64,000 bases of DNA, taken from positions 275,157 to 339,156 of the forward strand of contig JBFMHM010000001.1 of the NCBI GenBank assembly GCA_040753015.1, read 5' to 3'. The first letter of the stretch is position 1. The number at the start of each line of letters is the position of its first letter. Positions 1 through 64,000 of this stretch are shown one piece after another. A program made the translations under genes and the position numbers. Below the pieces are notes generated by a model. It searched no databases, was not told where the DNA came from, and saw nothing but the letters and a program-made list of their open reading frames with translations. This stretch comes from Candidatus Omnitrophota bacterium (GTDB lineage Bacteria > Omnitrophota > Gorgyraeia > Gygaellales > JBFMHM01).

Positions 1-201
1 ACGCAAACACTTCTGGGCAGTTGTTGCACGGCTAAAACCAGAAATTTTACCCATAAACTCATTCTTAAATTGACTCATGCCTGCGGATGTAAAAAGTACG
101 GTTTGATCATCGTAAGGGATTAATGATGCTGAGGCGATAACCTTATGTTTCTTTGATTTAAAGAAATTTATAAATTTCTTACGCAAGATATCTGTCTTCA
201 T
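1..201 (-). CDS. alaS: Alanyl-tRNA synthetase, N-terminal part (gene continues beyond the window start)
   Basis: Reverse-complement translation from the ATG at 201 gives [51 protein letters not shown]...[11 protein letters not shown], the conserved AlaS N-terminus. Not in the ORF table because it is truncated. Confidence 0.8.
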
Positions 202-218
202 TATCTAATAATCTAGAT

Positions 219-1238
219 TTATTTTACCAAACATTTTTCTTTAACTTCTTTTTCAATCCCTAATAAAACATTTGGATTTTGTTTTAAAAACTGCCGCGCC
301 TGCTCCCTGCCCTGGCCAATCTTTTCATTATTATGAGTAATCCATGTGCCTGATTTCTGTAAAATTCCCTTTGTAACCGCCATATCAAGCAAGCCTCCAG
401 CACGAGAAATGCCTTCATCAAAAAGAATTTCAAATTCTGCTTCTTTAAATGGCGGGGCAACTTTATTTTTTACTACCTTTGCCTTGACGCGCGAACCAAT
501 TACATTATCGCCTTCTTTTATCGCGGCAATCCTGCGTAAATCAAGCCTTACTGAAGAGTAAAATTTTAACGCCCTGCCGCCAGGAGTTGTTTCTGGATTA
601 CCAAAAAATACCCCAATTTTCTCACGTATCTGGTTAATAAAGATAACGCATGTTCTTGATTTATTAATACATGCTGTTAATTTACGTAAAGCTTGTGACA
701 TAAGGCGAGCCTGCAACCCTATCTGGGCCTGCCCCATTTCACCTTCGATTTCTGCTTGAGGAGTAAGCGCAGCAACTGAATCAACAACAATTAAATCAAC
801 AGCATTAGAACGCACTAATGTTTCAGTAATCTCTAAGGCCTGCTCGCCAGTATCCGGCTGGGAAATAAGCAACTCTTCTAAATTTATGCCTATTTTTTTA
901 GCATAACTGGCGTCAAATGCATGCTCTGCGTCAATAAAAGCCGCCACGCCGCCCTTCTTCTGAACTTCGCAAATAATACTTAGAGTTAACGTCGTTTTTC
1001 CTGATGCCTCTGGCCCAAAAATTTCAATAACCCTGCCGCGCGGAATACCTCCTACGCCTAAAGCAAAATCTAGAGCAATAGAACCTGTAGGAATCACATC
1101 AACGTCTAAATGGGTTTGAGTATCCATTTTCATAATAGAGCCCTTGCCAAATTGCTTTTCAATCTGAGCTAAAGCCAACTCTAGGGCCTTTTGCCTTTGA
1201 TTAATTTCTTCTTTTTTCTTTTCTTTATCTTGTGCCAT
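219..1238 (-). CDS. recA: Recombinase RecA
   Basis: 339 aa with Walker [11 protein letters not shown] and the canonical RecA core ([19 protein letters not shown]). Confidence 0.95.
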
Positions 1239-1324
1239 GAAAATACCTCCTTATGAATTTTTAACTCTTAGAAATGTTAGTATATTATACAAATAAACCC
1301 TTATCTTGACAAGCACTTTAACTT

Positions 1325-2518
1325 ATGCTATTTTTACATAATATGGATGAATTAATAAATAACCAAAAAAATCTTGAATTAGAACTCCAAAGAATAAAAA
1401 ACGAGCTTGTCATACTCTATGAAGTTTCTAATGCGATGCTTACCACTCTAAAGCTCGAAGAAATCCTCTACATTACCTTAACTGGTATTACTGCACATTC
1501 CGGCCTTGGCTTTAACCGTGCAATGCTTTTCTTAATTGACGAAAAAAATAACATACTTGAAGGCAGAATGGGCATTGGCCCGGATAATGCTGAAGAAGCT
1601 GGGCATATTTGGCATCAAATAGAATCGCAAAAATTAGACTTAGAAGACCTTATTAATAATTTTCGTAGTTCTAATCCTCTCGGAAAAAGCCATCTGAATC
1701 ATACTATAAAACATATTAGAGTACCATTAAGCCAAGAAGAAGGCGGAATATTAGCCCTAGCATTGCTAGATGGTATGCCGTTACATGTAACAAAAGAATT
1801 ATTTAATCTAAGAGAAAATGACCCTTTGCTTCACACGATACATTCACAAGATTTTGTTACTGCCCCCCTAAAATCAAAAGATAAAACTATCGGCTTGATC
1901 GTTGCCGATAACATGTTCACAAAAAAACCAATAACAAAAGATGATATTCGTCTTTTAACAATGCTTACAAACCAAGCAGCCCTTGCAATTGAAAACTCAC
2001 GCCTCTACGAACAAACATTAATACATGCGCATACTGATTCATTAACCAATTTATGGAATCATGGATTCTTTCAAGACAAGTTAGAAGAAAAATTATCTGA
2101 AGCTGAAAACAGAAACTCCCCACTTAGTATACTTATGATTGATTTAGATGATTTTAAACCCTATAATGACAAACTTGGGCATCAAAAAGGCGATCAATTA
2201 CTAGTTAAAATTGCTACTATCATAAAAGAAACTTTCAGAAGAGAAGACTTTGTTTGCCGATATGGTGGAGAAGAATTTGTAATAATAATGCCGGATACTC
2301 ATAAAAGCAAGGCCTATGAATTTGCCGAGAACATAAGAAAGATAATTGCAGATTACCCTTTGCCGCACGAAGACATTCTGCCCGGGAAAAAACAGACTAT
2401 AAGTATCGGCATCGCAACCTGCCCTGAAGATGGACAACACAAATCTACATTAATAGATCATGCTGATAGGGCATTGTATGAGGCAAAAAGAAAAGGAAAA
2501 AATAGAATATACGGTTAG
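1325..2518 (+). CDS. GAF-domain diguanylate cyclase (GGDEF)
   Basis: GGEEF active site (RYGGEEFVIIM) preceded by a GAF-like N-terminal half. The true start may be the ATG at 1343 (MDELINN). Confidence 0.8.
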   Translation: MLFLHNMDELINNQKNLELELQRIKNELVILYEVSNAMLTTLKLEEILYITLTGITAHSGLGFNRAMLFLIDEKNNILEGRMGIGPDNAEEAGHIWHQIESQKLDLEDLINNFRSSNPLGKSHLNHTIKHIRVPLSQEEGGILALALLDGMPLHVTKELFNLRENDPLLHTIHSQDFVTAPLKSKDKTIGLIVADNMFTKKPITKDDIRLLTMLTNQAALAIENSRLYEQTLIHAHTDSLTNLWNHGFFQDKLEEKLSEAENRNSPLSILMIDLDDFKPYNDKLGHQKGDQLLVKIATIIKETFRREDFVCRYGGEEFVIIMPDTHKSKAYEFAENIRKIIADYPLPHEDILPGKKQTISIGIATCPEDGQHKSTLIDHADRALYEAKRKGKNRIYG

Positions 2519-5500
2519 TTTGATACCATAACTTCTTCTTTAGCCGTATCTTCTTTGTTTATTTCGTCTGTTGCTAAAGCCTTCGAAAGCTTTACTGAAA
2601 CAATCCTTGAAACACCCTGTTCCTGCATAGTAATTCCATACATAACATTGGCGTTTGCCATTGTTTTCTTGTTATGGGTAATAACGATAAATTGTGATTC
2701 TTTCGTAAATTCTTGAAGAACCCTTGAGAACCGATCAACATTTGCCTCATCTAAAGGAGCATCAATTTCATCTAACACGCAAAATGGCGAAGGCTTCACT
2801 TTAAATATCGCGAACATAAGCGCAGTTGCCGAAAGCGCCTTTTCTCCGCCCGAAAGAAGCAGAATATTTTGTAATTTCTTGCCTGGTGGACGGCAAATAA
2901 TTTCAATACCCGAATCTAAAGGATTATTCTCATCAATTAAGAATACGCTTGCATCTCCACCATTAAAAAGATACTTAAAATAATTTTTAAACTCTTCAGC
3001 TATTTTATCAAATGTCTCAACAAATATCTTTCTAGTTGTGCGATTAATTTTTGCTATAGCTTCTTGAATTGAATCTTTTGCTTTTACTAAATCATCCTGT
3101 TGAGCCAATAGGAACTCAAAACGTTTTTTCAATTCATCGAATTCTTCGATTGTAGAAATACTTGCACCTTCGTAACGTTGTAATTTTGATTTTAAATTAT
3201 TGATATTATCGCAAATCGAACTTTCATCGATATCCTCTGCCTGTTTCACATCTGAATTAATATTCTCCCTATAAAGCTGCTGCATCTTATCTAATAGGTT
3301 TAACTTTTGGAATTCGAATGTCTTTTGGCCCATCTCAACCTTATGTATATTATTTTTTAAATCTTCGATTTTTATAACTAACTTTTCTTTATCGGCTTGA
3401 GAGTTTCTAAAATCAATTTCTAGGCAATTAAATTCTTCTTTGATAATTATAAATCCTGAATCTATCTCCTGTTTTTGCGCTAAATTATTTTTAATCTTTA
3501 TTTCTAATTCTTGTATTAATCTATTAAAGTCTTCGAGTTTATTATTAGAATCGTTCTCCTCATTCGTATAACGGTTAAGACTTTCTATATCATTATTATA
3601 AGTAACTTCAAGCATGCTAAGCGCATCTTTTTGAGAATTTAATTTATCTTCAAGCCCGTCAAATTCAGTTTTGTCTTGGGTAATTGATATAAGCAATTCT
3701 TCTTTTGAATACAGCTTCTCTTGTAAAATAATCTGATAATCGCTAATTAATTTATTAGAATTTACTAAAGATTCATCCAGCTGTTTTAGTTTAATATTCG
3801 CATCGTTATTTCTTGTATTAAGGTTCTTCAATTCTTCGCTTAAATCTTCGATTTCAAAAGCAACAATCTCTCCTTCTTGTTTTAGTTTATTCAATTCAAG
3901 CTCTATGCCTTCAAGCCTTGTACTTAAATTCGCTACCTCTATACCTTGAGATTGAATATCTCTATCTAACTGCCTGATTTGTACTTGTTTTGCCTCAGTC
4001 AAACTTTTTTTATCTAAAATTAAGTTTTTTGTGTTATTTATAAAATTGGTTATTTCTTCAATTCTATTAGTAATCGATTCTGTTTCAAGGGGTATTGGCT
4101 TGGCATCACAATGAAGCAGATAATTAAAATTTTGGAAATCTTGTTTAACATTACCACTTAAATTCTCTGTATTATTTACACGCGCCAAAATCCCAGTAAT
4201 ACCGCTTGGTAAATCCTGTACTAAAATTACAGCGTTTAACTTCTGCTCTAGGCCTTCATATTCTGTTTTAAGTTTTTCGATAAATTCCCGCTGTGACTCC
4301 AATTTTATTTTTTGATTTTCTAAATCCTGGCAAGATTTATTTAAGGAGATGAGTTCATCGCTTAATTTTGTAAGCTCATCTTGCATGTTCTGCCTATCTG
4401 TGTTTAAAATATCAAACCGTGACTTAGACTGTGTTAATAATGAATTCAAATCATTGTAGCTCTGCTCAACAACTGCCTTTTCCTGATTAGTTTTTTCATT
4501 CTCAAGCTCGAGCCTTTTTTTACGTACATTTATATTCTGGATTCCGACATTAATTTCTATAATTGAATTTTTAAGCCTGCTTAATTCGGTAGTCAAATCT
4601 AAAATATTAGTTTTTTCCTGAATAATATTTTTTTCTGTCGATTTAATCACCTCTATCGTTTCTTTTAGTAAGCCTTCCTTTTTATTTATCTCTTCCTTAA
4701 GCAATAAAAATAAATTTTGAGTATGTTCAACTTGAGACTTATGCTCATCGACTTTTATCTGGCCATCTTTAATCCTAGTATCAAGCTCACTTTTTAGCTT
4801 CACCAGACTTTTTAACCTCACAGCTATTTCTTTAATTCTTTCTTTTGTAATATCCATATGTTGTAAATCGTTTTTGATACTATTTTCTAAAATCACTAAT
4901 TGATCTTTTGTCTGATTAATCTTGGCCTCTCCAAAAGATAACTTCTCTTTCTTATCTATTAAAGCTGCATCTAAAGCGGCTAATTCGTCCTGGCACAAAC
5001 TTAAAGTTTCGCTTTCTTTTGAATAATTTTTTGTTAAAAGTTCCAACTCTTTATTAATCTTTGCTATCTGAAAATTCGCAAGGCTTATTTCTGCCTGCTT
5101 TAATTCATCAAATATTTCCTTATAACGGCGGGCTTTGGTTGCCTGGCGCTCTAAAGAATCAATCTGGCGTTTTACCTCTAGAATTATATCGTTAATTCTA
5201 ACTAAATTTTGCTCTGTATCTTCTAATTTATTCAAAGCCTCTCTTTTCTGAGATTTATATTTAGTTATCCCGCTTGCTTCATCAAAAATCAAACGCCTAT
5301 CTTCAGGCCGCGAACTTAATATCAAATCCATCTTACCTTGTTCAACTAAAGAGTAGCTCTCGGCACCAATACCTGTGCCCATAAATAACTCTACGATATC
5401 TTTAAGGCGCACTAATGCTTTATTTATAAAATATTCGCTATCGCCTGAACGGTAGAGCCGCCGAGTAACTGTTACATCAGTTTCTTCAAGCGGCAAAATC

Positions 5501-5766
5501 TTCTTTTCATTAGAGAATGTAAGGTTTACTTCGGCAAATCCGACTGGTGGCCGTAAATCAGTTCCGCTAAAAATTACATCTTCCATTTTTGACCCACGCA
5601 TTGATTTAACAGACTGTTCACCTAACACCCAGCGGATACTATCAAATATATTTGATTTTCCGCATCCATTGGGCCCAACAACAGCAGTAATACCCGGTTC
5701 GAAATGAAGCGCGGTCTTTTCTGCAAAAGATTTAAAACCTAAAATTTCAAGTTTTTTTAAATACAT
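2515..5766 (-). CDS. smc: Chromosome segregation protein SMC
   Basis: 1083 aa. N-terminal Walker A GPNGCGKSN, long coiled coils and a C-terminal LSGGEKALSATAL signature. Confidence 0.9.
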   Translation of the reverse strand: MYLKKLEILGFKSFAEKTALHFEPGITAVVGPNGCGKSNIFDSIRWVLGEQSVKSMRGSKMEDVIFSGTDLRPPVGFAEVNLTFSNEKKILPLEETDVTVTRRLYRSGDSEYFINKALVRLKDIVELFMGTGIGAESYSLVEQGKMDLILSSRPEDRRLIFDEASGITKYKSQKREALNKLEDTEQNLVRINDIILEVKRQIDSLERQATKARRYKEIFDELKQAEISLANFQIAKINKELELLTKNYSKESETLSLCQDELAALDAALIDKKEKLSFGEAKINQTKDQLVILENSIKNDLQHMDITKERIKEIAVRLKSLVKLKSELDTRIKDGQIKVDEHKSQVEHTQNLFLLLKEEINKKEGLLKETIEVIKSTEKNIIQEKTNILDLTTELSRLKNSIIEINVGIQNINVRKKRLELENEKTNQEKAVVEQSYNDLNSLLTQSKSRFDILNTDRQNMQDELTKLSDELISLNKSCQDLENQKIKLESQREFIEKLKTEYEGLEQKLNAVILVQDLPSGITGILARVNNTENLSGNVKQDFQNFNYLLHCDAKPIPLETESITNRIEEITNFINNTKNLILDKKSLTEAKQVQIRQLDRDIQSQGIEVANLSTRLEGIELELNKLKQEGEIVAFEIEDLSEELKNLNTRNNDANIKLKQLDESLVNSNKLISDYQIILQEKLYSKEELLISITQDKTEFDGLEDKLNSQKDALSMLEVTYNNDIESLNRYTNEENDSNNKLEDFNRLIQELEIKIKNNLAQKQEIDSGFIIIKEEFNCLEIDFRNSQADKEKLVIKIEDLKNNIHKVEMGQKTFEFQKLNLLDKMQQLYRENINSDVKQAEDIDESSICDNINNLKSKLQRYEGASISTIEEFDELKKRFEFLLAQQDDLVKAKDSIQEAIAKINRTTRKIFVETFDKIAEEFKNYFKYLFNGGDASVFLIDENNPLDSGIEIICRPPGKKLQNILLLSGGEKALSATALMFAIFKVKPSPFCVLDEIDAPLDEANVDRFSRVLQEFTKESQFIVITHNKKTMANANVMYGITMQEQGVSRIVSVKLSKALATDEINKEDTAKEEVMVSN

Positions 5767-7016
5767 TATTGACGGGCTTTTTTAAATTCTTCTGTTAATT
5801 TAGGAATAATCTCAAATAAATCACCTACAATACCATACGTTGCAACATTAAAAATTGGGGCATAAGGATCTGAATTAATTGCAATAATAATTTTTGACGA
5901 CTGCATACCGACTAAATGCTGAATTTGGCCAGATATACCACAGGCAAAATAAATCTTTGGGCACACGGTTTTACCGGTTTGCCCTACCTGATGAGAATAA
6001 CCCAACCATCCGCTATCTACTGCTGAGCGCGATGCACCAACCGCTCCTCCCAAGACTCTTGCTAACTCTTCTAGTAGGATAAAATTTTCTTTTGCCTTCA
6101 TACCTCTGCCGCCAGAAACAATAATATCAGCTTCGGCAATATTTACAGTAGATGATATCTCCTCTACAAACTGCAAAACATTAGTGCGCGAAAACAAAGC
6201 ATCATCATTAAGCTTTTCTCTAATAATTTTGCCTTTACGATTTTTATCTATCCCGGCCTCTTTCATTACTTTATGCCGCACCGTTGCCATTTGTGGACGG
6301 TGGTTTGGACAAATAATTGTTGCCATAATATTCCCGCCAAAAGCCGGGCGGGTTTGGAGCAGAAGTCTTTTCTCTTTATCAACATCAAGGCCTGTACAAT
6401 CAGCAGTTAAACCAGCATTAACAATTACGGCAATACGCGCCATAAGAGACCTGCCAATTGTAGTTGCACCGCTCAAAAAAATTTCCGGCTTATATTTCTC
6501 TATCAATTTAACTATGATTTTTGTATATGCTTCATCGCAAAAACTAGCTAATTTCGCATCTTCAACTAAATACACATTATCAGCACCGCGCTGGAATAAT
6601 TCAGCTGCCTGATTCTCAACATTATCACCTAGCAATACAGCAGAAACCTCTGTATTTAAATCTTTGGCAAGATCTTTTGCTTTTGCTAAAAGCTCAAATG
6701 CCACCGATTGAACTTTACCTTTTTTCTGCTCAGCAAAAACCCAAACACCCTTATAATCTTCTAATTTAATTTTCTTAATAATAGATTCTTTTTTATCTAA
6801 CCTAATTGCTCCAAATTTACAAGATTCTAGGCAAGCTCCGCATAAGTTGCATTTATCCAAATCAATTACTGCCTTTTTACCTACAGCTTCGCCGCGCCCA
6901 AAGGCGTCGACGCAGGCGCGAGGCGAGTCAACAAGCTTAATTGCTCCAAAAGGACAAACCTTGATACATAAAGAACACCCTACGCATTTATCTAATATAA
7001 CGCTAATCATCCGCAA
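5766..7016 (-). CDS. etfA: Electron transfer flavoprotein alpha subunit with N-terminal 2x[4Fe-4S] ferredoxin domain (FixB-like)
   Basis: Two CxxCxxCxxxCP motifs (CVGCSLCIKVCP, CNLCGACLESCK) followed by the EtfA FAD-binding core. Confidence 0.85.
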   Translation of the reverse strand: MRMISVILDKCVGCSLCIKVCPFGAIKLVDSPRACVDAFGRGEAVGKKAVIDLDKCNLCGACLESCKFGAIRLDKKESIIKKIKLEDYKGVWVFAEQKKGKVQSVAFELLAKAKDLAKDLNTEVSAVLLGDNVENQAAELFQRGADNVYLVEDAKLASFCDEAYTKIIVKLIEKYKPEIFLSGATTIGRSLMARIAVIVNAGLTADCTGLDVDKEKRLLLQTRPAFGGNIMATIICPNHRPQMATVRHKVMKEAGIDKNRKGKIIREKLNDDALFSRTNVLQFVEEISSTVNIAEADIIVSGGRGMKAKENFILLEELARVLGGAVGASRSAVDSGWLGYSHQVGQTGKTVCPKIYFACGISGQIQHLVGMQSSKIIIAINSDPYAPIFNVATYGIVGDLFEIIPKLTEEFKKARQ

Positions 7017-7789
7017 ATATCTCCTTTTAGAGAATTAACTAAATTACGCACTATTTCCTCTGTTGTCCCTTCAAGTAATTTACCTTTTTCTTTCGGCGGC
7101 GGCGTGAATATCTTTACAACTTTTGTAGGTGATCCGTTTAAACCAATATCTGCCTCATTAAGCTCTAAATCCTTATAAGTCCACTGTGTAATAACTGCTT
7201 TCTTTGCGCGCATCATATTCTTCAAAGATGCCAATCGTGGTTCGTTAATTTCTTTGACCACGGTAATTAACACTGGCAGGCTAGATTCAATAATATCAAA
7301 ACCCTCTTCCATTAATCGCTCTACCTTAATTTGGCCATTAATAATACTTTCAATCTTTCTTACATAGGTAACCTGTGGAATGTCTAAATGCGCTGAAATT
7401 CCCGGGCCAACTTGGGCCGTGTCGCCATCGCTTGCCTGCTTGCCGCAAATAATAATATCAAACCCAGATTTTTTAATCGCACTAGCCAAAGTAAAACTGG
7501 TTGCCCAAGTATCAGATCCAGCAAAGGCACGATCACAAACGAGTATTGCATTATCTATACCAAGGCTTAACGCCTGACGAAGAGCTTCGGCTGCTTGGGG
7601 CGGCCCCATACTAATTGCTGTAGTTTCACCGCCAAAACGCTCTTTCAAACGTAATGCCTCTTCTATTGCATACATATCAAAAGGATTAATTATTGACTGA
7701 ACCCCTTCCCGAACCAAAGTATTTGTCTCGGGATTAATTTTTACTTCTGTTGTCTCTGGAACTTGTTTTATACAAACTACTATTTTCAT
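7007..7789 (-). CDS. etfB: Electron transfer flavoprotein beta subunit (FixA-like)
   Basis: MKIVVCIKQVPETTEVKI... is the EtfB fold. Overlaps the etfA start. Confidence 0.85.
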   Translation of the reverse strand: MKIVVCIKQVPETTEVKINPETNTLVREGVQSIINPFDMYAIEEALRLKERFGGETTAISMGPPQAAEALRQALSLGIDNAILVCDRAFAGSDTWATSFTLASAIKKSGFDIIICGKQASDGDTAQVGPGISAHLDIPQVTYVRKIESIINGQIKVERLMEEGFDIIESSLPVLITVVKEINEPRLASLKNMMRAKKAVITQWTYKDLELNEADIGLNGSPTKVVKIFTPPPKEKGKLLEGTTEEIVRNLVNSLKGDICG

Positions 7790-7792
7790 ATA

Positions 7793-8947
7793 TTATTTCT
7801 TCTTACTCTCTTTTATTAAACCTAACGCAATAATATTCCTTTGAATCTGATTTGTACCCTCATAAATTTGGGTAATTTTTGCATCACGCATAAATTTTTC
7901 TGCAGGGTACTCTTTCATATAACCATAACCACCCAAAATCTGCACAGCATCCGTTGTCACTTCCATCGCAACATCAGAAGCAAAAAGTTTTGCCATTGCA
8001 CTTTCTTTAGCAACATCCTTACTGCCAGAATCGATCGCCCGTGCGCAAGAATATACTAATGCACGCGCTGCTTCTGTTTTTGTTGCCATATCTGCAAGCA
8101 TAAATTGTATGCCTTGAAAACTTGAGATCGCCTTACCAAATTGCTTTCTTTCGTTAGCATATTCTATTGCAATATCAATTGCCCCTTGAGCGATGCCTAA
8201 TGCTTGCGCTGCCACACCCGGCCGCGACATATCAAAAGTCTTCATTGTAATAATAAAACCCATACCTTCCTTAGAAAGCAAATTAGCTGCGGGAATTTTA
8301 CAATCAGTAAATATCAACTCTCGCGTAACTGATGCCCTAATCCCAAGCTTGTCTTCTTTTTTGCCGAAGGTGAAACCAGGAGTACCCCGTTCTACAATAA
8401 ATGCTGAAGCGCCTCGAGCTCCTTTTGTTTTATCAGTCATTGCTACAATTGTATAAATATCTGCCTCTCCGCCATTAGTAATAAAATGCTTTGTGCCATT
8501 TAAAACATAGTGATCGCCAACTTTTTTTGCGGTTGTTTGAATTGCTGAAGCATCGGAACCAGCTGCAGGCTCTGTTAAACCAAATGCCGCAATACTTGTA
8601 CCCTTTGCAAGTGGCGGTAAATATTTTTTCTTTTGTTCATCATTGCCAAATAAAATTATAGGAAATGTACCAAGAGCACTTGCTGCATAACACACAGCAA
8701 TACCGCCGCAGGCACGAGAAAGTTCTTCTGTTACAATACATAGATCCATAACGCTTCCGCCCGTACCGCCATATTCAGATGGAACAAACACTGAAAAAAG
8801 ATCTGACTGTGCAAGTATTTTCATAATCGGCCAAGGGAATTCTTCTGTTTTATCATATTCTCCAGCAACCGGCTTAATTTTTTCTCGTGCAATCTCCCTG
8901 CTTAATTCTTGAAGCATTTTTTGTTCTTCTGTTAATAAATAATCCAT
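7793..8947 (-). CDS. Acyl-CoA dehydrogenase (short-chain, butyryl-CoA dehydrogenase-like)
   Basis: 384 aa with acyl-CoA dehydrogenase motifs (GLTEPAAGSDA, the YEGTNQIQR C-terminus). Lies immediately upstream of etfBA. Confidence 0.85.
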   Translation of the reverse strand: MDYLLTEEQKMLQELSREIAREKIKPVAGEYDKTEEFPWPIMKILAQSDLFSVFVPSEYGGTGGSVMDLCIVTEELSRACGGIAVCYAASALGTFPIILFGNDEQKKKYLPPLAKGTSIAAFGLTEPAAGSDASAIQTTAKKVGDHYVLNGTKHFITNGGEADIYTIVAMTDKTKGARGASAFIVERGTPGFTFGKKEDKLGIRASVTRELIFTDCKIPAANLLSKEGMGFIITMKTFDMSRPGVAAQALGIAQGAIDIAIEYANERKQFGKAISSFQGIQFMLADMATKTEAARALVYSCARAIDSGSKDVAKESAMAKLFASDVAMEVTTDAVQILGGYGYMKEYPAEKFMRDAKITQIYEGTNQIQRNIIALGLIKESKKK

Positions 8948-8962
8948 CTCTTCATCTCCTTA

Positions 8963-9415
8963 TTAAAGCTGCTTTGCCAATGCGATCTCATTGCAGTCTG
9001 GGAATTTTGCGCATTTAATGCATTCAACCCAAATCTTATGAGGAAGTGCCTTATGACTGATTTTTTTAAACCCAAACTTTTTAAAAAATTCTGGTTTGTA
9101 AGTTAAAACAAAAATCTTTTTAATCCCTAAATCTTTTGCATCATTAATACATTTAAAAACTAGGTCTTTAGCGATTCCCTGCTTTTGAAACTTTTGATTA
9201 ACAGCCAAAGATTTAATTTCTGCTAAATTATCCCAGCCAATAATGTGGAGTGCCGCACAACCAACTATCCTATCATTTTTCTCTTCTACCCAAAAATCAC
9301 GCAACCCCTGATAAAGCTCATCTAAAGAACGTAAAAGCATTAAATCTTTTTTAGCATAAAAATTAATCAAATTTTGAATTTGTCTTATATCGTTAAGGCG
9401 GGCTTTTCTCAACAT
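8963..9415 (-). CDS. GNAT family N-acetyltransferase
   Basis: 150 aa with a GNAT motif (QKFQKQGIAKDLV). Confidence 0.6.
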   Translation of the reverse strand: MLRKARLNDIRQIQNLINFYAKKDLMLLRSLDELYQGLRDFWVEEKNDRIVGCAALHIIGWDNLAEIKSLAVNQKFQKQGIAKDLVFKCINDAKDLGIKKIFVLTYKPEFFKKFGFKKISHKALPHKIWVECIKCAKFPDCNEIALAKQL

Positions 9416-9416
9416 T

Positions 9417-10010
9417 TCACATTAAACCTAAAATACCTTCGCGGACCAGCATTACAGCAATTGCCGCAAGTAAAATATCAGCAATTTTTGAAAATGCCTG
9501 GCTGCCATCATAACCCATAACTTTGATTATAAAATCAGAGAACCTAAATGAAACGGCACAAATAAATAAATTTAATACAAGAGCGGTAAATGTTGGCACT
9601 ATACCGTATTTATCTAAAATCATTAATGTCATTGTCAGCACTGCTGGGCCTGTAATAAGCGGAGTCCCTAGAGGAAATACACTGATATCCTTATCGGAGC
9701 CGCTGGAAAAAGCATGTTTAGTTTTACCTACTAGAAGCATTTTACCTGCAATCACAAATAAAAGAATACCGCCGGCAATTTGAAAATCAGAATTTGTGAT
9801 ACCTAATACTTTAAAAATTAATCTACCAATAAACATAAATAATATGGCTAAAATACCAGCTGTAGAAATAGATTTTACTATCACCCTGTGCCTTCTCTTA
9901 CTAGATAAACCTTCTGTCAAGGCAATAAACAAAGGCACATTAGCTAACGCGTCCATTGCTACAAAAATCGGAATGAATGCCAATATGTATATCTTAAATG
10001 TTTCAAACAT
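9417..10010 (-). CDS. MarC family integral membrane protein
   Basis: 197 aa multi-pass hydrophobic protein with a MarC/UPF0056-like profile. Confidence 0.55.
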   Translation of the reverse strand: MFETFKIYILAFIPIFVAMDALANVPLFIALTEGLSSKRRHRVIVKSISTAGILAILFMFIGRLIFKVLGITNSDFQIAGGILLFVIAGKMLLVGKTKHAFSSGSDKDISVFPLGTPLITGPAVLTMTLMILDKYGIVPTFTALVLNLFICAVSFRFSDFIIKVMGYDGSQAFSKIADILLAAIAVMLVREGILGLM

Positions 10011-10025
10011 AGAAAATATTATATA

Positions 10026-10778
10026 CTAGTTACTTGAAAATGACAAGCAAGAGATTAATTTTTTTGTATAAGCATGTTTTGGGTTATTATAAATATCCTG
10101 GGTCTTGCCTATTTCAACAATCTTTCCCTCATGCATCACCAAAACCCTCGATGACATTATTTCGATCACCCTTAAGTCATGGCTGATAAATAAATATGTA
10201 AGCCCAAACTCTTTTTTTATATTCAATAAAAGGTTTAGAATCTTAACTTGGATTGTTAAATCTAAAGAAGATACCGGCTCATCTAGTACTATAAATTTTG
10301 GAAAAGTGCTTAAGGCACGGGCAATACAAATTCTTTGACGCTCTCCTCCGCTGACTTCGCCCGGCCTTCTTTCTAAAAAATCTTTCCCCAGCCCAACTAA
10401 AGAAAGAAGCTCAACTGCTTTTTTCTTAACATCACCCCTTTCAATCAACCTATGTATCAACGCTCCTTCGGTTACAATATCTAAAATTTTTAATTTAGGA
10501 TTTAGGCTAAGATATGGGTTCTGAAAAATAATCTGCACATCTTTGCGTAAATTATTAATATTATTTGAATATTTAATTAACCCGGATGTAGGTTCAATCA
10601 ACTTTAAGATAACCTTGGCTAAAGTAGTCTTTCCAGAACCAGACTCACCAACTACACCAAGAGTTTCAGACTGCTCTAATAAAAAACTAATATCATCTAT
10701 AGCGCGAGTTTCCCTTTTTTTGCCAAAAAAACTCTCATTATAAAAATATTTTTTTAAATTATCTATTTTTAATAACAT
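10026..10778 (-). CDS. Peptide ABC transporter ATP-binding protein (DppF/OppF-like)
   Basis: Walker A GESGSGKTT and ABC signature LSGGERQR. Confidence 0.85.
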   Translation of the reverse strand: MLLKIDNLKKYFYNESFFGKKRETRAIDDISFLLEQSETLGVVGESGSGKTTLAKVILKLIEPTSGLIKYSNNINNLRKDVQIIFQNPYLSLNPKLKILDIVTEGALIHRLIERGDVKKKAVELLSLVGLGKDFLERRPGEVSGGERQRICIARALSTFPKFIVLDEPVSSLDLTIQVKILNLLLNIKKEFGLTYLFISHDLRVIEIMSSRVLVMHEGKIVEIGKTQDIYNNPKHAYTKKLISCLSFSSN

Positions 10779-11568
10779 ATCTTTCCAGGGAATTAATTAA
10801 TTCCTGCGTATAAACTGACTGCGGCTTTGAAAAAATATCATTTTTTTCGCCTAATTCAATGATCTTGCCCTTATACATAATTGCAACCCTTGTCGCTATT
10901 TTTTTAATGTTAAATAGATTATGCGTAATAAATATAATCGTAAAATTAAATTTCTTTTTTAAATCTATAAGCAGGCCGATGATTTCGGCCTCAATTGTTA
11001 CATCTAGGGCGGTTGTCGGTTCATCAGCAATTAAAATTTCTGGCCTACTCGATAGTGCAATTGCAATCATTATCCTTTGGTTCATACCGCCAGATAATTC
11101 ATGAGGATATTTTTTAAGGCAAGACTCTGGATCCTGAATTCTCACTGCTCTTAATAATTCGATTGCCTCTTGCCTTGCGGATATTAAATTTATTTCTTGA
11201 TGAAATAAAATTGTTTCAATCAATTGCTCACCAACACTAAGTACGGGATTCAAATAAGCCTGCGGTTCCTGAAATATATAAGATATTTTTGCCCCACGAA
11301 TTTGCTGTAAACAAAACTCACTTTCTTTTAACAAATCTTTTGTTTTGAAAATCACCTGCCCGCTTTCGATAAAAGCATTCTTCGGTAAAAGGCGGGTTAA
11401 AGAAAGGGCCAAAGATGTCTTGCCGCTGCCGGACTCACCGACTAAACCAAAAATTTCATCTTTATAAATAGATAAATTTATATCATCCAAAGCCTTATTG
11501 AAATTATAATTAGTTTTATAACTTACGGTTAAATTTTTTATCTCTAAAATAACCGCTATATCTATCAT
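10759..11568 (-). CDS. Peptide ABC transporter ATP-binding protein (DppD/OppD-like)
   Basis: Walker A GESGSGKTS and ABC signature LSGGMNQR. Confidence 0.85.
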   Translation of the reverse strand: MIDIAVILEIKNLTVSYKTNYNFNKALDDINLSIYKDEIFGLVGESGSGKTSLALSLTRLLPKNAFIESGQVIFKTKDLLKESEFCLQQIRGAKISYIFQEPQAYLNPVLSVGEQLIETILFHQEINLISARQEAIELLRAVRIQDPESCLKKYPHELSGGMNQRIMIAIALSSRPEILIADEPTTALDVTIEAEIIGLLIDLKKKFNFTIIFITHNLFNIKKIATRVAIMYKGKIIELGEKNDIFSKPQSVYTQELINSLERYVIKNR

Positions 11569-12359
11569 TTAATCTGCTCTCTTATCCCTTCACCTAATAT
11601 ATTAATAGCAAGAATTGTAATTAAAATTGCACTACCCGGAAAGATAGTTAACCACCAAGCAATACCTAATGTTGATTTTCCATCTATTAAAATATTGCCC
11701 CAACTGGGAGTCGGCGGCTGAACTCCAAGACCTAAAAAACTTAAAGCTGATTCAATTAAAATTGCGCTAGCCATACCTAAAACACTACTTACTAAAATTG
11801 GCCCTATGCAATTTGGAATTATATGCCTTATAATTATTCGGCTATTGCTTGCGCCAAGACTGCGTGCAGCTAAAACATATTCTAGTTCTTTTATTTTTAA
11901 AACTTCAGCGCGCATTATACGAGCAGATGACATCCAGCTTGTTAAGCCGATAATAACCATTATATTTAAAATAGACGGCTCCAAAACACTTACAACCGTA
12001 AGCAGTAAGAAAAATGTCGGAAAGCAAAGCATCATATCGACAAAACGCATAATAATAGAATCGATCCTACCTCCAAAAAAACCGGCAATCGCCCCAAAAA
12101 ATATACCAACTAATGTAGAAATCCCTACAGCAATAAATCCAACACTCAAAGAAACTCTTGCGCCATAAACCATACGAGTAAGAACATCGCGCCCAAGCTG
12201 ATCTGTACCAAAAATATGTTTTGCGCTCGGCGGCATAAGTAACTCATCAACATTAATCTCACTAGGATCATATTTTAAAAATATTGGTCCAAAAATACCG
12301 ATAACTAACATTATCAGTAAAATTAAACTACCAAAAAATATCAAATGATTCTTAATCAT
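11565..12359 (-). CDS. Peptide ABC transporter permease (DppC/OppC-like)
   Basis: Multi-pass membrane protein with a BPD-transporter EAA-like loop. Operon context. Confidence 0.8.
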
Positions 12360-13330
12360 TTTTTATACCTTATCCTCGGATCAACATAAGCATAACTTAT
12401 ATCGGCAATCAAATTACCTATAAGTGTCAATATTGCGCCGATGGAAAGCTCTGCCATAATTACTGGGTAATCACGTGCCATAACTGCCTCATAAAATAAT
12501 CTGCCAATACCAGGTATTGCAAAAATTGACTCAAAAATAACACTTCCTCCTAATAAAGCCGGTACAGATAAACCAAGAATAGTAACAATAGGTAAAATCG
12601 CATTTCTTAGCGCATGTTTATAAAGCACCTGTTTTTCCGGAAGGCCTTTTGCTCTTGCAGCACAAATATAGGGGCTATCTAAAACGCTAATCATATTTGA
12701 ACGCATATAACGAGAAACTCCAGCAAGCCCAGTAATACTTAGAATAAAAACTGGTAGAATTATATGTTTCAATAAATCAATCATTTTTTGCCAAAAGTTC
12801 AGATATTCAAAATCAAGAGAATAAAGCCCTGATATAGGTAACCACCTAAATGTTATACCAAAAAGATTCATCAAAAGAAGCGCCAACCAAAAAGTTGGGA
12901 TACTAAACCCAATAAATACAAAAATAGTAGTAAACTTATCAAAGATACCACCTGGGTTAATTGCACTTTTTACGCCAATGATTATGCCAAAGATTAAAAT
13001 CAATAATAAAGATAAAATATTTAAAGTTATGGTTACAGGCATTCTCTCTATAATTTTTATTGAAACGCGGCGACTATCAATAAAGGAATTACCGAAATCA
13101 AAGAAAACAAACCTCTTAACCCAGTTTAAATACTGAGTATAAATTGGCTTATCTAAACCATATAATTTTTCAAGCCGCTCTCTCGCTTCAAAACTTACCC
13201 GCGGGTCCATACCCTCGCCTAAAACTGTTGGCTTTCCCGGAGCAAGATGAATCACAAAAAAACTAATTAATGTAATACCCAATAATAACGGTATAATACC
13301 TAATAACCTGCGTAAAATATAACTAAGCAT
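12356..13330 (-). CDS. Peptide ABC transporter permease (DppB/OppB-like)
   Basis: 324 aa permease. Overlapping stop/start with its neighbours. Confidence 0.8.
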
Positions 13331-14941
13331 TTAATTTTGAATTTTGCATTTTGATTTTTGATTTTCCAAAATCCACCATTTTATAAAATTATAACCGATG
13401 CCAATAGGCGCAGGAGCAATACCTTTAATTTTTTTATTTATAATTGTCAAACTATCCGGCACATATAAAAACATATAAGGCTGCTCTTCATAAAGCATGC
13501 GATGAATTTCGTGATAATATCTTTTTCTCTCATCTATGTTAAATGTGCGGCGCGCATCTATAAGCAATCTGTCAATATTTTTATTGCTGTATCCGATAAA
13601 ATTAAATTCTCCTTCTTTTGTTTTTGACGAATGCCAAATATCAAAACAATCAGGATCCCTGCCTAGCGACCAGCCCAAAATAACAGCTTCAAATTTTTTT
13701 TTATTAATAAACTCTGATAAGAAAGCTGTCCATTCAATCACCTTTATTTTAACTTTTATGCCAATCTTAGAAAGCTCGTGCTGGATAATCTCTGCGGTTC
13801 TAGTTCTAAGATCATTGCCTTGATTAGTAATGATTGTAAATTCGAAAATTTTACCGTCTTTATCTAACCAGCCGTCACCATCATTATCTTGCCAGCCAGC
13901 TTCTTTTAAAAGAGATAAAGCTTCTTTAGGGTCGTATGCGGCGGGAATAATCTCCTTATTATAAGCCCAAGACTCAGGCACAAATGGGCCTGTACACTCC
14001 CGCCCTAAGCCTAACAAAACAATTTTTATAATCTGTTGTTTATCGACAGCATAATTTAATGCTTTACGTACGCGAATATCTTTAAATTTTTCATTTGACA
14101 GGTTATAGCCCAAATATACATAAGTAAAACTTTCCCAGCGGAATTTCTGGTAATTTTCTTTAAAAAATTTTGTATCTGTTTGACGCTTATACTGTAATGG
14201 TGTAATTCCTGTTAAATCAACTGCCCCTGTTTGTAATTCTAAAAATAATGTGGCGGGATCACTAATTATGCGGCTAACATATTTGTCAATATACGGGCGC
14301 CCTTCGAAATAATTTGGATTTACTTCCAATTCAATCTTTGTTTGTCGAACCCATTTTTTTAGCTTATAGGGGCCAGTACCAATAGGATTGTGTGAAAAAT
14401 TCGTTGTGTCTAAATTTTGATTTTCTAGAATATGCCGCGGCATAATTGGCATTGCCCAACTGGCTAAACCCGGAGAAAATGGCTCTTTATATCTAACCTT
14501 TATAGTATAATCATCAATTATATCTAAAGACTCAACTTCCTTAAAATCACCGCTATAAGGAGTTTTTGTATTTGGATCGATTAGTTTCTGATAAGTAAAT
14601 TCTACATCTTTGGCCGTAAAAATAGCCTCATCCTGCCAGAGGACATTTTTTCTTAAATGAAAAATTACTGTTTTACCTTGATCTTCTATATCCCAGCTTT
14701 CAGCTAAATCTCCTACTAAATTTATATCTTTATCATATTTCACAAGGCCATTAAAAATCATCCCGCAAATACCGGCCGATGCAGAATCTGACGCAAGTAT
14801 TGGAATAAAAGTGCGGGCATCTGAGCTTGAACCTTCAATTATTCTACCGCCATAGTCCTGACCGTAAGATAAATTAAACCATGCCAAAATTATAAAGGCT
14901 GCTCCGATATATTGGAACAGCCTTAAAAAAAACAAATGCAT
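13331..14941 (-). CDS. ABC transporter substrate-binding protein, family 5 (oligopeptide/dipeptide/nickel)
   Basis: 536 aa with an N-terminal signal anchor and an SBP family 5 profile. Confidence 0.8.
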   Translation of the reverse strand: MHLFFLRLFQYIGAAFIILAWFNLSYGQDYGGRIIEGSSSDARTFIPILASDSASAGICGMIFNGLVKYDKDINLVGDLAESWDIEDQGKTVIFHLRKNVLWQDEAIFTAKDVEFTYQKLIDPNTKTPYSGDFKEVESLDIIDDYTIKVRYKEPFSPGLASWAMPIMPRHILENQNLDTTNFSHNPIGTGPYKLKKWVRQTKIELEVNPNYFEGRPYIDKYVSRIISDPATLFLELQTGAVDLTGITPLQYKRQTDTKFFKENYQKFRWESFTYVYLGYNLSNEKFKDIRVRKALNYAVDKQQIIKIVLLGLGRECTGPFVPESWAYNKEIIPAAYDPKEALSLLKEAGWQDNDGDGWLDKDGKIFEFTIITNQGNDLRTRTAEIIQHELSKIGIKVKIKVIEWTAFLSEFINKKKFEAVILGWSLGRDPDCFDIWHSSKTKEGEFNFIGYSNKNIDRLLIDARRTFNIDERKRYYHEIHRMLYEEQPYMFLYVPDSLTIINKKIKGIAPAPIGIGYNFIKWWILENQKSKCKIQN

Positions 14942-14948
14942 TAATAGT

Positions 14949-15425
14949 TTATTTTTTATCCTGTTGCTTAACCAATTCAGCCTGCATTTTTACACGGTAT
15001 TCTTCTTGAATCTTTTTCCATTTATCTATCTGATCTAACGTTAAAATACCTTCAACCTTTCTTGAAGATTCTATATCTGTATAAGATATATCAACTTGAA
15101 TTTTTGATATTTGCTCGAGCTTTTGTTTAATCAACTTTAGATTAGCCTTTTCTTTAATAAGCCCGAGCAATTCTTGCCCTGCGGCATCAAGTTGTTTTCT
15201 CTTTTCGGTAATATAAGCCTGTAAATCGGAGATGGTTTTTTTCAAGTCGGTTACCTGTTTATCTGTAAGCTTCAATTCATCTTTATAATCAAAGATTGTT
15301 TTTGCTTGAACATCTTCCACAGCCCTAACTTGAGGGGCTATGTCTTTTCCTTTTACTTCTGCAAAAGTATACCTGATTGAAAATATAGTTAAGAATATAA
15401 TTAATATTAGGGTTATTTTTTTAAT
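14949..15425 (-). CDS. Periplasmic LTXXQ-motif protein (Spy/CpxP family), probably starting at a non-canonical ATT (15425). The ORF-table GTG at 15320 would lose the signal peptide.
   Basis: Two LTxxQ motifs (LKLTDKQV, LTLDQID). The in-frame upstream extension encodes KKITLILIIFLTIFSIRYTFA|EV, a signal peptide, directly behind AAGGAGG (15431-15437). Confidence 0.5.
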   Translation of the reverse strand: MKKITLILIIFLTIFSIRYTFAEVKGKDIAPQVRAVEDVQAKTIFDYKDELKLTDKQVTDLKKTISDLQAYITEKRKQLDAAGQELLGLIKEKANLKLIKQKLEQISKIQVDISYTDIESSRKVEGILTLDQIDKWKKIQEEYRVKMQAELVKQQDKK

Positions 15426-15457
15426 ATTTACCTCCTTGTTAATATAATATATTATGC

Positions 15458-18400
15458 CTATTTAAAACTAAAAGGCAAGGTCTTTTCTTCTAAAATTGAT
15501 TCCGGCATCACCAATTGATTCTTAGCGCCCATAAAACTTGGAACAGTATTTGCGACAAAAGGATTAAGCTGAGCATCAGCCTGACGGTACGCGCTATATA
15601 TATAATCTCCCCCGCCCACTATAGTATTATTTACAATGAATAACCCTGAATCTTGGGTTACATTTTCAAATTTAAACTTAACAAACGGGTTTGGCCCATC
15701 AGCAGTTAAATTCGCCGAAATTACACCGCTAATAGCATCTTTCCCACCAGCAGAAATAGTTACTGCTTCAACAGTTGTATCAGCATTAGTTACAATCGTT
15801 ATGGGGTTTAATGAATCACCTACTGAACCGCCAAGTGCTGTGAGGCTTATTGTAGGAGAAGTTATAGCAGTTACCCCCGGAGCCAAACCATTTAATATAG
15901 AACCTGGGGAAGTTAAACTAATCCTATCTCCTGACAAAGGAGAAGTAATTGTTTCATTGCCGCCGCCTAGTTTATTTATTGTTAAAGGATTACCAATTAA
16001 TGTGCCATGGCTTAAACCGCCATAATAATTAATTGTGAATGGACCTGTACTCGTAGCGTTTCTAAATGTTGCATTATTACTAGTTGTAGTAATTGATGTC
16101 GGAGGATTTGTTGCACCAACATTTGCTCCAGCATTAAAAGTCAGGCTGCCATTTGCCCCGCAGGTAATTGTAAGCCCAACAAGCCCGTCAACTAATGAAC
16201 TATAAGTTTGGTTTGTTCCGGCTGCAGCAGTAGTTATTGTTACGGCTGCGGTTGATAAAGTGAGTGTATCTGTCGCGGCATTACCAAATGTTAATGCACC
16301 CGCTGAAGTAAGAGTTAAACCATCCAAAGTTATATTTGCATTAAATGTAGAAGCAGTATCACCTGCAGCAATTGTAATATCGTCTTTAAACGTAACTGCT
16401 CCTGCACCATTTGCCTGAGTAATACCGCTCGCAGTTACAAGAGTACTTTCAAAGCTGGTTGTACTGGTTGAGTTAATGATTAAGGCTGCGCCTATTCCAT
16501 CACCAATTGGGGTTACGGAACCAACAGCGGCATTAAAGGTTGAGGTTCCAGTTACCCCCAAAGTAAGATCAAAAGCGCCGTCAATGAGTGAATTAACAAT
16601 TAAATCATCGCCAGCACCTGTTGTATTTATTGTAACAGCTGCTGTAGTAAGATTAACCTGATCTGTTCCGGCATTACCAAAGGTTATGTCACCGCCAGAT
16701 TGAAACGTTAACCCGTCTAAGTTAACAACAGCATTATTCAAAGTTGTTGCTGTATTTCCTGCGGCAATGGTTACATCGCCTTTAAAAGTTATATCCCCTG
16801 CTCCATTTGCAGAAGTAATGCCGCTTGCGGTTGCAAGAGTGCTTTCAAAGCTGGTTGTACCGGTTGAGTTAATGGTTAGGGCCGCACCTGTTCCGTCGCC
16901 AATTGGGGTTGCAGAACCGACTGCATTGTTAAAAGTAGTATTACCTGTTCCGGCTGCTAAAACAAGGTCTACACCTCCATCAACCAGGCCTGTAAAACCA
17001 ATCGTATCATTACTTGAGGTAAATGTTGTTGTTAAAAACCCATTAAGCGTTATAGAATTAGCGGCGCCTGCATTATAAGTTTGCTTATTAGCATTATAAG
17101 TGGTACCATCTAATCTAATCGAAGCAACATCTCCTCCAGCATCGGATCCAGTAATAGTTGTGTCGCCTGTAACGCCTGCACCAGCACCACCAATACTGTT
17201 TACGACAATATCATTACCACTAATAGTTAAAGATGTAACTGCTGTAGTTGCCCCTATCGCACTATTCACTGTAACATCTGCCAACCCAGCAGTTAAAGCA
17301 AATGCCTTGCCGCCGTCAATTGCGCCCGTAAGCGTAATATCTCCATCATTACCGGCTGTATCTGTATCTATTGTTACATCTGCCCCTAAAGTAATATTAG
17401 CAGTGCTGTTTAAGGTTACAGTATTACCCGCAGCATCAGAAGTAGTAATACCGCCATTTAAAGTTAGGGTGGCGCCGGCACTAACATTAACAGTATTTAT
17501 TTCATCAGCATTACCAATTGCTCCAACAGTTGAATTTCCCAGCATATTAGTAATTGTAAAATCTTCAGAACTTGTTCCCCTGACTGTGCCCACCGTAATA
17601 TTGCCGCCTAAAAGCCCCGGGGTAATTGTTAAATCTGAACCATTAGCCAGTGTAATTGTCCCTGTAAAAGTAATATCATCCCCGCTTGAAGTAAATGTTG
17701 TCGCCGCGCCTGCATCCATAGTGATCGCGTTACCAGCTGCGCCAGCATCATAGGTCTGCTGATTTGCAGTATAAGTTGCTCCAGTAAAAGCAATTGACGT
17801 AGTTGCGGTAACTGAAGTTGCGCCGGTTATGCCTTCTGCGATTGCTGTACCAATACTGCCTAAACTTATGCTTTTTGCAGTTATAGTTAAAGCGGAAAGC
17901 GCAGTTGTTGCGCCAATTGCACCAGTAATTGTCACATTACCACTTCCACCGCCGCTTGTAGAATCTAAAGTCAAAGAATTTGTTTCAGCCAAAACACTAT
18001 CTACAGTTCCAGTAATATTTATGGTTGCGCCTGTTGATGTGCCGCCATTAGTTGTATCGAGTGTTACATTAGTATCCAGCTGGACATTATCACTTATGGT
18101 TATTGCCTGTCCTGCAGTAACAATATCAGCATTTAAAACTGTGGTTGCCCCAGAACCATCTAAAGTTACTGATGCATCACCAGATCCGGTAATTTGGCCG
18201 TTTACTGTGATTGTTCCGCCAGAAGGCGAATTTATTGTAATTGGATCGTTGAAAGTAATTGCATTTATTGTTGCCCCACCACTGCCATTACTACGGCCTA
18301 TAGTAATAGAAGCTGCTCCATCTTGTATTTCAGCAATTTCTGCGGCAGTCAAACTAAAATCCCCTGCTCCGCCAGCAATACCAATAGACCTACCAACAGT

Positions 18401-21154
18401 TGAAGGCTGTAATATAACATTACCGGTGCTAGTTATAGTCCCGTCTAAGGCAATCGTATCACAGGTTAAAGTAACGCCGCCGCTTCCTGAAGCAATTGTA
18501 CCTGCGGCAACTGACGTAAAAGACCCTGCGCCAGCATCAATTTCAATAGACGAGCTAGATGCAGCTGTAGAAAACGCTGTATCCAATGTAATTGCAGAAT
18601 TTGAAGCACGAATAACTACAGGATCAGCAAAAGTAATTGTCGCATCGCTATCCTGAATATCTATTGCGCCTGTGCCATCAGTGCGCCCAATTGTGATAGA
18701 ATTAAATTTTCCGCTATTATTAATAAAACCTATAGCCGCTTCAGATAAAGCAAAATTACCAGTTGCATCATCGCCAATGCCAATTGTCCGCGCTGCAGTT
18801 GATGGCTGCAATACCACTGCTCCGCCTCCTGTAGCACTCCAATTAGAATTTAGAGTAAGCGAATCAGCAGTTATTGTAATATCATTTGCGCCAGCACTTA
18901 CTTGGCCTATGGTAGTTGCTGCGGTTCCAGAATTAATTGTAATATCGCTTTTGTCTGCTAAAGTAAGTATTCCACCACTAAATGTAATCGCTACATTTGT
19001 TGTTTGAAATGTTGTTGCCGCGCCTGCGTTAACATTAATCGTGCTGGTAGTATCAGGAAGGCCCCATGTCTGAACACCAACACCTGTTCCAGCATTATAA
19101 ATTGTTCCGGTAAAATTGATTGCATGCGTTTCTGCCATCCTCATCGTACTAACAGTAACGCTATTTGCGCCAAGAGCTATAGCTGTACCAATATTTGCAA
19201 AGGTATATGTTACAGCACCAGCAACTCCCATATCCATCGCGCTAATATTTAAGTTATTTATTGCTGTTGTTGCACCAAGCGCACCGCTAAAAGTAACACT
19301 TCCTCCACCAAGAGTAGTTATTGTTAGGTTCTCTGTACCGGCAGTGCCATCTACAGTGCTATCAAAAGTTACTGCCGCACCGCCTGTAGAACCTGTGCTA
19401 AGCTGTGATGACGCTGTTAAAACTACTGCATTATTAAAATCTATTGCCGCTGTATTTGTCGTAATATTTGCACCTAGATTTATCGTATTTGCCCCACCGC
19501 AAGTTATAGATACTGCCCCTGCTCCATTAAAATCACCTAAATCTGCGCCAATTGTCACTGCGCCAGTATGAGTTATAGTAATAGTACCGACATTTCCTAA
19601 ACCATCATCTGTATCAATTATTCCGCCTGTATTATCAAAGGCAACGCCGGTCGATGTAAAAGTTCCGCCAAGGGTCGTAATAGTTGCATTAATATCTACA
19701 GCTCCGTCACCGCTTGCCGTGCCAAACGCACCGTTAGCATTTAATGCAACATTAAGAGCGCCGGTTGTAGAAGTAATTGTATTATTAATTACTATATCGT
19801 CTGCGGCATTCATGGTTATAGTTGCTGCGCCGCCCGCACTTTTATCAATTGCCGCAGTAACAGTGATATCGCCTTCTTGTGTTCCGCCGTCGGCAGTTGA
19901 AATAATTACACTTGTTCCAGCATTAAGTTGCGCTTCAATAGCTGCTTCACCTATGGTTGAGTTATCAGCATTTGCAGTAAAATTGGGGGCTAGACCATCA
20001 AGGGTGCCTGCTGCTACGGTAATCTCAATATTAAATGGATCTAATAGAAGTATACCGCCTGCGCCATTTTGAGCAGTTGCATTTGTAAGCAAACCTTCAA
20101 TGTAAATTGTATTTGCAGAAAATTCAATTAAACCGCCATTACCAGAAAAAATACTACGTACCTCTACTTTTACATCGCTTACTGCCGCAGAAAAGCCTCC
20201 TTGCATGCTAGAGAGTATTTTTATTGTGCCGGCGTTTGAGTTTTCGCCAAGGCCATTTGCAGTAATTAGACTATTGACTAAGGCAGTTGCTTGCTGGGAG
20301 TTAAAAGTAATTAAACCAGCATCCTGATTAGGTGCGCCGTCAGCATGAATTTCACCTGAATTTAACGCTAAGCCCTCTGCAGCAACTAATCTTATTTGGC
20401 CATTTTCCTCTATTATATGCCCTGCCTCAACTAGAGCGTCATAATTAACTACCTGGCAAATTAAATCCGACACATAATTTTGAGGAATCACTATATCGCT
20501 TGCGTTTTGGTTTAGCTCTGGTATAGCAAATGAAATTATCCCTCTTTGATCAAATGAAATAGTTGTTTGGTTTGTCCCGGCGATAACTACCTGCCCTAAG
20601 TTTGCAACAATTGTCCCTTCGTTTGCAACAAGAGGCGATGCTAAAATACAGTAGCCGTTAGGGTCAACAGTAATTGTGCCGCGATTAATTATATAGCTTG
20701 GATTGTAACCGTCTTTTAAATTAAATTGATAATTACCAGATAAAAAATCATCGTTTGAAATATCTAAGGTTGACGCCATAAACGATCCGCAGTCTATTCT
20801 AGAATTTGGCCCAAAAAATATTCCGTTTGGATTAACTAAAAACACCTGGCCATTTGCGCTTAGCCGGCCTAAGATTTCTGAAGGATTTATCCCTACTACC
20901 CTGTTCAACACTACCGATTGGCTGCTTGGCTGGATAAAATTAACTGATTCAGGTTGAGCAATATTGAAAGAATTATATTCAATGATTGCCTTATTAGAGG
21001 TAGTTACATTCAGAGTATTTGTATCAGGCTGGACAAAAGAGGCGCTTCCAGAAACTACTTGTGCGCCCTCGGGTAAAGCAAAACTGTTAAAAGGTAATCC
21101 TAAAAATAAAGACAGTATTATAAAACAAGCTATTGGGGCCTTAATTATCTTCAT
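15458..21154 (-). CDS. Two-partner-secretion exoprotein TpsA (filamentous haemagglutinin-like adhesin), 1898 aa
   Basis: Signal peptide plus N-terminal TPS/haemagglutination-activity domain (NSFNIAQPESVNFIQP...VVLNRVVG...ILGRLSANGQVFLVNPNGIFFG), followed by a long G/T/A/N-rich beta-helical repeat region with ~110-aa internal tandem repeats. Confidence 0.85.
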   Translation of the reverse strand: MKIIKAPIACFIILSLFLGLPFNSFALPEGAQVVSGSASFVQPDTNTLNVTTSNKAIIEYNSFNIAQPESVNFIQPSSQSVVLNRVVGINPSEILGRLSANGQVFLVNPNGIFFGPNSRIDCGSFMASTLDISNDDFLSGNYQFNLKDGYNPSYIINRGTITVDPNGYCILASPLVANEGTIVANLGQVVIAGTNQTTISFDQRGIISFAIPELNQNASDIVIPQNYVSDLICQVVNYDALVEAGHIIEENGQIRLVAAEGLALNSGEIHADGAPNQDAGLITFNSQQATALVNSLITANGLGENSNAGTIKILSSMQGGFSAAVSDVKVEVRSIFSGNGGLIEFSANTIYIEGLLTNATAQNGAGGILLLDPFNIEITVAAGTLDGLAPNFTANADNSTIGEAAIEAQLNAGTSVIISTADGGTQEGDITVTAAIDKSAGGAATITMNAADDIVINNTITSTTGALNVALNANGAFGTASGDGAVDINATITTLGGTFTSTGVAFDNTGGIIDTDDGLGNVGTITITHTGAVTIGADLGDFNGAGAVSITCGGANTINLGANITTNTAAIDFNNAVVLTASSQLSTGSTGGAAVTFDSTVDGTAGTENLTITTLGGGSVTFSGALGATTAINNLNISAMDMGVAGAVTYTFANIGTAIALGANSVTVSTMRMAETHAINFTGTIYNAGTGVGVQTWGLPDTTSTINVNAGAATTFQTTNVAITFSGGILTLADKSDITINSGTAATTIGQVSAGANDITITADSLTLNSNWSATGGGAVVLQPSTAARTIGIGDDATGNFALSEAAIGFINNSGKFNSITIGRTDGTGAIDIQDSDATITFADPVVIRASNSAITLDTAFSTAASSSSIEIDAGAGSFTSVAAGTIASGSGGVTLTCDTIALDGTITSTGNVILQPSTVGRSIGIAGGAGDFSLTAAEIAEIQDGAASITIGRSNGSGGATINAITFNDPITINSPSGGTITVNGQITGSGDASVTLDGSGATTVLNADIVTAGQAITISDNVQLDTNVTLDTTNGGTSTGATINITGTVDSVLAETNSLTLDSTSGGGSGNVTITGAIGATTALSALTITAKSISLGSIGTAIAEGITGATSVTATTSIAFTGATYTANQQTYDAGAAGNAITMDAGAATTFTSSGDDITFTGTITLANGSDLTITPGLLGGNITVGTVRGTSSEDFTITNMLGNSTVGAIGNADEINTVNVSAGATLTLNGGITTSDAAGNTVTLNSTANITLGADVTIDTDTAGNDGDITLTGAIDGGKAFALTAGLADVTVNSAIGATTAVTSLTISGNDIVVNSIGGAGAGVTGDTTITGSDAGGDVASIRLDGTTYNANKQTYNAGAANSITLNGFLTTTFTSSNDTIGFTGLVDGGVDLVLAAGTGNTTFNNAVGSATPIGDGTGAALTINSTGTTSFESTLATASGITSANGAGDITFKGDVTIAAGNTATTLNNAVVNLDGLTFQSGGDITFGNAGTDQVNLTTAAVTINTTGAGDDLIVNSLIDGAFDLTLGVTGTSTFNAAVGSVTPIGDGIGAALIINSTSTTSFESTLVTASGITQANGAGAVTFKDDITIAAGDTASTFNANITLDGLTLTSAGALTFGNAATDTLTLSTAAVTITTAAAGTNQTYSSLVDGLVGLTITCGANGSLTFNAGANVGATNPPTSITTTSNNATFRNATSTGPFTINYYGGLSHGTLIGNPLTINKLGGGNETITSPLSGDRISLTSPGSILNGLAPGVTAITSPTISLTALGGSVGDSLNPITIVTNADTTVEAVTISAGGKDAISGVISANLTADGPNPFVKFKFENVTQDSGLFIVNNTIVGGGDYIYSAYRQADAQLNPFVANTVPSFMGAKNQLVMPESILEEKTLPFSFK

Positions 21155-21172
21155 GGGGGAATGCCTCCTTTT

Positions 21173-22891
21173 TTAAAATCTCTTAAGTGCTTGCAAATAA
21201 ACCGCTGATTTTGCACCGTCAGAAGAATCATCTCCTCCAACAGGATAACCAACATCTACTCTAAAAGTAAAATCATTGCCGAAATTAAGCCTTGTACCAA
21301 AACCTACGCCAGTAATCTCATCGTGCTTGCTTTCACCGGCCTGAGGATTCCTTAAAAATGTTTTGCCATAATCAACAAACCCAAGAAATTGAATTGTATC
21401 GCGATAAGTCCGCTTAAAAAGTGGAATATTTGCATCAGCAATAAAAGGAAGTGGAAAACGCCATTCAAAAGTAGCGCAATAGCCATAATCGCCTAAATGT
21501 TCTGACTCTGGAAAACCTCTTACCGTATCAGCACCACCTATTGAAAATTGCTCAGGAACGGTCAAAACTCTTGACGCTGTCTGCAAAGAACCTTTTATTA
21601 GAAAATTTGTACCAAAGAAAAATTGTTGAAAACGTGCAAAATCAATATTTCCTTTCACAAATTCACCGCCCGCGCCAACTCTGGAAGCCCTTGGGTCATC
21701 ACGTTTTTTTAAACCACCCATTATATTTGGCACGCCTCCAGAAACCATTAATGAATAATAATTTCTTCCTTGAAAACTATCAACAAAATCTCCAGATAAA
21801 GATGTCTTAAAAACACGCAGCTCATCATCGTTTGATACTGCTCCTAAGAGATAGTTTTTCATCTGTTTGTAATCAAACCCAAATTTAAAATCTGATGTTG
21901 CGGTAAGTGTTCTAATAAGTGGATGGCTAAGCTCTGTAGAATAAATCTTCGATTGGCCGCCGGCATCAAGTGCGCGAAATTCTCTTCGAACATTAAAATC
22001 AGACCAAGTATAATTAAAAGACAGACGGCTGCCAAAACTATCTATTGGCAAACTATAATCTGCATAAGCGAATTTTAAATTTCTCTCTGGTGACCCGCTA
22101 ACACCTCTTAAATATATTTTATCTCCCTGCAATACAGCATTGCTATATTCAAATGTTGCACCGGCTCTTTGGCGGGAAACATAACGTGAGCCGAAATTGT
22201 TATAATCAATGCCGAAATGTACAGGAAATTTATCTGAAATTTTTAGAATAAGGTCTGTAGTATACGGCTTTGCGCCTTTTTGAAGGATAGCTTTTACTTC
22301 TAAATCAGGGTAATCATCTAATACAAGCAGCGTCTTAAGCAAACGGTTATAGTGAATAACACCTTTATAAGTCGGGCGAAAATGATTAATTAGGAATTTT
22401 TTTTTATAAAACTCGTTTCCTTCAACTTTTATTTCACCCAGCCTGCCTTCAATAATTTCAATAATTATAATACCATCTTTGATATCTTGAACAGGTAAAT
22501 ATGCACGGGCTAAAAAATAACCGCGCCTTTTATAGGCATCATTAATTAAATTACATACACCTTTTAATTCCTGTAAACTAAGCTCTTTATTTGTATATTT
22601 TTTAGTTATCTTTTTAAGATAGCCAGTTTTAAAAATTGTGTTTTGGCGAAAATCAAAACTCTTAACAAAAATTTTTTTACCATCGGGAATAGCTAACTCT
22701 TCTTTTGGGATTTCTACCTCTATAGGAGAAGTAGCTGGTTCTTTTTTAAACTTTTTTTCTGCCCTGTCGAGGTCTTTCTCAACCTGCCCTGCTTTTGCAG
22801 CTCCGGGAACTGCCTGAGCAAAACAAATATTTGAACTAATTAAAAGAAAGAATAAAATATAATAAATTCTTTTTTTAAAAAATAAAAACAT
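21173..22891 (-). CDS. TpsB outer-membrane transporter (ShlB/FhaC/HecB family, POTRA + 16-strand barrel)
   Basis: 572 aa with a signal peptide, a POTRA-like N-terminal region and a C-terminal aromatic residue. Lies immediately upstream of tpsA. Confidence 0.8.
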   Translation of the reverse strand: MFLFFKKRIYYILFFLLISSNICFAQAVPGAAKAGQVEKDLDRAEKKFKKEPATSPIEVEIPKEELAIPDGKKIFVKSFDFRQNTIFKTGYLKKITKKYTNKELSLQELKGVCNLINDAYKRRGYFLARAYLPVQDIKDGIIIIEIIEGRLGEIKVEGNEFYKKKFLINHFRPTYKGVIHYNRLLKTLLVLDDYPDLEVKAILQKGAKPYTTDLILKISDKFPVHFGIDYNNFGSRYVSRQRAGATFEYSNAVLQGDKIYLRGVSGSPERNLKFAYADYSLPIDSFGSRLSFNYTWSDFNVRREFRALDAGGQSKIYSTELSHPLIRTLTATSDFKFGFDYKQMKNYLLGAVSNDDELRVFKTSLSGDFVDSFQGRNYYSLMVSGGVPNIMGGLKKRDDPRASRVGAGGEFVKGNIDFARFQQFFFGTNFLIKGSLQTASRVLTVPEQFSIGGADTVRGFPESEHLGDYGYCATFEWRFPLPFIADANIPLFKRTYRDTIQFLGFVDYGKTFLRNPQAGESKHDEITGVGFGTRLNFGNDFTFRVDVGYPVGGDDSSDGAKSAVYLQALKRF

Positions 22892-22927
22892 TTTTACCTC
22901 ATTTTTTAAAAAACAATTAATAATTAT

Positions 22928-23209
22928 TTATTGTTTTTCGGTGTTAACGGTAATTTCTTTCGGAGCATTCTGCATCAGAGACTTACTTCTTTGTGCCGAG
23001 ACAAATGCCAACAAAAGGCATGTAATAAGAAATAATGACGCAAGAATAGTTGTTGTCTTAGTTAAAAAAGAGCTTGTCTTCGTCCCAAATATAGATTCAA
23101 CTCCAGATAAATTTTCAACTAACCCCCCGCCTCTGCCTGCCTGAATAAGAATTATCGCGATCAGTAAAACACAAGCTATTAAATGAAAAAAAATCAAAAC
23201 TCCATACAT
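22928..23209 (-). CDS. secG: Preprotein translocase subunit SecG
   Basis: 93 aa, two TM helices with the glycine-rich QAGRGGGL motif. Confidence 0.8.
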   Translation of the reverse strand: MYGVLIFFHLIACVLLIAIILIQAGRGGGLVENLSGVESIFGTKTSSFLTKTTTILASLFLITCLLLAFVSAQRSKSLMQNAPKEITVNTEKQ

Positions 23210-23211
23210 TT

Positions 23212-23976
23212 CTACTGCACTCCTTTAGAATTATTAACTATTTCAATAAAATTTTTTGCATCAAGGCTTGCCCCTCCAACAAGCGCACCATCAATATCGG
23301 GCTGACTAATCAATTCTTTTATATTTGCTGGTTTTACTGAACCGCCATATTGAATTCTTATAATTTGAGCAGTCGTATCACCAAAATTCTTCACTAACAG
23401 CTCCCTAATAAATTTATGCACCTCTTGTGCCTGGGCACTGGTTGCAGTTTTTCCTGTCCCAATTGCCCATACTGGTTCATAAGCAATAACTAAATTTTGA
23501 ACATCCTCTTTAGTTAAATCTTTTAAACCACCTTCAACCTGTGTGCGTATTATATCTAAAGTTAGATTTTTCTCTCTTTGATTTAGATTCTCACCAACGC
23601 AAAAAATTGGAGTTAAACCAATTTTCAATGCTGCTTTAATTTTCTTATTAATTGTTTCGTCAGACTCACCAAAAAATTGCCTTCGCTCAGAATGGCCTAT
23701 GATTACATTTTCTACACCAAGCTCCTTTAACATTTGCCCTGAAATTTCGCCAGTATAAGCGCCTGAAATTTCCCAATGCATATTTTGAGCGCCAAGCTTA
23801 ATATTAGACGAATTAAGCATATCGGCAATTGTTTCCAACGCAGTAAAAGGCGGGCATACTACAATCTCAACATTATCAATTTCATAAAGCGAACGATTTA
23901 ATTCATTAACTAACTCGACCGCCTCTTTGACAGTTTTATTCATCTTCCAATTTCCAGCAATAATCACCTTACGCAT
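23212..23976 (-). CDS. tpiA: Triosephosphate isomerase
   Basis: 254 aa with TIM motifs (AYEPVWAIGTG, IQYGGSV). Confidence 0.95.
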   Translation of the reverse strand: MRKVIIAGNWKMNKTVKEAVELVNELNRSLYEIDNVEIVVCPPFTALETIADMLNSSNIKLGAQNMHWEISGAYTGEISGQMLKELGVENVIIGHSERRQFFGESDETINKKIKAALKIGLTPIFCVGENLNQREKNLTLDIIRTQVEGGLKDLTKEDVQNLVIAYEPVWAIGTGKTATSAQAQEVHKFIRELLVKNFGDTTAQIIRIQYGGSVKPANIKELISQPDIDGALVGGASLDAKNFIEIVNNSKGVQ

Positions 23977-23982
23977 AATTCG

Positions 23983-24014
23983 TTCTCCAGTTCTTCAGTT
24001 CTTCGGTTCTCCAG
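23983..24014 (+). repeat. Left arm of the four-helix-bundle cassette: 4 tandem 8-mers GTTCNNCA
   Basis: GTTCTCCA GTTCTTCA GTTCTTCG GTTCTCCA. Overlaps the 3' end of the four-helix-bundle ORF. Confidence 0.8.
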
Positions 24015-24375
24015 CTATTTGAATATTAGAATTTCTGATTAAACCATTAATTAGCTTTGCCGTCTTATTACTTTGCTCATAAACATTATCAAACTCAATC
24101 CTAGATAACATATCACAATCTAAAACTACATATAAATGACTTTGAAGTTCTGAAATAGAACCTTTCGCCATTGTAAAAAACTGTTTGCTATCCTTAAAAG
24201 AATATCGTCCGAATCCTTCGCTTATGTTTGCCATAATAGAAACTGCGGCCCTTTGAATTTGATTTGCTAAACCAAAATCTTTAAAATCATTTTTTTTAGT
24301 AATATTATATATCATTTTAACTAATTTTCTTGCTTCCTGCCATGCAATCAAATCTTCAAATTTTTGAATTTTCAT
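23995..24375 (-). CDS. Four-helix-bundle protein (TIGR02436-type, '23S rRNA intervening-sequence protein' family)
   Basis: 126 aa. ...AWQEARKLVKMIYNITKK...QIQRAAVSIMANISEGFGR...SISELQSHL is the diagnostic motif set of this family. Confidence 0.8.
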   Translation of the reverse strand: MKIQKFEDLIAWQEARKLVKMIYNITKKNDFKDFGLANQIQRAAVSIMANISEGFGRYSFKDSKQFFTMAKGSISELQSHLYVVLDCDMLSRIEFDNVYEQSNKTAKLINGLIRNSNIQIAGEPKN

Positions 24376-24378
24376 AAC

Positions 24379-24410
24379 TGACGAACTGGCGAACTGGCGA
24401 ACTCAAGAAC
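24379..24410 (+). repeat. Right arm of the four-helix-bundle cassette: 4 tandem 8-mers TGNNGAAC, inverted relative to the left arm
   Basis: TGACGAAC TGGCGAAC TGGCGAAC TCAAGAAC. Overlaps the pgk stop codon. Confidence 0.8.
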
Positions 24411-25587
24411 GCTTTTCTGTTAATGCTTCCACTCCGGGGAGTTTTTTGCCTTCTAAAAACTCTAAGCTTGCTCCTCCGCCAGTTGAAATATGCGTCATTT
24501 TATCAGCTAATCCGAATTTGAGAATCGCTGCAGCCGTATCTCCACCGCCAATAATTGTTGTTGCACCTGTTTTTGAAATAAACTCTGCGATTTCCTTTGA
24601 GCCTTTCGCAAATTGTTCTATTTCAAATAACCCAAGAGGCCCATTCCAAACAATTGTTGCAGCATTTTTTAAAACAGCTTCGAAATTTTTTACTGTCTTT
24701 GGCCCAATGTCTAAGGCAATATCATCGTCACCAATTTTTTCAACTGTTCTTGCAATAGCTGCTGCGTCAACCTTATCGCTAACAATGTGATCAACTGGTA
24801 AGTGAATATTTACATTAACTTTCTTTGCGTCCTCTAATATTTTTTTGGCAATATCTACCTTATCAGCTTCAAGTTTTGATTTCCCAATATTTTGGCCTAG
24901 CGACTTTAAAAATGTGTAGCTCATCCCTCCGCCAATAATAATATCTGAGGCTTTATTTAAGAGATTGCCAATAATTGCAATTTTATCACTTACTTTTGCG
25001 CCACCTAAAATTACCATAAATGGTTTTTTAGGATTAGTTACTACGCTTCCTAAATATTTAATTTCTTTACCTAAAAGAAACCCCGCAACTGAAGGCAAAT
25101 AATGCGTTACGCCTTCGGTTGAAGCATGCGCACGATGAGCTGTTCCAAAAGCATCATTAACAAATATATCTGCCAGCGAAGCTAACTGCTTTGCAAATTC
25201 AGGATTATTCTCCTCTTCTTCAGCGTGAAACCGTAAATTTTCTAAAAGAATCACGCGCTCTTTCGAATTATTGATCTCTTTTTTAATTTCCTCGCCAATG
25301 CAATCTTTGAGCTGTAAGACTGGTTCTTTTAAAATTTCACTTAGCCTTTTTGAAACAGGCACTAAACGCGCTTTTTCTAAAACCTTCCCGTCTGGCCTGC
25401 CTAAGTGGCTCATTAAAATTATTTTTTTTGCTTTGCTCTCTTCAATATATTTTATCGTTGGAATTGACGCCTGAATTCTTGTATCATCCGTAATATTCAA
25501 ATTCGCATCCAGCGGTACATTAAAATCACATCTAACTAAGACTTTTTTTTCTTTTAAATCAATATCCCTAATTGTTAACTTATCCAT
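24403..25587 (-). CDS. pgk: Phosphoglycerate kinase
   Basis: 394 aa with PGK motifs (RCDFNVPLD, GGGASLEFLEGK). Confidence 0.95.
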   Translation of the reverse strand: MDKLTIRDIDLKEKKVLVRCDFNVPLDANLNITDDTRIQASIPTIKYIEESKAKKIILMSHLGRPDGKVLEKARLVPVSKRLSEILKEPVLQLKDCIGEEIKKEINNSKERVILLENLRFHAEEEENNPEFAKQLASLADIFVNDAFGTAHRAHASTEGVTHYLPSVAGFLLGKEIKYLGSVVTNPKKPFMVILGGAKVSDKIAIIGNLLNKASDIIIGGGMSYTFLKSLGQNIGKSKLEADKVDIAKKILEDAKKVNVNIHLPVDHIVSDKVDAAAIARTVEKIGDDDIALDIGPKTVKNFEAVLKNAATIVWNGPLGLFEIEQFAKGSKEIAEFISKTGATTIIGGGDTAAAILKFGLADKMTHISTGGGASLEFLEGKKLPGVEALTEKRS

Positions 25588-25627
25588 TAACTATCTGCTC
25601 CTTGTATTATTTTTTATACTTAAACTG
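25588..25627 (+). repeat. 40-bp direct repeat, copy 1 (contains the pgk RBS)
   Basis: taactatctgctccttgtattattttttatacttaaactg, identical to 27187-27226. Confidence 0.9.
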
Positions 25628-25628
25628 T

Positions 25629-25964
25629 TTATATTACTTCCGGTTTTGTTAAACGTTGTTCGTGATTATCAATAACGGTAGAGAGTTTTTTATAGGTTTC
25701 TTCTTGTTTAATCTTTACGCCATTTACTTGATGACTGATATCCATCACAGCCATTTTAACGCTATTAAGCTCAGATTCAATTCTAAGAAAACTTTTATCG
25801 TGTTCTTCTAATTTTCTAATAATAGAACTATGTTGTTCGCCAATCAATTTAATACCTTTATTCATTTCTTCCAGCAACACATTTGTTTCACGTTGAGAGT
25901 CATATTCAACAGAAGGTTTTTCAAGCTTGGTATTTTTTTTATTTTTCATTACTTCCTCCGACAA
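25629..25964 (-). CDS. Hypothetical coiled-coil protein (111 aa)
   Basis: ORF with charged, heptad-like composition. No recognisable family. Confidence 0.4.
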   Translation of the reverse strand: MSEEVMKNKKNTKLEKPSVEYDSQRETNVLLEEMNKGIKLIGEQHSSIIRKLEEHDKSFLRIESELNSVKMAVMDISHQVNGVKIKQEETYKKLSTVIDNHEQRLTKPEVI

Positions 25965-26146
25965 ATTAAATCACAATTTAATACAAATATATCAAAACAT
26001 AATTTTAGCTTTTTCATCAGCTTTTCCTTTGGCACAAAACGGAGAAACATTTAGTTACTCATAATTATAACATAAGAATTAAATCATAGTTGAAAATTTT
26101 ATCCGCATCAATCATTTTCTTCTTATTTTCTCAATAAACTTCCCTA

Positions 26147-26257
26147 TTACACTTTTACGGCCAAATCATTCTCTAAATATCCCTCCAATCTATACCTGTC
26201 TCTTTCATTTAAATGTTTGTATTTACTTTTTCTAGTGCTACAATTTAACTGCTCCAT
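26147..26257 (-). pseudogene. IS30-family transposase, N-terminal HTH fragment (remnant)
   Basis: MEQLNCSTRKSKYKHLNERDRYRLEGYLENDLAVKV*. K-x-K-H-L-x-x-E-R-x-x-I-E resembles the IS30 transposase HTH_38 N-terminus (KHLTLEERYQIE...). The ORF stops after 36 aa and no DDE domain follows. Confidence 0.45.
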
Positions 26258-26440
26258 ATGCTCTCCTGTTTTTTGTTGGTTTGCTTACTTACAAAATAAC
26301 AGGTTTTGTAATGCGCAAATGAAGGAAGCATGAAAGGAATGATATGTGAAGTTTGGGTTGCATTACGAGGGCCTCCTATTCGGCACACAGGGCGTCATAA
26401 AAGTTCGTTAACCTTAATTTATCTAATTCGGTAATTTTTT

Positions 26441-26587
26441 AAGTTTTATATGGTATTTGTTAATGGCTGCTTGGGCTTCTTCATGGATTTTTAATATAAA
26501 CTCTCGCGATGATAAATTTTTAGTTTCTTCGTAATGTTTTTCTCTAATTTCATGAATTTCCTGCATTGGTTTTGGTTCTTTGTGCAT
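26441..26587 (-). CDS. Small protein (49 aa) translationally coupled to the PIN gene (possible cognate antitoxin, atypical downstream position)
   Basis: MHKEPKPMQEIHEIREKHYEETKNLSSREFILKIHEEAQAAINKQIPYKT. Its ATG overlaps the PIN stop (TAATG). Below the 60-aa cutoff of the ORF table. Confidence 0.4.
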
Positions 26588-27057
26588 TAAATTACCTCCT
26601 CAGGTGAAACAACTTCGATAGGTTTGTATCCCAAAAGATTATTAACAGCAACAACTCCTATCTTTGTTTTTAGCTTTACCATATGTTGAAAATTCCAACT
26701 AACCACAACATCTAAATTATTTACAGACGCAATAGCTATGTGCAATGCATCGTCGCTATATTTAACGGGGAAAAGCTTTTCATCAACATATTTATCAGCA
26801 AGTTCCTTTGTTTGATCGTCAATAGGCAAAGCTTTGAGATTTAACTTACTAACTAAACTATGCAACAATTCAGCTTTTTCTTTTGGAGCACGATTAATTT
26901 CTGCAATAACTAATTCGGAAATATAACAATCAAATTTCTCTTGTTTTATCTGCTCAAGCAAATTTAAAGTTGCTGTTTTATGCACAGTTAATGATGGATC
27001 ATTAGTTAATGCAAAATTTAATACCGATGTATCTAAATACAGTTTAAATTTTTTCAT
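26587..27057 (-). CDS. PIN-domain ribonuclease (VapC-like toxin)
   Basis: 156 aa. N-terminal LYLDTSVL with acidic residues spaced as in a PIN domain. Confidence 0.65.
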   Translation of the reverse strand: MKKFKLYLDTSVLNFALTNDPSLTVHKTATLNLLEQIKQEKFDCYISELVIAEINRAPKEKAELLHSLVSKLNLKALPIDDQTKELADKYVDEKLFPVKYSDDALHIAIASVNNLDVVVSWNFQHMVKLKTKIGVVAVNNLLGYKPIEVVSPEEVI

Positions 27058-27186
27058 TAAAAATAATTATAACATAAAATAAAAAATAATGGGTAAAAAT
27101 TTTATGAAAAGCGAAAGTTAGAGATCATTTAATTTAAACATAACTCCTTGCAATAAAATAAGTTACGCAGAAACGACACCGGTTAC

Positions 27187-27226
27187 TAACTATCTGCTCC
27201 TTGTATTATTTTTTATACTTAAACTG
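27187..27226 (+). repeat. 40-bp direct repeat, copy 2
   Basis: Identical 40-mer. Overlaps the last 8 nt of ORF 27219-27794. Confidence 0.9.
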
Positions 27227-27794
27227 CTGATTGCACCGCGAAAAGCGCAACCCCTTGATTATTATTTTCGTTCAACTCTGAAATTACATCACTAGAATCA
27301 ATCATTACAGCAATATCATATTGGCCAGGAGGCAAACGGTCGGTTTCACCAAGAAAGAAATAAAATTCGTAAGCAAAACTTTGGCCTGGCCTTATCGGAT
27401 TCGCTGGAATATGGTTAGCATTAAATTCTCTTGCCGGAAACCCTGGTAAGCTCGCTCGTATTATATACGCACTTGCCACAGGCGCATTACCTCTATTGAC
27501 AACCCTAACTCCAAGTGGAAAACCTGCCATTCTATCCGTAACATTGCCTCTAACCCACGCTGATTCTACAGCTAGATCTGCTCTTAGATTTTGTTCTACG
27601 GATTGAACTGAAACTTGCTGTACCCTTCTTGGGTCTATAACTAACTTCTTATTCTGTTGTTTAGACATGTCCCTTAGTTGCTCTTTGGATCCAGCAAATA
27701 AGTTAATTGCAAAACAAATACTTATAACCACCGAAAACAACACTATCCTTTTATATATCGACATCTTTTCCTCCTTTATTTTTAATCTGCACAA
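27219..27794 (-). CDS. Secreted CARDB-like domain protein
   Basis: 191 aa. Signal anchor and C-terminal D..V.E.NE.NN motif (DVISELNENNNQG) typical of CARDB domains. Confidence 0.45.
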   Translation of the reverse strand: MCRLKIKEEKMSIYKRIVLFSVVISICFAINLFAGSKEQLRDMSKQQNKKLVIDPRRVQQVSVQSVEQNLRADLAVESAWVRGNVTDRMAGFPLGVRVVNRGNAPVASAYIIRASLPGFPAREFNANHIPANPIRPGQSFAYEFYFFLGETDRLPPGQYDIAVMIDSSDVISELNENNNQGVALFAVQSAV

Positions 27795-28921
27795 AGATCT
27801 GTATCTCCTATCGCAGGATTTACTACGTATTCAAAGGTAAACCTAGTACCGGCCACAGAACTAATAATTCTAATTTTAGCATATCTTCCTCCGTTTGTTT
27901 TAAAAACAAATCTGGAATCATCTGCGGGCAGAGCACCATCAGCAGTAGCAGTAATTGTGTATTGGCCTGCATTACAAATTGAAGCATATGCATCGGCTAC
28001 GGGAGCAGCTGTAATTCTTGCTGCACCAACCGTTGTAGGCGCACCTAACACGCCAAAATAAAAATCTCCTTGGCTAGTAGTATTATACTTAATAGTTTGC
28101 GTATCAAAATCGAACGAATCTGTATTAGCAGTATAACGCAAAGTTATTGTTCCCGAAACAAGATTTACTGTGCCGGGCTTCGCTTCTGAAGATACGGTAA
28201 ACGGAACAGTAACTGTCTCTGCATTATATACATCGCCGCTGGCTATGGTTACCTCATTATTTAAGTTAGGCAGAAAGACAATAAGCTCGCCTCTAACACT
28301 GCAGATTTTATTATCCTTGGAGAAACAGATAATAATTTTATCGCGCCGGCTTCTCCATTGGGTTTGGCCAAGGAAGATAATGTTTTCTACATCAACACTT
28401 AGGCAGTCGCCTACTTTTCTGCAAGGAGGGATTAGGTTTATTGTCCTATTATTGGACATTCTAAAGGCATCTTCTAGGTATCTTGCAAATTCGGCTTTAC
28501 TATAGTTTGTTTGCCCAAATGTATAGCTGAATTCTTCACAAAGCATATCTAGAGCCCTGGGGTTTCCTTGTGAGATTAATTGAAGGAATTTATTTATGAT
28601 TTCGCATCTATCGGTTTGTTCATCTATTCCTTCCATAACTAGAGGCTGCCTGCTTTCTTCAAGACGGGCTTGGCTAACCCAGGAACTATCTGCTTCTTCT
28701 AATTTATCGGCCTTGGTTCTTATGATATCACCACTTTCTTTGATGTTTACACCTTCCCCAGAAGTTACAACCTTTTCTTTTCCATAGGCCTCTTTATCTT
28801 TTATTGCTTGTACTCCAACCATACCCTTATAAACACTTACTTTGGTTTCATAGGCAGAGAAACAAACAGTAGTGAGAAACAAGAAAAACAATATAAAATT
28901 AAACAGAAGTTTTGGTTTCAT
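27782..28921 (-). CDS. Hypothetical secreted protein (379 aa)
   Basis: Signal peptide. Cys-containing N-terminal half, beta-rich T/S/G C-terminal half. Start overlaps the downstream gene. Confidence 0.4.
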   Translation of the reverse strand: MKPKLLFNFILFFLFLTTVCFSAYETKVSVYKGMVGVQAIKDKEAYGKEKVVTSGEGVNIKESGDIIRTKADKLEEADSSWVSQARLEESRQPLVMEGIDEQTDRCEIINKFLQLISQGNPRALDMLCEEFSYTFGQTNYSKAEFARYLEDAFRMSNNRTINLIPPCRKVGDCLSVDVENIIFLGQTQWRSRRDKIIICFSKDNKICSVRGELIVFLPNLNNEVTIASGDVYNAETVTVPFTVSSEAKPGTVNLVSGTITLRYTANTDSFDFDTQTIKYNTTSQGDFYFGVLGAPTTVGAARITAAPVADAYASICNAGQYTITATADGALPADDSRFVFKTNGGRYAKIRIISSVAGTRFTFEYVVNPAIGDTDLCAD

Positions 28922-29508
28922 TGAAATCGCCCCTCTTTCAACCGTAAGGGTACAGTTATTTGCTGGCCGTCAAGAGTGCCGCTGTATAACGTAATAATTC
29001 CGTCATAATTGGCTAAGCCAAAAATTAAATCTCCGGTAATCTCTTTAAGCCTTAAAACATAGCCAAAATCTTTTCCTGTATCGGCCTTAATAAATACAAG
29101 GTTTGTTGTCCCGCGCGAGAGCCACATCTGTGCAGTTGCAGAAATAACTACAGACCTATTCCATTCAACAACAAGCGTAATTTCAGAATTATCATCAGAA
29201 ACAATCTGTTCTTTTACTCCTGTAATATACAAATTAATATTTTGAAAATTTCTAAAATCATACTTTAAAGCTGCAGCTAAATCTGCCAAACTATACCCGC
29301 GGGAATCAGAAAAATTTATATCAATGTTTGCAATAAAATTATCTAAGTCTTCTTTTGAATAATAATCAATCAAGCTGCTTAAGGTATTCTTTGCCTCAGT
29401 TCCAAGGGTTAAATTTTTACCTGCGGCAAAACATGTCATCATATACAATGACGGAACCACACCGACAAATAATAAAATTATCAATATCAATAATATTCTT
29501 TTCATCAA
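28918..29508 (-). CDS. Hypothetical exported protein (196 aa)
   Basis: N-terminal hydrophobic signal. Overlapping start/stop with both neighbours (operon). Confidence 0.4.
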   Translation of the reverse strand: MMKRILLILIILLFVGVVPSLYMMTCFAAGKNLTLGTEAKNTLSSLIDYYSKEDLDNFIANIDINFSDSRGYSLADLAAALKYDFRNFQNINLYITGVKEQIVSDDNSEITLVVEWNRSVVISATAQMWLSRGTTNLVFIKADTGKDFGYVLRLKEITGDLIFGLANYDGIITLYSGTLDGQQITVPLRLKEGRFQ

Positions 29509-31109
29509 AACCTTGCGTTTAAAGTCATCCCACTGTCAATTTCGCGGACTGAAAATCCGCCGCCTTTACGCCAATTTTTATTAACATTAAGATAGGTTTT
29601 TAATGTCAATGTATCCCAGAGCCTATAATTAAAATCGAACCCCCCTCTTTGATTCAAAGTATTTGCATCAACTGCTTGGCGCTGACTGGCTTGGAAACTA
29701 TAATTAAATCTTCCGGTAAATTTAGAACCAACAGTGAAATCAAAATTAAAAGCTACGTTATTAGTCCTATCTATTCTATCAAAAGGAGAAGAATAGAATT
29801 CCCGAATATAAGTATAATTTAAACCAGGTGTATAGGAAAAATCTGGAAAAGAAAAACGATAAGATATTCCTGCAGTACCAGTGTTAACAATATTATTGTT
29901 TGTTCCAGCATAATCACCAAATTTCCGGTAATTATACCCCCAATTCCAAGAAAAATCCCCCACATAGTCAGAAACAGTTATATCTGCTGTATGCGTTCGA
30001 TTATCCGTTGTGCGTAAAGTTGAACGCTGCCAGCGAAAATCATAACGCGGGTTTATAGTAAAACTTCTTCTGTCTTTAATAGGTATAATTCTAAAAGCAA
30101 TCGAAGGATTTCTGGTATTTGTCGCCTCTTGGCCAGGAATTTTATCCAAATTATCATGGTATGTCATATAATTAAATGTTGTTGAAAAGCGCGAATTATT
30201 AAATAACCTCAACGTATACTGATACATCTCTTGGTCTATCGTTGCCGAACCAGAATCAGTCATAAAATTTGGGTCAATACGATGGAACCTAAAAGAAAAA
30301 CCAACTGGGTCTTTATCATAATCTGCCCCGGCTTTAATAGCATTGCCTAAGCGATGGCCATCAATAGTCACTGTGTTATTATCACGGGCAAAACTTCTGG
30401 CAAATTCGCTGGTAAGTTTAAGATTATCAAAAACCTGCAACTCTTGATCTAAACTCCAAACATAGTTACGAAGCCCGGTAGCATTTTGTTCCATTTCTTT
30501 AATTGTACCAGTATCATCAATATTGTAAACAAAATTTGCACCTAACTTTAAATCGTTTATCCAAGCGCCGTCTCGAATCACCTGATAATTCGCCCGCTGG
30601 CCTAAAACATAACGCATATATGTTGGATTTGGAATAGTTGTATCGCGCCGGCCAACACGAGATAGGACTGTATTCAAAGTAACCCTATCAAAAGTCGAAT
30701 CAACTGAAACACCTTCTAGCGAGCGAGACAGGGTTAAATCGGTAAAATTAGAATAGATATCTCCAATCTGTATATCAAATGTATCATTGCGTGTTTCAAT
30801 CAACCATGAAAGAAGCCGTACGCTATTATGGTTGGGGTCAATTTCATCATCATCTGTTTTTCTAAGCTGCATCTGAAAACTAGATATCCAGCCGTCCTGA
30901 AATTGCTTCGCAGCAGATAACCCTAATTCTGTCAACGAATGCCAGCCAGGCTCCTTAAAAGATAAACTACGATTGCCAGTAACATTTTCGTATTTTACTG
31001 TCTGCAGCAAGTCTATATCAACAGGCAAATTCCATACATCAACCGCCAAAGCATTAGCAGGTATAAAAATGATAATGATTAATATTAATTTATATAAATT
31101 TCTTTTCAT
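29505..31109 (-). CDS. Outer-membrane beta-barrel protein (534 aa)
   Basis: Signal peptide, alternating amphipathic beta-strand pattern rich in Y/F/N/R/D, C-terminal ...TLNARF (terminal Phe). Confidence 0.55.
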   Translation of the reverse strand: MKRNLYKLILIIIIFIPANALAVDVWNLPVDIDLLQTVKYENVTGNRSLSFKEPGWHSLTELGLSAAKQFQDGWISSFQMQLRKTDDDEIDPNHNSVRLLSWLIETRNDTFDIQIGDIYSNFTDLTLSRSLEGVSVDSTFDRVTLNTVLSRVGRRDTTIPNPTYMRYVLGQRANYQVIRDGAWINDLKLGANFVYNIDDTGTIKEMEQNATGLRNYVWSLDQELQVFDNLKLTSEFARSFARDNNTVTIDGHRLGNAIKAGADYDKDPVGFSFRFHRIDPNFMTDSGSATIDQEMYQYTLRLFNNSRFSTTFNYMTYHDNLDKIPGQEATNTRNPSIAFRIIPIKDRRSFTINPRYDFRWQRSTLRTTDNRTHTADITVSDYVGDFSWNWGYNYRKFGDYAGTNNNIVNTGTAGISYRFSFPDFSYTPGLNYTYIREFYSSPFDRIDRTNNVAFNFDFTVGSKFTGRFNYSFQASQRQAVDANTLNQRGGFDFNYRLWDTLTLKTYLNVNKNWRKGGGFSVREIDSGMTLNARF

Positions 31110-31151
31110 TTTATTATATTATAAAAAATATATATATTAAGTCAAGAATAA

Positions 31152-32972
31152 TCAGAATTGAACTTCTATTTCAAAATTTTCTTCTTGTTTAGCTAATGAA
31201 GTAGGAAATGGGGCAAAAGGGGATATTTTTTTAATGCTCGAGATAATTATCTCTTCTAATGCTTTATTTGAAGATTTTATTATGGCTGGGGTATCTTTTA
31301 ACCTGCCATCATCTGCTAATACGAAACTTACTTTTACAGTGCCGCATAAATTTTTGTCTAAAGAATTTTTACTCAAAAAATTAATTAAAGAATTTTTTAT
31401 ATAATTATAATAGTCTAATTTTCCTGCCTGCCACCCTAAAGGACTTACCTTATTAATTGTTTCTCTTCCGATAGCAACTTCTTTATTTTGTATTATGCTC
31501 ATAGGAACAACGATGTCATCATTCTTTAACGATGCCTCCTTGCCGGATGAATCACCGGAAATAATATGTGGCGTTAAAAATACTATAACCTCTTTTTTTT
31601 GCGGCTCTTTATTAACCTTTTTAAATAAATTACCTAATAACGGAATATCACATAGTATCGGAATTTGTGTATATGTAACCTTATCAGTTGTATCGATTAA
31701 CCCTGCAATTACAATTGTTACGCCGTCTTTTACCATGACGCTGGTTTCGGTTTCAGATGCCTCAATTATAGGAATTTTATTGCCTGATGCCGTGGTTAAA
31801 TCCCTTGGGGCAGAACTAACCTCTGGCCTAATTTTCATTGTTACAAATCCAAGATTATTTACAACCGGCGTTACATATAGTTTAACACCTACATCTATAA
31901 ATGAAACACTCTCTGCTGTTAATGAAGAACTGGTTGTCTGGCTAACTGTCTGCGTAACATATGGCTTAGTTGTGCCAACAAGTATTTTAGCCTCCTGGCC
32001 GCTAATCGTTGTAATTCTCGGCGCGGACAAAAGATTAGTCTTGCCAATAGTTTCAAGCGCGCTTACAACTGCAGTGTAACTCGATGCCCCTGCAGCAATA
32101 CCAATAACAGTTTTTCCACTGGTTAAAAAATTCTGAATTAACCTTGTCTGTACTTCGGCCTTGCTTAGTATAAAATCCCAGTCAATACCAAGGGCGTATT
32201 CCTTAGTCAAATGAACCTGTACAATTTTTGCATCGATCAAAACTTCTTTCGTCTTTTCATCTAAAGCAGAAATAATATTATCAATATTTTTAATTTTACT
32301 TTTTAAGTCCGTTATGAAAATTTTATTTGTCCTTTCGTCTATCTCAATCATGCCGATACCTTTAGTTATATGCGCCTCTAGCTTAGTTTTTACTTCTCCC
32401 GCTTTAGCAAAATTTAAAGGATATATTTTTGTTTCTGTCGGTAAATCCAGCTCTTCAATTAATCCTGACATTTCATTAATTTTTGCTGCCACATCAATTA
32501 AAACGAGTGAATTTGTCGGCTGATCTATTATTACCCTGCCTAAGCTCGACTTCATCTGATTTAAAATATTCACAACTTGATCAGCCTTAGCATATTTTAA
32601 TTTTATTGACTTAGCTTGTGTCCTGTCTTTATGCCTTTGGCCGTATAATAATTCATAATCACGCTGGCTCATCACAGTAATGATATTATCCTTAATGTCA
32701 TAAGCAAGGCCGTTCGCTGATAAAATCGTCTCAAATGCATCAAATGCTGGTACATCTTTTAAAAATATCGTAACTTTACCCTGAATATCTCTTGCTGCAA
32801 CAATATTCATCCCCGTCTTCTGCGATAAAAGTTTTAATACATCAAGAATGTCCATATTGCGAAGATCAAGTGAGATCTTTTGTTGTATATCAGCTAAACT
32901 AATTTTTAAATAAACCATCGAGAAAAAAACTAGAAAAACAATTATTATTCTTAAAACCTTTTTATAAAACAA
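31152..32972 (-). CDS. Secretin (GspD/PilQ family) with a C-terminal TonB/TolA-C-like domain
   Basis: STN/secretin-N motifs (LDVLKLLSQKTGMNIVAARDIQGKVTIFLKDVPAFDAFETIL; IYPLNFAKAGEVKTKLEAH). Secretin C domain (LLSAPRITTISGQEAKILVGTTKPY...SFIDVGVKLYVTPVVNNLGFVTMKIRPEVSS...TSVMVKDGVTIVIAGLI...IPLLGNLFK). Final ~100 aa: GTVKVSFVLADDGRLKDTPAIIKSSNKALEEIIISSIKKISPFAPFP, a TonB_C-like pattern. Confidence 0.75.
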   Translation of the reverse strand: MFYKKVLRIIIVFLVFFSMVYLKISLADIQQKISLDLRNMDILDVLKLLSQKTGMNIVAARDIQGKVTIFLKDVPAFDAFETILSANGLAYDIKDNIITVMSQRDYELLYGQRHKDRTQAKSIKLKYAKADQVVNILNQMKSSLGRVIIDQPTNSLVLIDVAAKINEMSGLIEELDLPTETKIYPLNFAKAGEVKTKLEAHITKGIGMIEIDERTNKIFITDLKSKIKNIDNIISALDEKTKEVLIDAKIVQVHLTKEYALGIDWDFILSKAEVQTRLIQNFLTSGKTVIGIAAGASSYTAVVSALETIGKTNLLSAPRITTISGQEAKILVGTTKPYVTQTVSQTTSSSLTAESVSFIDVGVKLYVTPVVNNLGFVTMKIRPEVSSAPRDLTTASGNKIPIIEASETETSVMVKDGVTIVIAGLIDTTDKVTYTQIPILCDIPLLGNLFKKVNKEPQKKEVIVFLTPHIISGDSSGKEASLKNDDIVVPMSIIQNKEVAIGRETINKVSPLGWQAGKLDYYNYIKNSLINFLSKNSLDKNLCGTVKVSFVLADDGRLKDTPAIIKSSNKALEEIIISSIKKISPFAPFPTSLAKQEENFEIEVQF

Positions 32973-33501
32973 GCTGCGCCTCCTGTCCGTTGGACTCTAA
33001 AATTACTTTATCTTCTTTGATATCTTTTATTTTTATGCCTAAAAATGTCTCGCCTTTATGAACGAAATAAGTCTTGTTCGTATTTCTATCCTCTATAATC
33101 GCTTCATTAACAGCAATTATACCTACTAAATTAAATTGTGATAACATTCTATTAATAAAAATTTCGCTTGGCTGGCCTTTGGATGTTTGAAGATTTTCCT
33201 CCTTAGCCTCTTGATTTTCTATAGCAAAAATATCCTTATCGATATTTAAAGTTAGATGTTGAAGAGGTAGCTCTTTGCTATCTTCTTTTTTTTCAACAAG
33301 CACAACCTCTTTATCTTGAGGTTGTTTTATAAATATGTTAAAGATTAAATAAGCACAAAGAAAGATAATAAAAATAATCAAAACTGTATTTAATAAAAAA
33401 CTAAAATTGGGCTTAGTTTTTATTTTTTGCCTATTTAGCGGGCTCGTATCCGCCTTAATTATCTTTAAAAGTTTTTCTTCGGGAGTAATATTTTTATTCA
33501 T
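32962..33501 (-). CDS. PilP/GspC-like secretin-interacting inner-membrane protein
   Basis: 179 aa, single TM, C-terminal domain LVGIIAVNEAIIEDRNTNKTYFVHKGETFLGIKIKDIKEDKVILESNGQEAQLVL. Confidence 0.4.
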   Translation of the reverse strand: MNKNITPEEKLLKIIKADTSPLNRQKIKTKPNFSFLLNTVLIIFIIFLCAYLIFNIFIKQPQDKEVVLVEKKEDSKELPLQHLTLNIDKDIFAIENQEAKEENLQTSKGQPSEIFINRMLSQFNLVGIIAVNEAIIEDRNTNKTYFVHKGETFLGIKIKDIKEDKVILESNGQEAQLVL

Positions 33502-34303
33502 TTTCTGATATAACTTCTTCGATTAAATTACGGTCAATAAAATTTTTATCTTGGCTAACTGCTAGCCTAAGCGCATCATGACAAATACAATTAATTTGAC
33601 GCGGATATCCTTGAGTATGGAGATAGATCAAATTAACCGCACTATCAGAAAATAACAATTTATTAGCATATCCTGCTTCTTTAAGCCGGAATTCAATCAT
33701 TTCCTTTGTCTGCATTTCGTCAAATGGATTAATTGTATATTTTAAACTTATGCGATCAAAAAAATTACGGACTTTTTTAAGCCGCGGCAAAATCTCAAGC
33801 TGAGATAAAATTACAAGCTGAAGCATCTTGTACTCGTTTGTTTCATAATTTAAAAGCACGCGCAAGATTTCTAAAAAATCCGGCGTGAGTTTTTGCCCTT
33901 CATCAATCATAAGAATAATAGTTTTATTATCTTCTACTGTCTGTCGATATAAATATCTTTCTAACGCTTCTTTATAATCAAGAGTAGAGTTAAATTGAGT
34001 TTGAATATCAAAAATTTTTATTAGATATGAAAGAAATTGATACTCGCTTTTAAAACTAGGGTCTAGAATTAAGTGAAAAACGAAATTATTTTCTTTAGCG
34101 AAATTCTGTAATAGTATCCTGCTTAAGGTGGTTTTTCCTGTACCGACATCGCCTAAAATAAGGCTTAAGCCACGGCGCAGACGGATTGAAATTTCTAAAC
34201 GGTTAAGCGCGGAAAAATGATCCTTTGAGCGGTAAAAAAACTGCGGGTCTGGGCTAGTAGAAAATGGCTCTTTATTTAAACCAAGAATTTTATAATAACT
34301 CAT
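33494..34303 (-). CDS. ExeA/GspA/MshM-family AAA ATPase
   Basis: 269 aa, Walker A LILGDVGTGKTTL, ExeA-like profile. Confidence 0.65.
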   Translation of the reverse strand: MSYYKILGLNKEPFSTSPDPQFFYRSKDHFSALNRLEISIRLRRGLSLILGDVGTGKTTLSRILLQNFAKENNFVFHLILDPSFKSEYQFLSYLIKIFDIQTQFNSTLDYKEALERYLYRQTVEDNKTIILMIDEGQKLTPDFLEILRVLLNYETNEYKMLQLVILSQLEILPRLKKVRNFFDRISLKYTINPFDEMQTKEMIEFRLKEAGYANKLLFSDSAVNLIYLHTQGYPRQINCICHDALRLAVSQDKNFIDRNLIEEVISENE

Positions 34304-34553
34304 CTTTTATTTCTTTAATTGATTTGCCTTTACGCCGTAATTCTCGAATTAGCTTAAGTAGGCTTAATGTACCTTGATTAAAATAACGATAATTTGAACC
34401 AAAGCTACGGCCTGCTTCTTTTATCAGGCCAATCTTTAGGTAGAATTTTATTGTATGAAGCGAATACCCACTCTCTCTTGCTAAATCTTTAATTAAATAT
34501 AATATATTTACTTTATTATTCATCCGCTCTCTACCTAGAGAGTAATTGTACAC
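34290..34553 (-). CDS. MerR-like helix-turn-helix regulator (87 aa)
   Basis: LIKDLARESGYSLHTIKFYLKIGLI is a MerR-type HTH. Confidence 0.45.
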   Translation of the reverse strand: MYNYSLGRERMNNKVNILYLIKDLARESGYSLHTIKFYLKIGLIKEAGRSFGSNYRYFNQGTLSLLKLIRELRRKGKSIKEIKDELL

Positions 34554-34585
34554 AAAAAAGAAATCAAGTCAAGAAAAATAAAAAA

Positions 34586-35515
34586 TTATTTGCAGCGAAA
34601 ATAACTAATTGTTTTGCTAAGACCCGTTATAAGGCCGACTTTTGGCTGCCAATTTAGAAGTTTTTTTGCCAAAGCTATATTTGGACAGCGGACTTTGGGA
34701 TCATCCTGAGGAAGAGGCAAATATTTAAGTTTACTTTTTGATTCGGGAATAAGTTTTAGGATACTCTTAGCAAAATCTAAAACTGTCATTTCAACAGGAT
34801 TACCTAAATTTATCGGCAAATTATAATTACAGTTCATTACATAATAAATCCCCTCTACTAAATCATCTATATAACAAAAACTTCGCGTCTGACTACCTTT
34901 TCCGTAAATAGTCAGTGGTTTATTTTTTAATGCCTGGCTAATAAAGTTTGGCACAACCCTGCCATCATCTACCTGCATCCTTGGCCCATAGGTGTTAAAA
35001 ATCCGAATGATTCTTGTATTAACTTTATGCACCCTGTGATAAGCCATAGTAATACTTTCGGCAAAGCGCTTTGCTTCATCATAACAGCCGCGCGGGCCAA
35101 CGCAATTTACATTACCGTAATAGTTTTCATTTTGCGGATGAATTTTTGGGTCGCCATAAACTTCGGAAGTTGACGCAAGCAAAAATTTAGCCTTCTTAGT
35201 TTTTGCAATACCTAATGCATTGTGTGTACCTAAAGAACCTACCTTCAAAGTCTGAATAGGATGCTCTAAATAATCCTTAGGGCTTGCGGGAGAGGCAAAA
35301 TGCAAAACAAAATCAATTTTTTTATCGATATTTATTGGCTTTGAAACATCATGCTTGATAAATTTAAAGCGCTTATTATTTAAAGCATTTTTTATATTAT
35401 CTAAACTTCCTGTAATTAAATTATCTACACAAATAACCTTATGATTTTTAGCTAACAAAAATTCACAAAGATGCGAACCAATAAATCCTGCCCCGCCAGT
35501 AACCAATATTATCAT
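34586..35515 (-). CDS. uxs: UDP-glucuronate decarboxylase (UDP-xylose synthase, SDR family)
   Basis: 309 aa with [10 protein letters not shown], YxxxK (YDEAKRFAE) and a UXS-like profile. Confidence 0.75.
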
Positions 35516-35626
35516 TATTCAATATTCAATTTGCCAATTATCCAAATCCAAATAAATGTCCAATTATTTAAGCTCCAATTAATTGCGTAATTGGTCATTG
35601 GGATTTTATTTGACATTGGGATTTGG

Positions 35627-36580
35627 TTATTGGCATTTTTGTTTAAACCAATCTACGGTCATTTTTAATCCTTGCTCAAAGTTTACCGTCGGCTGCCAAC
35701 CAATTATTTTTTTTGCTTTTGCAATCGAGGCAAGCGTTTTCTCTACGTCTCCAGGGCGTTTATCAATAAACACCGGTTTAATTTTCTTTTGCATAATTTT
35801 ATTTAAAGCTCGTACTAAATTAAGAATCGTATTATCAAATCCAACACCGATATTAAAAACATCTCCTAGTAATCTTTTCTTCGATAAAGCACATTCAATA
35901 TTAGCGCTTACGACATTATCGATAAAAGTAAAATCCCTGGATTGCCTGCCTGTACCATGAATCGTTGGCTGTTGATCATTAAGCATCATAGTGATAAATT
36001 TCGGCACAACTACAGCATATTCATCATCTATACCTTGGCGCGGCCCAAAAACATTAAAATACCTTAAACAAGCCGTTTCTAAACCATAATTCATGCTAAA
36101 AATTCGGCAATAATACTCCCCTGCCAACTTTGTTAATGCATAAGGAGAAATTAAAAGCGGAGCATCTGTTTCCCTCTCAGGAAATTTATTACTTTCTCCA
36201 TAAACTGAGCTAGAAGAAGCAAAAACTAGCCGCTTAACTTTATTTTTTAATGCGGCATTTAAAATATTTAATGTTCCGTCAATATTTACTTCATTGTACT
36301 CTGCTGGATTTTCTAGTGATTTTGGCACTGAACGAAGCGCTGCCTGATGTAAGATAAAATCAACCCCTTTAGCCGCATTTAAACAATCATTTGTATTACG
36401 AATATCGCCCTTGATTAGTTCGAAAACTCTTCGGTTCGCTGGTTCTTCAGTAAAAAACAAGTTATCAATTTTTCCGGAAGAAAAATTGTCAAGAACACGC
36501 ACAAAATGGCCTTGTTTTAAAAGTTTTTCGGTAATATGCGACCCGATAAATCCCGCCCCGCCAGTAACCAAAAATCTCAT
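35627..36580 (-). CDS. NAD-dependent UDP-sugar 4-epimerase (WbpP/TviC-like)
   Basis: 317 aa with [19 protein letters not shown] (YxxxK) and a Vi-polysaccharide-epimerase-like profile. Confidence 0.7.
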   Translation of the reverse strand: MRFLVTGGAGFIGSHITEKLLKQGHFVRVLDNFSSGKIDNLFFTEEPANRRVFELIKGDIRNTNDCLNAAKGVDFILHQAALRSVPKSLENPAEYNEVNIDGTLNILNAALKNKVKRLVFASSSSVYGESNKFPERETDAPLLISPYALTKLAGEYYCRIFSMNYGLETACLRYFNVFGPRQGIDDEYAVVVPKFITMMLNDQQPTIHGTGRQSRDFTFIDNVVSANIECALSKKRLLGDVFNIGVGFDNTILNLVRALNKIMQKKIKPVFIDKRPGDVEKTLASIAKAKKIIGWQPTVNFEQGLKMTVDWFKQKCQ

Positions 36581-39303
36581 AGCCTTACTACCCTGTTATT
36601 GGATTGTTTATAAACATTACAGGTGTCAAAGATAAATTTAGAATTGCCTAAAATAAATTCATAATCTAAATTAGAATGGTTTGAAACAATTATTATACAA
36701 TCAAATGAATTTAAAAATGCTTTTCCTAGATCGGAACTTTTTAAGTCAATATTTTTAAATTTTAGAAATGGAATCAACGGATCATGGTAGAAAACTTTGG
36801 CTTTCTTAAGCTGCAGATATTTAATTATATCTAAACTGGCTGCCTTACGTAGATCGATTACATCCTTCTTATAAGTTACGCCTATAAGCAATATCTTTGC
36901 ATTTTTTATTTTTTTATTGCGTCTTACTAATTCCTCTTCAACGCGCTGGCATATATATTCTGGCATATATGAATTTATATCCGCGGCTAGCTTTATAAAT
37001 TTTGATTTAAAACCATAATGCTTTGCCTTCCAAAATAAGTATAAAGGATCTTTGGGAATACAATTATGGACGGCTATACCAAAAGATGTAACAAAAGAAT
37101 GCGGTTTTTCAGTTTCAATTGAATAAACTAAATCTGATTTATCAAAAGAAATCTCTTTAACTTCCGTTGTTGCAAAACCATCATGCCTAATGAATGTTTT
37201 ATTTATTGGCCGATTTTTGTTCAATTCTAGATATCTTAAAATAATTTCTTTCTTTTTACCATCAAAAATATCTTTAAAAAACTCTATTTGTCCATAGCCA
37301 AAAATATTCAAAGCATACTTTCTTCTCTTGAACGTAGGAATAATATCTAGATCATGCAAAAGCAATATTAATTGTTGAAATAATTTTTTACTTGAAGTGA
37401 AATAAGATATGTTTGCGGTGTTAACCTTATGGAAATATTCTTTTTGATTTTTACGATAATGCCATTTGCCAAAAAAATGTTCGACACAAGCATCTCCTCT
37501 AAAAATACCTGCTAATAACGCAATTTTTTTATCTTTATCTAGGCTATACATTTTATCCGGTATCGCCATTGAATAACAATCTTTACCGCAATTTAGAATA
37601 TCGCCTATCAAAATTCCAAAAACATTAGAAGAAACTTTGATACAACTTGTATGCCATTTTTTTGACTCATATATAGAATATCTCAATGATATTTTTTTAA
37701 CTATAGCACAAACATCTTCGATATATTCTTTTTCGCTGCGATTAAAACTAAATCTAACCCTATAAGACTTATCTTTTGTCAAGCAACCCTCGCTTAAATA
37801 ATAACCAATAAGCCTGCAAAAATCCTCATCTAGATCGATAACTGCGTTAATTTCACTATAAGACGGCCCGCGGCCACTGCAAATTAATAAATCTCGATGT
37901 TGTATTTTAATAAAATTATCTAATTCATAAAAATATTTCAAAGGTAGAATATTATATTTTATATAATAATCGAATGCTGGCGGCGTCTTGCCATTATTTT
38001 TTTCTTGTAAAATTTTCTTTAATTCAACTCTATAAATTGACCAGAGAAAGTTTTTTGGCTTAATACGCAGCTTATCGATAAACTCTCTTTCTTTACTTTT
38101 AATTTCACTGATTAAATCAACACTGTTGTCATTTGGCCGACAATCATCAAATTTTGGTAATTTCATAAAAAGAGGAAGCCTGTCTCCTTTTTGTAGGTCT
38201 TTCGCATACTTTAATTCCCAAGTATTATTGTAAACAAACATTGGATGCCTATCCGTAACCTTAAGCAATCTGCCATCCTGCGTCTTAATATTAACCATTG
38301 TTCCGCTATAAGGCCTAACAGCTGCTGCTGTAATATTTTTAAAACATGTTTTTCTTTTTATTGGATCGAAAGATAAAACTTTAACATTATCTGCTGGATC
38401 ATTATTAATATGCTCAACAAGGCTGGATATAGGCATAGTTTTCAGCTTATTTTCTTCTTTGACAAAGACTAGTTCATTTTTATCTAAACAATGCCCACCA
38501 ACTCCAGAGCTAGGATAAAAAGGCATAAAACCAAAAGGCTTTGTCTTTGCCGCCTCAATTACCTCCCATACATCTATGCCCATTCTGTGAGCCATAATTG
38601 CAAGCTCATTAATCAAACTTATGTTTATTAACCTAAAAGTGTTCTCTAAAAGCTTAACTGTTTCTGCTGCCCGGCTCGATGAAACAAGATGAACCTTCAC
38701 TACTATATTTTCATAAAGCAGTTTAGTTAGCTCTCCCGATTCCTTTGTAATACCGCCAACGATTTTAGGTATTTTTTTTAGCGGAAAATTAGCATTTCCT
38801 GGATCAATACGCTCTGGCGAAAAAGCTAGATAAAAATCACTTCCGCACTTTAATCCACTTTGTTGCAATATTGGCAAAATAAGCTCATCAGTTGTCCCCG
38901 GATATGTCGTGCTCTCTAAAACTATCAACTGCCCTTTATGTAAATATTTTGCAATCTGCTTTACAGCCGCAAGGATATATGAAACATTGGGTTGATACTT
39001 TCCTTTTAACGGGGTCGGCACGCAAATAATTATAATATCAGCATCGTTTAGAATTGAAAAATTATTTGTGGGAAATAATTTTTTATTCCCTATAACAAGC
39101 TCTAAGTCTTTTTTTTCTACATCCAATATATAACGTTGTGCATTTTTTGCTTTCTCTACCCTGTCACGATCGGAATCAATCCCAAAAACACAAAACCCCT
39201 TTTTTGCAAATTCAACAGCTAGAGGCAAGCCAACATAGCCTAAACCAATCACAGCTATCTTTGCATCTTTACTTATAATTTTTTCTTTAATAGTTAAGCT
39301 CAT
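36577..39303 (-). CDS. UDP-N-acetyl-sugar 6-dehydrogenase (TviB/WbpO-like) interrupted by an intein (908 aa precursor, ~432 aa exteins)
   Basis: N-extein GLGYVGLP...VGG|H-C(intein). C-extein resumes CIPKDPLY..., restoring the GGHCIPKD catalytic motif. Confidence 0.85.
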   Translation of the reverse strand: MSLTIKEKIISKDAKIAVIGLGYVGLPLAVEFAKKGFCVFGIDSDRDRVEKAKNAQRYILDVEKKDLELVIGNKKLFPTNNFSILNDADIIIICVPTPLKGKYQPNVSYILAAVKQIAKYLHKGQLIVLESTTYPGTTDELILPILQQSGLKCGSDFYLAFSPERIDPGNANFPLKKIPKIVGGITKESGELTKLLYENIVVKVHLVSSSRAAETVKLLENTFRLINISLINELAIMAHRMGIDVWEVIEAAKTKPFGFMPFYPSSGVGGHCLDKNELVFVKEENKLKTMPISSLVEHINNDPADNVKVLSFDPIKRKTCFKNITAAAVRPYSGTMVNIKTQDGRLLKVTDRHPMFVYNNTWELKYAKDLQKGDRLPLFMKLPKFDDCRPNDNSVDLISEIKSKEREFIDKLRIKPKNFLWSIYRVELKKILQEKNNGKTPPAFDYYIKYNILPLKYFYELDNFIKIQHRDLLICSGRGPSYSEINAVIDLDEDFCRLIGYYLSEGCLTKDKSYRVRFSFNRSEKEYIEDVCAIVKKISLRYSIYESKKWHTSCIKVSSNVFGILIGDILNCGKDCYSMAIPDKMYSLDKDKKIALLAGIFRGDACVEHFFGKWHYRKNQKEYFHKVNTANISYFTSSKKLFQQLILLLHDLDIIPTFKRRKYALNIFGYGQIEFFKDIFDGKKKEIILRYLELNKNRPINKTFIRHDGFATTEVKEISFDKSDLVYSIETEKPHSFVTSFGIAVHNCIPKDPLYLFWKAKHYGFKSKFIKLAADINSYMPEYICQRVEEELVRRNKKIKNAKILLIGVTYKKDVIDLRKAASLDIIKYLQLKKAKVFYHDPLIPFLKFKNIDLKSSDLGKAFLNSFDCIIIVSNHSNLDYEFILGNSKFIFDTCNVYKQSNNRVVRL
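37063..38490 (-). mobile_element. Intein (476 aa) with LAGLIDADG homing-endonuclease domain inside the UDP-sugar dehydrogenase
   Basis: Begins CLDKNELVFV and ends ...GIAVHN followed by +1 Cys. Two LAGLIDADG-like motifs (LIGYYLSEGCL, IALLAGIFRGDACV). Confidence 0.8.
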
Positions 39304-40589
39304 CTACCCATCCCTAAATATTTAAAACCAATTTTCTCTAACTTCCTTTTATCATACATATTCCTTCCATCAATTATTATAGGTTGGTGCATAAGTTTTT
39401 TAATTTTTGAGAAATCCAATTCTTTGAATTCATTCCATTCGGTAATAACACAAAGACAGTCGCATCTACGAACAAGATCATAAACGCTATTACAATATTT
39501 TAAAGGCAGACCTAATTTTTTTGCTGTCGGCATCGCCTGCGGATCAAAGGCCTTTAATTTTGCGCCTTCTTTAGACAGCTCGTTAATAATGTCTATTGAT
39601 GGTGCAAAACGCATATCATCTGTATTTGGTTTAAAAGAAAGCCCCAAAATACCAATATTCTTGCCTTTTATAATCCATAGGCTATCTTTAATTTTTTTTA
39701 AAAAAATATTTTTCTGATTATCATTAATTTTTTTAACTTCTTCAAGTAGCCTAAAATCATAACCAATTTTTTGGCTAATCCTTATAAATGCATCAATATC
39801 TTTCGGGAAACAGAATCCACCATAACCTAAACCAGAATCTAGGAAAGGCCTGCCGATTCTTTTATCTAACCCAATACCCTGCGCAATCTTCTCAATGTCT
39901 GCGCCAGTTTTTTCTGCAATTTGGCTAATAGCATTAATAAAAGAAATCTTTGCCGCTAAAAATGAATTTGAGGCATGTTTAATAAGCTCTGCGCTTTTAA
40001 TATCCGTAACCAAAATCGGCGCATTGAGAGGTAAGTATAACTCTTTTAGAATATTCTCTGCCTTTTTACTTTTAACTCCTAATATAATCCGATCCGGATG
40101 CATAAAATCATTAATCGCCGTGCCCTCTCTTAAAAATTCCGGGTTTGACGCAACATCAAACTTAATATTTTTTCTAATATTCACGCGAATTGTATGTTCA
40201 ACCCACATACCTGTCTCAACAGGAACAGTTGATTTTTCAACAATAAGCTTATAGGAAGCCATATTTTCTGCAATTTCTTCTGCAACATTTTCAACAAAAG
40301 TTAAATCCGCTTCTCCGTTATCTCTGGGCGGAGTACCAACAGCAATAAATATAACCAAAGAATCTTTTATTGCTTCTTTTATACTTGTAGAAAATTTAAG
40401 GCGTCTCTCTAAAACATTCCTTTCAACTAATTCTTTTAACCCCGGCTCATAAATAGGCATAATGAGCTTTTTTAAATCGGCAATTTTTTTTCTATTACTA
40501 TCAACACAGATAACCTCATTCCCCAGCTCGGCAAAACAAGCTCCGCTAACCAACCCCACATATCCTGAACCAATAACTGTTATCACCAT
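39300..40589 (-). CDS. ugd: UDP-glucose 6-dehydrogenase
   Basis: 429 aa with VIGSGYVGL and the GGFCFPKD catalytic motif. No intein. Confidence 0.85.
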   Translation of the reverse strand: MVITVIGSGYVGLVSGACFAELGNEVICVDSNRKKIADLKKLIMPIYEPGLKELVERNVLERRLKFSTSIKEAIKDSLVIFIAVGTPPRDNGEADLTFVENVAEEIAENMASYKLIVEKSTVPVETGMWVEHTIRVNIRKNIKFDVASNPEFLREGTAINDFMHPDRIILGVKSKKAENILKELYLPLNAPILVTDIKSAELIKHASNSFLAAKISFINAISQIAEKTGADIEKIAQGIGLDKRIGRPFLDSGLGYGGFCFPKDIDAFIRISQKIGYDFRLLEEVKKINDNQKNIFLKKIKDSLWIIKGKNIGILGLSFKPNTDDMRFAPSIDIINELSKEGAKLKAFDPQAMPTAKKLGLPLKYCNSVYDLVRRCDCLCVITEWNEFKELDFSKIKKLMHQPIIIDGRNMYDKRKLEKIGFKYLGMGR

Positions 40590-42715
40590 GCTCGAGAAGA
40601 CTCCGTTCTTGGGCCGCTATAGGTTGCGTCCATCCTAAGTTCAGCTTCAGGAAACGCCTTACAGGTTAAAGTAAACCAAACAGTATGCCCGCCATTTTTC
40701 TTAACATTATAAGCCATACTTAATAACCAACAATGCAAATCGCGCGAAATAGCATATTCCTGTTCCCTTAAACCATATAACGGCTCACCATAAGCATCTG
40801 TGGCCCGCGAAAATTCAAAACGTTGATATGTTCTAAATTCCCACAAAGGATTAATCCTATAGCGAAACTGACTAATCATCTGCTTACCTACTGACCGTCT
40901 ATAACGAAACCCGGTTAAATAGCTCCATTTTTTTTGATTTAAATCTAAATCTATGTTAACCGTATCGAATACATTTAAGCTCTTATCATATGTTGCCTCT
41001 GTTTCAAAATGCACCCATTCATACGGCCATATTTCAAGATCAAAGTATATATTGGAAAATTTGCCTTTTCCTGTATAGAAATCTTTAAATATATAACTCG
41101 TATCTACTCTAAAAATTGCTAAATCACGAGAAACATCATTTTTTGTTTTTGTTTGTAATTTATTTATCAATTCAATAATAACCTGCTTGTCATTTTCTAT
41201 TTTATCAATATCATCGAATTCTCTTAATTTATCAGCTGGTATAGTTGGCTTATGAGTATAACTGAACCTTGCTACAGGATTAATTATATGGCGGATTTTA
41301 TTTATATCAAGCCCAAAACTATCCATTTTAAAATCATAGACTTTAAATAATTTTGCACTAGCATCAAGGCCTGCAACTACAGCTGTCCTTGGTGCGATAC
41401 CATCACCTGCTATATCCTTTTTATAAAACGTTTCTCTTGACCCACCATAAGGCGTCAGTTCTAAAAAAGCGGCCTTAAAAGGAAAAGAAAGTTTATTTAA
41501 TGTATCAAATCTCACCTGATCATAATCAATATCAGTAGGGCTTATGAATTTATGAGTAAAATTTGTAAGCGTTGTTATATTTTTAAAATATACCGGGCTA
41601 CCAAATAAAGATTGGTTATTTGTTTCGAATTTTATCTCGGGCAACTTATCAATTTCAGAATAAAAATGATTTGTACGTTTCAAGTAATAAGCGCTTAAAT
41701 TTGAATTAATAGGCAAAAAATTATGGGTTACATAAATATAAGATTTTGGCTGGACATCGCTTTGATATTCCCTATAAAAATAGTCTTTCAAAAAATTAAT
41801 ATCGCTCGTCCTATGGAATTCAGAAATTATATCGGTATTCTTAAGCTGTGTCTTATGACGAAAACGCAATAAATACCTTTGGCGCTCGGTTGTTCCAGGC
41901 CCTGCCTCGGGTATCTGTTCATTCGTATAATAAGCTTTATAATCGCCTGCGCCGAGTGCCCCATAATCATAATTAATGCCAAAACCTTCCCCCCAGCCCC
42001 TTCTTTCTCTATAGTCCAGATAAACACGCCCCCTAACTTTATCAGATAAATTGAACCTTGTTTTAGTCAAAATAAAAGTTCCCCAATCTTTACTACTGCC
42101 TGGAGTAATATTAAAGTTAAAAGCATTATCGGTTTTTAAATAATGCACGAATCGCGGAAAAAAGAAAATTGGTATATTCCCGGCAAATATTTTTACATTT
42201 TTTGCAATTATTTTTTCATCAGGATAAAATTCGATCTGCCTTGTACGAATTCGGTAATGCGGATGCTCTAAATCACAGCTTGTTACGTATCCGCCATCGA
42301 TTACTGTTCTATTGCCTTGATCCTTGTTAATTAAATCCCCGTGTGCATACATTGGCGGCGCATCAATATCAGCATTAACAATCTTGCCGGTTTTTGTATC
42401 AAAATTATAATTAATTTTTTCCCCGCGCATAACTATATCTTTATGCCTCAGGACGACGTTACCAGATGCTATGCCGTCTTTTGTCTGAGTAGAAACTTCT
42501 AGATTATCGCACGTTAATTTTGATCCCTGATAAACAACTACTACATTGCCAGATGCAATAATCTTTTTCTCTTTGGTTAAATATTCTACTGTATCGCCAT
42601 TTACAGAAATAGGTTGTTTATTATCTTGAGCATAACAGGAAAGTAAAAAGCAGAAATTAAAAAGCAGAAAGCAAAACGAGCATTTAATAATTAAATACCT
42701 TCTAGCACTAAACAC
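40583..42715 (-). CDS. lptD: LPS-assembly outer-membrane protein LptD
   Basis: 710 aa. Signal peptide, OstA-like N-terminal domain, large C-terminal barrel. Confidence 0.75.
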   Translation of the reverse strand: MFSARRYLIIKCSFCFLLFNFCFLLSCYAQDNKQPISVNGDTVEYLTKEKKIIASGNVVVVYQGSKLTCDNLEVSTQTKDGIASGNVVLRHKDIVMRGEKINYNFDTKTGKIVNADIDAPPMYAHGDLINKDQGNRTVIDGGYVTSCDLEHPHYRIRTRQIEFYPDEKIIAKNVKIFAGNIPIFFFPRFVHYLKTDNAFNFNITPGSSKDWGTFILTKTRFNLSDKVRGRVYLDYRERRGWGEGFGINYDYGALGAGDYKAYYTNEQIPEAGPGTTERQRYLLRFRHKTQLKNTDIISEFHRTSDINFLKDYFYREYQSDVQPKSYIYVTHNFLPINSNLSAYYLKRTNHFYSEIDKLPEIKFETNNQSLFGSPVYFKNITTLTNFTHKFISPTDIDYDQVRFDTLNKLSFPFKAAFLELTPYGGSRETFYKKDIAGDGIAPRTAVVAGLDASAKLFKVYDFKMDSFGLDINKIRHIINPVARFSYTHKPTIPADKLREFDDIDKIENDKQVIIELINKLQTKTKNDVSRDLAIFRVDTSYIFKDFYTGKGKFSNIYFDLEIWPYEWVHFETEATYDKSLNVFDTVNIDLDLNQKKWSYLTGFRYRRSVGKQMISQFRYRINPLWEFRTYQRFEFSRATDAYGEPLYGLREQEYAISRDLHCWLLSMAYNVKKNGGHTVWFTLTCKAFPEAELRMDATYSGPRTESSRAW

Positions 42716-43605
42716 GCCGCACCCATAAGACCAGCATTTTCTGAAAGTTTAGCTTTCTCAACTTTTACTGCATTTGCCGGTGACATTGCCCGTTCTTTTA
42801 TTGTTTTTTTAACAGTATCAAAAAGTATCTTACCGGCCGCAGAAATACCGCCTCCTAAAACAATCATCTCGGGATTAAAAAAATTAACAACCCCAGTTAA
42901 AGCAATACCTAAATGCCTGCCAACTGCTTCCCATAGGTTAAGCGCTCTTTTATCGCCACATTTTGCCATTTGGCTTATTTCTTCTAACGTGTATTCCTTG
43001 CTAAATAATGTGAATACCTTCTGTAAAATAAATCTATTGCCTATATAACGCTCTAGGCATCCCATCCCCCCACAATTACATATTGGGCCGTCTTGATCAA
43101 TAGGAATATGCCCTACCTCGCCAGCTGCATAATTATATCCGCGATAAATTTTACCATTAATAATAATACCGCCACCAACGCCTGTACCTAAAGTAACACA
43201 AATCGAACTAGTTGTATTCTTAGCAGCTCCAAATTTATATTCTGCAAGCGCAGCCAAATTAGAATCATTATCAATATAAACAGGGGTTTTTATATTTTTA
43301 TTTATCAATGCCCTAAGAGGTACTTCCTTCCAACCAGGAATATTTGGAAAATAGTGAACAACCCCCTTTACGGGATTTACCGGGCCTGGCAAACCCATAC
43401 CAATACCACAAAGTTGCTTTAAAGTTATATTCTTATCTCCTAACATTTCTTCAATAGAAAAGATTAAACCATCAATGAGATCTTGTTTTGAAGTAAATCC
43501 TTTTGTCGGCAGGATCCGCTTAGAGATAATTTTAAGCTGGGTATTAAAAAGGCCGAGTTTGGTATTCGTACCACCTAAATCAACTGCAATTATATATTTA
43601 GACAT
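42691..43605 (-). CDS. ROK-family glucokinase
   Basis: DLGGTNTK, a ROK signature, and a CNCGGMGCLE zinc motif. Confidence 0.8.
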   Translation of the reverse strand: MSKYIIAVDLGGTNTKLGLFNTQLKIISKRILPTKGFTSKQDLIDGLIFSIEEMLGDKNITLKQLCGIGMGLPGPVNPVKGVVHYFPNIPGWKEVPLRALINKNIKTPVYIDNDSNLAALAEYKFGAAKNTTSSICVTLGTGVGGGIIINGKIYRGYNYAAGEVGHIPIDQDGPICNCGGMGCLERYIGNRFILQKVFTLFSKEYTLEEISQMAKCGDKRALNLWEAVGRHLGIALTGVVNFFNPEMIVLGGGISAAGKILFDTVKKTIKERAMSPANAVKVEKAKLSENAGLMGAACLVLEGI

Positions 43606-43673
43606 AAAAAAATAACCTAATGTAATTTAATATTATAATAAATATAATTATTATACTTTAATTCTTAATTCTG

Positions 43674-44513
43674 TCAATTCAAAGCATAATCTAGGGTTTT
43701 AGCGAGCATCTCCTTTAGTTGTTTACGATGACAAACAAGATCAATTAGGCCATGTTCTAATAAAAACTCGGAACGTTGAAATCCCTCTGGAAGCTTCTGC
43801 CGGATTGTTTGCTCAATAACCCTCGGCCCAGCAAAACCAATTAATGCCTTTGGCTCTGCAATAATAATATCGCCTAATGCCGCGAAAGATGCCATAATTC
43901 CTGCCATTGTTGGATTAGTAAGGACTGATATAAAAAGAAGCCCTGAATCATGATGCCGAGAAAGTGCGCTTGATGTTTTTGACATCTGCATCAAAGAAAG
44001 CATACCCTCATACATCCTTGCCCCGCCTCCTGATCCAGAAACAATTATTATAGGAAGTTTCTTTTTTGTCGCAGCCTCAATTGCACGGGTAATTTTTTCA
44101 CCAACTACCGACCCCATCGATCCCATAATAAACCTTGAATCCGTAACAGCGAAAATTATTTTTGTATCTAAAAGCCTGCCCTCTCCAGTTATAACAGCAT
44201 CAACTAAACCTGTTGCTTTCTGATCTTCGGCAAGTTTCTCTTTATAAGTCTTAGGTCCCTTAAACTGCAAGGGATCTTGCGAATACATTTTTGCGTCAAA
44301 TTCTTGAAAAGTGTCTTTATCAATTAATAAATCAATTCTTTCGCGCGATGTCAAAACAAAATGATAATTACATTTAGAACACACTTTAAAATTTTCATAA
44401 AGCGTTTTGTTATATAAAACTTCTCCGCAATCCGGGCACTTCGTCCAAAGCCCCTCTGGAATCTCTTTCTTTTTTATTTTAACTAATGTATATTTTGATT
44501 TTCCAAAAAACAT
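43674..44513 (-). CDS. accD: Acetyl-CoA carboxylase carboxyltransferase beta subunit
   Basis: CPDCGEVLY...CSKCNYH zinc ribbon plus the carboxyltransferase domain. Confidence 0.9.
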   Translation of the reverse strand: MFFGKSKYTLVKIKKKEIPEGLWTKCPDCGEVLYNKTLYENFKVCSKCNYHFVLTSRERIDLLIDKDTFQEFDAKMYSQDPLQFKGPKTYKEKLAEDQKATGLVDAVITGEGRLLDTKIIFAVTDSRFIMGSMGSVVGEKITRAIEAATKKKLPIIIVSGSGGGARMYEGMLSLMQMSKTSSALSRHHDSGLLFISVLTNPTMAGIMASFAALGDIIIAEPKALIGFAGPRVIEQTIRQKLPEGFQRSEFLLEHGLIDLVCHRKQLKEMLAKTLDYALN

Positions 44514-44518
44514 AAAGA

Positions 44519-45796
44519 TTATCTCACCTGATTTAAAATACCAAATTCTTCAAACTTATGTATTACTATTCCGGAAAGAACCTTGGGATAAAAATAGGTT
44601 GATTTCTGAGGCATCTTTTCCTTAAAACTCGCAATTTTAATTAAATCTTCAATCTTTATTGGGTTAACGAATATTGCTAGCTCAAAATCTTTTCTATCAA
44701 CCAAATTTACTGCCTCATTAATTTCTATCGTATACTTTACCTCTGTATCCGGATTGCCAAAAAGCGGCTTTAGCATCAAATATTTCAGGATCGTTACATC
44801 CAGTTTTTTATATGCATGCGGTTTATCTAAATCAACATATTGTTCAATTAAATTATCGTTTTTTAGTTTTAAAAAATAAAACTTCCCGTCATATAAACCA
44901 AAAACATGCGCATCTATATTTTTTTTCATAAGTAAATCTAATTCGCTGCCTGATTTAATATTTTTAATATCGAAATATTCAGATAATATACCTACAGTAT
45001 TATCGCTTTTTTCTTTAACCAGGCGGTGAATCGGTAATATTGTTAAATCGCTAGAATCGACATCAGTAAAATAACTCATAACATAATTAAAACTTTCATC
45101 GCCGGTAAATTTTTCCGAAATATTTTTCATACTTTGTCTAAATTGGCTGGCGACTTCATAACGATGATGCCCGTCAGCAATAAACATCGGCTTATCTATA
45201 AGATTATTTTTTATTAATTTGATTATCTCTTTATCTACAACTTTCCAAATCCTATGACTAGCTCCATCAATATCAACTATATTAATATCTGGCTTAGAAA
45301 GTTTTAATTTTTCGTCAAATATTCTCTTGAGCATACGCTCTTTATCAGAAAACATAATAAAAATTGGGCTTAAATTCGCTTTCACATGGCTTAGAAGTTC
45401 AAAACGATCGAGCTTTGCTGGTAAATGAGTATTTTCGTGAGGAAAAACAGCCCCTTTTTCATCAATCTTTAATAAGGCAATAAAACCTAGCCGATTTTTT
45501 TTCTCATTATTAATAATATATTGATGGTCGTATAAATAAACCGCTGGCTCATTATCTTGTATAAGAATATTATTCGAAATTAACTCTTGAAATTTATTTG
45601 AAGCAGACTTATATTTGTCAAGTCCATCTTGCCCTTGACTCAAAAGTACATGGATTAAATTAGAAGGATCTTTCTGTGCATAGGCCCGCCTCTGATGCTC
45701 ATTAATTACATCGTAAGGCGGACAAACTACCTTTGACAAGTCACTAATCTTATCTTGATTATAAACAAAACCTTTAAATTCTTTAATCTCTGTCAT
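44519..45796 (-). CDS. DUF1015 family protein
   Basis: 425 aa with a DUF1015-like profile (IADGHHR...). Confidence 0.55.
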   Translation of the reverse strand: MTEIKEFKGFVYNQDKISDLSKVVCPPYDVINEHQRRAYAQKDPSNLIHVLLSQGQDGLDKYKSASNKFQELISNNILIQDNEPAVYLYDHQYIINNEKKNRLGFIALLKIDEKGAVFPHENTHLPAKLDRFELLSHVKANLSPIFIMFSDKERMLKRIFDEKLKLSKPDINIVDIDGASHRIWKVVDKEIIKLIKNNLIDKPMFIADGHHRYEVASQFRQSMKNISEKFTGDESFNYVMSYFTDVDSSDLTILPIHRLVKEKSDNTVGILSEYFDIKNIKSGSELDLLMKKNIDAHVFGLYDGKFYFLKLKNDNLIEQYVDLDKPHAYKKLDVTILKYLMLKPLFGNPDTEVKYTIEINEAVNLVDRKDFELAIFVNPIKIEDLIKIASFKEKMPQKSTYFYPKVLSGIVIHKFEEFGILNQVR

Positions 45797-46143
45797 CGAA
45801 TTAACGTTATCCCAATAATTGCCCCGAGCATATCACTAACTAAATCGGGCATTGCTGCATTACGTCCAGGTACAAAAGCCTGATGTAATTCATCAATCAT
45901 ACCAAATACCACTGTGCAATATAATACAATAAAAATAATAAAAATATACTTAAAATTTTTAATATATGCTTTTAGCGCCCTAAAAAGTAAAATCGAGAAA
46001 ACAATATACTCAAATACATGAACTATTTTATCAGAAAAAGGTATATTTGTCTTGGGAAAAAAATAAGCAGGCCTTGAAGAAAGATAATACAAAAATCCGG
46101 ACCAAATAAAAAAAGGCAGCCAATAGAAAATAAATTTTTTCAA
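45793..46143 (-). CDS. VanZ-like membrane protein, start re-placed at the TTG at 46143
   Basis: The ORF-table version (to 46311) overlaps the FmdB gene by 150 nt. GAAGGAGCAG then TTG (LKKFIFYW...) gives a non-overlapping ~117-aa VanZ-like protein. Confidence 0.5.
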   Translation of the reverse strand: MKKFIFYWLPFFIWSGFLYYLSSRPAYFFPKTNIPFSDKIVHVFEYIVFSILLFRALKAYIKNFKYIFIIFIVLYCTVVFGMIDELHQAFVPGRNAAMPDLVSDMLGAIIGITLIR

Positions 46144-46159
46144 ACTGCTCCTTCTAAAA

Positions 46160-46429
46160 TTAATGCTTGTGGTTACAGCCTTGGCAGCCTTTATTTTTAT
46201 CGGCCATTGGGCAAGATTGAGATGCAGACGAACCTTGGTTTGCACCGCCTTTACGATAATCCGTAGCGTAAAAACCAGAACCTTTAAAAATAAATCCGCC
46301 GCCGGTTCCAAGAAGCCTTTTCACCTTCTGATTACACTTTGGACAACTTTCTAAAGGTACATCGTTTATATTTTGGAATTTTTCAAAAACCTCACCACAG
46401 CTTAAACATTCATATTCATATGTTGGCAC
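46160..46429 (-). CDS. FmdB-family zinc-ribbon protein
   Basis: MPTYEYECLSCGEVFE...CPKCNQ...CQGCNH. Confidence 0.7.
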   Translation of the reverse strand: MPTYEYECLSCGEVFEKFQNINDVPLESCPKCNQKVKRLLGTGGGFIFKGSGFYATDYRKGGANQGSSASQSCPMADKNKGCQGCNHKH

Positions 46430-46439
46430 AACTTCCTCC

Positions 46440-47588
46440 CTACTTAAATGCTTTTTTTATTTTATCAGTAAACGATTCTTTATTATCAATATTTTCGCCG
46501 GAAATTCTTGCAAATTCCTCTAACAATTCTCTTTGTTTTGTATTCAAAGATTGAGGAATTTCAATATTAACTACGACCAGCTCATCGCCGCGACTTCTGC
46601 CATGGACATCCGGCATACCTTTATCTCTTAGACGAAAAATTTTCCCTGTTTGTGTGCCTTGCGGTATTTTCATTCTTACATCACCTTCAAGCGTTGGCAC
46701 TTCAATCTCGCCACCCAAAGCCGCCTTTACCATACTTACAAAAACTTCAACTATAATATCATTATCCCGGCGAGAAAATTTTCTATCCTCTAGGACATTA
46801 ATTACCACATAAAGATCCCCTGCGCCTGCTTTACCCTCTTCTCCTTCACCTCTCAAGCGTAAATTCGAACCAGTATCAACTCCTGCAGGTATCTTCACTT
46901 CAATTTTATGAGCTGTTTTAACCCTTGCCTGTCCATGACAAATAGGACAAGGATGTGCAATAATTTCACCTTCACCGCGGCACCTGGAACAAGTCTGCCT
47001 AAGATTAAAAAAACCACTAGATACTGTTATATGGCCCTTACCCCGGCATTCTGGACAAGTTGTTTTTTTCGTTCCTGGTTTTGCACCCGTGCCCAAACAT
47101 TCCTTGCATAAATCATAACGGCTTATTTTTACTGTCTTACTAACGCCTTTGAATGCTTCTTCTAAAGTTATATCTACCTGAACCTGTAAATCGCGACCAC
47201 GTTCTCTATTATGACGGGTTCTCCTTTGGCCCGCACCAAAAATATCAAAACCTAAATCACTAAAAATCTCATCAAATAATCCACCACCAAAACCTTCTCC
47301 AAAAATACTCGAGAAATCAGCGCCTTTAAAGATATCTTGATAGCTATATTTTTGGTCTACGCCCGCATGCCCATATTGATCATAAAGAGAACGTTTCTGA
47401 GAATCAGATAAAACCGCATAGGCCTCGGATAATTCTTTAAATTGTTCCTCCGCTTCTTTCTTTTTTTCATGCGGCACTCTATCTGGATGATATTTTAAAG
47501 CAAGCGTACGATAAGCTTTCTTTACCTCATCTAAAGAAGCGCTTTTACTGATACCTAATATTTCATAATAATCTCTTTTTGTAGACAT
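46440..47588 (-). CDS. dnaJ: Chaperone DnaJ
   Basis: J domain (HPD), G/F region and four CxxCxGxG zinc repeats. Confidence 0.95.
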   Translation of the reverse strand: MSTKRDYYEILGISKSASLDEVKKAYRTLALKYHPDRVPHEKKKEAEEQFKELSEAYAVLSDSQKRSLYDQYGHAGVDQKYSYQDIFKGADFSSIFGEGFGGGLFDEIFSDLGFDIFGAGQRRTRHNRERGRDLQVQVDITLEEAFKGVSKTVKISRYDLCKECLGTGAKPGTKKTTCPECRGKGHITVSSGFFNLRQTCSRCRGEGEIIAHPCPICHGQARVKTAHKIEVKIPAGVDTGSNLRLRGEGEEGKAGAGDLYVVINVLEDRKFSRRDNDIIVEVFVSMVKAALGGEIEVPTLEGDVRMKIPQGTQTGKIFRLRDKGMPDVHGRSRGDELVVVNIEIPQSLNTKQRELLEEFARISGENIDNKESFTDKIKKAFK

Positions 47589-49480
47589 TATTTTTTATCA
47601 TCTTCCTCGCGATATTCAGCGTCTATAATGTCTTCTTTGTTTGAAGCGGATCCACCTTCGGCAGATTTACCGCCTTTATCTTCCTGTGGTCCTTTATCTT
47701 CTGCCTGAGAGGCGGGCTTTTGTTTCGCCGCCTCCTGCTTATAAATCTCTTCGGCAAGTTTATGCGATGCTTTACTTAAATCTTCCATTCCTTTTCGAAT
47801 ACGATCAACATTTTTATCCTTTATAGCTGCCTTTAAATCATTGATCTTTGCCTCAATATCGCCTTTCTCTTGCTGTGAAACTTTATCGCCATAATCTTTA
47901 AGCGCCTTTTCGGTTGAATAGACTAAAGTATCTGCCTGATTAACAACTTCAACTTCTTCTTTTCGTCTTTTATCCGTCTCAGCAAATTTATCCGCGTCAC
48001 GAACCATCCTATCAATCTCTTCCTGAGAAAGTTTTTTAGGAGCAGTAATCTTGATCGACTGTTCTTTTTTAGTGCCTAGGTCTTTAGCGGAAACATGAAC
48101 TATACCGTTTGCATCAATATCAAAAGCAACCTCAATCTGTGGAATACCTCGAGGTGCCGGCGGAATTCCAACTAAGTCAAATCTTCCTAGTTCCACATTA
48201 TCATCTGCCATTTGACGTTCACCTTGCAAAACCCTAATTGTTACTGCGGTTTGATTATCAGCCGCAGTTGAAAATACTTGCGATTTTCTTGTTGGAATAG
48301 TAGTATTTCTTTCAATAAGACGAGTACATACCCCACCTAAAGTCTCAATACCAAGCGATAAAGGAGTTACGTCTAAAAGTAATACATCCTTTGTATCACC
48401 TTTAATAATCGATGCTTGAATTGCAGCACCCATAGCAACGCATTCCATCGGGTCTACCCCACGCTCAATTTTTTTACCAACATAATCTTCGACAAATTTT
48501 TGCATAATCGGCATACGCGTAGGGCCACCTACCATAATTATACGATCGATATCACGGCTTTCAAGCTTTGCATCTGTTAATGCAATTTCCATAGGATGCT
48601 TACACTTATCAATAATCGGCGATACTAAATCCTCTAGTTTTGCACGTGTTATAGACATTGTTAAATGCTTAGGCCCAGAAGAATCAGCCGTGATAAATGG
48701 TAAATTAATATCTGTTGTAAGAGTGCTAGACAACTCGATCTTTGCTTTCTCTGCGGCCTCTCTAACTCTCTGGGTAGCCATTTTATCTTTTCTTAAATCA
48801 ATTCCCGTCTCTCTCTTAAATTGCTCAGCTATATAATCAATTAAAATATTATCCATATCTGTACCGCCTAGATGCGTATCACCAGATGTAGATTTTACTT
48901 CAAATACACCTTGCGCCATTTCCATAATAGTGACATCTAAAGTCCCGCCGCCAAAATCGAAAACCATTATTTTTTGCTCTTTCTCGCTTTTTTGCAGTCC
49001 ATAAGCAAGACAAGCTGCCGTTGGTTCATTTATAACACGTAAGACTTTTAACCCTGCAATCTCGCCAGCATCTTTAGTTGCTGTCCGCTGATTATCATTA
49101 AAATAAGCAGGGCATGTAATAACTACTTCTTCTACCTTATCACCAAGATAACTTTCAGCATCCTGTTTTATTTTCTGTAAAATAAATGCGGAAATCTGTT
49201 GAGGCGTATATTCCTTACCATAGGCCTTAAAATGAAAATCTTCGCCCATCTTACGCTTTGCCGCAAAAATAGTACCTTCTGGATTAACTGCTGCCTGACG
49301 ACGAGCCGGTTCTCCAACTAAACGCTCTCCTTCCTTAGTAAACGCTACATAAGAAGGAAATGCTTTACCAGAAGCAACACCCGCGCCTTCAGCTGAAGGA
49401 ATAATAACCGGCCTCGAACCTTCCATAACGCTAGCCGCTGAATTTGAAGTACCTAAATCAATGCCTATAACTTTTGCCAT
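47588..49480 (-). CDS. dnaK: Chaperone DnaK (start probably the ATG at 49480; the ORF-table GTG at 49486 adds two residues)
   Basis: [14 protein letters not shown]..., Hsp70 signatures. RBS GGAGGTG 7 nt upstream of the ATG at 49480. Confidence 0.95.
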
Positions 49481-49486
49481 TGCCAC

Positions 49487-49545
49487 ACCTCCATTGCAAC
49501 CGCTAAAGCGCTAAATACGCTAAAGCGCTAAATATTATTAACAAC
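49487..49545 (+). promoter_or_regulatory. Conserved ~60-nt leader upstream of dnaK: RBS GGAGGTG, the inverted core TTGCAACCGC, and four TTTAGCG(C) units (two AGCGCT palindromes with centres 17 nt apart)
   Basis: Transcribed strand: TTGTTAATAATATTTAGCGCTTTAGCGTATTTAGCGCTTTAGCGGTTGCAATGGAGGTG. A near-identical block lies upstream of gene 55935-57488 (57489-57548). Confidence 0.7.
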
Positions 49546-49905
49546 TCTTTTTATTTCTAATCTTGGTTTTGCAAAATTTAATATCAAACCCAATTTCACA
49601 TCAACTGCTTTTAGATACGATATTGTTTGTGCCAAATGAATATCATTAATTTCTGAAACACATTTTAATTCCAAAATAATCAAATCTCCTATTAAAAAAT
49701 CTATCCTTTGAGAACCAATATATAATTCTTTATATTTAACTTGGATTTCTTTTTCTTTATTATGCCTAATGTTTAATTTATCAAATTCATAAGCTAAAGC
49801 TGTCTGATAAATCTTCTCTACGAAACCAGGACCTAAATGTTTATGAACTTCTATTGCGATGCCAATAACCTTATTTGATAATTCATCTAATTGTTGTTTA
49901 TCCAT
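49528..49905 (-). CDS. GxxExxY family protein (TIGR04256-type)
   Basis: 125 aa, MDKQQLDELSNKVIGIAIEVHKHLGPGFVEKIYQ... carries the GxxExxY motif. Inserted between grpE and dnaK. Confidence 0.75.
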   Translation of the reverse strand: MDKQQLDELSNKVIGIAIEVHKHLGPGFVEKIYQTALAYEFDKLNIRHNKEKEIQVKYKELYIGSQRIDFLIGDLIILELKCVSEINDIHLAQTISYLKAVDVKLGLILNFAKPRLEIKRVVNNI

Positions 49906-49906
49906 T

Positions 49907-49986
49907 TTGCGCTTTTGCTATTTTTGCTTCTTTGCGGTTGCAACTTTTTTGCGCTTTTGCTATTTTTGCTTCTTTGCGGTTGCAAC
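49907..49986 (+). repeat. Perfect tandem duplication of a 40-nt unit containing GCGGTTGCAAC
   Basis: tttgcgcttttgctatttttgcttctttgcggttgcaact x2. The first unit is the 5' leader of the GxxExxY gene; the second forms the last codons of grpE (VATAKKQK). Confidence 0.85.
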
Positions 49987-50523
49987 TTTGACCTTTGCCG
50001 TCCTAATTACACGGTCTTCTAATTTGTAGCCTTTTTGCAATTCTTCAATCACAACATTCTCTGGGAATTTATCTGTTTCTTCAACTAATAAAGCCTCATG
50101 CATACTCGGATCAAACTTTTTTCCCTTTGCCTCAATTGGCAAAAGCCCTTTCTTTTTTAATAATTCGTAAAGATGCGCTAAAATCATTTCTATCCCTTTT
50201 AAAAAAGTAGTAAAATCTTCTCTTTCTTCTTCCGCGGCTTCAACTGTACGCTCGAGATCATCTAAAATACCAAGTAATTCAACAATCAATCCTTCATTAG
50301 CAAACTTAATAAACAAATCTTGTTCTTTCTGCATCCTTTTTCTTACATTATCAAATTCTGCCTGTAACCTCAAATATTTATCCCAGCAATCTTTGGCTTT
50401 TTTAGCTTCTTCTCTTAATAAAATAAGCTCATCTTCATTAATCGAAATTAACTTTTTTTCATCTTGAGGATGCAAAATTTCCTCTTCTGGCTTATCTTCT
50501 TTTTTATTATTCATCAATTTCAC
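49960..50523 (-). CDS. grpE: Nucleotide exchange factor GrpE
   Basis: 187 aa, GrpE profile. C-terminal residues are encoded by the repeat (possible 3' alteration). Confidence 0.85.
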   Translation of the reverse strand: MKLMNNKKEDKPEEEILHPQDEKKLISINEDELILLREEAKKAKDCWDKYLRLQAEFDNVRKRMQKEQDLFIKFANEGLIVELLGILDDLERTVEAAEEEREDFTTFLKGIEMILAHLYELLKKKGLLPIEAKGKKFDPSMHEALLVEETDKFPENVVIEELQKGYKLEDRVIRTAKVKVATAKKQK

Positions 50524-51256
50524 CGAAAAAATCAGATAAAAGACACGACGTATATTCGATCAAAGGTATAACTTGAGAATAACGAAGACGCGTTGGGCCT
50601 AATACAGCAATCCTGCCAGCAGGCCTAGCTTTTCTTTTATAAGTAGATATAATCATTGTACAATCCTTCATTTCATCTATAATGTTTTCTTGGCCAATAT
50701 AAATTTTCAAAGGTTCTTCGATATTCTGATTAATTGTCTTTAATAAATTCTCTTTTTCTTCTAATGCGCCAAACAATGCACGCAATTTTTTGATATCGTT
50801 AAATTCCGGATGCTCAAAGATAAAAGAAGTACCATTAAAATAAATTTTATGCTCCCAATCCGTAAATGACACGAGGCTTGGATAATGCGATAATCTTGCC
50901 AGCATGTCCGAAGCTTTTTCAAGAAACTCTGAAATATCTAAATTATCAAAATCTAACTCCTTGCTTATCATTTCCTTTTGACACCCCTGTATTTCATTAT
51001 GGCCTAAAATATTATCTACATAAAAACGATATCCCTTATCGGTCGGGATCCTCCCGGCAGAAGTATGTGGATGTGTTATAAATTCCATCTCCTCTAAATC
51101 TGCCATGGCATTACGAATAGTAGCAGAACTTAAACCAAAATTAAACTCTTTAGCAATAAATTCTGAACTTATCGGAAACGAGTTAGCGATAAAAGACTCT
51201 ATTATTGCGCCAAGTATATTTTTCCGTCTTGCCTCTAAATCAGCTATTCTAATCAT
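50507..51256 (-). CDS. hrcA: Heat-inducible transcription repressor HrcA (short form)
   Basis: N-terminal winged-helix with HrcA-like context (hrcA-grpE-dnaK-dnaJ). A CIRCE lies upstream. Confidence 0.7.
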   Translation of the reverse strand: MIRIADLEARRKNILGAIIESFIANSFPISSEFIAKEFNFGLSSATIRNAMADLEEMEFITHPHTSAGRIPTDKGYRFYVDNILGHNEIQGCQKEMISKELDFDNLDISEFLEKASDMLARLSHYPSLVSFTDWEHKIYFNGTSFIFEHPEFNDIKKLRALFGALEEKENLLKTINQNIEEPLKIYIGQENIIDEMKDCTMIISTYKRKARPAGRIAVLGPTRLRYSQVIPLIEYTSCLLSDFFGEIDE

Positions 51257-51271
51257 ATTAATTCCCCTATT

Positions 51272-51298
51272 TTAGCAATCTCAAGCTGCGAGTGCTAA
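51272..51298. promoter_or_regulatory. CIRCE operator (HrcA binding site)
   Basis: TTAGCAATC-tcaagctgc-GAGTGCTAA matches TTAGCACTC-N9-GAGTGCTAA with one mismatch. Lies 16 nt upstream of the hrcA start. Confidence 0.8.
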
Positions 51299-51322
51299 AA
51301 ATGAATTTTAGCATAAATGAAA

Positions 51323-52669
51323 TTAGAATGCAACTTTTTTTATTAATTTTTTAAACTCTGGGAAAGATTTATTTACACAAGAAATATCATCAAGCCTAGA
51401 ACAGCCTTGCGCGGCTAATGCAGCAATTACTAAACTCATTGCGCTACGATGATCATTAAAACTCTTTAATTTCACGCCTCTTAATTTAACAGGCCCATTT
51501 ATAATAATTGTATCGTCTTTTTTAACTTCTATATTTGCGCCCATTTTTCTTAAATTAACTACCATAGAGCTAATCCGGTCTGTTTCTTTGACGCGTAATT
51601 CTTTAGCTTGTTCAATTATAGTAGTGCCGCAAGCCATACACGCTGCAACCATTAAAATAGGTATCTCGTCAATTAAAAGAGGCAACTCCTGATGTTTAAT
51701 CCTAGTTGCCCGTAGGGGGCGAGCATGCCTGCCCCCTACTACTACAATATCACCAATCGGCTCCCCGCTTTCAATTCTATAATTTTTAATTTTAATATCC
51801 GCATTCATACGTAAAAGTACCTTTAAAGCACCTGTACGCGTAGGATTTAAACCCACATTCCTAATTATTATTTCTGAACCAAAAATAATTAAAGCAGCGA
51901 CGATAAAAAATATTGCCGAAGAAAAATCTCCTGGTATAATAATTTCTCCTGGTGAAACTAATTGTTTTATCTGATTCAAGGAAATTAAACGGCCTGTCTT
52001 ATTTTTTCCGCCTATAGCGGAAATTTTTATATCAGCACCAAATAATTTTAACATCCGCTCTGTATGGTCACGGCAAACCTGTGATTCAATTATTCCAGTC
52101 TTACCCTTCGCATAAAGTCCGGCCAAAAGAATTGCTGACTTAACCTGCGCTGAAGCAACCTCTAATTTATATTTTATCCCGTGCAACTCTGCTGGTTTTA
52201 TAGTTAATGGCGGATAATATTCTCGTTTTGCGTTTTTCGCTTTGCACTTTGCACTTATTTCTGCCCCCATCAATTCTAAAGGCTTAATTACACGCCCCAT
52301 TGGCCGCTTATTCAAAGAAGGGGCAGCTTGTAATTTACTTTTGAATTTTTGCCCTACAAGTAAACCGAGCAGTATCCTTATTGTTGTACCAGATTCACCA
52401 GCATAGAGAGGGGTTTGAGGCGGCCTTAAACCAAACAAACCTTTGCCTTGAATTTGCGCCAAAGTTTTTTTTCTATTAATTTTAATACCTAGTCGTTTAA
52501 AAATTCTTAAGGTGTAAAAACAATCACGGCTTGAAGAAAAATTTTTAATTTTAGTTAAACCCTTGCCTATGGATGCTAGGATTATAGCCCGGTGAGTTAT
52601 TGATTTATCAAAAGGGATTTTAATATCCCCTTTTACTTTCGATGCTGGCTTAACTAAAAAAGAAATCAT
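51323..52669 (-). CDS. aroA: 3-phosphoshikimate 1-carboxyvinyltransferase (EPSP synthase)
   Basis: KSITHRAIILASIG, LYAGESGTTIR and VKETDRISSMVVNLRKMGANIE match AroA motifs. Confidence 0.8.
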   Translation of the reverse strand: MISFLVKPASKVKGDIKIPFDKSITHRAIILASIGKGLTKIKNFSSSRDCFYTLRIFKRLGIKINRKKTLAQIQGKGLFGLRPPQTPLYAGESGTTIRILLGLLVGQKFKSKLQAAPSLNKRPMGRVIKPLELMGAEISAKCKAKNAKREYYPPLTIKPAELHGIKYKLEVASAQVKSAILLAGLYAKGKTGIIESQVCRDHTERMLKLFGADIKISAIGGKNKTGRLISLNQIKQLVSPGEIIIPGDFSSAIFFIVAALIIFGSEIIIRNVGLNPTRTGALKVLLRMNADIKIKNYRIESGEPIGDIVVVGGRHARPLRATRIKHQELPLLIDEIPILMVAACMACGTTIIEQAKELRVKETDRISSMVVNLRKMGANIEVKKDDTIIINGPVKLRGVKLKSFNDHRSAMSLVIAALAAQGCSRLDDISCVNKSFPEFKKLIKKVAF

Positions 52670-53424
52670 TGCTCAACTTTAAGAATAAGATTATCTCCTT
52701 CTTTTAGCTTACCAACGATATCTCTCTCTGTAAAGCTTAAAACGGACATAGCTTCTTTTGCTTCCTCGATATAGCCCTTGCCGAGTGATACACCTTTAGA
52801 ATCATTTATAAAGAATACATCTGATGTTTTAAATCCGTCTTTTTGCCCTAAATTAATCACTATAAAGTTGTATTCTTTATTTAAAGTCAAAATTTGCGCC
52901 TGAAACTTGTCAGTCTTCTTAGGGCTGATTATAATTTTCCCGAGCTCGACTTTATCTGATGATGACTCAAATTCTTTCACTTTTTCTTCTAATTTCTGTT
53001 TTGCTTTTACAAGATCAGAGAATTTCGCTTTTGCCTCGCTTAACTCTTTCTTTGTTTGATTAAGTTCTATCTCTATCTTAGACTTTAAATTATTCATTGA
53101 ATTTAAATCAGCTTTTACCTCGTCTAATTCTTTGGAAACTCTCTGCCTTTCACTTTTTTCAGATTCAAATTGGCTAACTAATGATAATAAATCTGCCTCG
53201 CTTTCTGAAAGTTTATCTTTTAAAATAACTACTTCTTTACGCGTTGCATCCAAAGTCATCTCTAAATCTTTTTTCCTTTTTTGCAGATCATCAACTTGCG
53301 CTTCTAAACCAATCCTTTTATCTTTCTCTTTCTGCCAAGATAAAAATGTTGATACTGCCGCACCAAAAGCAAGCACTACTAATACTACTAAAAATATTAT
53401 CCTTGTATTACCATTCCTATTCAT
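52666..53424 (-). CDS. Membrane-anchored coiled-coil protein (252 aa)
   Basis: N-terminal TM helix, then a long heptad-rich E/K/L region. Confidence 0.4.
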   Translation of the reverse strand: MNRNGNTRIIFLVVLVVLAFGAAVSTFLSWQKEKDKRIGLEAQVDDLQKRKKDLEMTLDATRKEVVILKDKLSESEADLLSLVSQFESEKSERQRVSKELDEVKADLNSMNNLKSKIEIELNQTKKELSEAKAKFSDLVKAKQKLEEKVKEFESSSDKVELGKIIISPKKTDKFQAQILTLNKEYNFIVINLGQKDGFKTSDVFFINDSKGVSLGKGYIEEAKEAMSVLSFTERDIVGKLKEGDNLILKVEQ

Positions 53425-54992
53425 CTTTCACCTCGTTTATTTTTTGAATATTTTTTAGATTTTTCAATTGCCTTACTAAAATACCCGCCAGTCAAAGCAT
53501 CTATTGATGCCGTTAATTCCTCAAGCCGCAGTTCTTTTTCTATAATCTTGCGAGTATCTTGCGGAGGAGACATAAAAAGTTCTGCCTGCAGCCGGCGCCT
53601 CTCAAAATAAATACGGGTAACCTCATTTAAAATATCATCGCGCAACTGCACCATTAGACGGCTACGAACGTCGATAGATGTTTGATCTGGGTTATATATT
53701 AAATCTGCTAAATCCCACTTAAAATTTACTCCCCAATCTTTTGGCCCAACCGCAAAAGCCCCTGTTGATGAACCATAGACATTTTTATCATAGGCTAAAT
53801 CCAACTCTGGTAAAAACGCTCTTGCAGCTGCCTGTCTTCGCCAATTTATGATTTTTTGAGGGCTGACTTCTGCATATTTTATAGCAACTTTTTGCACATC
53901 TTGAATAGTTGGCTCATCCTTAAAATGCTCTAAAATATTTTTTTCGTCTTTAACAATTTTATTATCTCTTATTAATTCTTCTTTGGACCTATATAAACCT
54001 TGCTGTGTCGCTAATAAAAAATTATCTTCAATATCTTGAAATAAAAATCTTAAATTCTCTGAATCAAGGCCGCGGTATAGGTTATGCCAAATTTCATCTT
54101 TATATTCAAAAATACTTCTCTTTGATAAAACATAAAGGTTATTTTCCTTTGAAACAAAAACCTGAATTAATTTTCTATCAAATAATCCTTGTTCATTAAA
54201 CTTCTGCCAAGTTCCAGCATCGTCTTCTGATTTAAAAATCCCGAATATTGTTGCTAAATAAAAAATATTATGTTTTTTTCTATCTTGGGCAATAAAATTT
54301 ATTTGCGAAATACTTGTTTCCTCGCTAAGCTTATCATCATCGCTATTCTCATCGCTTTCTTCGGTATCTTGCGCAATCCAGGTAAAAATTCTCTGCCAAT
54401 ACTGGCCTAAATCGAGTGATTTAAAAACACCTCTACTTGAAACAGCATATAAAACTTTCGGATTACTATAATCTGCTATTATATTCAAAACCTCTGTATT
54501 TAGTAAATCGCCGCTAACCTTATTCCAAGTTTTTAAATCATCACTATAGAAAAGCCCGTAATCTGTAGCAAGAAAAATCCTATTCAGGCTAACACAAACA
54601 TAATTGCAATTCTTTTCTCCTCGGCTTTTTCCGTCAAAAACTTTATTCCAATTACGGCCGTCATTTTTACTAATAAACAACCCATTGCCGGTTGCAGCAA
54701 AAAGAATATTTCGTTTTTTATATTGAAAATAAGACAAATAATTTACGGTTTTAGTATCCCCTGTGACATTTAAAACTTCCTGAGCCTCTTTTTCTTTTAT
54801 AACTTTTAAAACTGAGCGGTCTGTGCCAACAAAGATTATATCTTTATTTTTTGGGTGAACGCATACTGAATAGAAATTAAAATCCGGGCCAAGGTTAAGT
54901 TGCTGCCAAACTGTTTCTTTTGCGGCAAATGTATGAATTGGGAAAAAAATAAAACAAATTAATATTCCCAAAAATAATTTAGCCCTGCCCAT
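53421..54992 (-). CDS. Secreted BNR/Ycf48-like beta-propeller repeat protein
   Basis: Signal peptide. Repeated D-G-x-x-W-type blades (DGRNWNKV, DLKTWNKV, DAGTWQKF). Confidence 0.5.
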   Translation of the reverse strand: MGRAKLFLGILICFIFFPIHTFAAKETVWQQLNLGPDFNFYSVCVHPKNKDIIFVGTDRSVLKVIKEKEAQEVLNVTGDTKTVNYLSYFQYKKRNILFAATGNGLFISKNDGRNWNKVFDGKSRGEKNCNYVCVSLNRIFLATDYGLFYSDDLKTWNKVSGDLLNTEVLNIIADYSNPKVLYAVSSRGVFKSLDLGQYWQRIFTWIAQDTEESDENSDDDKLSEETSISQINFIAQDRKKHNIFYLATIFGIFKSEDDAGTWQKFNEQGLFDRKLIQVFVSKENNLYVLSKRSIFEYKDEIWHNLYRGLDSENLRFLFQDIEDNFLLATQQGLYRSKEELIRDNKIVKDEKNILEHFKDEPTIQDVQKVAIKYAEVSPQKIINWRRQAAARAFLPELDLAYDKNVYGSSTGAFAVGPKDWGVNFKWDLADLIYNPDQTSIDVRSRLMVQLRDDILNEVTRIYFERRRLQAELFMSPPQDTRKIIEKELRLEELTASIDALTGGYFSKAIEKSKKYSKNKRGER

Positions 54993-55012
54993 TCTTTATC
55001 TACCTCCACTTA

Positions 55013-55031
55013 TCCAACCTAGGCGGTCGGA
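55013..55031 (+). repeat. Terminal inverted repeat (left) of the MNT-like module
   Basis: cctaggcggtcggatttag. Its partner at 55667-55683 is ctaatccgacctacgcc (reverse complement ggcgtaggtcggattag). Confidence 0.6.
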
Positions 55032-55042
55032 TTTAGTTATAT

Positions 55043-55507
55043 TTATCTAGATCGTTTATTTTTAAATTTTAATAAATAATCTACGTCAATCTTGTCTATC
55101 GGCCGATTAGAAATTTTCTTACTCTTTATTAATTCTCTAAACCCGATAATTATAATTTTTTGTCCGGCTATTTTAGAAGTTTTTCTGCCACGCCATATTT
55201 CTTTAAATTTACTTCCGCTTATCGAAGTTAAAAGATCAACTCTTACAGGTTCATACCCAAGTTGTATAATTGCTCCTTCTCTCTCAAAGTCTTCTGGTTT
55301 CAATTTTAGACTACTAAAACCAAACTCTCTAAGTGATTTTATGATTTTTTTACCATTTTCTAAATCAGGCTCAACTAATAAATCTATATCTTTACTATAT
55401 CTTGGTTTTGAATAAAACGCAACAGCATACGCCCCGACAACGCAATACCTAACTTTATTCTTATTGAATAACTTTAATAACTCTTTGAAGTCCTTTTCTA
55501 ATTCCAT
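55043..55507 (-). CDS. Minimal nucleotidyltransferase-fold protein (MNT/AbiEii-like)
   Basis: 154 aa. VRYCVVGAYAVAFYSKPRYSKDIDLLV is the GG..A...YG..R.T.DID nucleotidyltransferase pattern. Confidence 0.5.
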   Translation of the reverse strand: MELEKDFKELLKLFNKNKVRYCVVGAYAVAFYSKPRYSKDIDLLVEPDLENGKKIIKSLREFGFSSLKLKPEDFEREGAIIQLGYEPVRVDLLTSISGSKFKEIWRGRKTSKIAGQKIIIIGFRELIKSKKISNRPIDKIDVDYLLKFKNKRSR

Positions 55508-55652
55508 ATTTACCTTTAATTTTATAATAATCTTCTCTTAAGGATTGCATCAGCGCAAGTTTTTTTGCGCCAGACATAGCTAAATAAAATTTAATATCAG
55601 ACTCTTCTGCTTCTTTAAACGAATGCGCTATATTTACCCAAATCTTTTTCAT
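55461..55652 (-). CDS. Small partner protein (63 aa) overlapping the nucleotidyltransferase gene
   Basis: Overlaps 55043-55507 by 47 nt on the same strand. Likely the antitoxin-like partner. Confidence 0.35.
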   Translation of the reverse strand: MKKIWVNIAHSFKEAEESDIKFYLAMSGAKKLALMQSLREDYYKIKGKYGIRKGLQRVIKVIQ

Positions 55653-55715
55653 TTTCTCTTTTTCCTAATCCGACCTACGCCTTATCCCATTCTGTCAGAA
55701 TTGGAAGTCACAAAT

Positions 55716-55925
55716 TATGATCTCCAATTCTTAAACTCTTCCTTATTCAATCGAAACATAAAGTCTTCCGGAAACCGCTCAATATTACACTTCGTCGCTT
55801 GATTAAGCACTCTTGTAGATACTTCATATAGAATAGCTAAATCCCTGTCTAGCATAACTCTCTTGCCTCTAATTAATAAGATTTTATTCTCAATAATTTC
55901 TCGAGGTATAAATTCTTTAATTTTT
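55716..55925 (-). pseudogene. ORF6N-domain gene remnant (N-terminal ~65 codons, start codon lost, premature stop)
   Basis: ...[64 protein letters not shown] is homologous at DNA and protein level to the 5' third of the ORF6N genes at 57542-58075 and 59693-60220. Confidence 0.7.
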
Positions 55926-55934
55926 TATTAGTTT

Positions 55935-57488
55935 CTATTTTCGAGGCCTGACCCCGGTTTTGCTGACTTCTACTTTTAATGGTTCGACGTCAGCACGCAC
56001 AGCTTTTACTTCCCAATAGAATTTTTGATTTTGGTTTCCATCTTTTGTTGTAGCAACTTTAAACTTGCTATCTGCTATTTTACCATCTAGATAAATTAAT
56101 GATGCTCCGTCAATACAAGTTAATTGCAAAGTACGATTTTCTTTTCTGGTAAGTTTTTCAAAATATGCTGGTAATATAATTTCAACCTTACCGTCTTTTA
56201 ACTGCGCCTCTCCCCGATAGTAAACTGCAACCTCTGGTCCTTCAATGCAAGCATGAACTAAATCTTTATTTTGTGGGTTGAGTGGGTGATCAATTACAAA
56301 ATTTTTTACTCTTGCTGCAACAACCCCCGTAACATCAAAATTGCCTTTTATATAGACATTACCTGTAAAAACAGCAATATTATCACCGTAATCGGTGTCA
56401 CGTCCTACCATTAGTCTTGAACCATACAAGCCTTTTCCGCCAGTAAAATATCCTCCATAAGATTGATCACTACGAGTAAAACCTTCCACTCCCCGATATT
56501 GATCCGACCAACCATACACGCCACAAGAAGCAACGCCTTGAGCAGCACCAGCTACTCCATGTACATCATTATTTTCAAATAAAGCCGCCTGTCCAAACAC
56601 ACTTGCACTAAAGTTAAAAATCCGATTAGTATCACCTATTAAACCATACACAGCTGCATTTCTATTATGCACACCCGTCCAACTAACCCTCCCCATAACA
56701 CCATAAGCATGATTATCTCCCGCATCCACATATCCAAAAACTCCTGTTGGTCTATCTGAAAGACTATTCTCAGGAAAATCATCAGCAACATAGCCCATAA
56801 CACCCGATGGACTATCCGCATTAGAATGAGACAAGCCTAATACACCGTAAGTATTCCCGGCTATGGCAAGAGCCTCACCGTACAACCCTGCTGCTCCATC
56901 AAAAGTAGAAGAGGTAACACCATATACACCATAAGTAGGACCTTGCGTTGATTTTCCAAATACACCTGCTGAATATTGCCTAGCTGAATTTGTTTTACCC
57001 GCAACTCCATGTGCATAATGATTCCGACTATTATCTGGAAGAATCGTCTCGCCATATACACCGGCTGAAAACGACTCTTCATTAAAATCATTCTCGGGTA
57101 TCCACATACCACTATTAACCTGTCCATGCACACCATAGTACATAGTATCATTTCTTCCAACCAAACCCTGTCCTAATATTGCACTAGCATAATCCCTAGT
57201 ACGATTATATTGTGCATACAACGTAGTACCATAATCGGATCCCGCGCCTTCTGGTGGAGAATAAATACCACCTACTTGCAAAAGAGCTAAAAATCCCCCA
57301 CTCAAGAACTGCTCCTGCGCGCCTTCGCCAGTTGTACCTATCCACATCCTCTTTGCTTTTAGTTCGTTATATACGCCATAAGGCGCGGGGTAATAGGTTG
57401 AAAGCGTGATGGTTTCTTCTTGGGCGAAAGAATTAACACCACTAAACAACAAAAACACAAAAACTAATCTGAAAATTTTACTTTGCAT
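55935..57488 (-). CDS. Secreted glycine/tyrosine-rich repeat protein (517 aa)
   Basis: Signal peptide. ~14 irregular x-G-V-x-G-x repeats (SAGVYGE, AHGVAGK, TYGVYGV, TGVFGY...). Non-repetitive C-terminal ~120 aa. Confidence 0.6.
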   Translation of the reverse strand: MQSKIFRLVFVFLLFSGVNSFAQEETITLSTYYPAPYGVYNELKAKRMWIGTTGEGAQEQFLSGGFLALLQVGGIYSPPEGAGSDYGTTLYAQYNRTRDYASAILGQGLVGRNDTMYYGVHGQVNSGMWIPENDFNEESFSAGVYGETILPDNSRNHYAHGVAGKTNSARQYSAGVFGKSTQGPTYGVYGVTSSTFDGAAGLYGEALAIAGNTYGVLGLSHSNADSPSGVMGYVADDFPENSLSDRPTGVFGYVDAGDNHAYGVMGRVSWTGVHNRNAAVYGLIGDTNRIFNFSASVFGQAALFENNDVHGVAGAAQGVASCGVYGWSDQYRGVEGFTRSDQSYGGYFTGGKGLYGSRLMVGRDTDYGDNIAVFTGNVYIKGNFDVTGVVAARVKNFVIDHPLNPQNKDLVHACIEGPEVAVYYRGEAQLKDGKVEIILPAYFEKLTRKENRTLQLTCIDGASLIYLDGKIADSKFKVATTKDGNQNQKFYWEVKAVRADVEPLKVEVSKTGVRPRK

Positions 57489-57548
57489 TAAGCACCTCCA
57501 TTGCAGCCGCTAAAGCGCAAAATACGCTAAAGCGCTAAATTTTATTGA
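57489..57548 (+). promoter_or_regulatory. Second copy of the dnaK-type leader (RBS GGAGGTG, TTGCAGCCGC, 4x TTTAGCG-like units)
   Basis: Transcribed strand: TTGTCAATAAAATTTAGCGCTTTAGCGTATTTTGCGCTTTAGCGGCTGCAATGGAGGTG. Confidence 0.7.
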
Positions 57549-58075
57549 CAACCTTTTTTAATATCACGGTTTGGATGAAAACCAATTATTTTCTTTTCTT
57601 TAACCGTCGGCGGTTCAAACAAATTTCTAAGCGCATCAAAAACCATTTTAAAATGCGAGTCATATTTCTTTTCCATCGTTTCAATCTTACGCCTTAACGC
57701 TGTATAAGTCAACGCCATACGTTTAAAATTAACAAATGCGCGCATAATCTGTATATTTGCCATTACCGCACGCCTACTGCGTAAAACGCTTGAAAGCATA
57801 GCCACGCCTTGCTCGGTAAATGCATAAGGCAAATAACCACCTAAAACCTGTAGCGATGGTATCACATTTTGTGATACCATAATTTTAACTTCTGCATTTG
57901 TAATTCGAAACATAAAATCTTCGGGAAATCGCTCTCGATTCCTTTTTACTTGCTGCCTCAGCGCTATGGGCTTAACATCATAAAGAACCGCTAAATCTTT
58001 ATCTAACATTACCCTTTTGCCTCTAATCTGAAAAATCTTATTCTCAATCTGCTCAACTGATAACGATCTACTCAT
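57542..58075 (-). CDS. ORF6N-domain protein (KilA-C/anti-repressor-associated domain family), copy A
   Basis: 177 aa. [47 protein letters not shown] is the ORF6N signature. Confidence 0.7.
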   Translation of the reverse strand: MSRSLSVEQIENKIFQIRGKRVMLDKDLAVLYDVKPIALRQQVKRNRERFPEDFMFRITNAEVKIMVSQNVIPSLQVLGGYLPYAFTEQGVAMLSSVLRSRRAVMANIQIMRAFVNFKRMALTYTALRRKIETMEKKYDSHFKMVFDALRNLFEPPTVKEKKIIGFHPNRDIKKGCQ

Positions 58076-58078
58076 TTC

Positions 58079-58180
58079 TTAACTCCATTTTCCGAAATAA
58101 TTAACAGCACCAAAAAATAAAAACATAAAACCTAATCTAAAAATTTTATTTAATAAATCATCTAATTCTTTTTTATCCAT
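58079..58180 (-). pseudogene. Remnant of a GxxExxY gene 5' end fused to cassette sequence
   Basis: MDKKELDDLLNK... vs MDKQQLDELSNK of the intact GxxExxY gene, then divergent (IFRLGFMFLFFGAVNYFGKWS*). An identical copy lies at 60224-60325. Confidence 0.5.
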
Positions 58181-58208
58181 TTTTGCGTTTTTGCGGTTGC
58201 AACACTTC

Positions 58209-58250
58209 TTTGCGCCTTTGCGGTTGCAATCTTTTGCATCAAACACCTCC
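58209..58250 (+). repeat. 42-nt cassette-boundary repeat, copy 1 (-10-like TATATT nearby, RBS GGAGGTG, uORF MQKIATAKAQ...)
   Basis: tttgcgcctttgcggttgcaatcttttgcatcaaacacctcc, identical at 60354-60395 and 61136-61177. Confidence 0.85.
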
Positions 58251-58261
58251 ATAAAATAAAA

Positions 58262-58681
58262 TTAAAGTTTACAATATAAAACTATTTCTTCTAGGTATTT
58301 TTCAATATCGCTCAACTGATTTGTAAAAATATTAAAAACTTTATTCATATCTATTTTGGCATATTCATGAACGATAACATTGCGAAAACCTGCCATAGAA
58401 CACATAATTTCTAACATCTCTCGACTGATAACTTTTTTTTCATACAAAACATCAAACAAGCCTGAAAAACTCCCCGGTATCCCCCAATCATTATCGGAAA
58501 TAATATGGCTTGCAATATCGATACAACCTTGAATCGCATCCAATAAATTTATACGCACAATATCTTGAACATCTCTATTGTTTAAAAAATTACCTAAACT
58601 AATCCCTTGTTTTTCTTTGAGGCGAGATAAACTATCATTGATATTGGCAATTTTTGCTATAACAATATCACGCTTAACCAT
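58262..58681 (-). CDS. hepT: HepT-like HEPN toxin (DUF86)
   Basis: 139 aa with Rx4HxY motif (RNVIVHEY). Overlaps the upstream mntA by 8 nt. Confidence 0.75.
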   Translation of the reverse strand: MVKRDIVIAKIANINDSLSRLKEKQGISLGNFLNNRDVQDIVRINLLDAIQGCIDIASHIISDNDWGIPGSFSGLFDVLYEKKVISREMLEIMCSMAGFRNVIVHEYAKIDMNKVFNIFTNQLSDIEKYLEEIVLYCKL

Positions 58682-59105
58682 GTTTGCGCTCCTTAATCCT
58701 TCTTATTAACGCATCCTCCATATTTCTTCGTATAAAAAGAAAATCAAAGTATTCCAATACTGCGTACACTTTAAAATTGCGATTTGCCCCTTTATAAGAT
58801 TCGTAAACTTCTACGCCATTTTTTAATACCTGATATTTTAAAAAAGAATTTGCATTATTTAAAATTACAATATCAATATTCTTATCAAAAATCTTACTCA
58901 AATCATTCATTATAGACAGTTTTCTATCGCTATATTCCTGTATCGAGATATTCTCATTAAGAAAAACAGCAATATCAATATCGCTAAATTTATTTGTTTT
59001 ATTAGATGCTGCGGAACCAAACAAATAGGCAAACTTTATTTTTCGTTGAGCAGAAAAATATCCATTTAATTTTTCTTTAATATCGCTAATGGTTAAATTA
59101 TACAT
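58674..59105 (-). CDS. mntA: MntA-like nucleotidyltransferase antitoxin
   Basis: GSAASNKTNKFSDIDIAV is the GSx9-13DxD nucleotidyltransferase motif. Confidence 0.75.
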   Translation of the reverse strand: MYNLTISDIKEKLNGYFSAQRKIKFAYLFGSAASNKTNKFSDIDIAVFLNENISIQEYSDRKLSIMNDLSKIFDKNIDIVILNNANSFLKYQVLKNGVEVYESYKGANRNFKVYAVLEYFDFLFIRRNMEDALIRRIKERKHG

Positions 59106-59108
59106 ATT

Positions 59109-59492
59109 TCAGATTATACTATAAAATTCTTTTTCTTTCTCAGTCTTTGTTTTCGAAAGAATCAATAGATGATTCGTCCAACTTATTTGTGTCAGCAGTG
59201 CTGACACAAATTTTTTCTGATGATAAGCGTCATGAAACTGCCACATCCGGTATAGCCGTCGCCGATTAAAACCTTTAAATTCCGGATGTTTGCTTTGAAT
59301 ATAACAAGCCAGTTGATCTACTGCCGCATCACCCCACTCAGCAGTCTTAAGCTTATTACTTATATATCCACCAACATTCCAATATAATTTTACGAGTTCG
59401 GCATTAACGCTTTTAATAGCATTAAAACGAGCCTCATGAATCATCCTAACGACTTCGGAAAACTGATTATCAAGCCGTTTAACTATTTTCAT
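59109..59492 (-). pseudogene. DUF1016 (YhcG-like PDDEXK nuclease) N-terminal fragment, 127 aa of ~350
   Basis: LYWNVGGYISNKL...GDAAVDQLACYIQSKHPEFKGFNRRRLYRMWQFHDAY...LLTQISWTNHLLILSK...KEFY matches the DUF1016 N-terminal region. The nuclease domain is absent. Confidence 0.55.
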
Positions 59493-59529
59493 TTATCTTC
59501 CTGCCTACAATTTTATCTCTATCATTAAA

Positions 59530-59589
59530 GTAGGGGCGAAACCATGTTTTCGCCCCAATAATTTGGGCGATTACACGGAATCGCCCCTA
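59530..59589. repeat. Nested GC-rich palindromic element in AT-rich intergenic DNA
   Basis: GTAGGGGCGA...TCGCCCCTAC outer 10-bp inverted repeat enclosing hairpins GGGGCGAAAccatgTTTTCGCCCC and GGGCGAttacacggaaTCGCCC. Confidence 0.6.
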
Positions 59590-59692
59590 CGAACATTAAA
59601 AACATAAAAATTATTTTTAAAACATTTTTCTTTTGCATCAAACACCTAAAAATTTGCTCTGTAAATTTTTTATCCCGAAGCATACGAGAAAA

Positions 59693-60220
59693 TTATCCTT
59701 TTTTAATATCACGGTTTGGATGAAAACCAATTATTTTCTTTTCTTTAACCGTCGACGGTTCAAACAAATTTCTAAGCGCATCAAAAACCATTTTAAAATG
59801 CGAGTCATATTTCTTTTCCATCGTTTCAATCTTACGCCTTAACGCTGTATAAGTCAACGCCATACGTTTGAAATTAACAAATGCGCGCATAATTTGTATA
59901 TTTGCCATTACCGCACGCCTACTGCGTAAAACGCTTGAAAGCATAGCCACGCCTTGCTCGGTAAATGCATAAGGCAAATAACCACCTAAAACCTGTAGCG
60001 ATGGTATCACATTTTGTGATACCATAATTTTAACTTCTGCATTTGTAATTCGAAACATAAAATCTTCGGGAAATCGCTCTCGATTCCTTTTTACTTGCTG
60101 CCTCAGCGCTATGGGCTTAACATCATAAAGAACCGCTAAATCTTTATCTAACATTACCCTTTTGCCTCTAATCTGAAAAATCTTATTCTCAATCTGCTCA
60201 ACTGATAACGATCTACTCAT
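59693..60220 (-). CDS. ORF6N-domain protein, copy B (near-identical paralogue)
   Basis: 175 aa, differs from copy A by 1-2 residues (PPT->PST). Part of the ~700-bp duplicated block. Confidence 0.7.
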   Translation of the reverse strand: MSRSLSVEQIENKIFQIRGKRVMLDKDLAVLYDVKPIALRQQVKRNRERFPEDFMFRITNAEVKIMVSQNVIPSLQVLGGYLPYAFTEQGVAMLSSVLRSRRAVMANIQIMRAFVNFKRMALTYTALRRKIETMEKKYDSHFKMVFDALRNLFEPSTVKEKKIIGFHPNRDIKKG

Positions 60221-60353
60221 TTCTTAACTCCATTTTCCGAAATAATTAACAGCACCAAAAAATAAAAACATAAAACCTAATCTAAAAATTTTATTTAATA
60301 AATCATCTAATTCTTTTTTATCCATTTTTGCGTTTTTGCGGTTGCAACACTTC

Positions 60354-60395
60354 TTTGCGCCTTTGCGGTTGCAATCTTTTGCATCAAACACCTCC
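60354..60395 (+). repeat. 42-nt cassette-boundary repeat, copy 2
   Basis: Identical 42-mer. Confidence 0.85.
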
Positions 60396-60426
60396 AGTAT
60401 TTAAAAATTTACAATATAAAATTATT

Positions 60427-60756
60427 TTACAAATAAATGACCTTGCCTGTTCTCTTTATTTCAGAAAGAAAATCAAGTTTATTTTTCACATTGAATTCTT
60501 TTGATGTGTAACCTTTCGCTTCAATTGGCTTCATTATCCTTGCAGCTGCAATGCCAAGAACCTCAAGCCTTTCCCGTAAATTCATTTTTTTAAAATCATT
60601 CGATATAACAGCAACATCAATATCACTGTCTTTACGTTCTTTTCCTCTTACAAATGAACCATAAAGAATCACCTTTTCAATATTAATCCCTAATGTTTGC
60701 AACATCTCTTTATATTCACTTATATATTTTTTAATCTTATATCCTGCTTTAAACAT
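60427..60756 (-). CDS. MNT nucleotidyltransferase (HI0073-like)
   Basis: YGSFVRGKERKDSDIDVAVI motif. Confidence 0.75.
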   Translation of the reverse strand: MFKAGYKIKKYISEYKEMLQTLGINIEKVILYGSFVRGKERKDSDIDVAVISNDFKKMNLRERLEVLGIAAARIMKPIEAKGYTSKEFNVKNKLDFLSEIKRTGKVIYL

Positions 60757-61115
60757 TTTATTATCTCCATGGTTTTATCTAGATATTTTTTAGTAATATT
60801 TTTTGGATAATTAGATACAAGCCTCGATAAATCTTCTGGATATCTTGTTACCACTCCAGCATTATTAATTATGCCAACAAAATCTAATAAATCCGCAGAT
60901 AACTTAATTTTTCCAAGATCCAATAAATAAATTAGGTCATGCGTTTTCGGAGGAAGTTTATTTATCGCTTCAGAAACAATTGCCTTAAGAACTTTTTCAA
61001 TTGCCAAATGACACATAAAAATAACATAAACATACCGCCCCGTCTTAAACATTTGTTTAGCGGTTGTTAGATCATATTCCACCATATTTAGCCAATTTTT
61101 AGTCTCTTTATTCAT
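60720..61115 (-). CDS. HEPN-domain protein (HI0074-like), upstream partner of the MNT
   Basis: 131 aa HEPN fold with a C-terminal RYPEDL-type motif. Overlaps the MNT gene by 37 nt. Confidence 0.7.
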   Translation of the reverse strand: MNKETKNWLNMVEYDLTTAKQMFKTGRYVYVIFMCHLAIEKVLKAIVSEAINKLPPKTHDLIYLLDLGKIKLSADLLDFVGIINNAGVVTRYPEDLSRLVSNYPKNITKKYLDKTMEIIKCLKQDIRLKNI

Positions 61116-61135
61116 TTCGCGCTTTTATTTTTTAT

Positions 61136-61177
61136 TTTTGCGCCTTTGCGGTTGCAATCTTTTGCATCAAACACCTC
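61136..61177 (+). repeat. 42-nt cassette-boundary repeat, copy 3
   Basis: Identical 42-mer, here followed on the transcribed strand by uORF MQKIATAKAQK* and the HEPN gene. Confidence 0.85.
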
Positions 61178-61266
61178 CAATTTAGAATTGTTATATTATG
61201 TGGACGAGACAACCTTGCTCCTACTTAAATTAATAAATACATAAATTTTTTATATTATACCATAGT

Positions 61267-62211
61267 TTATTTATCATTTAAAAAATTTTTAAACTCTATT
61301 GGTAAATCGCTCTTAAACTCCATTATTTCTTTTGTGCGGGGATGAGGGAATTTTATACTTTTGGCGTGTAAAAACATACGCGAAGATAGGGGCAAACTGC
61401 CGTTTGCCCCTACATTTTTACCGTATTTTGTATCACCTAAAATAGGATGGCCTATTGATGCAAGATGCACCCGTAATTGGTGGGTGCGGCCGGTTTGCGG
61501 AATAAGCTCTAAAAAAGACCAATTTTTTGTTCTTTTTAATGTTTTATAATACGTTAAAGCGTTTTTTTCATCACGTGATATACCTGTAGTCATTCTACGA
61601 AAATCCTTTGGGTGCTTGCCAATGCTTGAGTCAATTCGGCCTTCATCAAATTGAATCTCACCATAAACCACTGCAATATATTGGCGGCTAATTAAATGGC
61701 GGGAAAATTGTTTTACAAAAAAATAGTGTGCTTGATTATTCTTTGCAATAAGCATTAACCCTGATGTTTCTTGGTCAAGCCGATGCACAATTCCCGGCCG
61801 AGTTGGATCAACTGTTGAAAGCTGTTTTCCTAAAAATACAAGCCCATTAACAAGTGTATTATCCCAATTGCCCGGCGCAGGATGCACAACTAATCCTGCC
61901 TGTTTATTTATAACAATAAGGTCATCGTCTTCATAAACAATATCTAGAGGAATATTTTGAGGAATAATTCCAATTACGGGCGCATCACGATACACCCCTA
62001 CAATAATATCGCCGGGTTTTATTTTTTGATGTGGATTAGTTTTATTGCCATTTACAGTAATATCGCCAGATAAAATCAATTTTTTAATAATTTCGCGAGA
62101 GATAGTAATAGGCTGGCCAAACTCCAACTCTACAGATAATTTTTCATGCAAATAAACATCGATGCGTTTATCTTTATCTTGCTCGCCTACTATTAGATTG
62201 ATTTCTTGCAT
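61267..62211 (-). CDS. rluD: 23S rRNA pseudouridine synthase, RluD family
   Basis: S4 domain plus pseudouridine synthase catalytic motif HRLDQETSGLML. Confidence 0.85.
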   Translation of the reverse strand: MQEINLIVGEQDKDKRIDVYLHEKLSVELEFGQPITISREIIKKLILSGDITVNGNKTNPHQKIKPGDIIVGVYRDAPVIGIIPQNIPLDIVYEDDDLIVINKQAGLVVHPAPGNWDNTLVNGLVFLGKQLSTVDPTRPGIVHRLDQETSGLMLIAKNNQAHYFFVKQFSRHLISRQYIAVVYGEIQFDEGRIDSSIGKHPKDFRRMTTGISRDEKNALTYYKTLKRTKNWSFLELIPQTGRTHQLRVHLASIGHPILGDTKYGKNVGANGSLPLSSRMFLHAKSIKFPHPRTKEIMEFKSDLPIEFKNFLNDK

Positions 62212-62924
62212 TTGAATAAAAATATTCCCGCCATTATAAATACCCCTATTGATATTACCTGAAACAATGTCAGTCCGTGAAATACTACTGGATTATCTGC
62301 TCTAAAAAATTCGATAATAAAACGTCCTGCAGAATATAGCGTCAAATATGTATAAAAAACACAACCTAATGCAAGTTTTTTTGTTTGTAGGTATCTTAAA
62401 AATAAAAATAGAATTGTTAAATAGAATACAGAATATATCTGTGTGGGTATAGCCCAATAATTAAGATTTGGAAAAAAAATGCCATATTTTAAAGATGCCT
62501 TGCCATAGCAACACCCATTTAAAAAACATCCTATCCTCCCGATTGCTTGAGCTATAGCAACAAATGGCACAGAAAAATCAAAAATTTTCAATACGGAAAA
62601 TTTCTTTCTTCTTATCAACACAATAGCCGCTAAAATACCAGCAAATAAACCTCCGAAAAACGATAACCCTCCATGATTAAGCATAAATATTTCTAAAGGG
62701 CTGGCTAGATATTCTTTAAGGTGTTCTAAAACATAAAAAACTCTTGCTCCTAACACCCCGGAAATTATCACCCAAAAACCTATATCATAGATAAATTCTT
62801 TTGGGATATCAAATTTTGACGCTTGCTTCTCGGCAAAAAATACTGCCATAAAGAAACCGAGCGCCACCATCGCGCCGTAGGAATAAATTGTTATTGGACC
62901 AAAATTAAATAGTATTGGGTACAT
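62193..62924 (-). CDS. lgt: Prolipoprotein diacylglyceryl transferase
   Basis: 243 aa Lgt signature (GARVFYVLEH, IGRIGCFLNGCCYGK). Confidence 0.85.
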   Translation of the reverse strand: MYPILFNFGPITIYSYGAMVALGFFMAVFFAEKQASKFDIPKEFIYDIGFWVIISGVLGARVFYVLEHLKEYLASPLEIFMLNHGGLSFFGGLFAGILAAIVLIRRKKFSVLKIFDFSVPFVAIAQAIGRIGCFLNGCCYGKASLKYGIFFPNLNYWAIPTQIYSVFYLTILFLFLRYLQTKKLALGCVFYTYLTLYSAGRFIIEFFRADNPVVFHGLTLFQVISIGVFIMAGIFLFKCKKSI

Positions 62925-62989
62925 AATTTTAGTGTAAAATTCAAAGCGAAAAATGTAAAACTGAAGTGTAAAACTTTAAATTTTAAGCT

Positions 62990-63469
62990 TTAACTTTGCA
63001 CTTTTCGCTTTACGTTTTGCGCTTTAATTATCTGTAACATAAACCATGCTATTGATATAGTTATTGCGCTATCGGCAATATTAAAAACCGGCCAAATATG
63101 AAAATCTATGAAATCAATAACATAGCCAAAGCGAACCCTATCGACTAAATTACCTATTGTCCCGCCTAAAAATAATCCAAGCAAGATAGGATTTATATTT
63201 GTATCTTTTTTAATTAATATTAAATATATTATATAAAATATCACAAAAATAGCTGTGACTATAAAGATAAAGGTAAGATTATGCAATATACCAAACGCCG
63301 CGCCAGTATTTTTTACTAAACTAAAACTAAGGACATTAGGTATAATTGAAATTGATTTTTCTGAATAAAGAAATTTCCCGACGAGTAATTTCGTTAATTG
63401 ATCAACGAACAGAACACTAAAGCTAACTAAAGTTATGATTTTTCCTTTGCCTCTTGGCATTTCAAACAA
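62990..63469 (-). CDS. lspA: Lipoprotein signal peptidase II
   Basis: NTGAAFG and FNIADSAI motifs. Confidence 0.85.
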   Translation of the reverse strand: MFEMPRGKGKIITLVSFSVLFVDQLTKLLVGKFLYSEKSISIIPNVLSFSLVKNTGAAFGILHNLTFIFIVTAIFVIFYIIYLILIKKDTNINPILLGLFLGGTIGNLVDRVRFGYVIDFIDFHIWPVFNIADSAITISIAWFMLQIIKAQNVKRKVQS

Positions 63470-63906
63470 AGCCTTGCGTAAGGAACTACTTTTAGCCTAA
63501 TTTTTGCTATCTGACCATGACATACCTCACATAGGCCAAATGTTTTTTCTTCAATACGTTTCAAAGCATCTTCGATTTCATAAAGCGCATCTTGCTCGCT
63601 TGATGCAAGGCTCAAAGAAAACTCCCTGTCATAAGTATCTGTAGCAGCATCTGCCATATGATAAGAATAACCAGATATATCGCCAGAAGCCTCCTTCTGA
63701 GATTTTCTTAAAGTCGTATCTGCAATATGCTTTATAGTGTCTAAAATTTCTTCTTTTCTTTTAATAATAAGCGATTTATAAAACTTAATATCTTTCTTGG
63801 TAAAACCCTTGACCTTATGCTGCGCTGTTTTTTTAATCGGATTTTTTAATATTTTTTTCTTAACTATTTTTGAATATTTTTTAATATTTTTTTTCGCCTT
63901 AACCAT
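63433..63906 (-). CDS. DksA/TraR-family C4 zinc-finger regulator
   Basis: CEVCHGQI...CLKCQ C4 finger at the C-terminus. Confidence 0.7.
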   Translation of the reverse strand: MVKAKKNIKKYSKIVKKKILKNPIKKTAQHKVKGFTKKDIKFYKSLIIKRKEEILDTIKHIADTTLRKSQKEASGDISGYSYHMADAATDTYDREFSLSLASSEQDALYEIEDALKRIEEKTFGLCEVCHGQIAKIRLKVVPYARLCLKCQEAKEKS

Positions 63907-64000
63907 TATTTCCTCCGTAATCTATTTTATCGCTTCTATGCAACGAGCGCAAACTAAAGGATGCGTTGAATCACTGCCAGTGTTTAAGCTATAATTCCAA

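Follow-up and report, generated by a model that had tools for sequence, protein, structure and literature searches.

Why does a heat-shock operon carry, between grpE and dnaK, a small GxxExxY gene framed by inverted repeats? We addressed this question in a 64-kb stretch of Omnitrophota DNA (hereafter the window, meaning the whole stretch analysed), for which a preliminary description had reported such a gene with its arms; all features described there were found, with small corrections. From the comparisons presented below, we lean towards the explanation that the grpE-dnaK feature is one copy of a selfish cassette made up of gene and arms, gene-less derivatives included. The heat-shock operon of this genome tolerates a cassette of ~500 nt between grpE and dnaK, together with a rewritten GrpE C-terminus.

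The GxxExxY gene and its arms

The genes grpE (49960-50514/50523; Pfam GrpE, E 9e-47), GxxExxY (49528-49905), dnaK (47588-49480) and dnaJ (46440-47588) are all located on the minus strand, with the GxxExxY gene between grpE and dnaK. The GrpE protein is an exact match to P0121, a protein from an NCBI Omnitrophota MAG, and the true start of dnaK is the ATG at 49480, based on homologous dnaK starts. A CIRCE operator, the normal regulator site of the operon, is found upstream of hrcA (51272-51298).

The sole ORF of the cassette encodes a 125-aa PD-(D/E)XK nuclease, which matches Pfam PF13366 PDDEXK_3 (E 7.5e-38, 129.9 bits, cut-off 22) and TIGR04256 (E 4e-39, 133.6 bits, cut-off 35). The protein retains the motif GFVEKIY (G27-F-V-E30-K-I-Y33) together with the catalytic residues D69, E79 and K81, and the GxxExxY motif and these three residues are invariant in an alignment of 30 sequences. 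The structure model (pLDDT 95) shows a Cas4-like or restriction-endonuclease-like fold, i.e. PD-(D/E)XK. PADLOC returned just a weak resemblance to Cas4b (E 0.001), PHROGs gave no match, a PDB sequence search found no homologue and a look-up of the exact protein found no match. Viral contigs contained no relative of the window copy, and the arm pattern had one chance match there. With the next best protein at 68% identity, the window copy lacks a close paralogue and is thus not recently active. The family is very large, with 14,422 matches at E ≤ 1e-3 among 1.84 billion 50%-identity cluster representatives. Its function was given as "unknown" in a survey of the PD-(D/E)XK superfamily (PMC3424549), other papers naming GxxExxY that were found in our literature search contain passing mentions only, and a description of the gene-plus-arms cassette was not found in the searchable literature.

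The left arm (49905-49989, minus strand) is a perfect tandem of 2 × 42 nt with 100% identity (TRF period 42, 2.0 copies, score 170); the two perfect copies had been recognized before, with a unit length of 40 nt that is here corrected to 42 nt. Its proximal copy (49906-49947) lies immediately next to the GxxExxY ATG and is the one that pairs with the right arm. The distal copy (49948-49989, unit AAGTTGCAACCGCAAAGAAGCAAAAATAGCAAAAGCGCAAAA) encodes the last eight codons of GrpE, VATAKKQK (49963-49986), and the stop codon, in agreement with the earlier suggestion that this GrpE end stems from the arm duplication; GrpE C-termini in relatives are VAKNKN, VAKAKEK or VSKK... The sequence CAAA is present at both boundaries of the 42-nt duplication, which fits slipped-strand duplication of the unit. 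Such a recent slippage would have widened the gap between the grpE stop and the start of GxxExxY from 12 to 54 nt.

The right arm (49494-49530, minus strand) is inverted relative to the left arm and reads TAG-CGCTTTAG-CGTATTTAG-CGCTTTAG-CGGTTGCAA, that is, a TAG stop, four TTTAGCG(C) units and a GCGGTTGCAA tip; one T follows, and then GGAGGTG, the dnaK ribosome-binding site (49486-49492, minus strand), 5 nt from the dnaK ATG. Tandem repeat analysis of the TRF type resolved the right arm into repeats with a period of 8 (3.9 copies) and a period of 17 (2 copies, 100%). The repeated motif is CGCAAAG in the left arm and CTTTAGCG in the right arm, and TTGCAA caps each arm. The core decamer GCGGTTGCAA occurs in nine exact copies in 64 kb against 0.14 expected (~60-fold over-represented), a number reached by none of 100 shuffles. 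Eight of these copies lie within arms; the ninth, at 16827 inside an 1898-aa ORF and with no motif array around it, is probably due to chance. Arrays of at least three motif units in the window are confined to arm loci, apart from a 5-nt overlap cluster at 3474-3478.

The arms are complementary over ~34 nt with 25 matches, and thus constitute terminal inverted repeats. When the cargo between them is left out, a single hairpin is predicted (-36.4 kcal/mol, z -5.2); in the fold of the complete 531-nt transcript, it is the proximal copy of the left arm that pairs with the right arm (z -4.1). The flanks of the GxxExxY gene gave an inverted-repeat z of 6.2, and in a comparison of 55 genes of the window this gene ranked first (z 6.3, median 0.2).

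Neither a promoter-like nor a terminator-like site was found on the minus strand of the cassette, and the GxxExxY ATG is not preceded by a Shine-Dalgarno sequence, so that the gene is probably expressed by read-through from the CIRCE/HrcA-controlled operon. Ribosomes terminating at grpE would restart at the GxxExxY ATG, and expression would thus probably depend on both operon read-through and ribosome restart. In loci L081 and L087, there is an 8-nt overlap between the GxxExxY start and the upstream stop.

Empty, filled and arm-only alleles between grpE and dnaK

The closest relative, L083 (GrpE 76% identical), has only 10 nt between grpE and dnaK (...AAAGTTGCAAAAAATAAAAATTAG-GAGGGTCGAG-ATG). 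Empty alleles were also found in the near relatives L155, L157 and L158, and the cassette is absent from six more distant Omnitrophota loci (L001-L006). The native GrpE tails of empty alleles are mutually homologous (GTTGCAAAAAATAAAAATTAG in L083, GTCGCAAAAAATAAATAA in L155), and filled alleles have lost the native tail and spacer, which span 14-31 nt in the empty alleles nearest to them. Since in the nearest relatives grpE has an ordinary tail and is directly followed by dnaK, we conclude that the cassette is an insertion, as had been proposed, and that it replaced the native tail and spacer. Its boundaries, derived from comparison between species, can be placed only to within a few nucleotides.

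Both arms and gene are present at the same position in L081, whose GrpE is 70% identical to that of the window. L134 and L135 have the arms only, as a gene-less palindrome, L132 has the left arm only, and L136 may hold a remnant of the cassette. The preliminary description had regarded gene-less relatives that keep the dnaK leader as a sign of a native leader. Such relatives exist (L134, L135), always with the left arm as well, and other relatives have neither arm; the right arm is thus foreign to dnaK and independent of the presence of the gene. A native dnaK leader or RNA thermometer was rejected as an explanation of the arms, which lack an anti-Shine-Dalgarno sequence, precede unrelated genes and are missing from the nearest relatives. 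The suggestion that the GGAGGTG site belongs to the cassette needs correction: the GGAGG site and spacer of dnaK are probably native, as the filled L081 and the empty L155 have GGAGGTATTAAC-ATGGC in common.

Comparison of the alleles shows that the grpE-dnaK site was occupied separately in four or more lineages (the window, L081, L134 and L135). Filled and empty alleles form the pairs window and L083, L081 and L155, L134 and L158, and L135 and L157, all of them between species rather than strains. Over the 3'-terminal 300 nt of grpE, the filled alleles compared all resemble an empty allele more closely than they do another filled allele (L134-L158 83% versus L134-L135 76%; L135-L157 78%; L081-L155 79%), and over the last 120 nt the window shares 79% identity with L083 versus 69% with L081. 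TAK-type GrpE tails are scattered in the GrpE tree. No co-conversion signal was detected in the last 120 nt of grpE and the first 150 nt of dnaK, where the flanks follow the host lineage. Allelic homing by long homology was considered and set aside as a poor fit to these flanks.

The hexamer TTGCAA at both cassette ends is palindromic and appears to arrive with the element. A TTGCAA target-site duplication was suggested by the single GTTGCAA in L083, but is undermined by GTCGCAA in L155, GTGAGT in L157 and GTAAGT in L158; when L134 and L135 are compared with L158 and L157, the position of TTGCAA is taken by the native GTAAGT and GTGAGT, respectively. A native origin of the hexamer, considered from S-TAK versus A-TAK GrpE tails, was also discarded, as the native Ser codon is AGT and not TCA. 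No target-site duplication was seen at other cassettes.

Arms and cassettes at other loci

Further arm loci were found in the window, all on the minus strand. A second right arm (57493-57545, with similarity extending to 57560; tip GCGGCTGCAA plus TGGAGGTG; 91% over 68 nt) lies behind ORF6N-A and in front of a gene for a 517-aa secreted protein. On the other side of ORF6N-A, the block 58079-58250 consists, in order, of a mini-ORF start (GGAGGTGTTTGATGCAAAAGA), two tandem left arms (58164-58250), 12 GxxExxY codons (58145-58180) and a signal-peptide fragment (58079-58144). The arm pair reported around ORF6N-A is thus real, with the right arm recurring at 57493-57560 and the left arm at 58164-58250. 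The reported GxxExxY remnant, MDKKELDDLLNK, matches the 5' end of the gene at 84% identity over 45 nt, whereas the rest of the mini-ORF is a signal-peptide fragment of the neighbouring secreted-protein family, which had been overlooked. As this fragment lies behind the 12 GxxExxY codons, the ORF6N site must have undergone at least two rearrangements. The second site with a remnant is a duplicate block (60224-60396, left arms 60309-60396) without a right arm, and is part of a 99% identical segmental duplication with a spacing of 2145 nt. The proposal that ORF6N replaced GxxExxY in situ is therefore partly upheld but too simple, given the signal-peptide fragment, a second copy that is not independent, and the lack of a right arm at three of the five left-arm loci. 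One of these three is a solo left arm (61116-61179, with the arm match at 61119-61179), located behind the mini-ORF MQKIATAKAQK-stop and directly before a HEPN-MNT gene pair. A decayed gene-less palindrome of the same build (62940-63035; -25.4 kcal/mol, z -3.5), with A-rich xGxAAAG units followed by TTTTxCxC units, lies between lspA and lgt.

We sampled eleven GxxExxY genes from Omnitrophota, Bacteroidota and Spirochaetota. Nine had inverted repeats between their flanks (z 3.7-14.6) and two had no arms. The common build is an ORF between co-directional genes, with inverted arrays of 8-9-nt motifs on both sides, and in all cassettes examined the ORF exactly fills the loop of the palindrome, from arm to arm. 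The neighbours are housekeeping genes, such as radA and a gene for an FAD protein, ade and a mannose-1-phosphate guanylyltransferase gene, fabD and fabG, or T2SSF and a response regulator gene. CGCAAA(A)G arms accompany a protein clade at 59-74% identity and CACAGAG(G) arms a pair from Bacteroidota; in L147, where two genes lie ~500 bp apart, L147b is 48% identical to L147a and has CACAGAT arms. With significant inverted flanks at nine of eleven genes and a motif type that tracks the protein clade, these comparisons show, at the level of sequence, that gene and arms evolve as one unit across phyla, in line with what had been proposed from the window. Tandem duplication of a whole arm was found in the window, L087 and L137. 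Gene-less arm pairs occur in L112 (z -8.6), L134, L135 and L090, and the gene-less L135 aligns with both ends of the L081 cassette. A scan of metagenome contigs with the arm pattern gave 47 matches, ~40 of which were chance matches inside unrelated genes (e.g. a block resembling glutamate racemase); the real loci were L087, L090, L111/L127 and L112 only.

Origin of the cassette and alternative explanations

If the grpE-dnaK feature is a selfish cassette, its arms would act as arrays of binding sites for the encoded nuclease. The cassette could spread by nuclease-made breaks that are repaired from a filled copy, in a homing-like manner, or by being excised and inserted anew. Internal deletion would have turned some copies into gene-less, non-autonomous derivatives, and the ORF6N and HEPN-MNT genes beside arms may be secondary captures by rearrangement. 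The left arm provides GrpE with an in-frame, lysine-rich tail and a stop, and the right arm ends 1 nt short of the dnaK ribosome-binding site. More tentatively, and with clear doubt, we propose that GxxExxY and its arms constitute a phylum-spanning, autonomous, minimal mobile element, in which the 125-aa nuclease would recognize the motifs of its own arms and promote copying into junctions between co-directional genes. Such an element would be "polite", supplying an in-frame tail and stop upstream and leaving the downstream start signals intact, and the gene-less palindromes would be its non-autonomous offspring. A transposase or recombinase of the DDE, HUH, serine or tyrosine type was not found in the cassette itself, and strand transfer is, to our knowledge, not among the activities of PD-(D/E)XK hydrolases. 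The absence of a co-conversion tract is a poor fit to classical homing by long homology, and the loss of the native tail and spacer points to a replacement that simple transposition does not explain.

Alternatively, the palindromic arm pair could be the primary unit, a REP- or MITE-like repeat moved in trans by an unlinked enzyme, with GxxExxY as a passenger that enters the loop or is caught in it. Gene-less pairs at grpE-dnaK (L134, L135) and elsewhere (L112, L090 and 62940-63035 in the window), the arms adjoining ORF6N and HEPN-MNT genes, and the frequent tandem duplication of whole arms are in favour of this explanation. We nevertheless consider it unlikely, since the motif type changes together with the GxxExxY clade, both across phyla and inside the L147 genome, the ORF always exactly fills the loop, and L135 matches both ends of an ORF-bearing cassette.

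An element acting at the RNA level, like the intervening sequences (IVS) of 23S rRNA, appears less probable still. In this case RNase III would cut the arm stem, the ORF would be looped out, the grpE and dnaK mRNAs would be uncoupled, and the arms would be kept for pairing. The mismatches between the arms are not wobble-compensated, consisting mostly of transversions (31) in linkers, with seven G-U pairs in sense and six in antisense orientation, and the motif cores are conserved; with no excess of G-U pairs in the sense strand, this pattern gives no sign that pairing of the RNA is selected, and speaks for motif arrays acting at the level of DNA. Ribosomes would open the stem, given that translation of GrpE runs into the left arm, and an Rfam scan of the 64-kb window at the gathering threshold gave no match, rRNA included. 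In favour of such an element are the predicted full-length pairing of the arms in the 531-nt transcript and in gene-less copies, the co-orientation of every copy examined with its flanking genes, and a match in size and build to the Coxiella 23S rRNA IVS of 428-444 nt, which has a 28-bp terminal stem and a small ORF and is excised by RNase III (PMC4990558). That nothing here is mobile is most improbable; GrpE would then simply end in ordinary low-complexity sequence, dnaK would own the right arm as its leader, and GxxExxY would have resided in the operon for long. Native GrpE tails are also lysine- and alanine-rich (VAKNKN, VAKKKQEEKK) and L081 has the same gene in the same place, but these arms also border unrelated genes, both elsewhere in the window and in other genomes, GCGGTTGCAA is strongly over-represented, and the empty alleles of the nearest relatives, without arms and gene and with homologous native tails, contradict it.

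Several known systems resemble the selfish cassette that we favour. The IVS of Coxiella, Leptospira and Salmonella share with it a length of ~0.1-0.75 kb, terminal inverted repeats with a long stem, variants that have or lack a small ORF, a sporadic distribution suggesting lateral spread, and a likewise obscure mechanism of mobility (PMC4990558). They differ in being inserted in rRNA helices, removed by RNase III and encoding a four-helix-bundle S23p protein, whereas the cassette is found in mRNA between protein genes, with a translated left arm, a PD-(D/E)XK ORF and arms that are arrays of short motifs without wobble compensation.

Terminal inverted repeats, many intergenic copies near gene starts, co-transcription and the coexistence of gene-less and coding copies are also features of MITEs and their autonomous parents. 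The Correia/NEMIS elements of Neisseria are an example of MITEs. In contrast to these, the cassette lacks a known transposase, DDE or otherwise, as well as a demonstrable target-site duplication, its arms consist of iterated 8-9-nt motifs instead of a single inverted repeat, and it replaced host sequence. REPIN-RAYT systems likewise combine a small enzyme gene between inverted palindromic repeats with the same repeats dispersed, gene-less, in intergenic regions, but RAYTs are relatives of HUH/Y1 transposases and are usually single-copy, whereas GxxExxY is a PD-(D/E)XK protein that can be multi-copy, with its own arms for each copy, as in L147.

Free-standing homing endonuclease genes, too, are small nuclease genes between conserved genes, with one site filled in scattered lineages and ORF-less degenerate forms that reflect invasion, decay and loss, and I-Ssp6803I is a homing endonuclease of the PD-(D/E)XK type. 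Homing genes, however, need no inverted arms; the flanks of the cassette show no co-conversion, and its arm type recurs at non-homologous sites. Integron attC cassettes and the pdif modules of Acinetobacter plasmids are similar in having promoterless, co-oriented small genes and imperfect palindromic sites; the junction GCGG-TTGCAA-CCGC resembles a recombinase core with a 6-bp spacer, and toxin-antitoxin-type genes are present in the neighbouring array. An integron attC identity was rejected, as the tips TTGCAAC / GTTGCAA do not conform to the RYYYAAC...GTTRRRY consensus (GTTGCAA fails GTTRRRY at two positions) and the ORF lies inside the palindrome, not beside it; a connection to an integrase or to Xer recombination was not established.

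If the cassette is a mobile element, this would explain the presence of GxxExxY genes inside conserved operons (dnaK, fab, radA), account for where a family of palindromic repeats between Omnitrophota genes comes from, and match a tiny nuclease to a short iterated DNA motif in a testable way. Among the GxxExxY examples, those of Bacteroides and Sphingomonas belong to cultured organisms.

Layout of the cassette and its arms

On the minus strand, the gene order is hrcA (50507–51256), grpE (49960–50514), a 125-aa GxxExxY ORF (49528–49905), dnaK (47588–49480, with 49480 as the true start) and dnaJ, which places the GxxExxY gene between grpE and dnaK, as the preliminary description had it. The left junction on the coding strand reads grpE...GTC AAA G/TTGCAACCGCAAAGAAGCAAAAATAG CAAAAGCGCAAAA (slashes mark boundaries), a 42-nt unit followed by an exact second copy and then by the GxxExxY ATG. 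The right junction reads TAG CGCTTTAG CGTATTTAG CGCTTTAG CGGTTGCAA / T GGAGGTG tggca ATG, the last codon being the dnaK start. The tandem duplication described previously is indeed perfect (49905–49989, two copies, 100% identity), but its unit is 42 nt and not 40 nt. CAAA is present at each of its boundaries, which is compatible with replication slippage as its source. The duplication preserves the frame and puts 54 nt, where there had been 12, between the grpE stop codon and the start of GxxExxY.

The motif GCGGTTGCAA occurs nine times exactly in the window, against 0.14 expected. Arrays of at least three units were confined to arm loci in the window scan, except for a 5-nt overlap cluster at 3474–3478. 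The lone GCGGTTGCAA match outside the arms sits in a 214-nt internal repeat (16340–16553 and 16736–16949, 76% identical) inside a 1898-aa ORF. The left and right arms are complementary over ~34 nt; joined without cargo they are predicted to form a single hairpin (−36.4 kcal/mol, z −5.2), and in the predicted fold of the 531-nt full transcript the proximal left arm and the right arm were paired in both minimum-energy and centroid structures (z −4.1). Among the 55 genes of the window, the GxxExxY gene had the strongest flank-to-flank inverted repeat (z 6.3, median 0.2).

Filled and empty grpE–dnaK junctions

GrpE and GxxExxY of the window are exact matches to protein entries of an NCBI Candidatus Omnitrophota MAG. 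Comparison with relatives bears out the earlier claim of an insertion in the operon. The closest relative found (L083, GrpE 76% identical) has the empty junction AAAGTTGCAAAAAATAAAAATTAG-GAGGGTCGAG-ATG, and grpE is followed directly by dnaK in six further Omnitrophota loci (GrpE 54–62% identical). Locus L081 (GrpE 70% identical) carries a GxxExxY gene, 62% identical, in the same position, and its arms match in type (GTTGCAACCGCAAAGGCCGCAAAAG... and ...TTTTTGCGTACTTAGCGGTTGCAA-G-GGAGG). Its near relative L155 is empty and has kept a native tail that is homologous to the one in L083 (GTCGCAAAAAATAAATAA), with a 16-nt spacer behind it. This indicates that the cassette took the place of the original GrpE tail and spacer and was not merely added to them. 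Downstream of the insertion point, GGAGGTATTAAC-ATGGC is identical in L081 and L155. Judged from this identity, the dnaK ribosome-binding site looks native, and GGAGGTG probably does not belong to the cassette side, to which it had been assigned.

The site appears to have been occupied repeatedly. A V[AS]TAK... tail in place of V[AS]KK... was found in 6 of 120 GrpE homologues. Among their loci, L134 has an ORF-less arm pair (GTTGCAA/CCGCAAAGACCGCAGAT...TGTGCGG/TTGCAA/GGGAGG). L135 has arms without a gene and a right tip TTACAA, and the cassette of L081 can be aligned to it at both ends. In L132, the left arm stands without a right one. Occupied alleles are scattered in the GrpE protein tree. 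When the final 300 nt of grpE were compared, every occupied allele included had a closer match among the empty alleles than among the occupied ones (L134–L158 83% vs L134–L135 76%; L135–L157 78%; L081–L155 79%). Over the last 120 nt, the window shares 79% with L083 vs 69% with L081. Since the empty alleles have normal tails with the native codons GTGAGTAAA and GTAAGTAAA, repeated precise loss seems unlikely, and the simpler reading would be that this junction acquired an insert at least four separate times. In the filled/empty comparison, TTGCAA appears to come in with the element, and an early idea that it is a target-site duplication could not be sustained. In L136 (JGI Ga0434945_002358, 3520–3731), the GrpE tail starts GTTGCAGCTGCTAAAAAA, includes ACCGCAGAT and is followed by a 128-nt spacer, and the locus may thus hold what is left of a decayed cassette at this junction.

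Distribution, relation to known systems and proposed mechanism

The GxxExxY family is very large, with 14,422 cluster representatives (50% identity) matching at E ≤ 1e-3. Within the Omnitrophota, L087 has a cassette of the same build with a multi-unit right arm, L137–L146 carry one between T2SSF and response-regulator genes, and L147 (NCBI GCA_043808095.1) has two ~500 bp apart. Copies in cultured organisms lie between radA and an FAD protein gene (Bacteroides finegoldii), ade and a mannose-1-phosphate guanylyltransferase gene (Bernardetia) and fabD and fabG (Sphingomonas); Treponema also has one. In every one of these Omnitrophota and cultured-organism cases the neighbours on both sides are co-directional. 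The unit of gene plus inverted arms proposed earlier recurs: 9 of 11 GxxExxY genes scored significantly for inverted repeats when their two 110-nt flanks were compared (z 3.7–14.6); the Fusobacteria and Sphingomonas copies did not. The arms are arrays of 8–9-nt motifs whose type tracks protein clade, with CGCAAA(A)G accompanying five Omnitrophota proteins (59–74% identical), CACAGAG(G) the two Bacteroidota proteins and CACAGAT the L147b protein, whose identity to the adjacent L147a is only 48%. The two arms of a cassette differ mainly by transversions in the inter-motif linkers (31, vs 7 wobble-type changes on the sense and 6 on the antisense strand), which points to DNA-level motif arrays and not to a selected RNA stem.

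In L147, the two cassettes (10001–11283, CGCAAAA-type and CACAGAT-type arms) flank one polyketide-cyclase-like gene, and beside them lie AbiEii and HTH-domain genes, one of each. Among the family matches (e.g. P0241, P0250 and P0252), many homologues of 250–295 aa contain two tandem GxxExxY domains. Many of 140–180 aa have N-terminal extensions, which may be gene calls starting within a translated left arm.

Gene-less TTGCAA-type palindromes were found at unrelated junctions in L112 (z −8.6), L090 and L111, and the window itself holds a decayed one, with the same unit build, in the lspA–lgt interval (62940–63035). The A-rich left half of the latter encodes the LspA C-terminal tail (KAQNVKRKVQS).

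The searchable literature treats the GxxExxY family only as of "function unknown" or mentions it in passing. In build, the cassette most resembles four known systems, yet it departs from every one of them in a defining feature: it lies outside rRNA, unlike ORF-bearing 23S rRNA intervening sequences (PMC4990558); it lacks the HUH enzyme of REPIN–RAYT pairs; it encodes no transposase, in contrast to MITEs with their autonomous parents; and its flanks give no sign of the co-conversion seen with free-standing homing endonuclease genes. We group it with small selfish cassettes in which inverted arms frame a nuclease gene.

No promoter-like or terminator-like site was found on its own strand within the cassette, and the junction sequence has no Shine-Dalgarno sequence ahead of the GxxExxY ATG. 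In both L081 and L087, the open frame of the upstream gene extends across the left arm, with an 8-nt overlap at the start of GxxExxY. Upstream of hrcA, and overlapping promoter-like hexamers, is a CIRCE operator with a single mismatch (51272–51298, TTAGCAATC-N9-GAGTGCTAA), which suggests that the operon, including the cassette, should be under HrcA heat-shock control. Expression of GxxExxY would rely on read-through within the operon and on termination-reinitiation behind grpE. The arms may serve the encoded nuclease as arrays of binding sites, spread may be homing-like (a break followed by copying) or proceed by excision and reinsertion, and gene-less copies would be deletion derivatives. The lack of a transposase and of co-conversion counts against a simple mechanism, as do the lack of a demonstrable target-site duplication, the replacement of host sequence by the insertion and the lack of a close paralogue of the window's copy.

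A second arm-bounded block and its surroundings

The block at 57493–58250 opens with two tandem left arms; 12 GxxExxY codons (84% identity over 45 nt) come next, then a signal-peptide fragment from the neighbouring secreted-protein family, ORF6N (PADLOC defence candidate PDC-S05, E 1e-52) and a right arm 91% identical to that at dnaK. A segmental duplicate (59697–60396, 99% identical) has lost the right arm, and a third left arm stands solo ahead of a HEPN–MNT pair. ORF6N had been proposed to replace GxxExxY in situ; it does lie between arms together with GxxExxY codons, but, given the signal-peptide fragment, such blocks are probably rearrangement products around old cassette arms and not clean cargo swaps.

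The region 57490–61180 is a defence-island-like series of small co-oriented genes (two ORF6N, HepT–MNT, DUF1016_N and MNT–HEPN), interspersed with three identical 43-nt modules (TGGAGGTGTTTGATGCAAAAGATTGCAACCGCAAAGGCGCAAA) and 5′ fragments of the secreted-protein gene family (MQKKNVLKIIFMF..., MQSKIFRLVFVF...). Elsewhere in the window, a 45-nt direct repeat unrelated to the arms (25588–25632 and 27187–27231, 96% identity) lies at gene boundaries 1.6 kb apart.

Follow-up and report, generated by a model that had tools for sequence, protein, structure and literature searches.

Why does one short sequence recur, letter for letter, among the small toxin-antitoxin (TA) and candidate defence genes of this locus? 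A preliminary description of the 64-kb window (the whole stretch of DNA that was analysed) took it for a 42-nt portable expression module bounding every gene block, in an integron-like architecture. The repeat is real, with three exact copies on the minus strand, and its length is 43 nt; shuffled sequences gave 0 matches, and 0 were expected by chance. The source genome was compared within the 64-kb window only, and the count applies to that window. The 43-mer is neither a mobile promoter nor an integron site; its copies most probably go back to local duplication within a TA junkyard. Our reading of the whole, held with a probability of about two in three, is that the 43-mer is the junction of a gene start and an inverted-repeat arm, that the arms belong to cassettes like rRNA intervening sequences (IVS), that local duplication copied the junction, that recombination built the array, and that its genes undergo coupled translation.

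Genes of the locus

The locus is, as first described, a co-oriented pile of TA and candidate defence genes, all on the minus strand, and the original gene calls were largely right (HEPN/MNT, HepT/MntA, two ORF6N genes and a remnant, and a DUF1016_N fragment).

55043-55507, minus: weak nucleotidyltransferase, no 43-mer and no arm nearby
55461-55652, minus: 63-aa ORF, no 43-mer and no arm nearby
55715-55855, minus: ORF6N N-terminal remnant, no 43-mer and no arm nearby
55935-57488, minus: 517-aa secreted protein (signal peptide MQSKIFRLVFVFLLFSG), no Pfam family
57542-58075, minus: ORF6N-A (Pfam ORF6N, 108.8 bits; PADLOC PDC-S05)
58262-58681, minus: HepT (NCBIfam HepT, 128 bits, cut-off 60)
58674-59105, minus: MntA (NCBIfam MntA, 89.8 bits, cut-off 60)
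59109-59492, minus: DUF1016_N fragment (Pfam; PADLOC candidate PDC-S02)
59530-59590, no strand: double hairpin (GTAGGGGCGA..TCGCCC twice, inverted), unique in the window
59693-60220, minus: ORF6N-B (ORF call and duplication comparison)
60427-60756, minus: MNT nucleotidyltransferase (Polbeta/NTP_transf_2, 49/42 bits), overlapping HEPN
60720-61115, minus: HEPN (Pfam HEPN, 64.4 bits)

A protein from a Candidatus Omnitrophota MAG matches the 517-aa product at 100%. The 517-aa gene is the resident, intact member of the family whose start the 43-mer echoes. Homologues of HEPN/MNT with 75-81% identity are widespread in Omnitrophota; elsewhere in that phylum they have no such arm flanks, and HEPN beside an arm was seen only here. 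The repeat does not bound every block: there are about seven blocks and three such boundaries (four with a degenerate copy), and 55043-57488 has none.

Make-up of the 43-nt element

Read on the minus strand, the element is TGGAGGTGTTTGATGCAAAAGATTGCAACCGCAAAGGCGCAAA. Its first 22 nt are TGGAGGTG-TTTG-ATG-CAAAAGA, which is a Shine-Dalgarno (SD) site, a start and three codons; a left arm supplies the remaining 21 nt, TTGCAACCGCAAAGGCGCAAA, from its outer end. The ribosome binding site and short upstream ORF noticed at the outset are thus present, with a strong SD, a start codon and an ORF of 11 codons in copy 3 (61167-61132) or 25 codons in copies 1 and 2. The copies and the related starts are:

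58209-58251, minus: copy 1, exact match, within duplicated unit A
60354-60396, minus: copy 2, exact match, within duplicated unit B
61137-61179, minus: copy 3, exact match, the sole copy outside the 702-nt duplication; SD TGGAGGTG, 4-nt spacer, ATG (61167-61165), CAAAAGA and 21 nt of left arm
59630-59649, minus: degenerate SD-start copy TTAGGTGTTTGATGCAAAAG, with 2 mismatches
57486-57500, minus: SD TGGAGGTG (57500-57493) and ATG (57488-57486) of the 517-aa gene, right arm directly adjoining

The 43-mer is a composite and not a unit, a host gene start joined to the end of an inverted-repeat arm, because the SD-start part recurs at 59630 with no arm, because it also opens the 517-aa gene (3 mismatches to the 20-nt SD-start part), and because removing the arm restores a reading frame. 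The first 22 nt are the start region of a paralogue of the adjacent 517-aa gene. The degenerate copy, which had been placed at about 59621-59655, is confirmed for the 20-nt SD-start part only; behind it runs an uninterrupted signal-peptide remnant (MQKKNVLKIIFMFLMFVG...), and the double hairpin at 59530-59590 truncates this degenerate paralogue start. When the arm block and an adjoining GxxExxY remnant are taken out of copies 1 and 2, an in-frame MQKKIFRLGFMFLFFGAVNYF.. is regained, whose DNA is 85% identical to the signal peptide of the 517-aa gene. TGGAGGTG occurs six times in the window, once within coding sequence and five times as the SD of an arm-linked gene start; as an SD it is found in the window at arm-linked starts only.

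Other parts of the expression-module idea fared unevenly. The 14-mer TTTACAATATAAAA is indeed shared by two sites, 58268-58281 and 60408-60421, and the one at copy 1 falls within the 3' coding sequence of HepT. The TATATT box proposed as a -10 scores as no promoter-like site, promoter-site scoring found no promoter signal within the 43-mer, and the region holds 28 promoter-like matches against 26.7 expected. Its sole good minus-strand site lies at 61282-61254, upstream of copy 3. The composite gave 0 matches in metagenome contigs and 0 in viral contigs, so its supposed recurrence beyond the locus found no counterpart in any public collection scanned; in none of 112 genome matches to the arm does ATGCAAAAGA lie upstream.

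A true integron-like system, with the 42-mer as an attC/attI analogue plus expression signal and the recombinase encoded elsewhere, would account for small co-oriented cassettes, most with no recognisable promoter of their own, and for a repeated element at three boundaries. It is very improbable. A scan of roughly 50 window ORFs turned up no member of an integrase, transposase or resolvase family, segments between cassettes fold no better than shuffles (z -1.8 to +0.2), and GTTRRRY is not enriched and is missing from the 43-mer, in keeping with the original remark that integrase and attC core are lacking. The element is moreover a 5'-sided composite of gene start and repeat arm, absent from the scanned collections.

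A 702-nt duplication

Copies 1 and 2 are not independent, because both lie within a 702-nt duplication (58251-57550 against 60396-59695) with 3 mismatches, or 99.6% identity.

57550-58251, minus: duplicated unit A (43-mer, arms, remnants and ORF6N-A)
59695-60396, minus: duplicated unit B, twin of unit A
58181-58229, minus: two tandem left-arm units (58229-58209 and 58202-58181), from the repeat family and an arm-profile match
60326-60374, minus: the same tandem left-arm pair in unit B
58145-58180, minus: 12-codon 5' GxxExxY remnant (MDKKELDDLLNK), with its unit B copy at 60290-60325
58093-58144, minus: signal-peptide remnant (..KIFRLGFMFLFFGAVNYF..) of a 517-aa paralogue, 85% identical to 57425-57483

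Copy 3 has just the 43 nt in common with the others, apart from a further 13 nt at 82% identity. The supposed module is a junction of two unrelated things, and two of its three copies stem from a single, recent segmental duplication.

The remnants indicate what the duplicated block once was. The 5' GxxExxY remnant is identical at 31 of 36 nt to the start (MDKQQLDELSNK) of an intact gene at 49905, and the signal-peptide remnant continues the frame of the 43-mer ATG once the arm insert is removed. At ORF6N-A, a 3' GxxExxY remnant and right arm align with the right arm on the dnaK side, and the gutted GxxExxY gene contributed, from its 3' end, the last codons of ORF6N-A (..GCQ-stop), as 3' homology in the alignment shows. 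ORF6N-A lies within a gutted GxxExxY cassette.

Two near-identical ORF6N units in a metagenome-assembled genome might also reflect strain variants mis-joined in assembly. That is hardly credible here: 3 substitutions separate the units, each is set between sensible, distinct flanks, the contig reaches 417 kb, and the arm anatomy agrees with independent assemblies from other studies.

Arms and cassettes in the window

What recurs and travels is the arm pair, TTGCAACCGC...GCGGTTGCAA, usually around a GxxExxY gene, with a right end that carries the SD of the downstream gene. The view that cassette-like units bounded by a recurrent repeat exist at the locus holds for this pair. An intact example lies between grpE and dnaK.

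49478-49985, minus: intact reference cassette grpE/GxxExxY/dnaK (TIGR04256, 133.6 bits)
49906-49985, minus: its left arms, two tandem 42-nt units into which the end of grpE reads
49528-49905, minus: its GxxExxY gene (TIGR04256)
49494-49527, minus: its right arm, then SD TGGAGGTG (49486-49493) and the dnaK ATG (49480-49478)
61116-61157, minus: full-length left arm TTGCAACCGCAAAGGCGCAAAAATAAAAAATAAAAGCGCGAA, best nhmmer match in the window (27.6 bits)
57501-57541, minus: right arm TTTAGCGCTTTAGCGTATTTTGCGCTTTAGCGGCTGCAA, near-identical to that upstream of dnaK
23977-24402, minus: second cassette, a 126-aa 23S_rRNA_IVP (S23p) between pgk and tpiA (PF05635, 113.2 bits)
62920-63035, minus: hairpin between lspA and lgt that carries no cargo and has the same GCAAA-word style (fold z -3.2; duplex z -5.1)

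An nhmmer profile built from the arms of other genomes found nine sites in the window (seven left and two right arms), all at grpE/dnaK or in the flagged locus. The left arm at 61116-61157 is homologous to the grpE/dnaK left arm over its full length, and with the right arm at 57501 it forms a duplex of -36.9 kcal/mol (z -7.0). The two arms flanking the grpE/dnaK gene are likewise mutually complementary (-38.7 kcal/mol, z -6.2), and a long-range stem is present in both the MFE and the centroid fold of that cassette (z -3.6). The pgk/S23p/tpiA arms, built of tandem 8-mers around the gene at 23995-24375, reach -36.8 kcal/mol (z -6.4), and lspA reads into the left arm of the hairpin at 62920-63035. 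Based on these sequences, left and right arms probably pair in RNA, leaving the SD of the next gene free just outside the stem, and the stem is possibly an RNase III substrate, as in IVS.

Separately, a 1.6-kb PIN island ends exactly at the pgk ATG and is enclosed by a direct repeat, 45 nt long, of the SD region of pgk; it has no arm.

Cassettes in other genomes

The same architecture was found in Cloacimonadota (L061), in Desulfobacteraceae (L110, L117, L118) and in other Omnitrophota (L139/L140, L157, L129-138, L159, L169). In L139/L140 the insertion occupies the identical grpE/dnaK site, and this insertion is old and stably inherited. Arm sequences vary by lineage (TTGCAACCGC..; ACACCGCAAAACCGC..; CACAGAGAACACAGA..) yet remain complementary, with duplex z-scores of -4.2 to -8.3 against -1.4 to +1.7 for the flanks of 12 ordinary genes; GCGGTTGCAANGGAGG was found in 30 of the loci compared. 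Of 35 arm matches in multi-copy genomes, 19 are right arms with an SD at a distance of 0-1 nt, and these 19 are every right-oriented match except one inner tandem unit.

A rival view takes the arms for terminal inverted repeats, the ends of a non-autonomous DNA transposon (MITE-like or REP-like) that is moved in trans or by the GxxExxY nuclease; RNA pairing would then be incidental, and the 43-mer would still be a junction. This seems possible and rather unlikely. The arms do form a dispersed multi-copy family (six MAGs have 3-7 exact-pattern matches each), arms also occur singly and hairpins without cargo, and the usual cargo is a PD-(D/E)XK-fold protein. Antisense duplexes are also about as stable as sense ones, and energies therefore do not separate an RNA stem from DNA terminal repeats. 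Intact cassettes, however, show no short target-site duplications, the grpE/dnaK insertion is too stably inherited to sit easily with this view, and placement is strikingly regular: the right end always meets an SD, and the upstream ORF reads into the left arm, which suggests selection at the level of RNA or translation.

How the array may have formed

In the preferred reading, IVS-like cassettes that decayed and were duplicated, the usual order is a purine-rich and often tandem left arm, a GxxExxY nuclease-fold gene, a complementary pyrimidine-rich right arm, an SD and the host gene. Such a cassette is built like a 23S rRNA IVS, a long stem looping out the ORF, and sits inside operons, as in grpE/GxxExxY/dnaK and pgk/S23p/tpiA. 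The array probably arose in steps. One cassette would have stood ahead of the 517-aa gene; its GxxExxY gene would have been gutted and now house ORF6N and the signal-peptide remnant; and the block from 43-mer to ORF6N, 702 nt, was then duplicated. A third copy of the junction precedes HEPN-MNT, which adjoins a full left arm at exactly the point where GxxExxY would begin. In this accessory hot spot, paralogous gene starts and arms probably recombined with one another, by a homologous or an illegitimate route, with no dedicated site-specific recombinase.

Translation may follow from the same layout. HEPN has no SD of its own, and the full left arm runs up to its ATG. The SD and ATG of the junction open a short ORF through the stop-poor arm: in copy 3 it ends 16 nt before HEPN, and in copies 1 and 2 it overlaps the start of a 33-codon remnant ORF that stops 3 nt before the ORF6N ATG. 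Since the short ORFs end near downstream starts, we infer that the downstream genes are translated by termination-reinitiation.

Some observations against this reading concern long direct repeats. In L010, an exact 27-nt direct repeat (an ftsA-like gene's SD, TTG and 3 codons) flanks a 708-nt insertion that opens on a left arm and lacks a right one; its junction, AAGA joined to TTGCAACCGC with a frame into the arm IATAKAQ, has the same form as that in the window. This repeat and the 45-nt one at pgk would fit insertion with a long target duplication better than plain duplication. Arm-led cassettes might enter serially, directly behind a host gene's first codons (..AAGA followed by TTGCAACC), duplicating 22-45 nt of SD-start; the regenerated start would be struck again, giving an array that behaves like an integron with no IntI. 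Copies 3 and 2 on either side of HEPN-MNT would suit this. We nevertheless consider it unlikely. Copies 1 and 2 belong to one duplicated block and were not inserted independently, and more than 22 nt of host sequence, a whole signal peptide, is kept in both and at 59630, which points to paralogue remnants and not target-site duplications. At pgk there is no arm, the examples number two or three only, and no enzyme making 22-45-nt target duplications was found in the window ORFs; we know of no enzyme that does.

Comparison with known systems

The cassettes resemble ORF-carrying 23S rRNA IVS, yet they are situated in operons. In the IVS of Coxiella burnetii the ORF is served by a poor SD and preceded by tandem heptamers rich in purines; the IVS ends pair in a 28-bp stem, and RNase III excises it (PMC4990558). 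Like IVS with S23p four-helix-bundle genes (PF05635; C. burnetii, Leptospira; PMC4990558), the cassettes have a small ORF whose SD is poor or absent, short purine-rich tandem repeats just before the start codon, complementary termini forming a stem of about 30 bp around the ORF, and a patchy phyletic distribution that fits repeated horizontal transfer; the window itself holds an S23p gene with such arms (23995-24375). Unlike IVS, they lie in protein operons (grpE/dnaK, pgk/tpiA, two-component) and not in helix 25 or 45 of 23S rRNA, their right arm carries or adjoins the SD of the next gene, their left arm is translated as the tail of an upstream ORF, and their cargo is usually GxxExxY, or TA genes in the flagged locus. 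RNase III processing, a feature of IVS, is putative for the cassettes.

Integron arrays (IntI, attI, attC, Pc) share with the locus small co-oriented genes behind a common upstream region, most with no recognisable promoter, and a repeated sequence at some boundaries. The locus differs in having no IntI, attC-type foldable site or GTTRRRY core, in a repeat that is a gene-start/arm chimera 5' of the genes, and in copies that owe their origin, at least in part, to segmental duplication. REP/BIME elements with RAYT, and MITEs, are similar as short dispersed intergenic palindromic repeats with solo copies at gene boundaries and a protein gene between inverted copies; here, in contrast, a PD-(D/E)XK-fold GxxExxY protein stands where those elements have a Y1 transposase, the two arms differ in composition (purine-rich left, pyrimidine-rich right) and fixed relative to the SD, and intact cassettes have no target duplications.

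TA and defence hot spots (type VII HepT/MntA, HEPN/MNT) likewise cluster HepT/MntA, HEPN/MNT, ORF6N (PDC-S05) and a DUF1016 fragment (PDC-S02) with pseudogenes and remnants. The genes themselves are ordinary; what sets this locus apart is their embedding in decayed IVS-like cassettes, and not the gene content.

The repeated element

The preliminary description read the region 55011-61190 as an integron-like array of defence and TA cassettes without an integrase, separated by a 42-nt element. The repeated element is real and is one nucleotide longer: a 43-mer, TGGAGGTGTTTGATGCAAAAGATTGCAACCGCAAAGGCGCAAA on the minus strand, occurs with zero mismatches at 58209-58251, 60354-60396 and 61137-61179 (copies 1, 2 and 3), and 100 shuffles of the sequence gave none. 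The degenerate fourth copy was found at 59630-59649 with 2 mismatches, and it covers the first 20 nt of the 43-mer only. The shared 14-mer is present at 58268-58281 and 60408-60421.

The 43-mer has two parts. Its 5' 22 nt read TGGAGGTG-TTTG-ATG-CAAAAGA and are the site where translation begins in a family of secreted-protein genes, whose intact resident member, a 517-aa gene at 55935-57488 on the minus strand, starts with TGGAGGTG-CTTA-ATG-CAAAGT.. (MQSKIFRLVFVFLLFSG). The 517-aa protein matches, at 100% identity, an NCBI entry on a 417-kb contig of a Candidatus Omnitrophota MAG. Its 3' 21 nt, TTGCAACCGCAAAGGCGCAAA, are a motif that is also seen at the grpE/dnaK junction within the window, where it belongs to the arm of a small cassette. 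The degenerate copy at 59630 runs uninterrupted into MQKKNVLKIIFMFLMFVG.., and when the block between ..AAGA and AAATTTTTAGA.. is taken out of copies 1 and 2, MQKKIFRLGFMFLFFGAVNYF.. is restored; the DNA of the restored stretch, 58093-58151, is 85% identical to the signal-peptide region of the 517-aa gene. Of the six TGGAGGTG sites in the window, one falls inside a coding sequence and the other five each serve as the SD of an arm-linked start; the SDs of other window genes are different variants.

Altogether the 43-mer joins a gene start to the arm of an IVS-like GxxExxY cassette; this junction has been duplicated, and the TA hot spot around it is decaying. The anatomy of RBS plus short ORF first assigned to the element is correct, but the element is left over from a resident gene and is no portable module. 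As first stated, the finding is an ordinary one, a local duplication in a junkyard.

The arm-flanked cassettes

Two cassettes with complementary arms (the left and right inverted repeats around a small insert) lie between essential co-transcribed genes of the window, grpE/dnaK and pgk/tpiA. Their parts are as follows.

49906-49985: two tandem 42-nt left-arm units at grpE/dnaK
49528-49905: 125-aa GxxExxY gene (TIGR04256, 133.6 bits), following the left arms
49494-49527: reverse-complementary motif ..TTTAGCGGTTGCAA, 3' of GxxExxY, directly abutting TGGAGGTG and the dnaK ATG
23977-24402, minus strand: S23p cassette with complementary arms of tandem 8-mers (z -6.4)
23995-24375: 126-aa S23p gene (23S_rRNA_IVP; PF05635, 113.2 bits), between pgk and tpiA

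The arms of the S23p cassette are made of GTTCGCCA three times on one side and TGGAGAAC-type words on the other, and its right arm supplies the SD of tpiA. For the GxxExxY family, an arm profile built from the arms of other genomes finds exactly 9 sites in the 64 kb, all at grpE/dnaK or at the flagged locus.

The same arms were found in other genomes. A degenerate 21-mer, scanned against 185,579 species-representative genomes, returned 112 loci, against about 35 expected by chance by our own estimate. Six uncultured genomes, the MAGs JAHIPW01, JAUWXM01, JAUXAI01, JAUWYL01, DRGV01 and CAZDNS01, hold 3-7 exact-pattern matches each, where about 0.0002 per genome would be expected, and in 19 of their 35 matches TTGCAA lies 0-1 nt from a gene's SD. 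Those 19 are every right-oriented arm save one inner tandem unit; the remaining matches are left-oriented, with purine-rich words ahead. Filled cassettes run from a host gene through left arm(s), GxxExxY, right arm and SD to a second host gene, and were seen in Cloacimonadota, where they separate a histidine kinase from its response regulator (L061/L113), in Desulfobacteraceae (L110, L117 and L118) and in several Omnitrophota. Solo right arms are placed behind a sigma-70-like promoter and ahead of the SD in genes such as groES. In the Omnitrophota loci L139/L140 grpE and dnaK are parted by the insertion at this very site, with an identical GrpE C-terminus, an only 62% identical GxxExxY and conserved arm ends, so the insertion is an old one, inherited stably.

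Some matches were set aside. The five arm matches of the viral scan were classed as chance or unrelated, one genome match (L042) was rejected as ORF6N coding sequence, and the Bacteroidota matches, which lie upstream of tRNA genes, were read as unrelated on the assumption that they reflect the TAnnTTTG -7 box of that phylum.

The arms pair. Left/right duplexes from 10 cassettes have energies of -35 to -77 kcal/mol (z -4.2 to -8.3 against shuffles), while the flanks of 12 ordinary window genes used as a control gave z between -1.4 and +1.7. When the whole 516-nt grpE/dnaK cassette is folded, a long-range stem is present in both the MFE and the centroid structure, enclosing the start and stop codons of GxxExxY and leaving the dnaK SD just outside. 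Arm sequences vary by lineage (TTGCAACCGC..; ACACCGCAAAACCGC..; CACAGAGAACACAGA..), and both sides change together. Sense and antisense duplexes differ little in stability, so the pairing fits RNA and DNA terminal repeats alike. The flanks of one GxxExxY gene (L031) showed no significant pairing at the coordinates used.

Several further sequences of this kind were noted. A cargo-less hairpin with 54-nt arms of GCAAA-type words lies at lspA/lgt (62920-63035), and lspA reads into its left arm, giving the C-terminus ..IIKAQNVKRKVQS. Inside aroA (51323-52669), a run of GCAAA words at 52225-52255 encodes ..SAKCKAKNAKRE.. of the EPSP synthase and is 84% complementary to 62931-62961; by its sequence this run may be an in-frame arm fragment. 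In MAGs CSMAG_2684 and HyVt-354 the left-arm motif is followed by a conserved two-hairpin leader (..TTCGACATTTGTCGAA..GTTCCGATAAGATCGGAAC..; L033, L070, L092), which may be an unrecognised 5' UTR element; at L092 it lies upstream of a 524-aa ORF that is RNase Y-like by eye alone. GxxExxY cassettes with ACACCGC../..GCGGTGT arms lie directly upstream of an AbiEi/AbiEii pair in JGI 3300045017 and others (L159-L162), and at L162 the histidine-kinase gene recurs behind AbiEii, as though that block also existed in a tandem or circular form.

Layout of the flagged locus

All genes of the array are on the minus strand. The gene calls of the preliminary description were upheld by Pfam and NCBIfam, and PADLOC lists ORF6N, the DUF1016_N fragment and both nucleotidyltransferases as candidate defence families. 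HepT (58262-58681; NF047751, 128 bits) and MntA (58674-59105; NF047752, 89.8 bits) score as a type VII TA pair, each above the NCBIfam cut-off of 60 bits, and their genes overlap by 8 nt. A second pair, HEPN (60720-61115) and MNT (60427-60756), is above the Pfam cut-offs, with an MntA score of 39.7, under 60.

The block around ORF6N-A is a mosaic, which reads in this order.

From 58251, minus strand: host start, 22 nt
After the host start, minus strand: two left-arm units carrying the arm motif
After the left arms, minus strand: 12-codon GxxExxY remnant MDKKELDDLLNK, 31/36 nt identical to the intact copy
After the GxxExxY remnant, minus strand: rest of the paralogue's signal peptide
After the signal-peptide remnant, minus strand: ORF6N-A (57542-58075), whose last codons, with the 40 nt behind them, can be aligned to the grpE/dnaK cassette at its 3' end and right arm
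End of the mosaic, minus strand: TGGAGGTG, then the 517-aa gene

The order of these remnants and the alignment at the 3' end place ORF6N-A within a gutted GxxExxY cassette ahead of the 517-aa gene. GxxExxY itself is present at the flagged locus only as remnants.

Unit B (60396-59695), which holds ORF6N-B, is an almost exact copy of the left 702 nt of this mosaic. Its end falls at the point where the 3' remnant of GxxExxY would start, which marks unit B as a partial duplicate rather than a separate insertion. Copies 1 and 2 of the 43-mer both lie within this 702-nt duplication (58251-57550 against 60396-59695, 3 mismatches) and are not independent of each other, and only 3 or 4 of the roughly 7 block boundaries carry the element that was said to bound each block.

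Behind copy 3 lies a complete left arm, homologous to the grpE/dnaK arm over its whole length, which reaches the ATG of HEPN. This HEPN is without an SD; its homologues (75-81% identity) in three other Omnitrophota locus types have their own SD, and arms are found in none. HEPN-MNT as a regular arm cargo was dropped on these grounds, the other loci often having an upstream HTH gene as well. In those loci (L141-L156 and L171-L180), pairs 75-80% identical to the window pair were seen in three contexts: with an HTH gene before and a DGR-type target (FGE-sulfatase) and bAvd after; with tail-fibre-like genes (PTL_trimer, Peptidase_S74) after the pair; and as two pairs within 3 kb, wedged 10-14 nt from host genes.

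At 59530-59590, just upstream of the DUF1016_N fragment, an inverted hairpin pair (GTAGGGGCGA-N10-TCGCCC, twice) truncates the start of a secreted-protein paralogue; it occurs once in the window.

Proposed translation coupling

The strong SD and ATG of the 43-mer would open a short ORF through the stop-poor arm, in the frame ATT-GCA-ACC-GCA-AAG. At copy 3 the short ORF (61167-61132) ends 16 nt ahead of the SD-less HEPN ATG (61115). At copies 1 and 2 (58239-58162) it overlaps the start of a 33-codon remnant ORF, whose stop lies 3 nt ahead of the ORF6N ATG. Termination-reinitiation could then hand ribosomes along the chain of ORFs, and such a chain would make the original label of an RBS plus uORF functionally reasonable. 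At L139 an extended grpE ORF stops 4 nt past the GxxExxY ATG, an overlap that seems to follow the same logic. An upstream ORF runs through the arm in a fixed frame in 5/6 cases, a count which is not significant because the arm is open in two frames.

Integron tests and origin of the array

The integron-like reading was not supported in its main claim. The absence of intI holds, as no integrase, transposase or resolvase family was found among about 50 window ORFs (10 at the locus and 40 further). An attC site was taken to be an imperfect palindrome of about 57-141 nt at the cassette 3' end, folding as a single strand and carrying a GTTRRRY core; the inter-cassette segments fold no better than shuffles (z -1.8 to +0.2, both strands), and GTTRRRY, correctly described as missing from the 43-mer, occurs in the window at chance level (129 against 123 expected). 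The composite 43-mer has 0 matches in metagenome contigs, in viral contigs and among the 112 genome matches to the arm. A distant blastn search of the locus against plasmids and phages left the repeat unmatched and gave weak gene-level matches only (ORF6N, a PDDEXK protein). Rfam at E <= 1 over 49-64 kb gave no match, rRNA included, and no tRNA turned up when the window was scanned from end to end. An integrase-free cassette-shuffling system is thus not supported.

Promoter-like matches in the region number 28, against 26.7 expected. The only good minus-strand site, 61282-61254, lies upstream of copy 3 and of the array, and the TATATT box proposed as a -10 falls on none of the promoter-like sites. 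The preliminary description is in sum partly confirmed: the repeat, the 14-mer and the gene calls stand, and the boundaries, the independence of the copies and the TATATT promoter do not.

Two insertions outside the array bear on how it may have been built.

5200-5960 of MAG CSMAG_2758, JAUXAI010000013.1: insertion (L010) with an exact 27-nt direct repeat on both sides
25588-25632 and 27187-27231 of the window: 45-nt direct repeat (96% identical) flanking a 1.6-kb insertion exactly before the pgk ATG

The first is a left-arm-led 708-nt insertion with no right arm, whose two genes encode a 71-aa product and a retropepsin-like aspartyl protease; its repeat is the beginning of an ftsA-like gene, with the SD, the TTG start and three codons, and its junction has the form ..AAGA|TTGCAACCGC, as in the window 43-mer. 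The pgk repeat runs from the end of the upstream CARDB gene through the intergenic region to the pgk SD; with the arms and the 43-mer family set aside, the 64 kb hold no other long non-coding direct repeat. The pgk insertion holds a PIN toxin (26587-27057), a 54-aa ORF, a 111-aa coiled-coil ORF and junk, and the arm motif is absent from it. An IS30-like remnant considered in this island received no support from Pfam.

Both duplications of a host start region, the one around a left-arm-led insert with the same junction form and the one around a PIN island in the window itself, are what would be expected if successive inserts had entered a regenerated gene start and left a long target duplication. 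At least one step in its history is, however, plainly a segmental duplication, the 702-nt repeat, and we consider growth by repeated insertion unlikely. Were it true, an integron-like array could grow without an integrase. The array may also have arisen by Campbell-type homologous integration of circles carrying the duplicated start.

A side observation in the same window is a UDP-glucose/GDP-mannose dehydrogenase gene (36577-39303, minus strand) split by an intein with a LAGLIDADG domain, adjoined by an uninterrupted paralogue (39300-40589).

Meaning and comparison with known systems

Arm complementarity of the GxxExxY/S23p cassettes is kept across phyla, and their right end always joins directly onto the ribosome-binding site of the gene that follows. 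Taken jointly, the IVS-type cassettes might be distinct mobile inserts in operons, which bring along a downstream SD, loop out by their stem, swap their cargo for TA genes and re-target regenerated starts with a 20-45-nt target duplication; we would give this full picture about one chance in five. The cassette model would account for the survival of selfish genes inside operons with no polar damage, and the cassettes give a concrete, testable model of RNA processing and translation coupling. The flagged locus indicates that TA genes are able to take over GxxExxY-type cassettes. To our knowledge, GxxExxY and S23p genes, although annotated in thousands of genomes, have no known function. In the literature searched, GxxExxY / PDDEXK_3 appeared only as a table entry, "function unknown, multiple transfers", and no paper on arm-flanked operon cassettes of GxxExxY/S23p was found. 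The family deserves a systematic survey.

With REP/RAYT elements or MITEs the cassettes share a dispersed, multi-copy short repeat (six MAGs; 9 window sites) and inverted termini. They differ from these in that the window has no transposase family and the intact cassette ends have no short target duplications.

The closer likeness is to the IVS of 23S rRNA. The ORF-bearing IVS of Coxiella has a 28-bp terminal stem, is excised by RNase III, and carries purine-rich tandem heptamers ahead of a poorly initiated ORF (PMC4990558). The cassettes here likewise have complementary termini and a long stem around the insert, and their cargo is S23p (PF05635), GxxExxY or none, as in the hairpin at 62920-63035; their arm-flanked architecture is the one described for ORF-bearing 23S rRNA IVS. 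IVS lie in helix 25 or 45 of 23S rRNA, whereas these cassettes lie between protein-coding genes. The cassette family behind the 43-mer is a variant of IVS elements which was not found described in the literature searched. The operon cassettes suggest that IVS elements are one form within a wider family.
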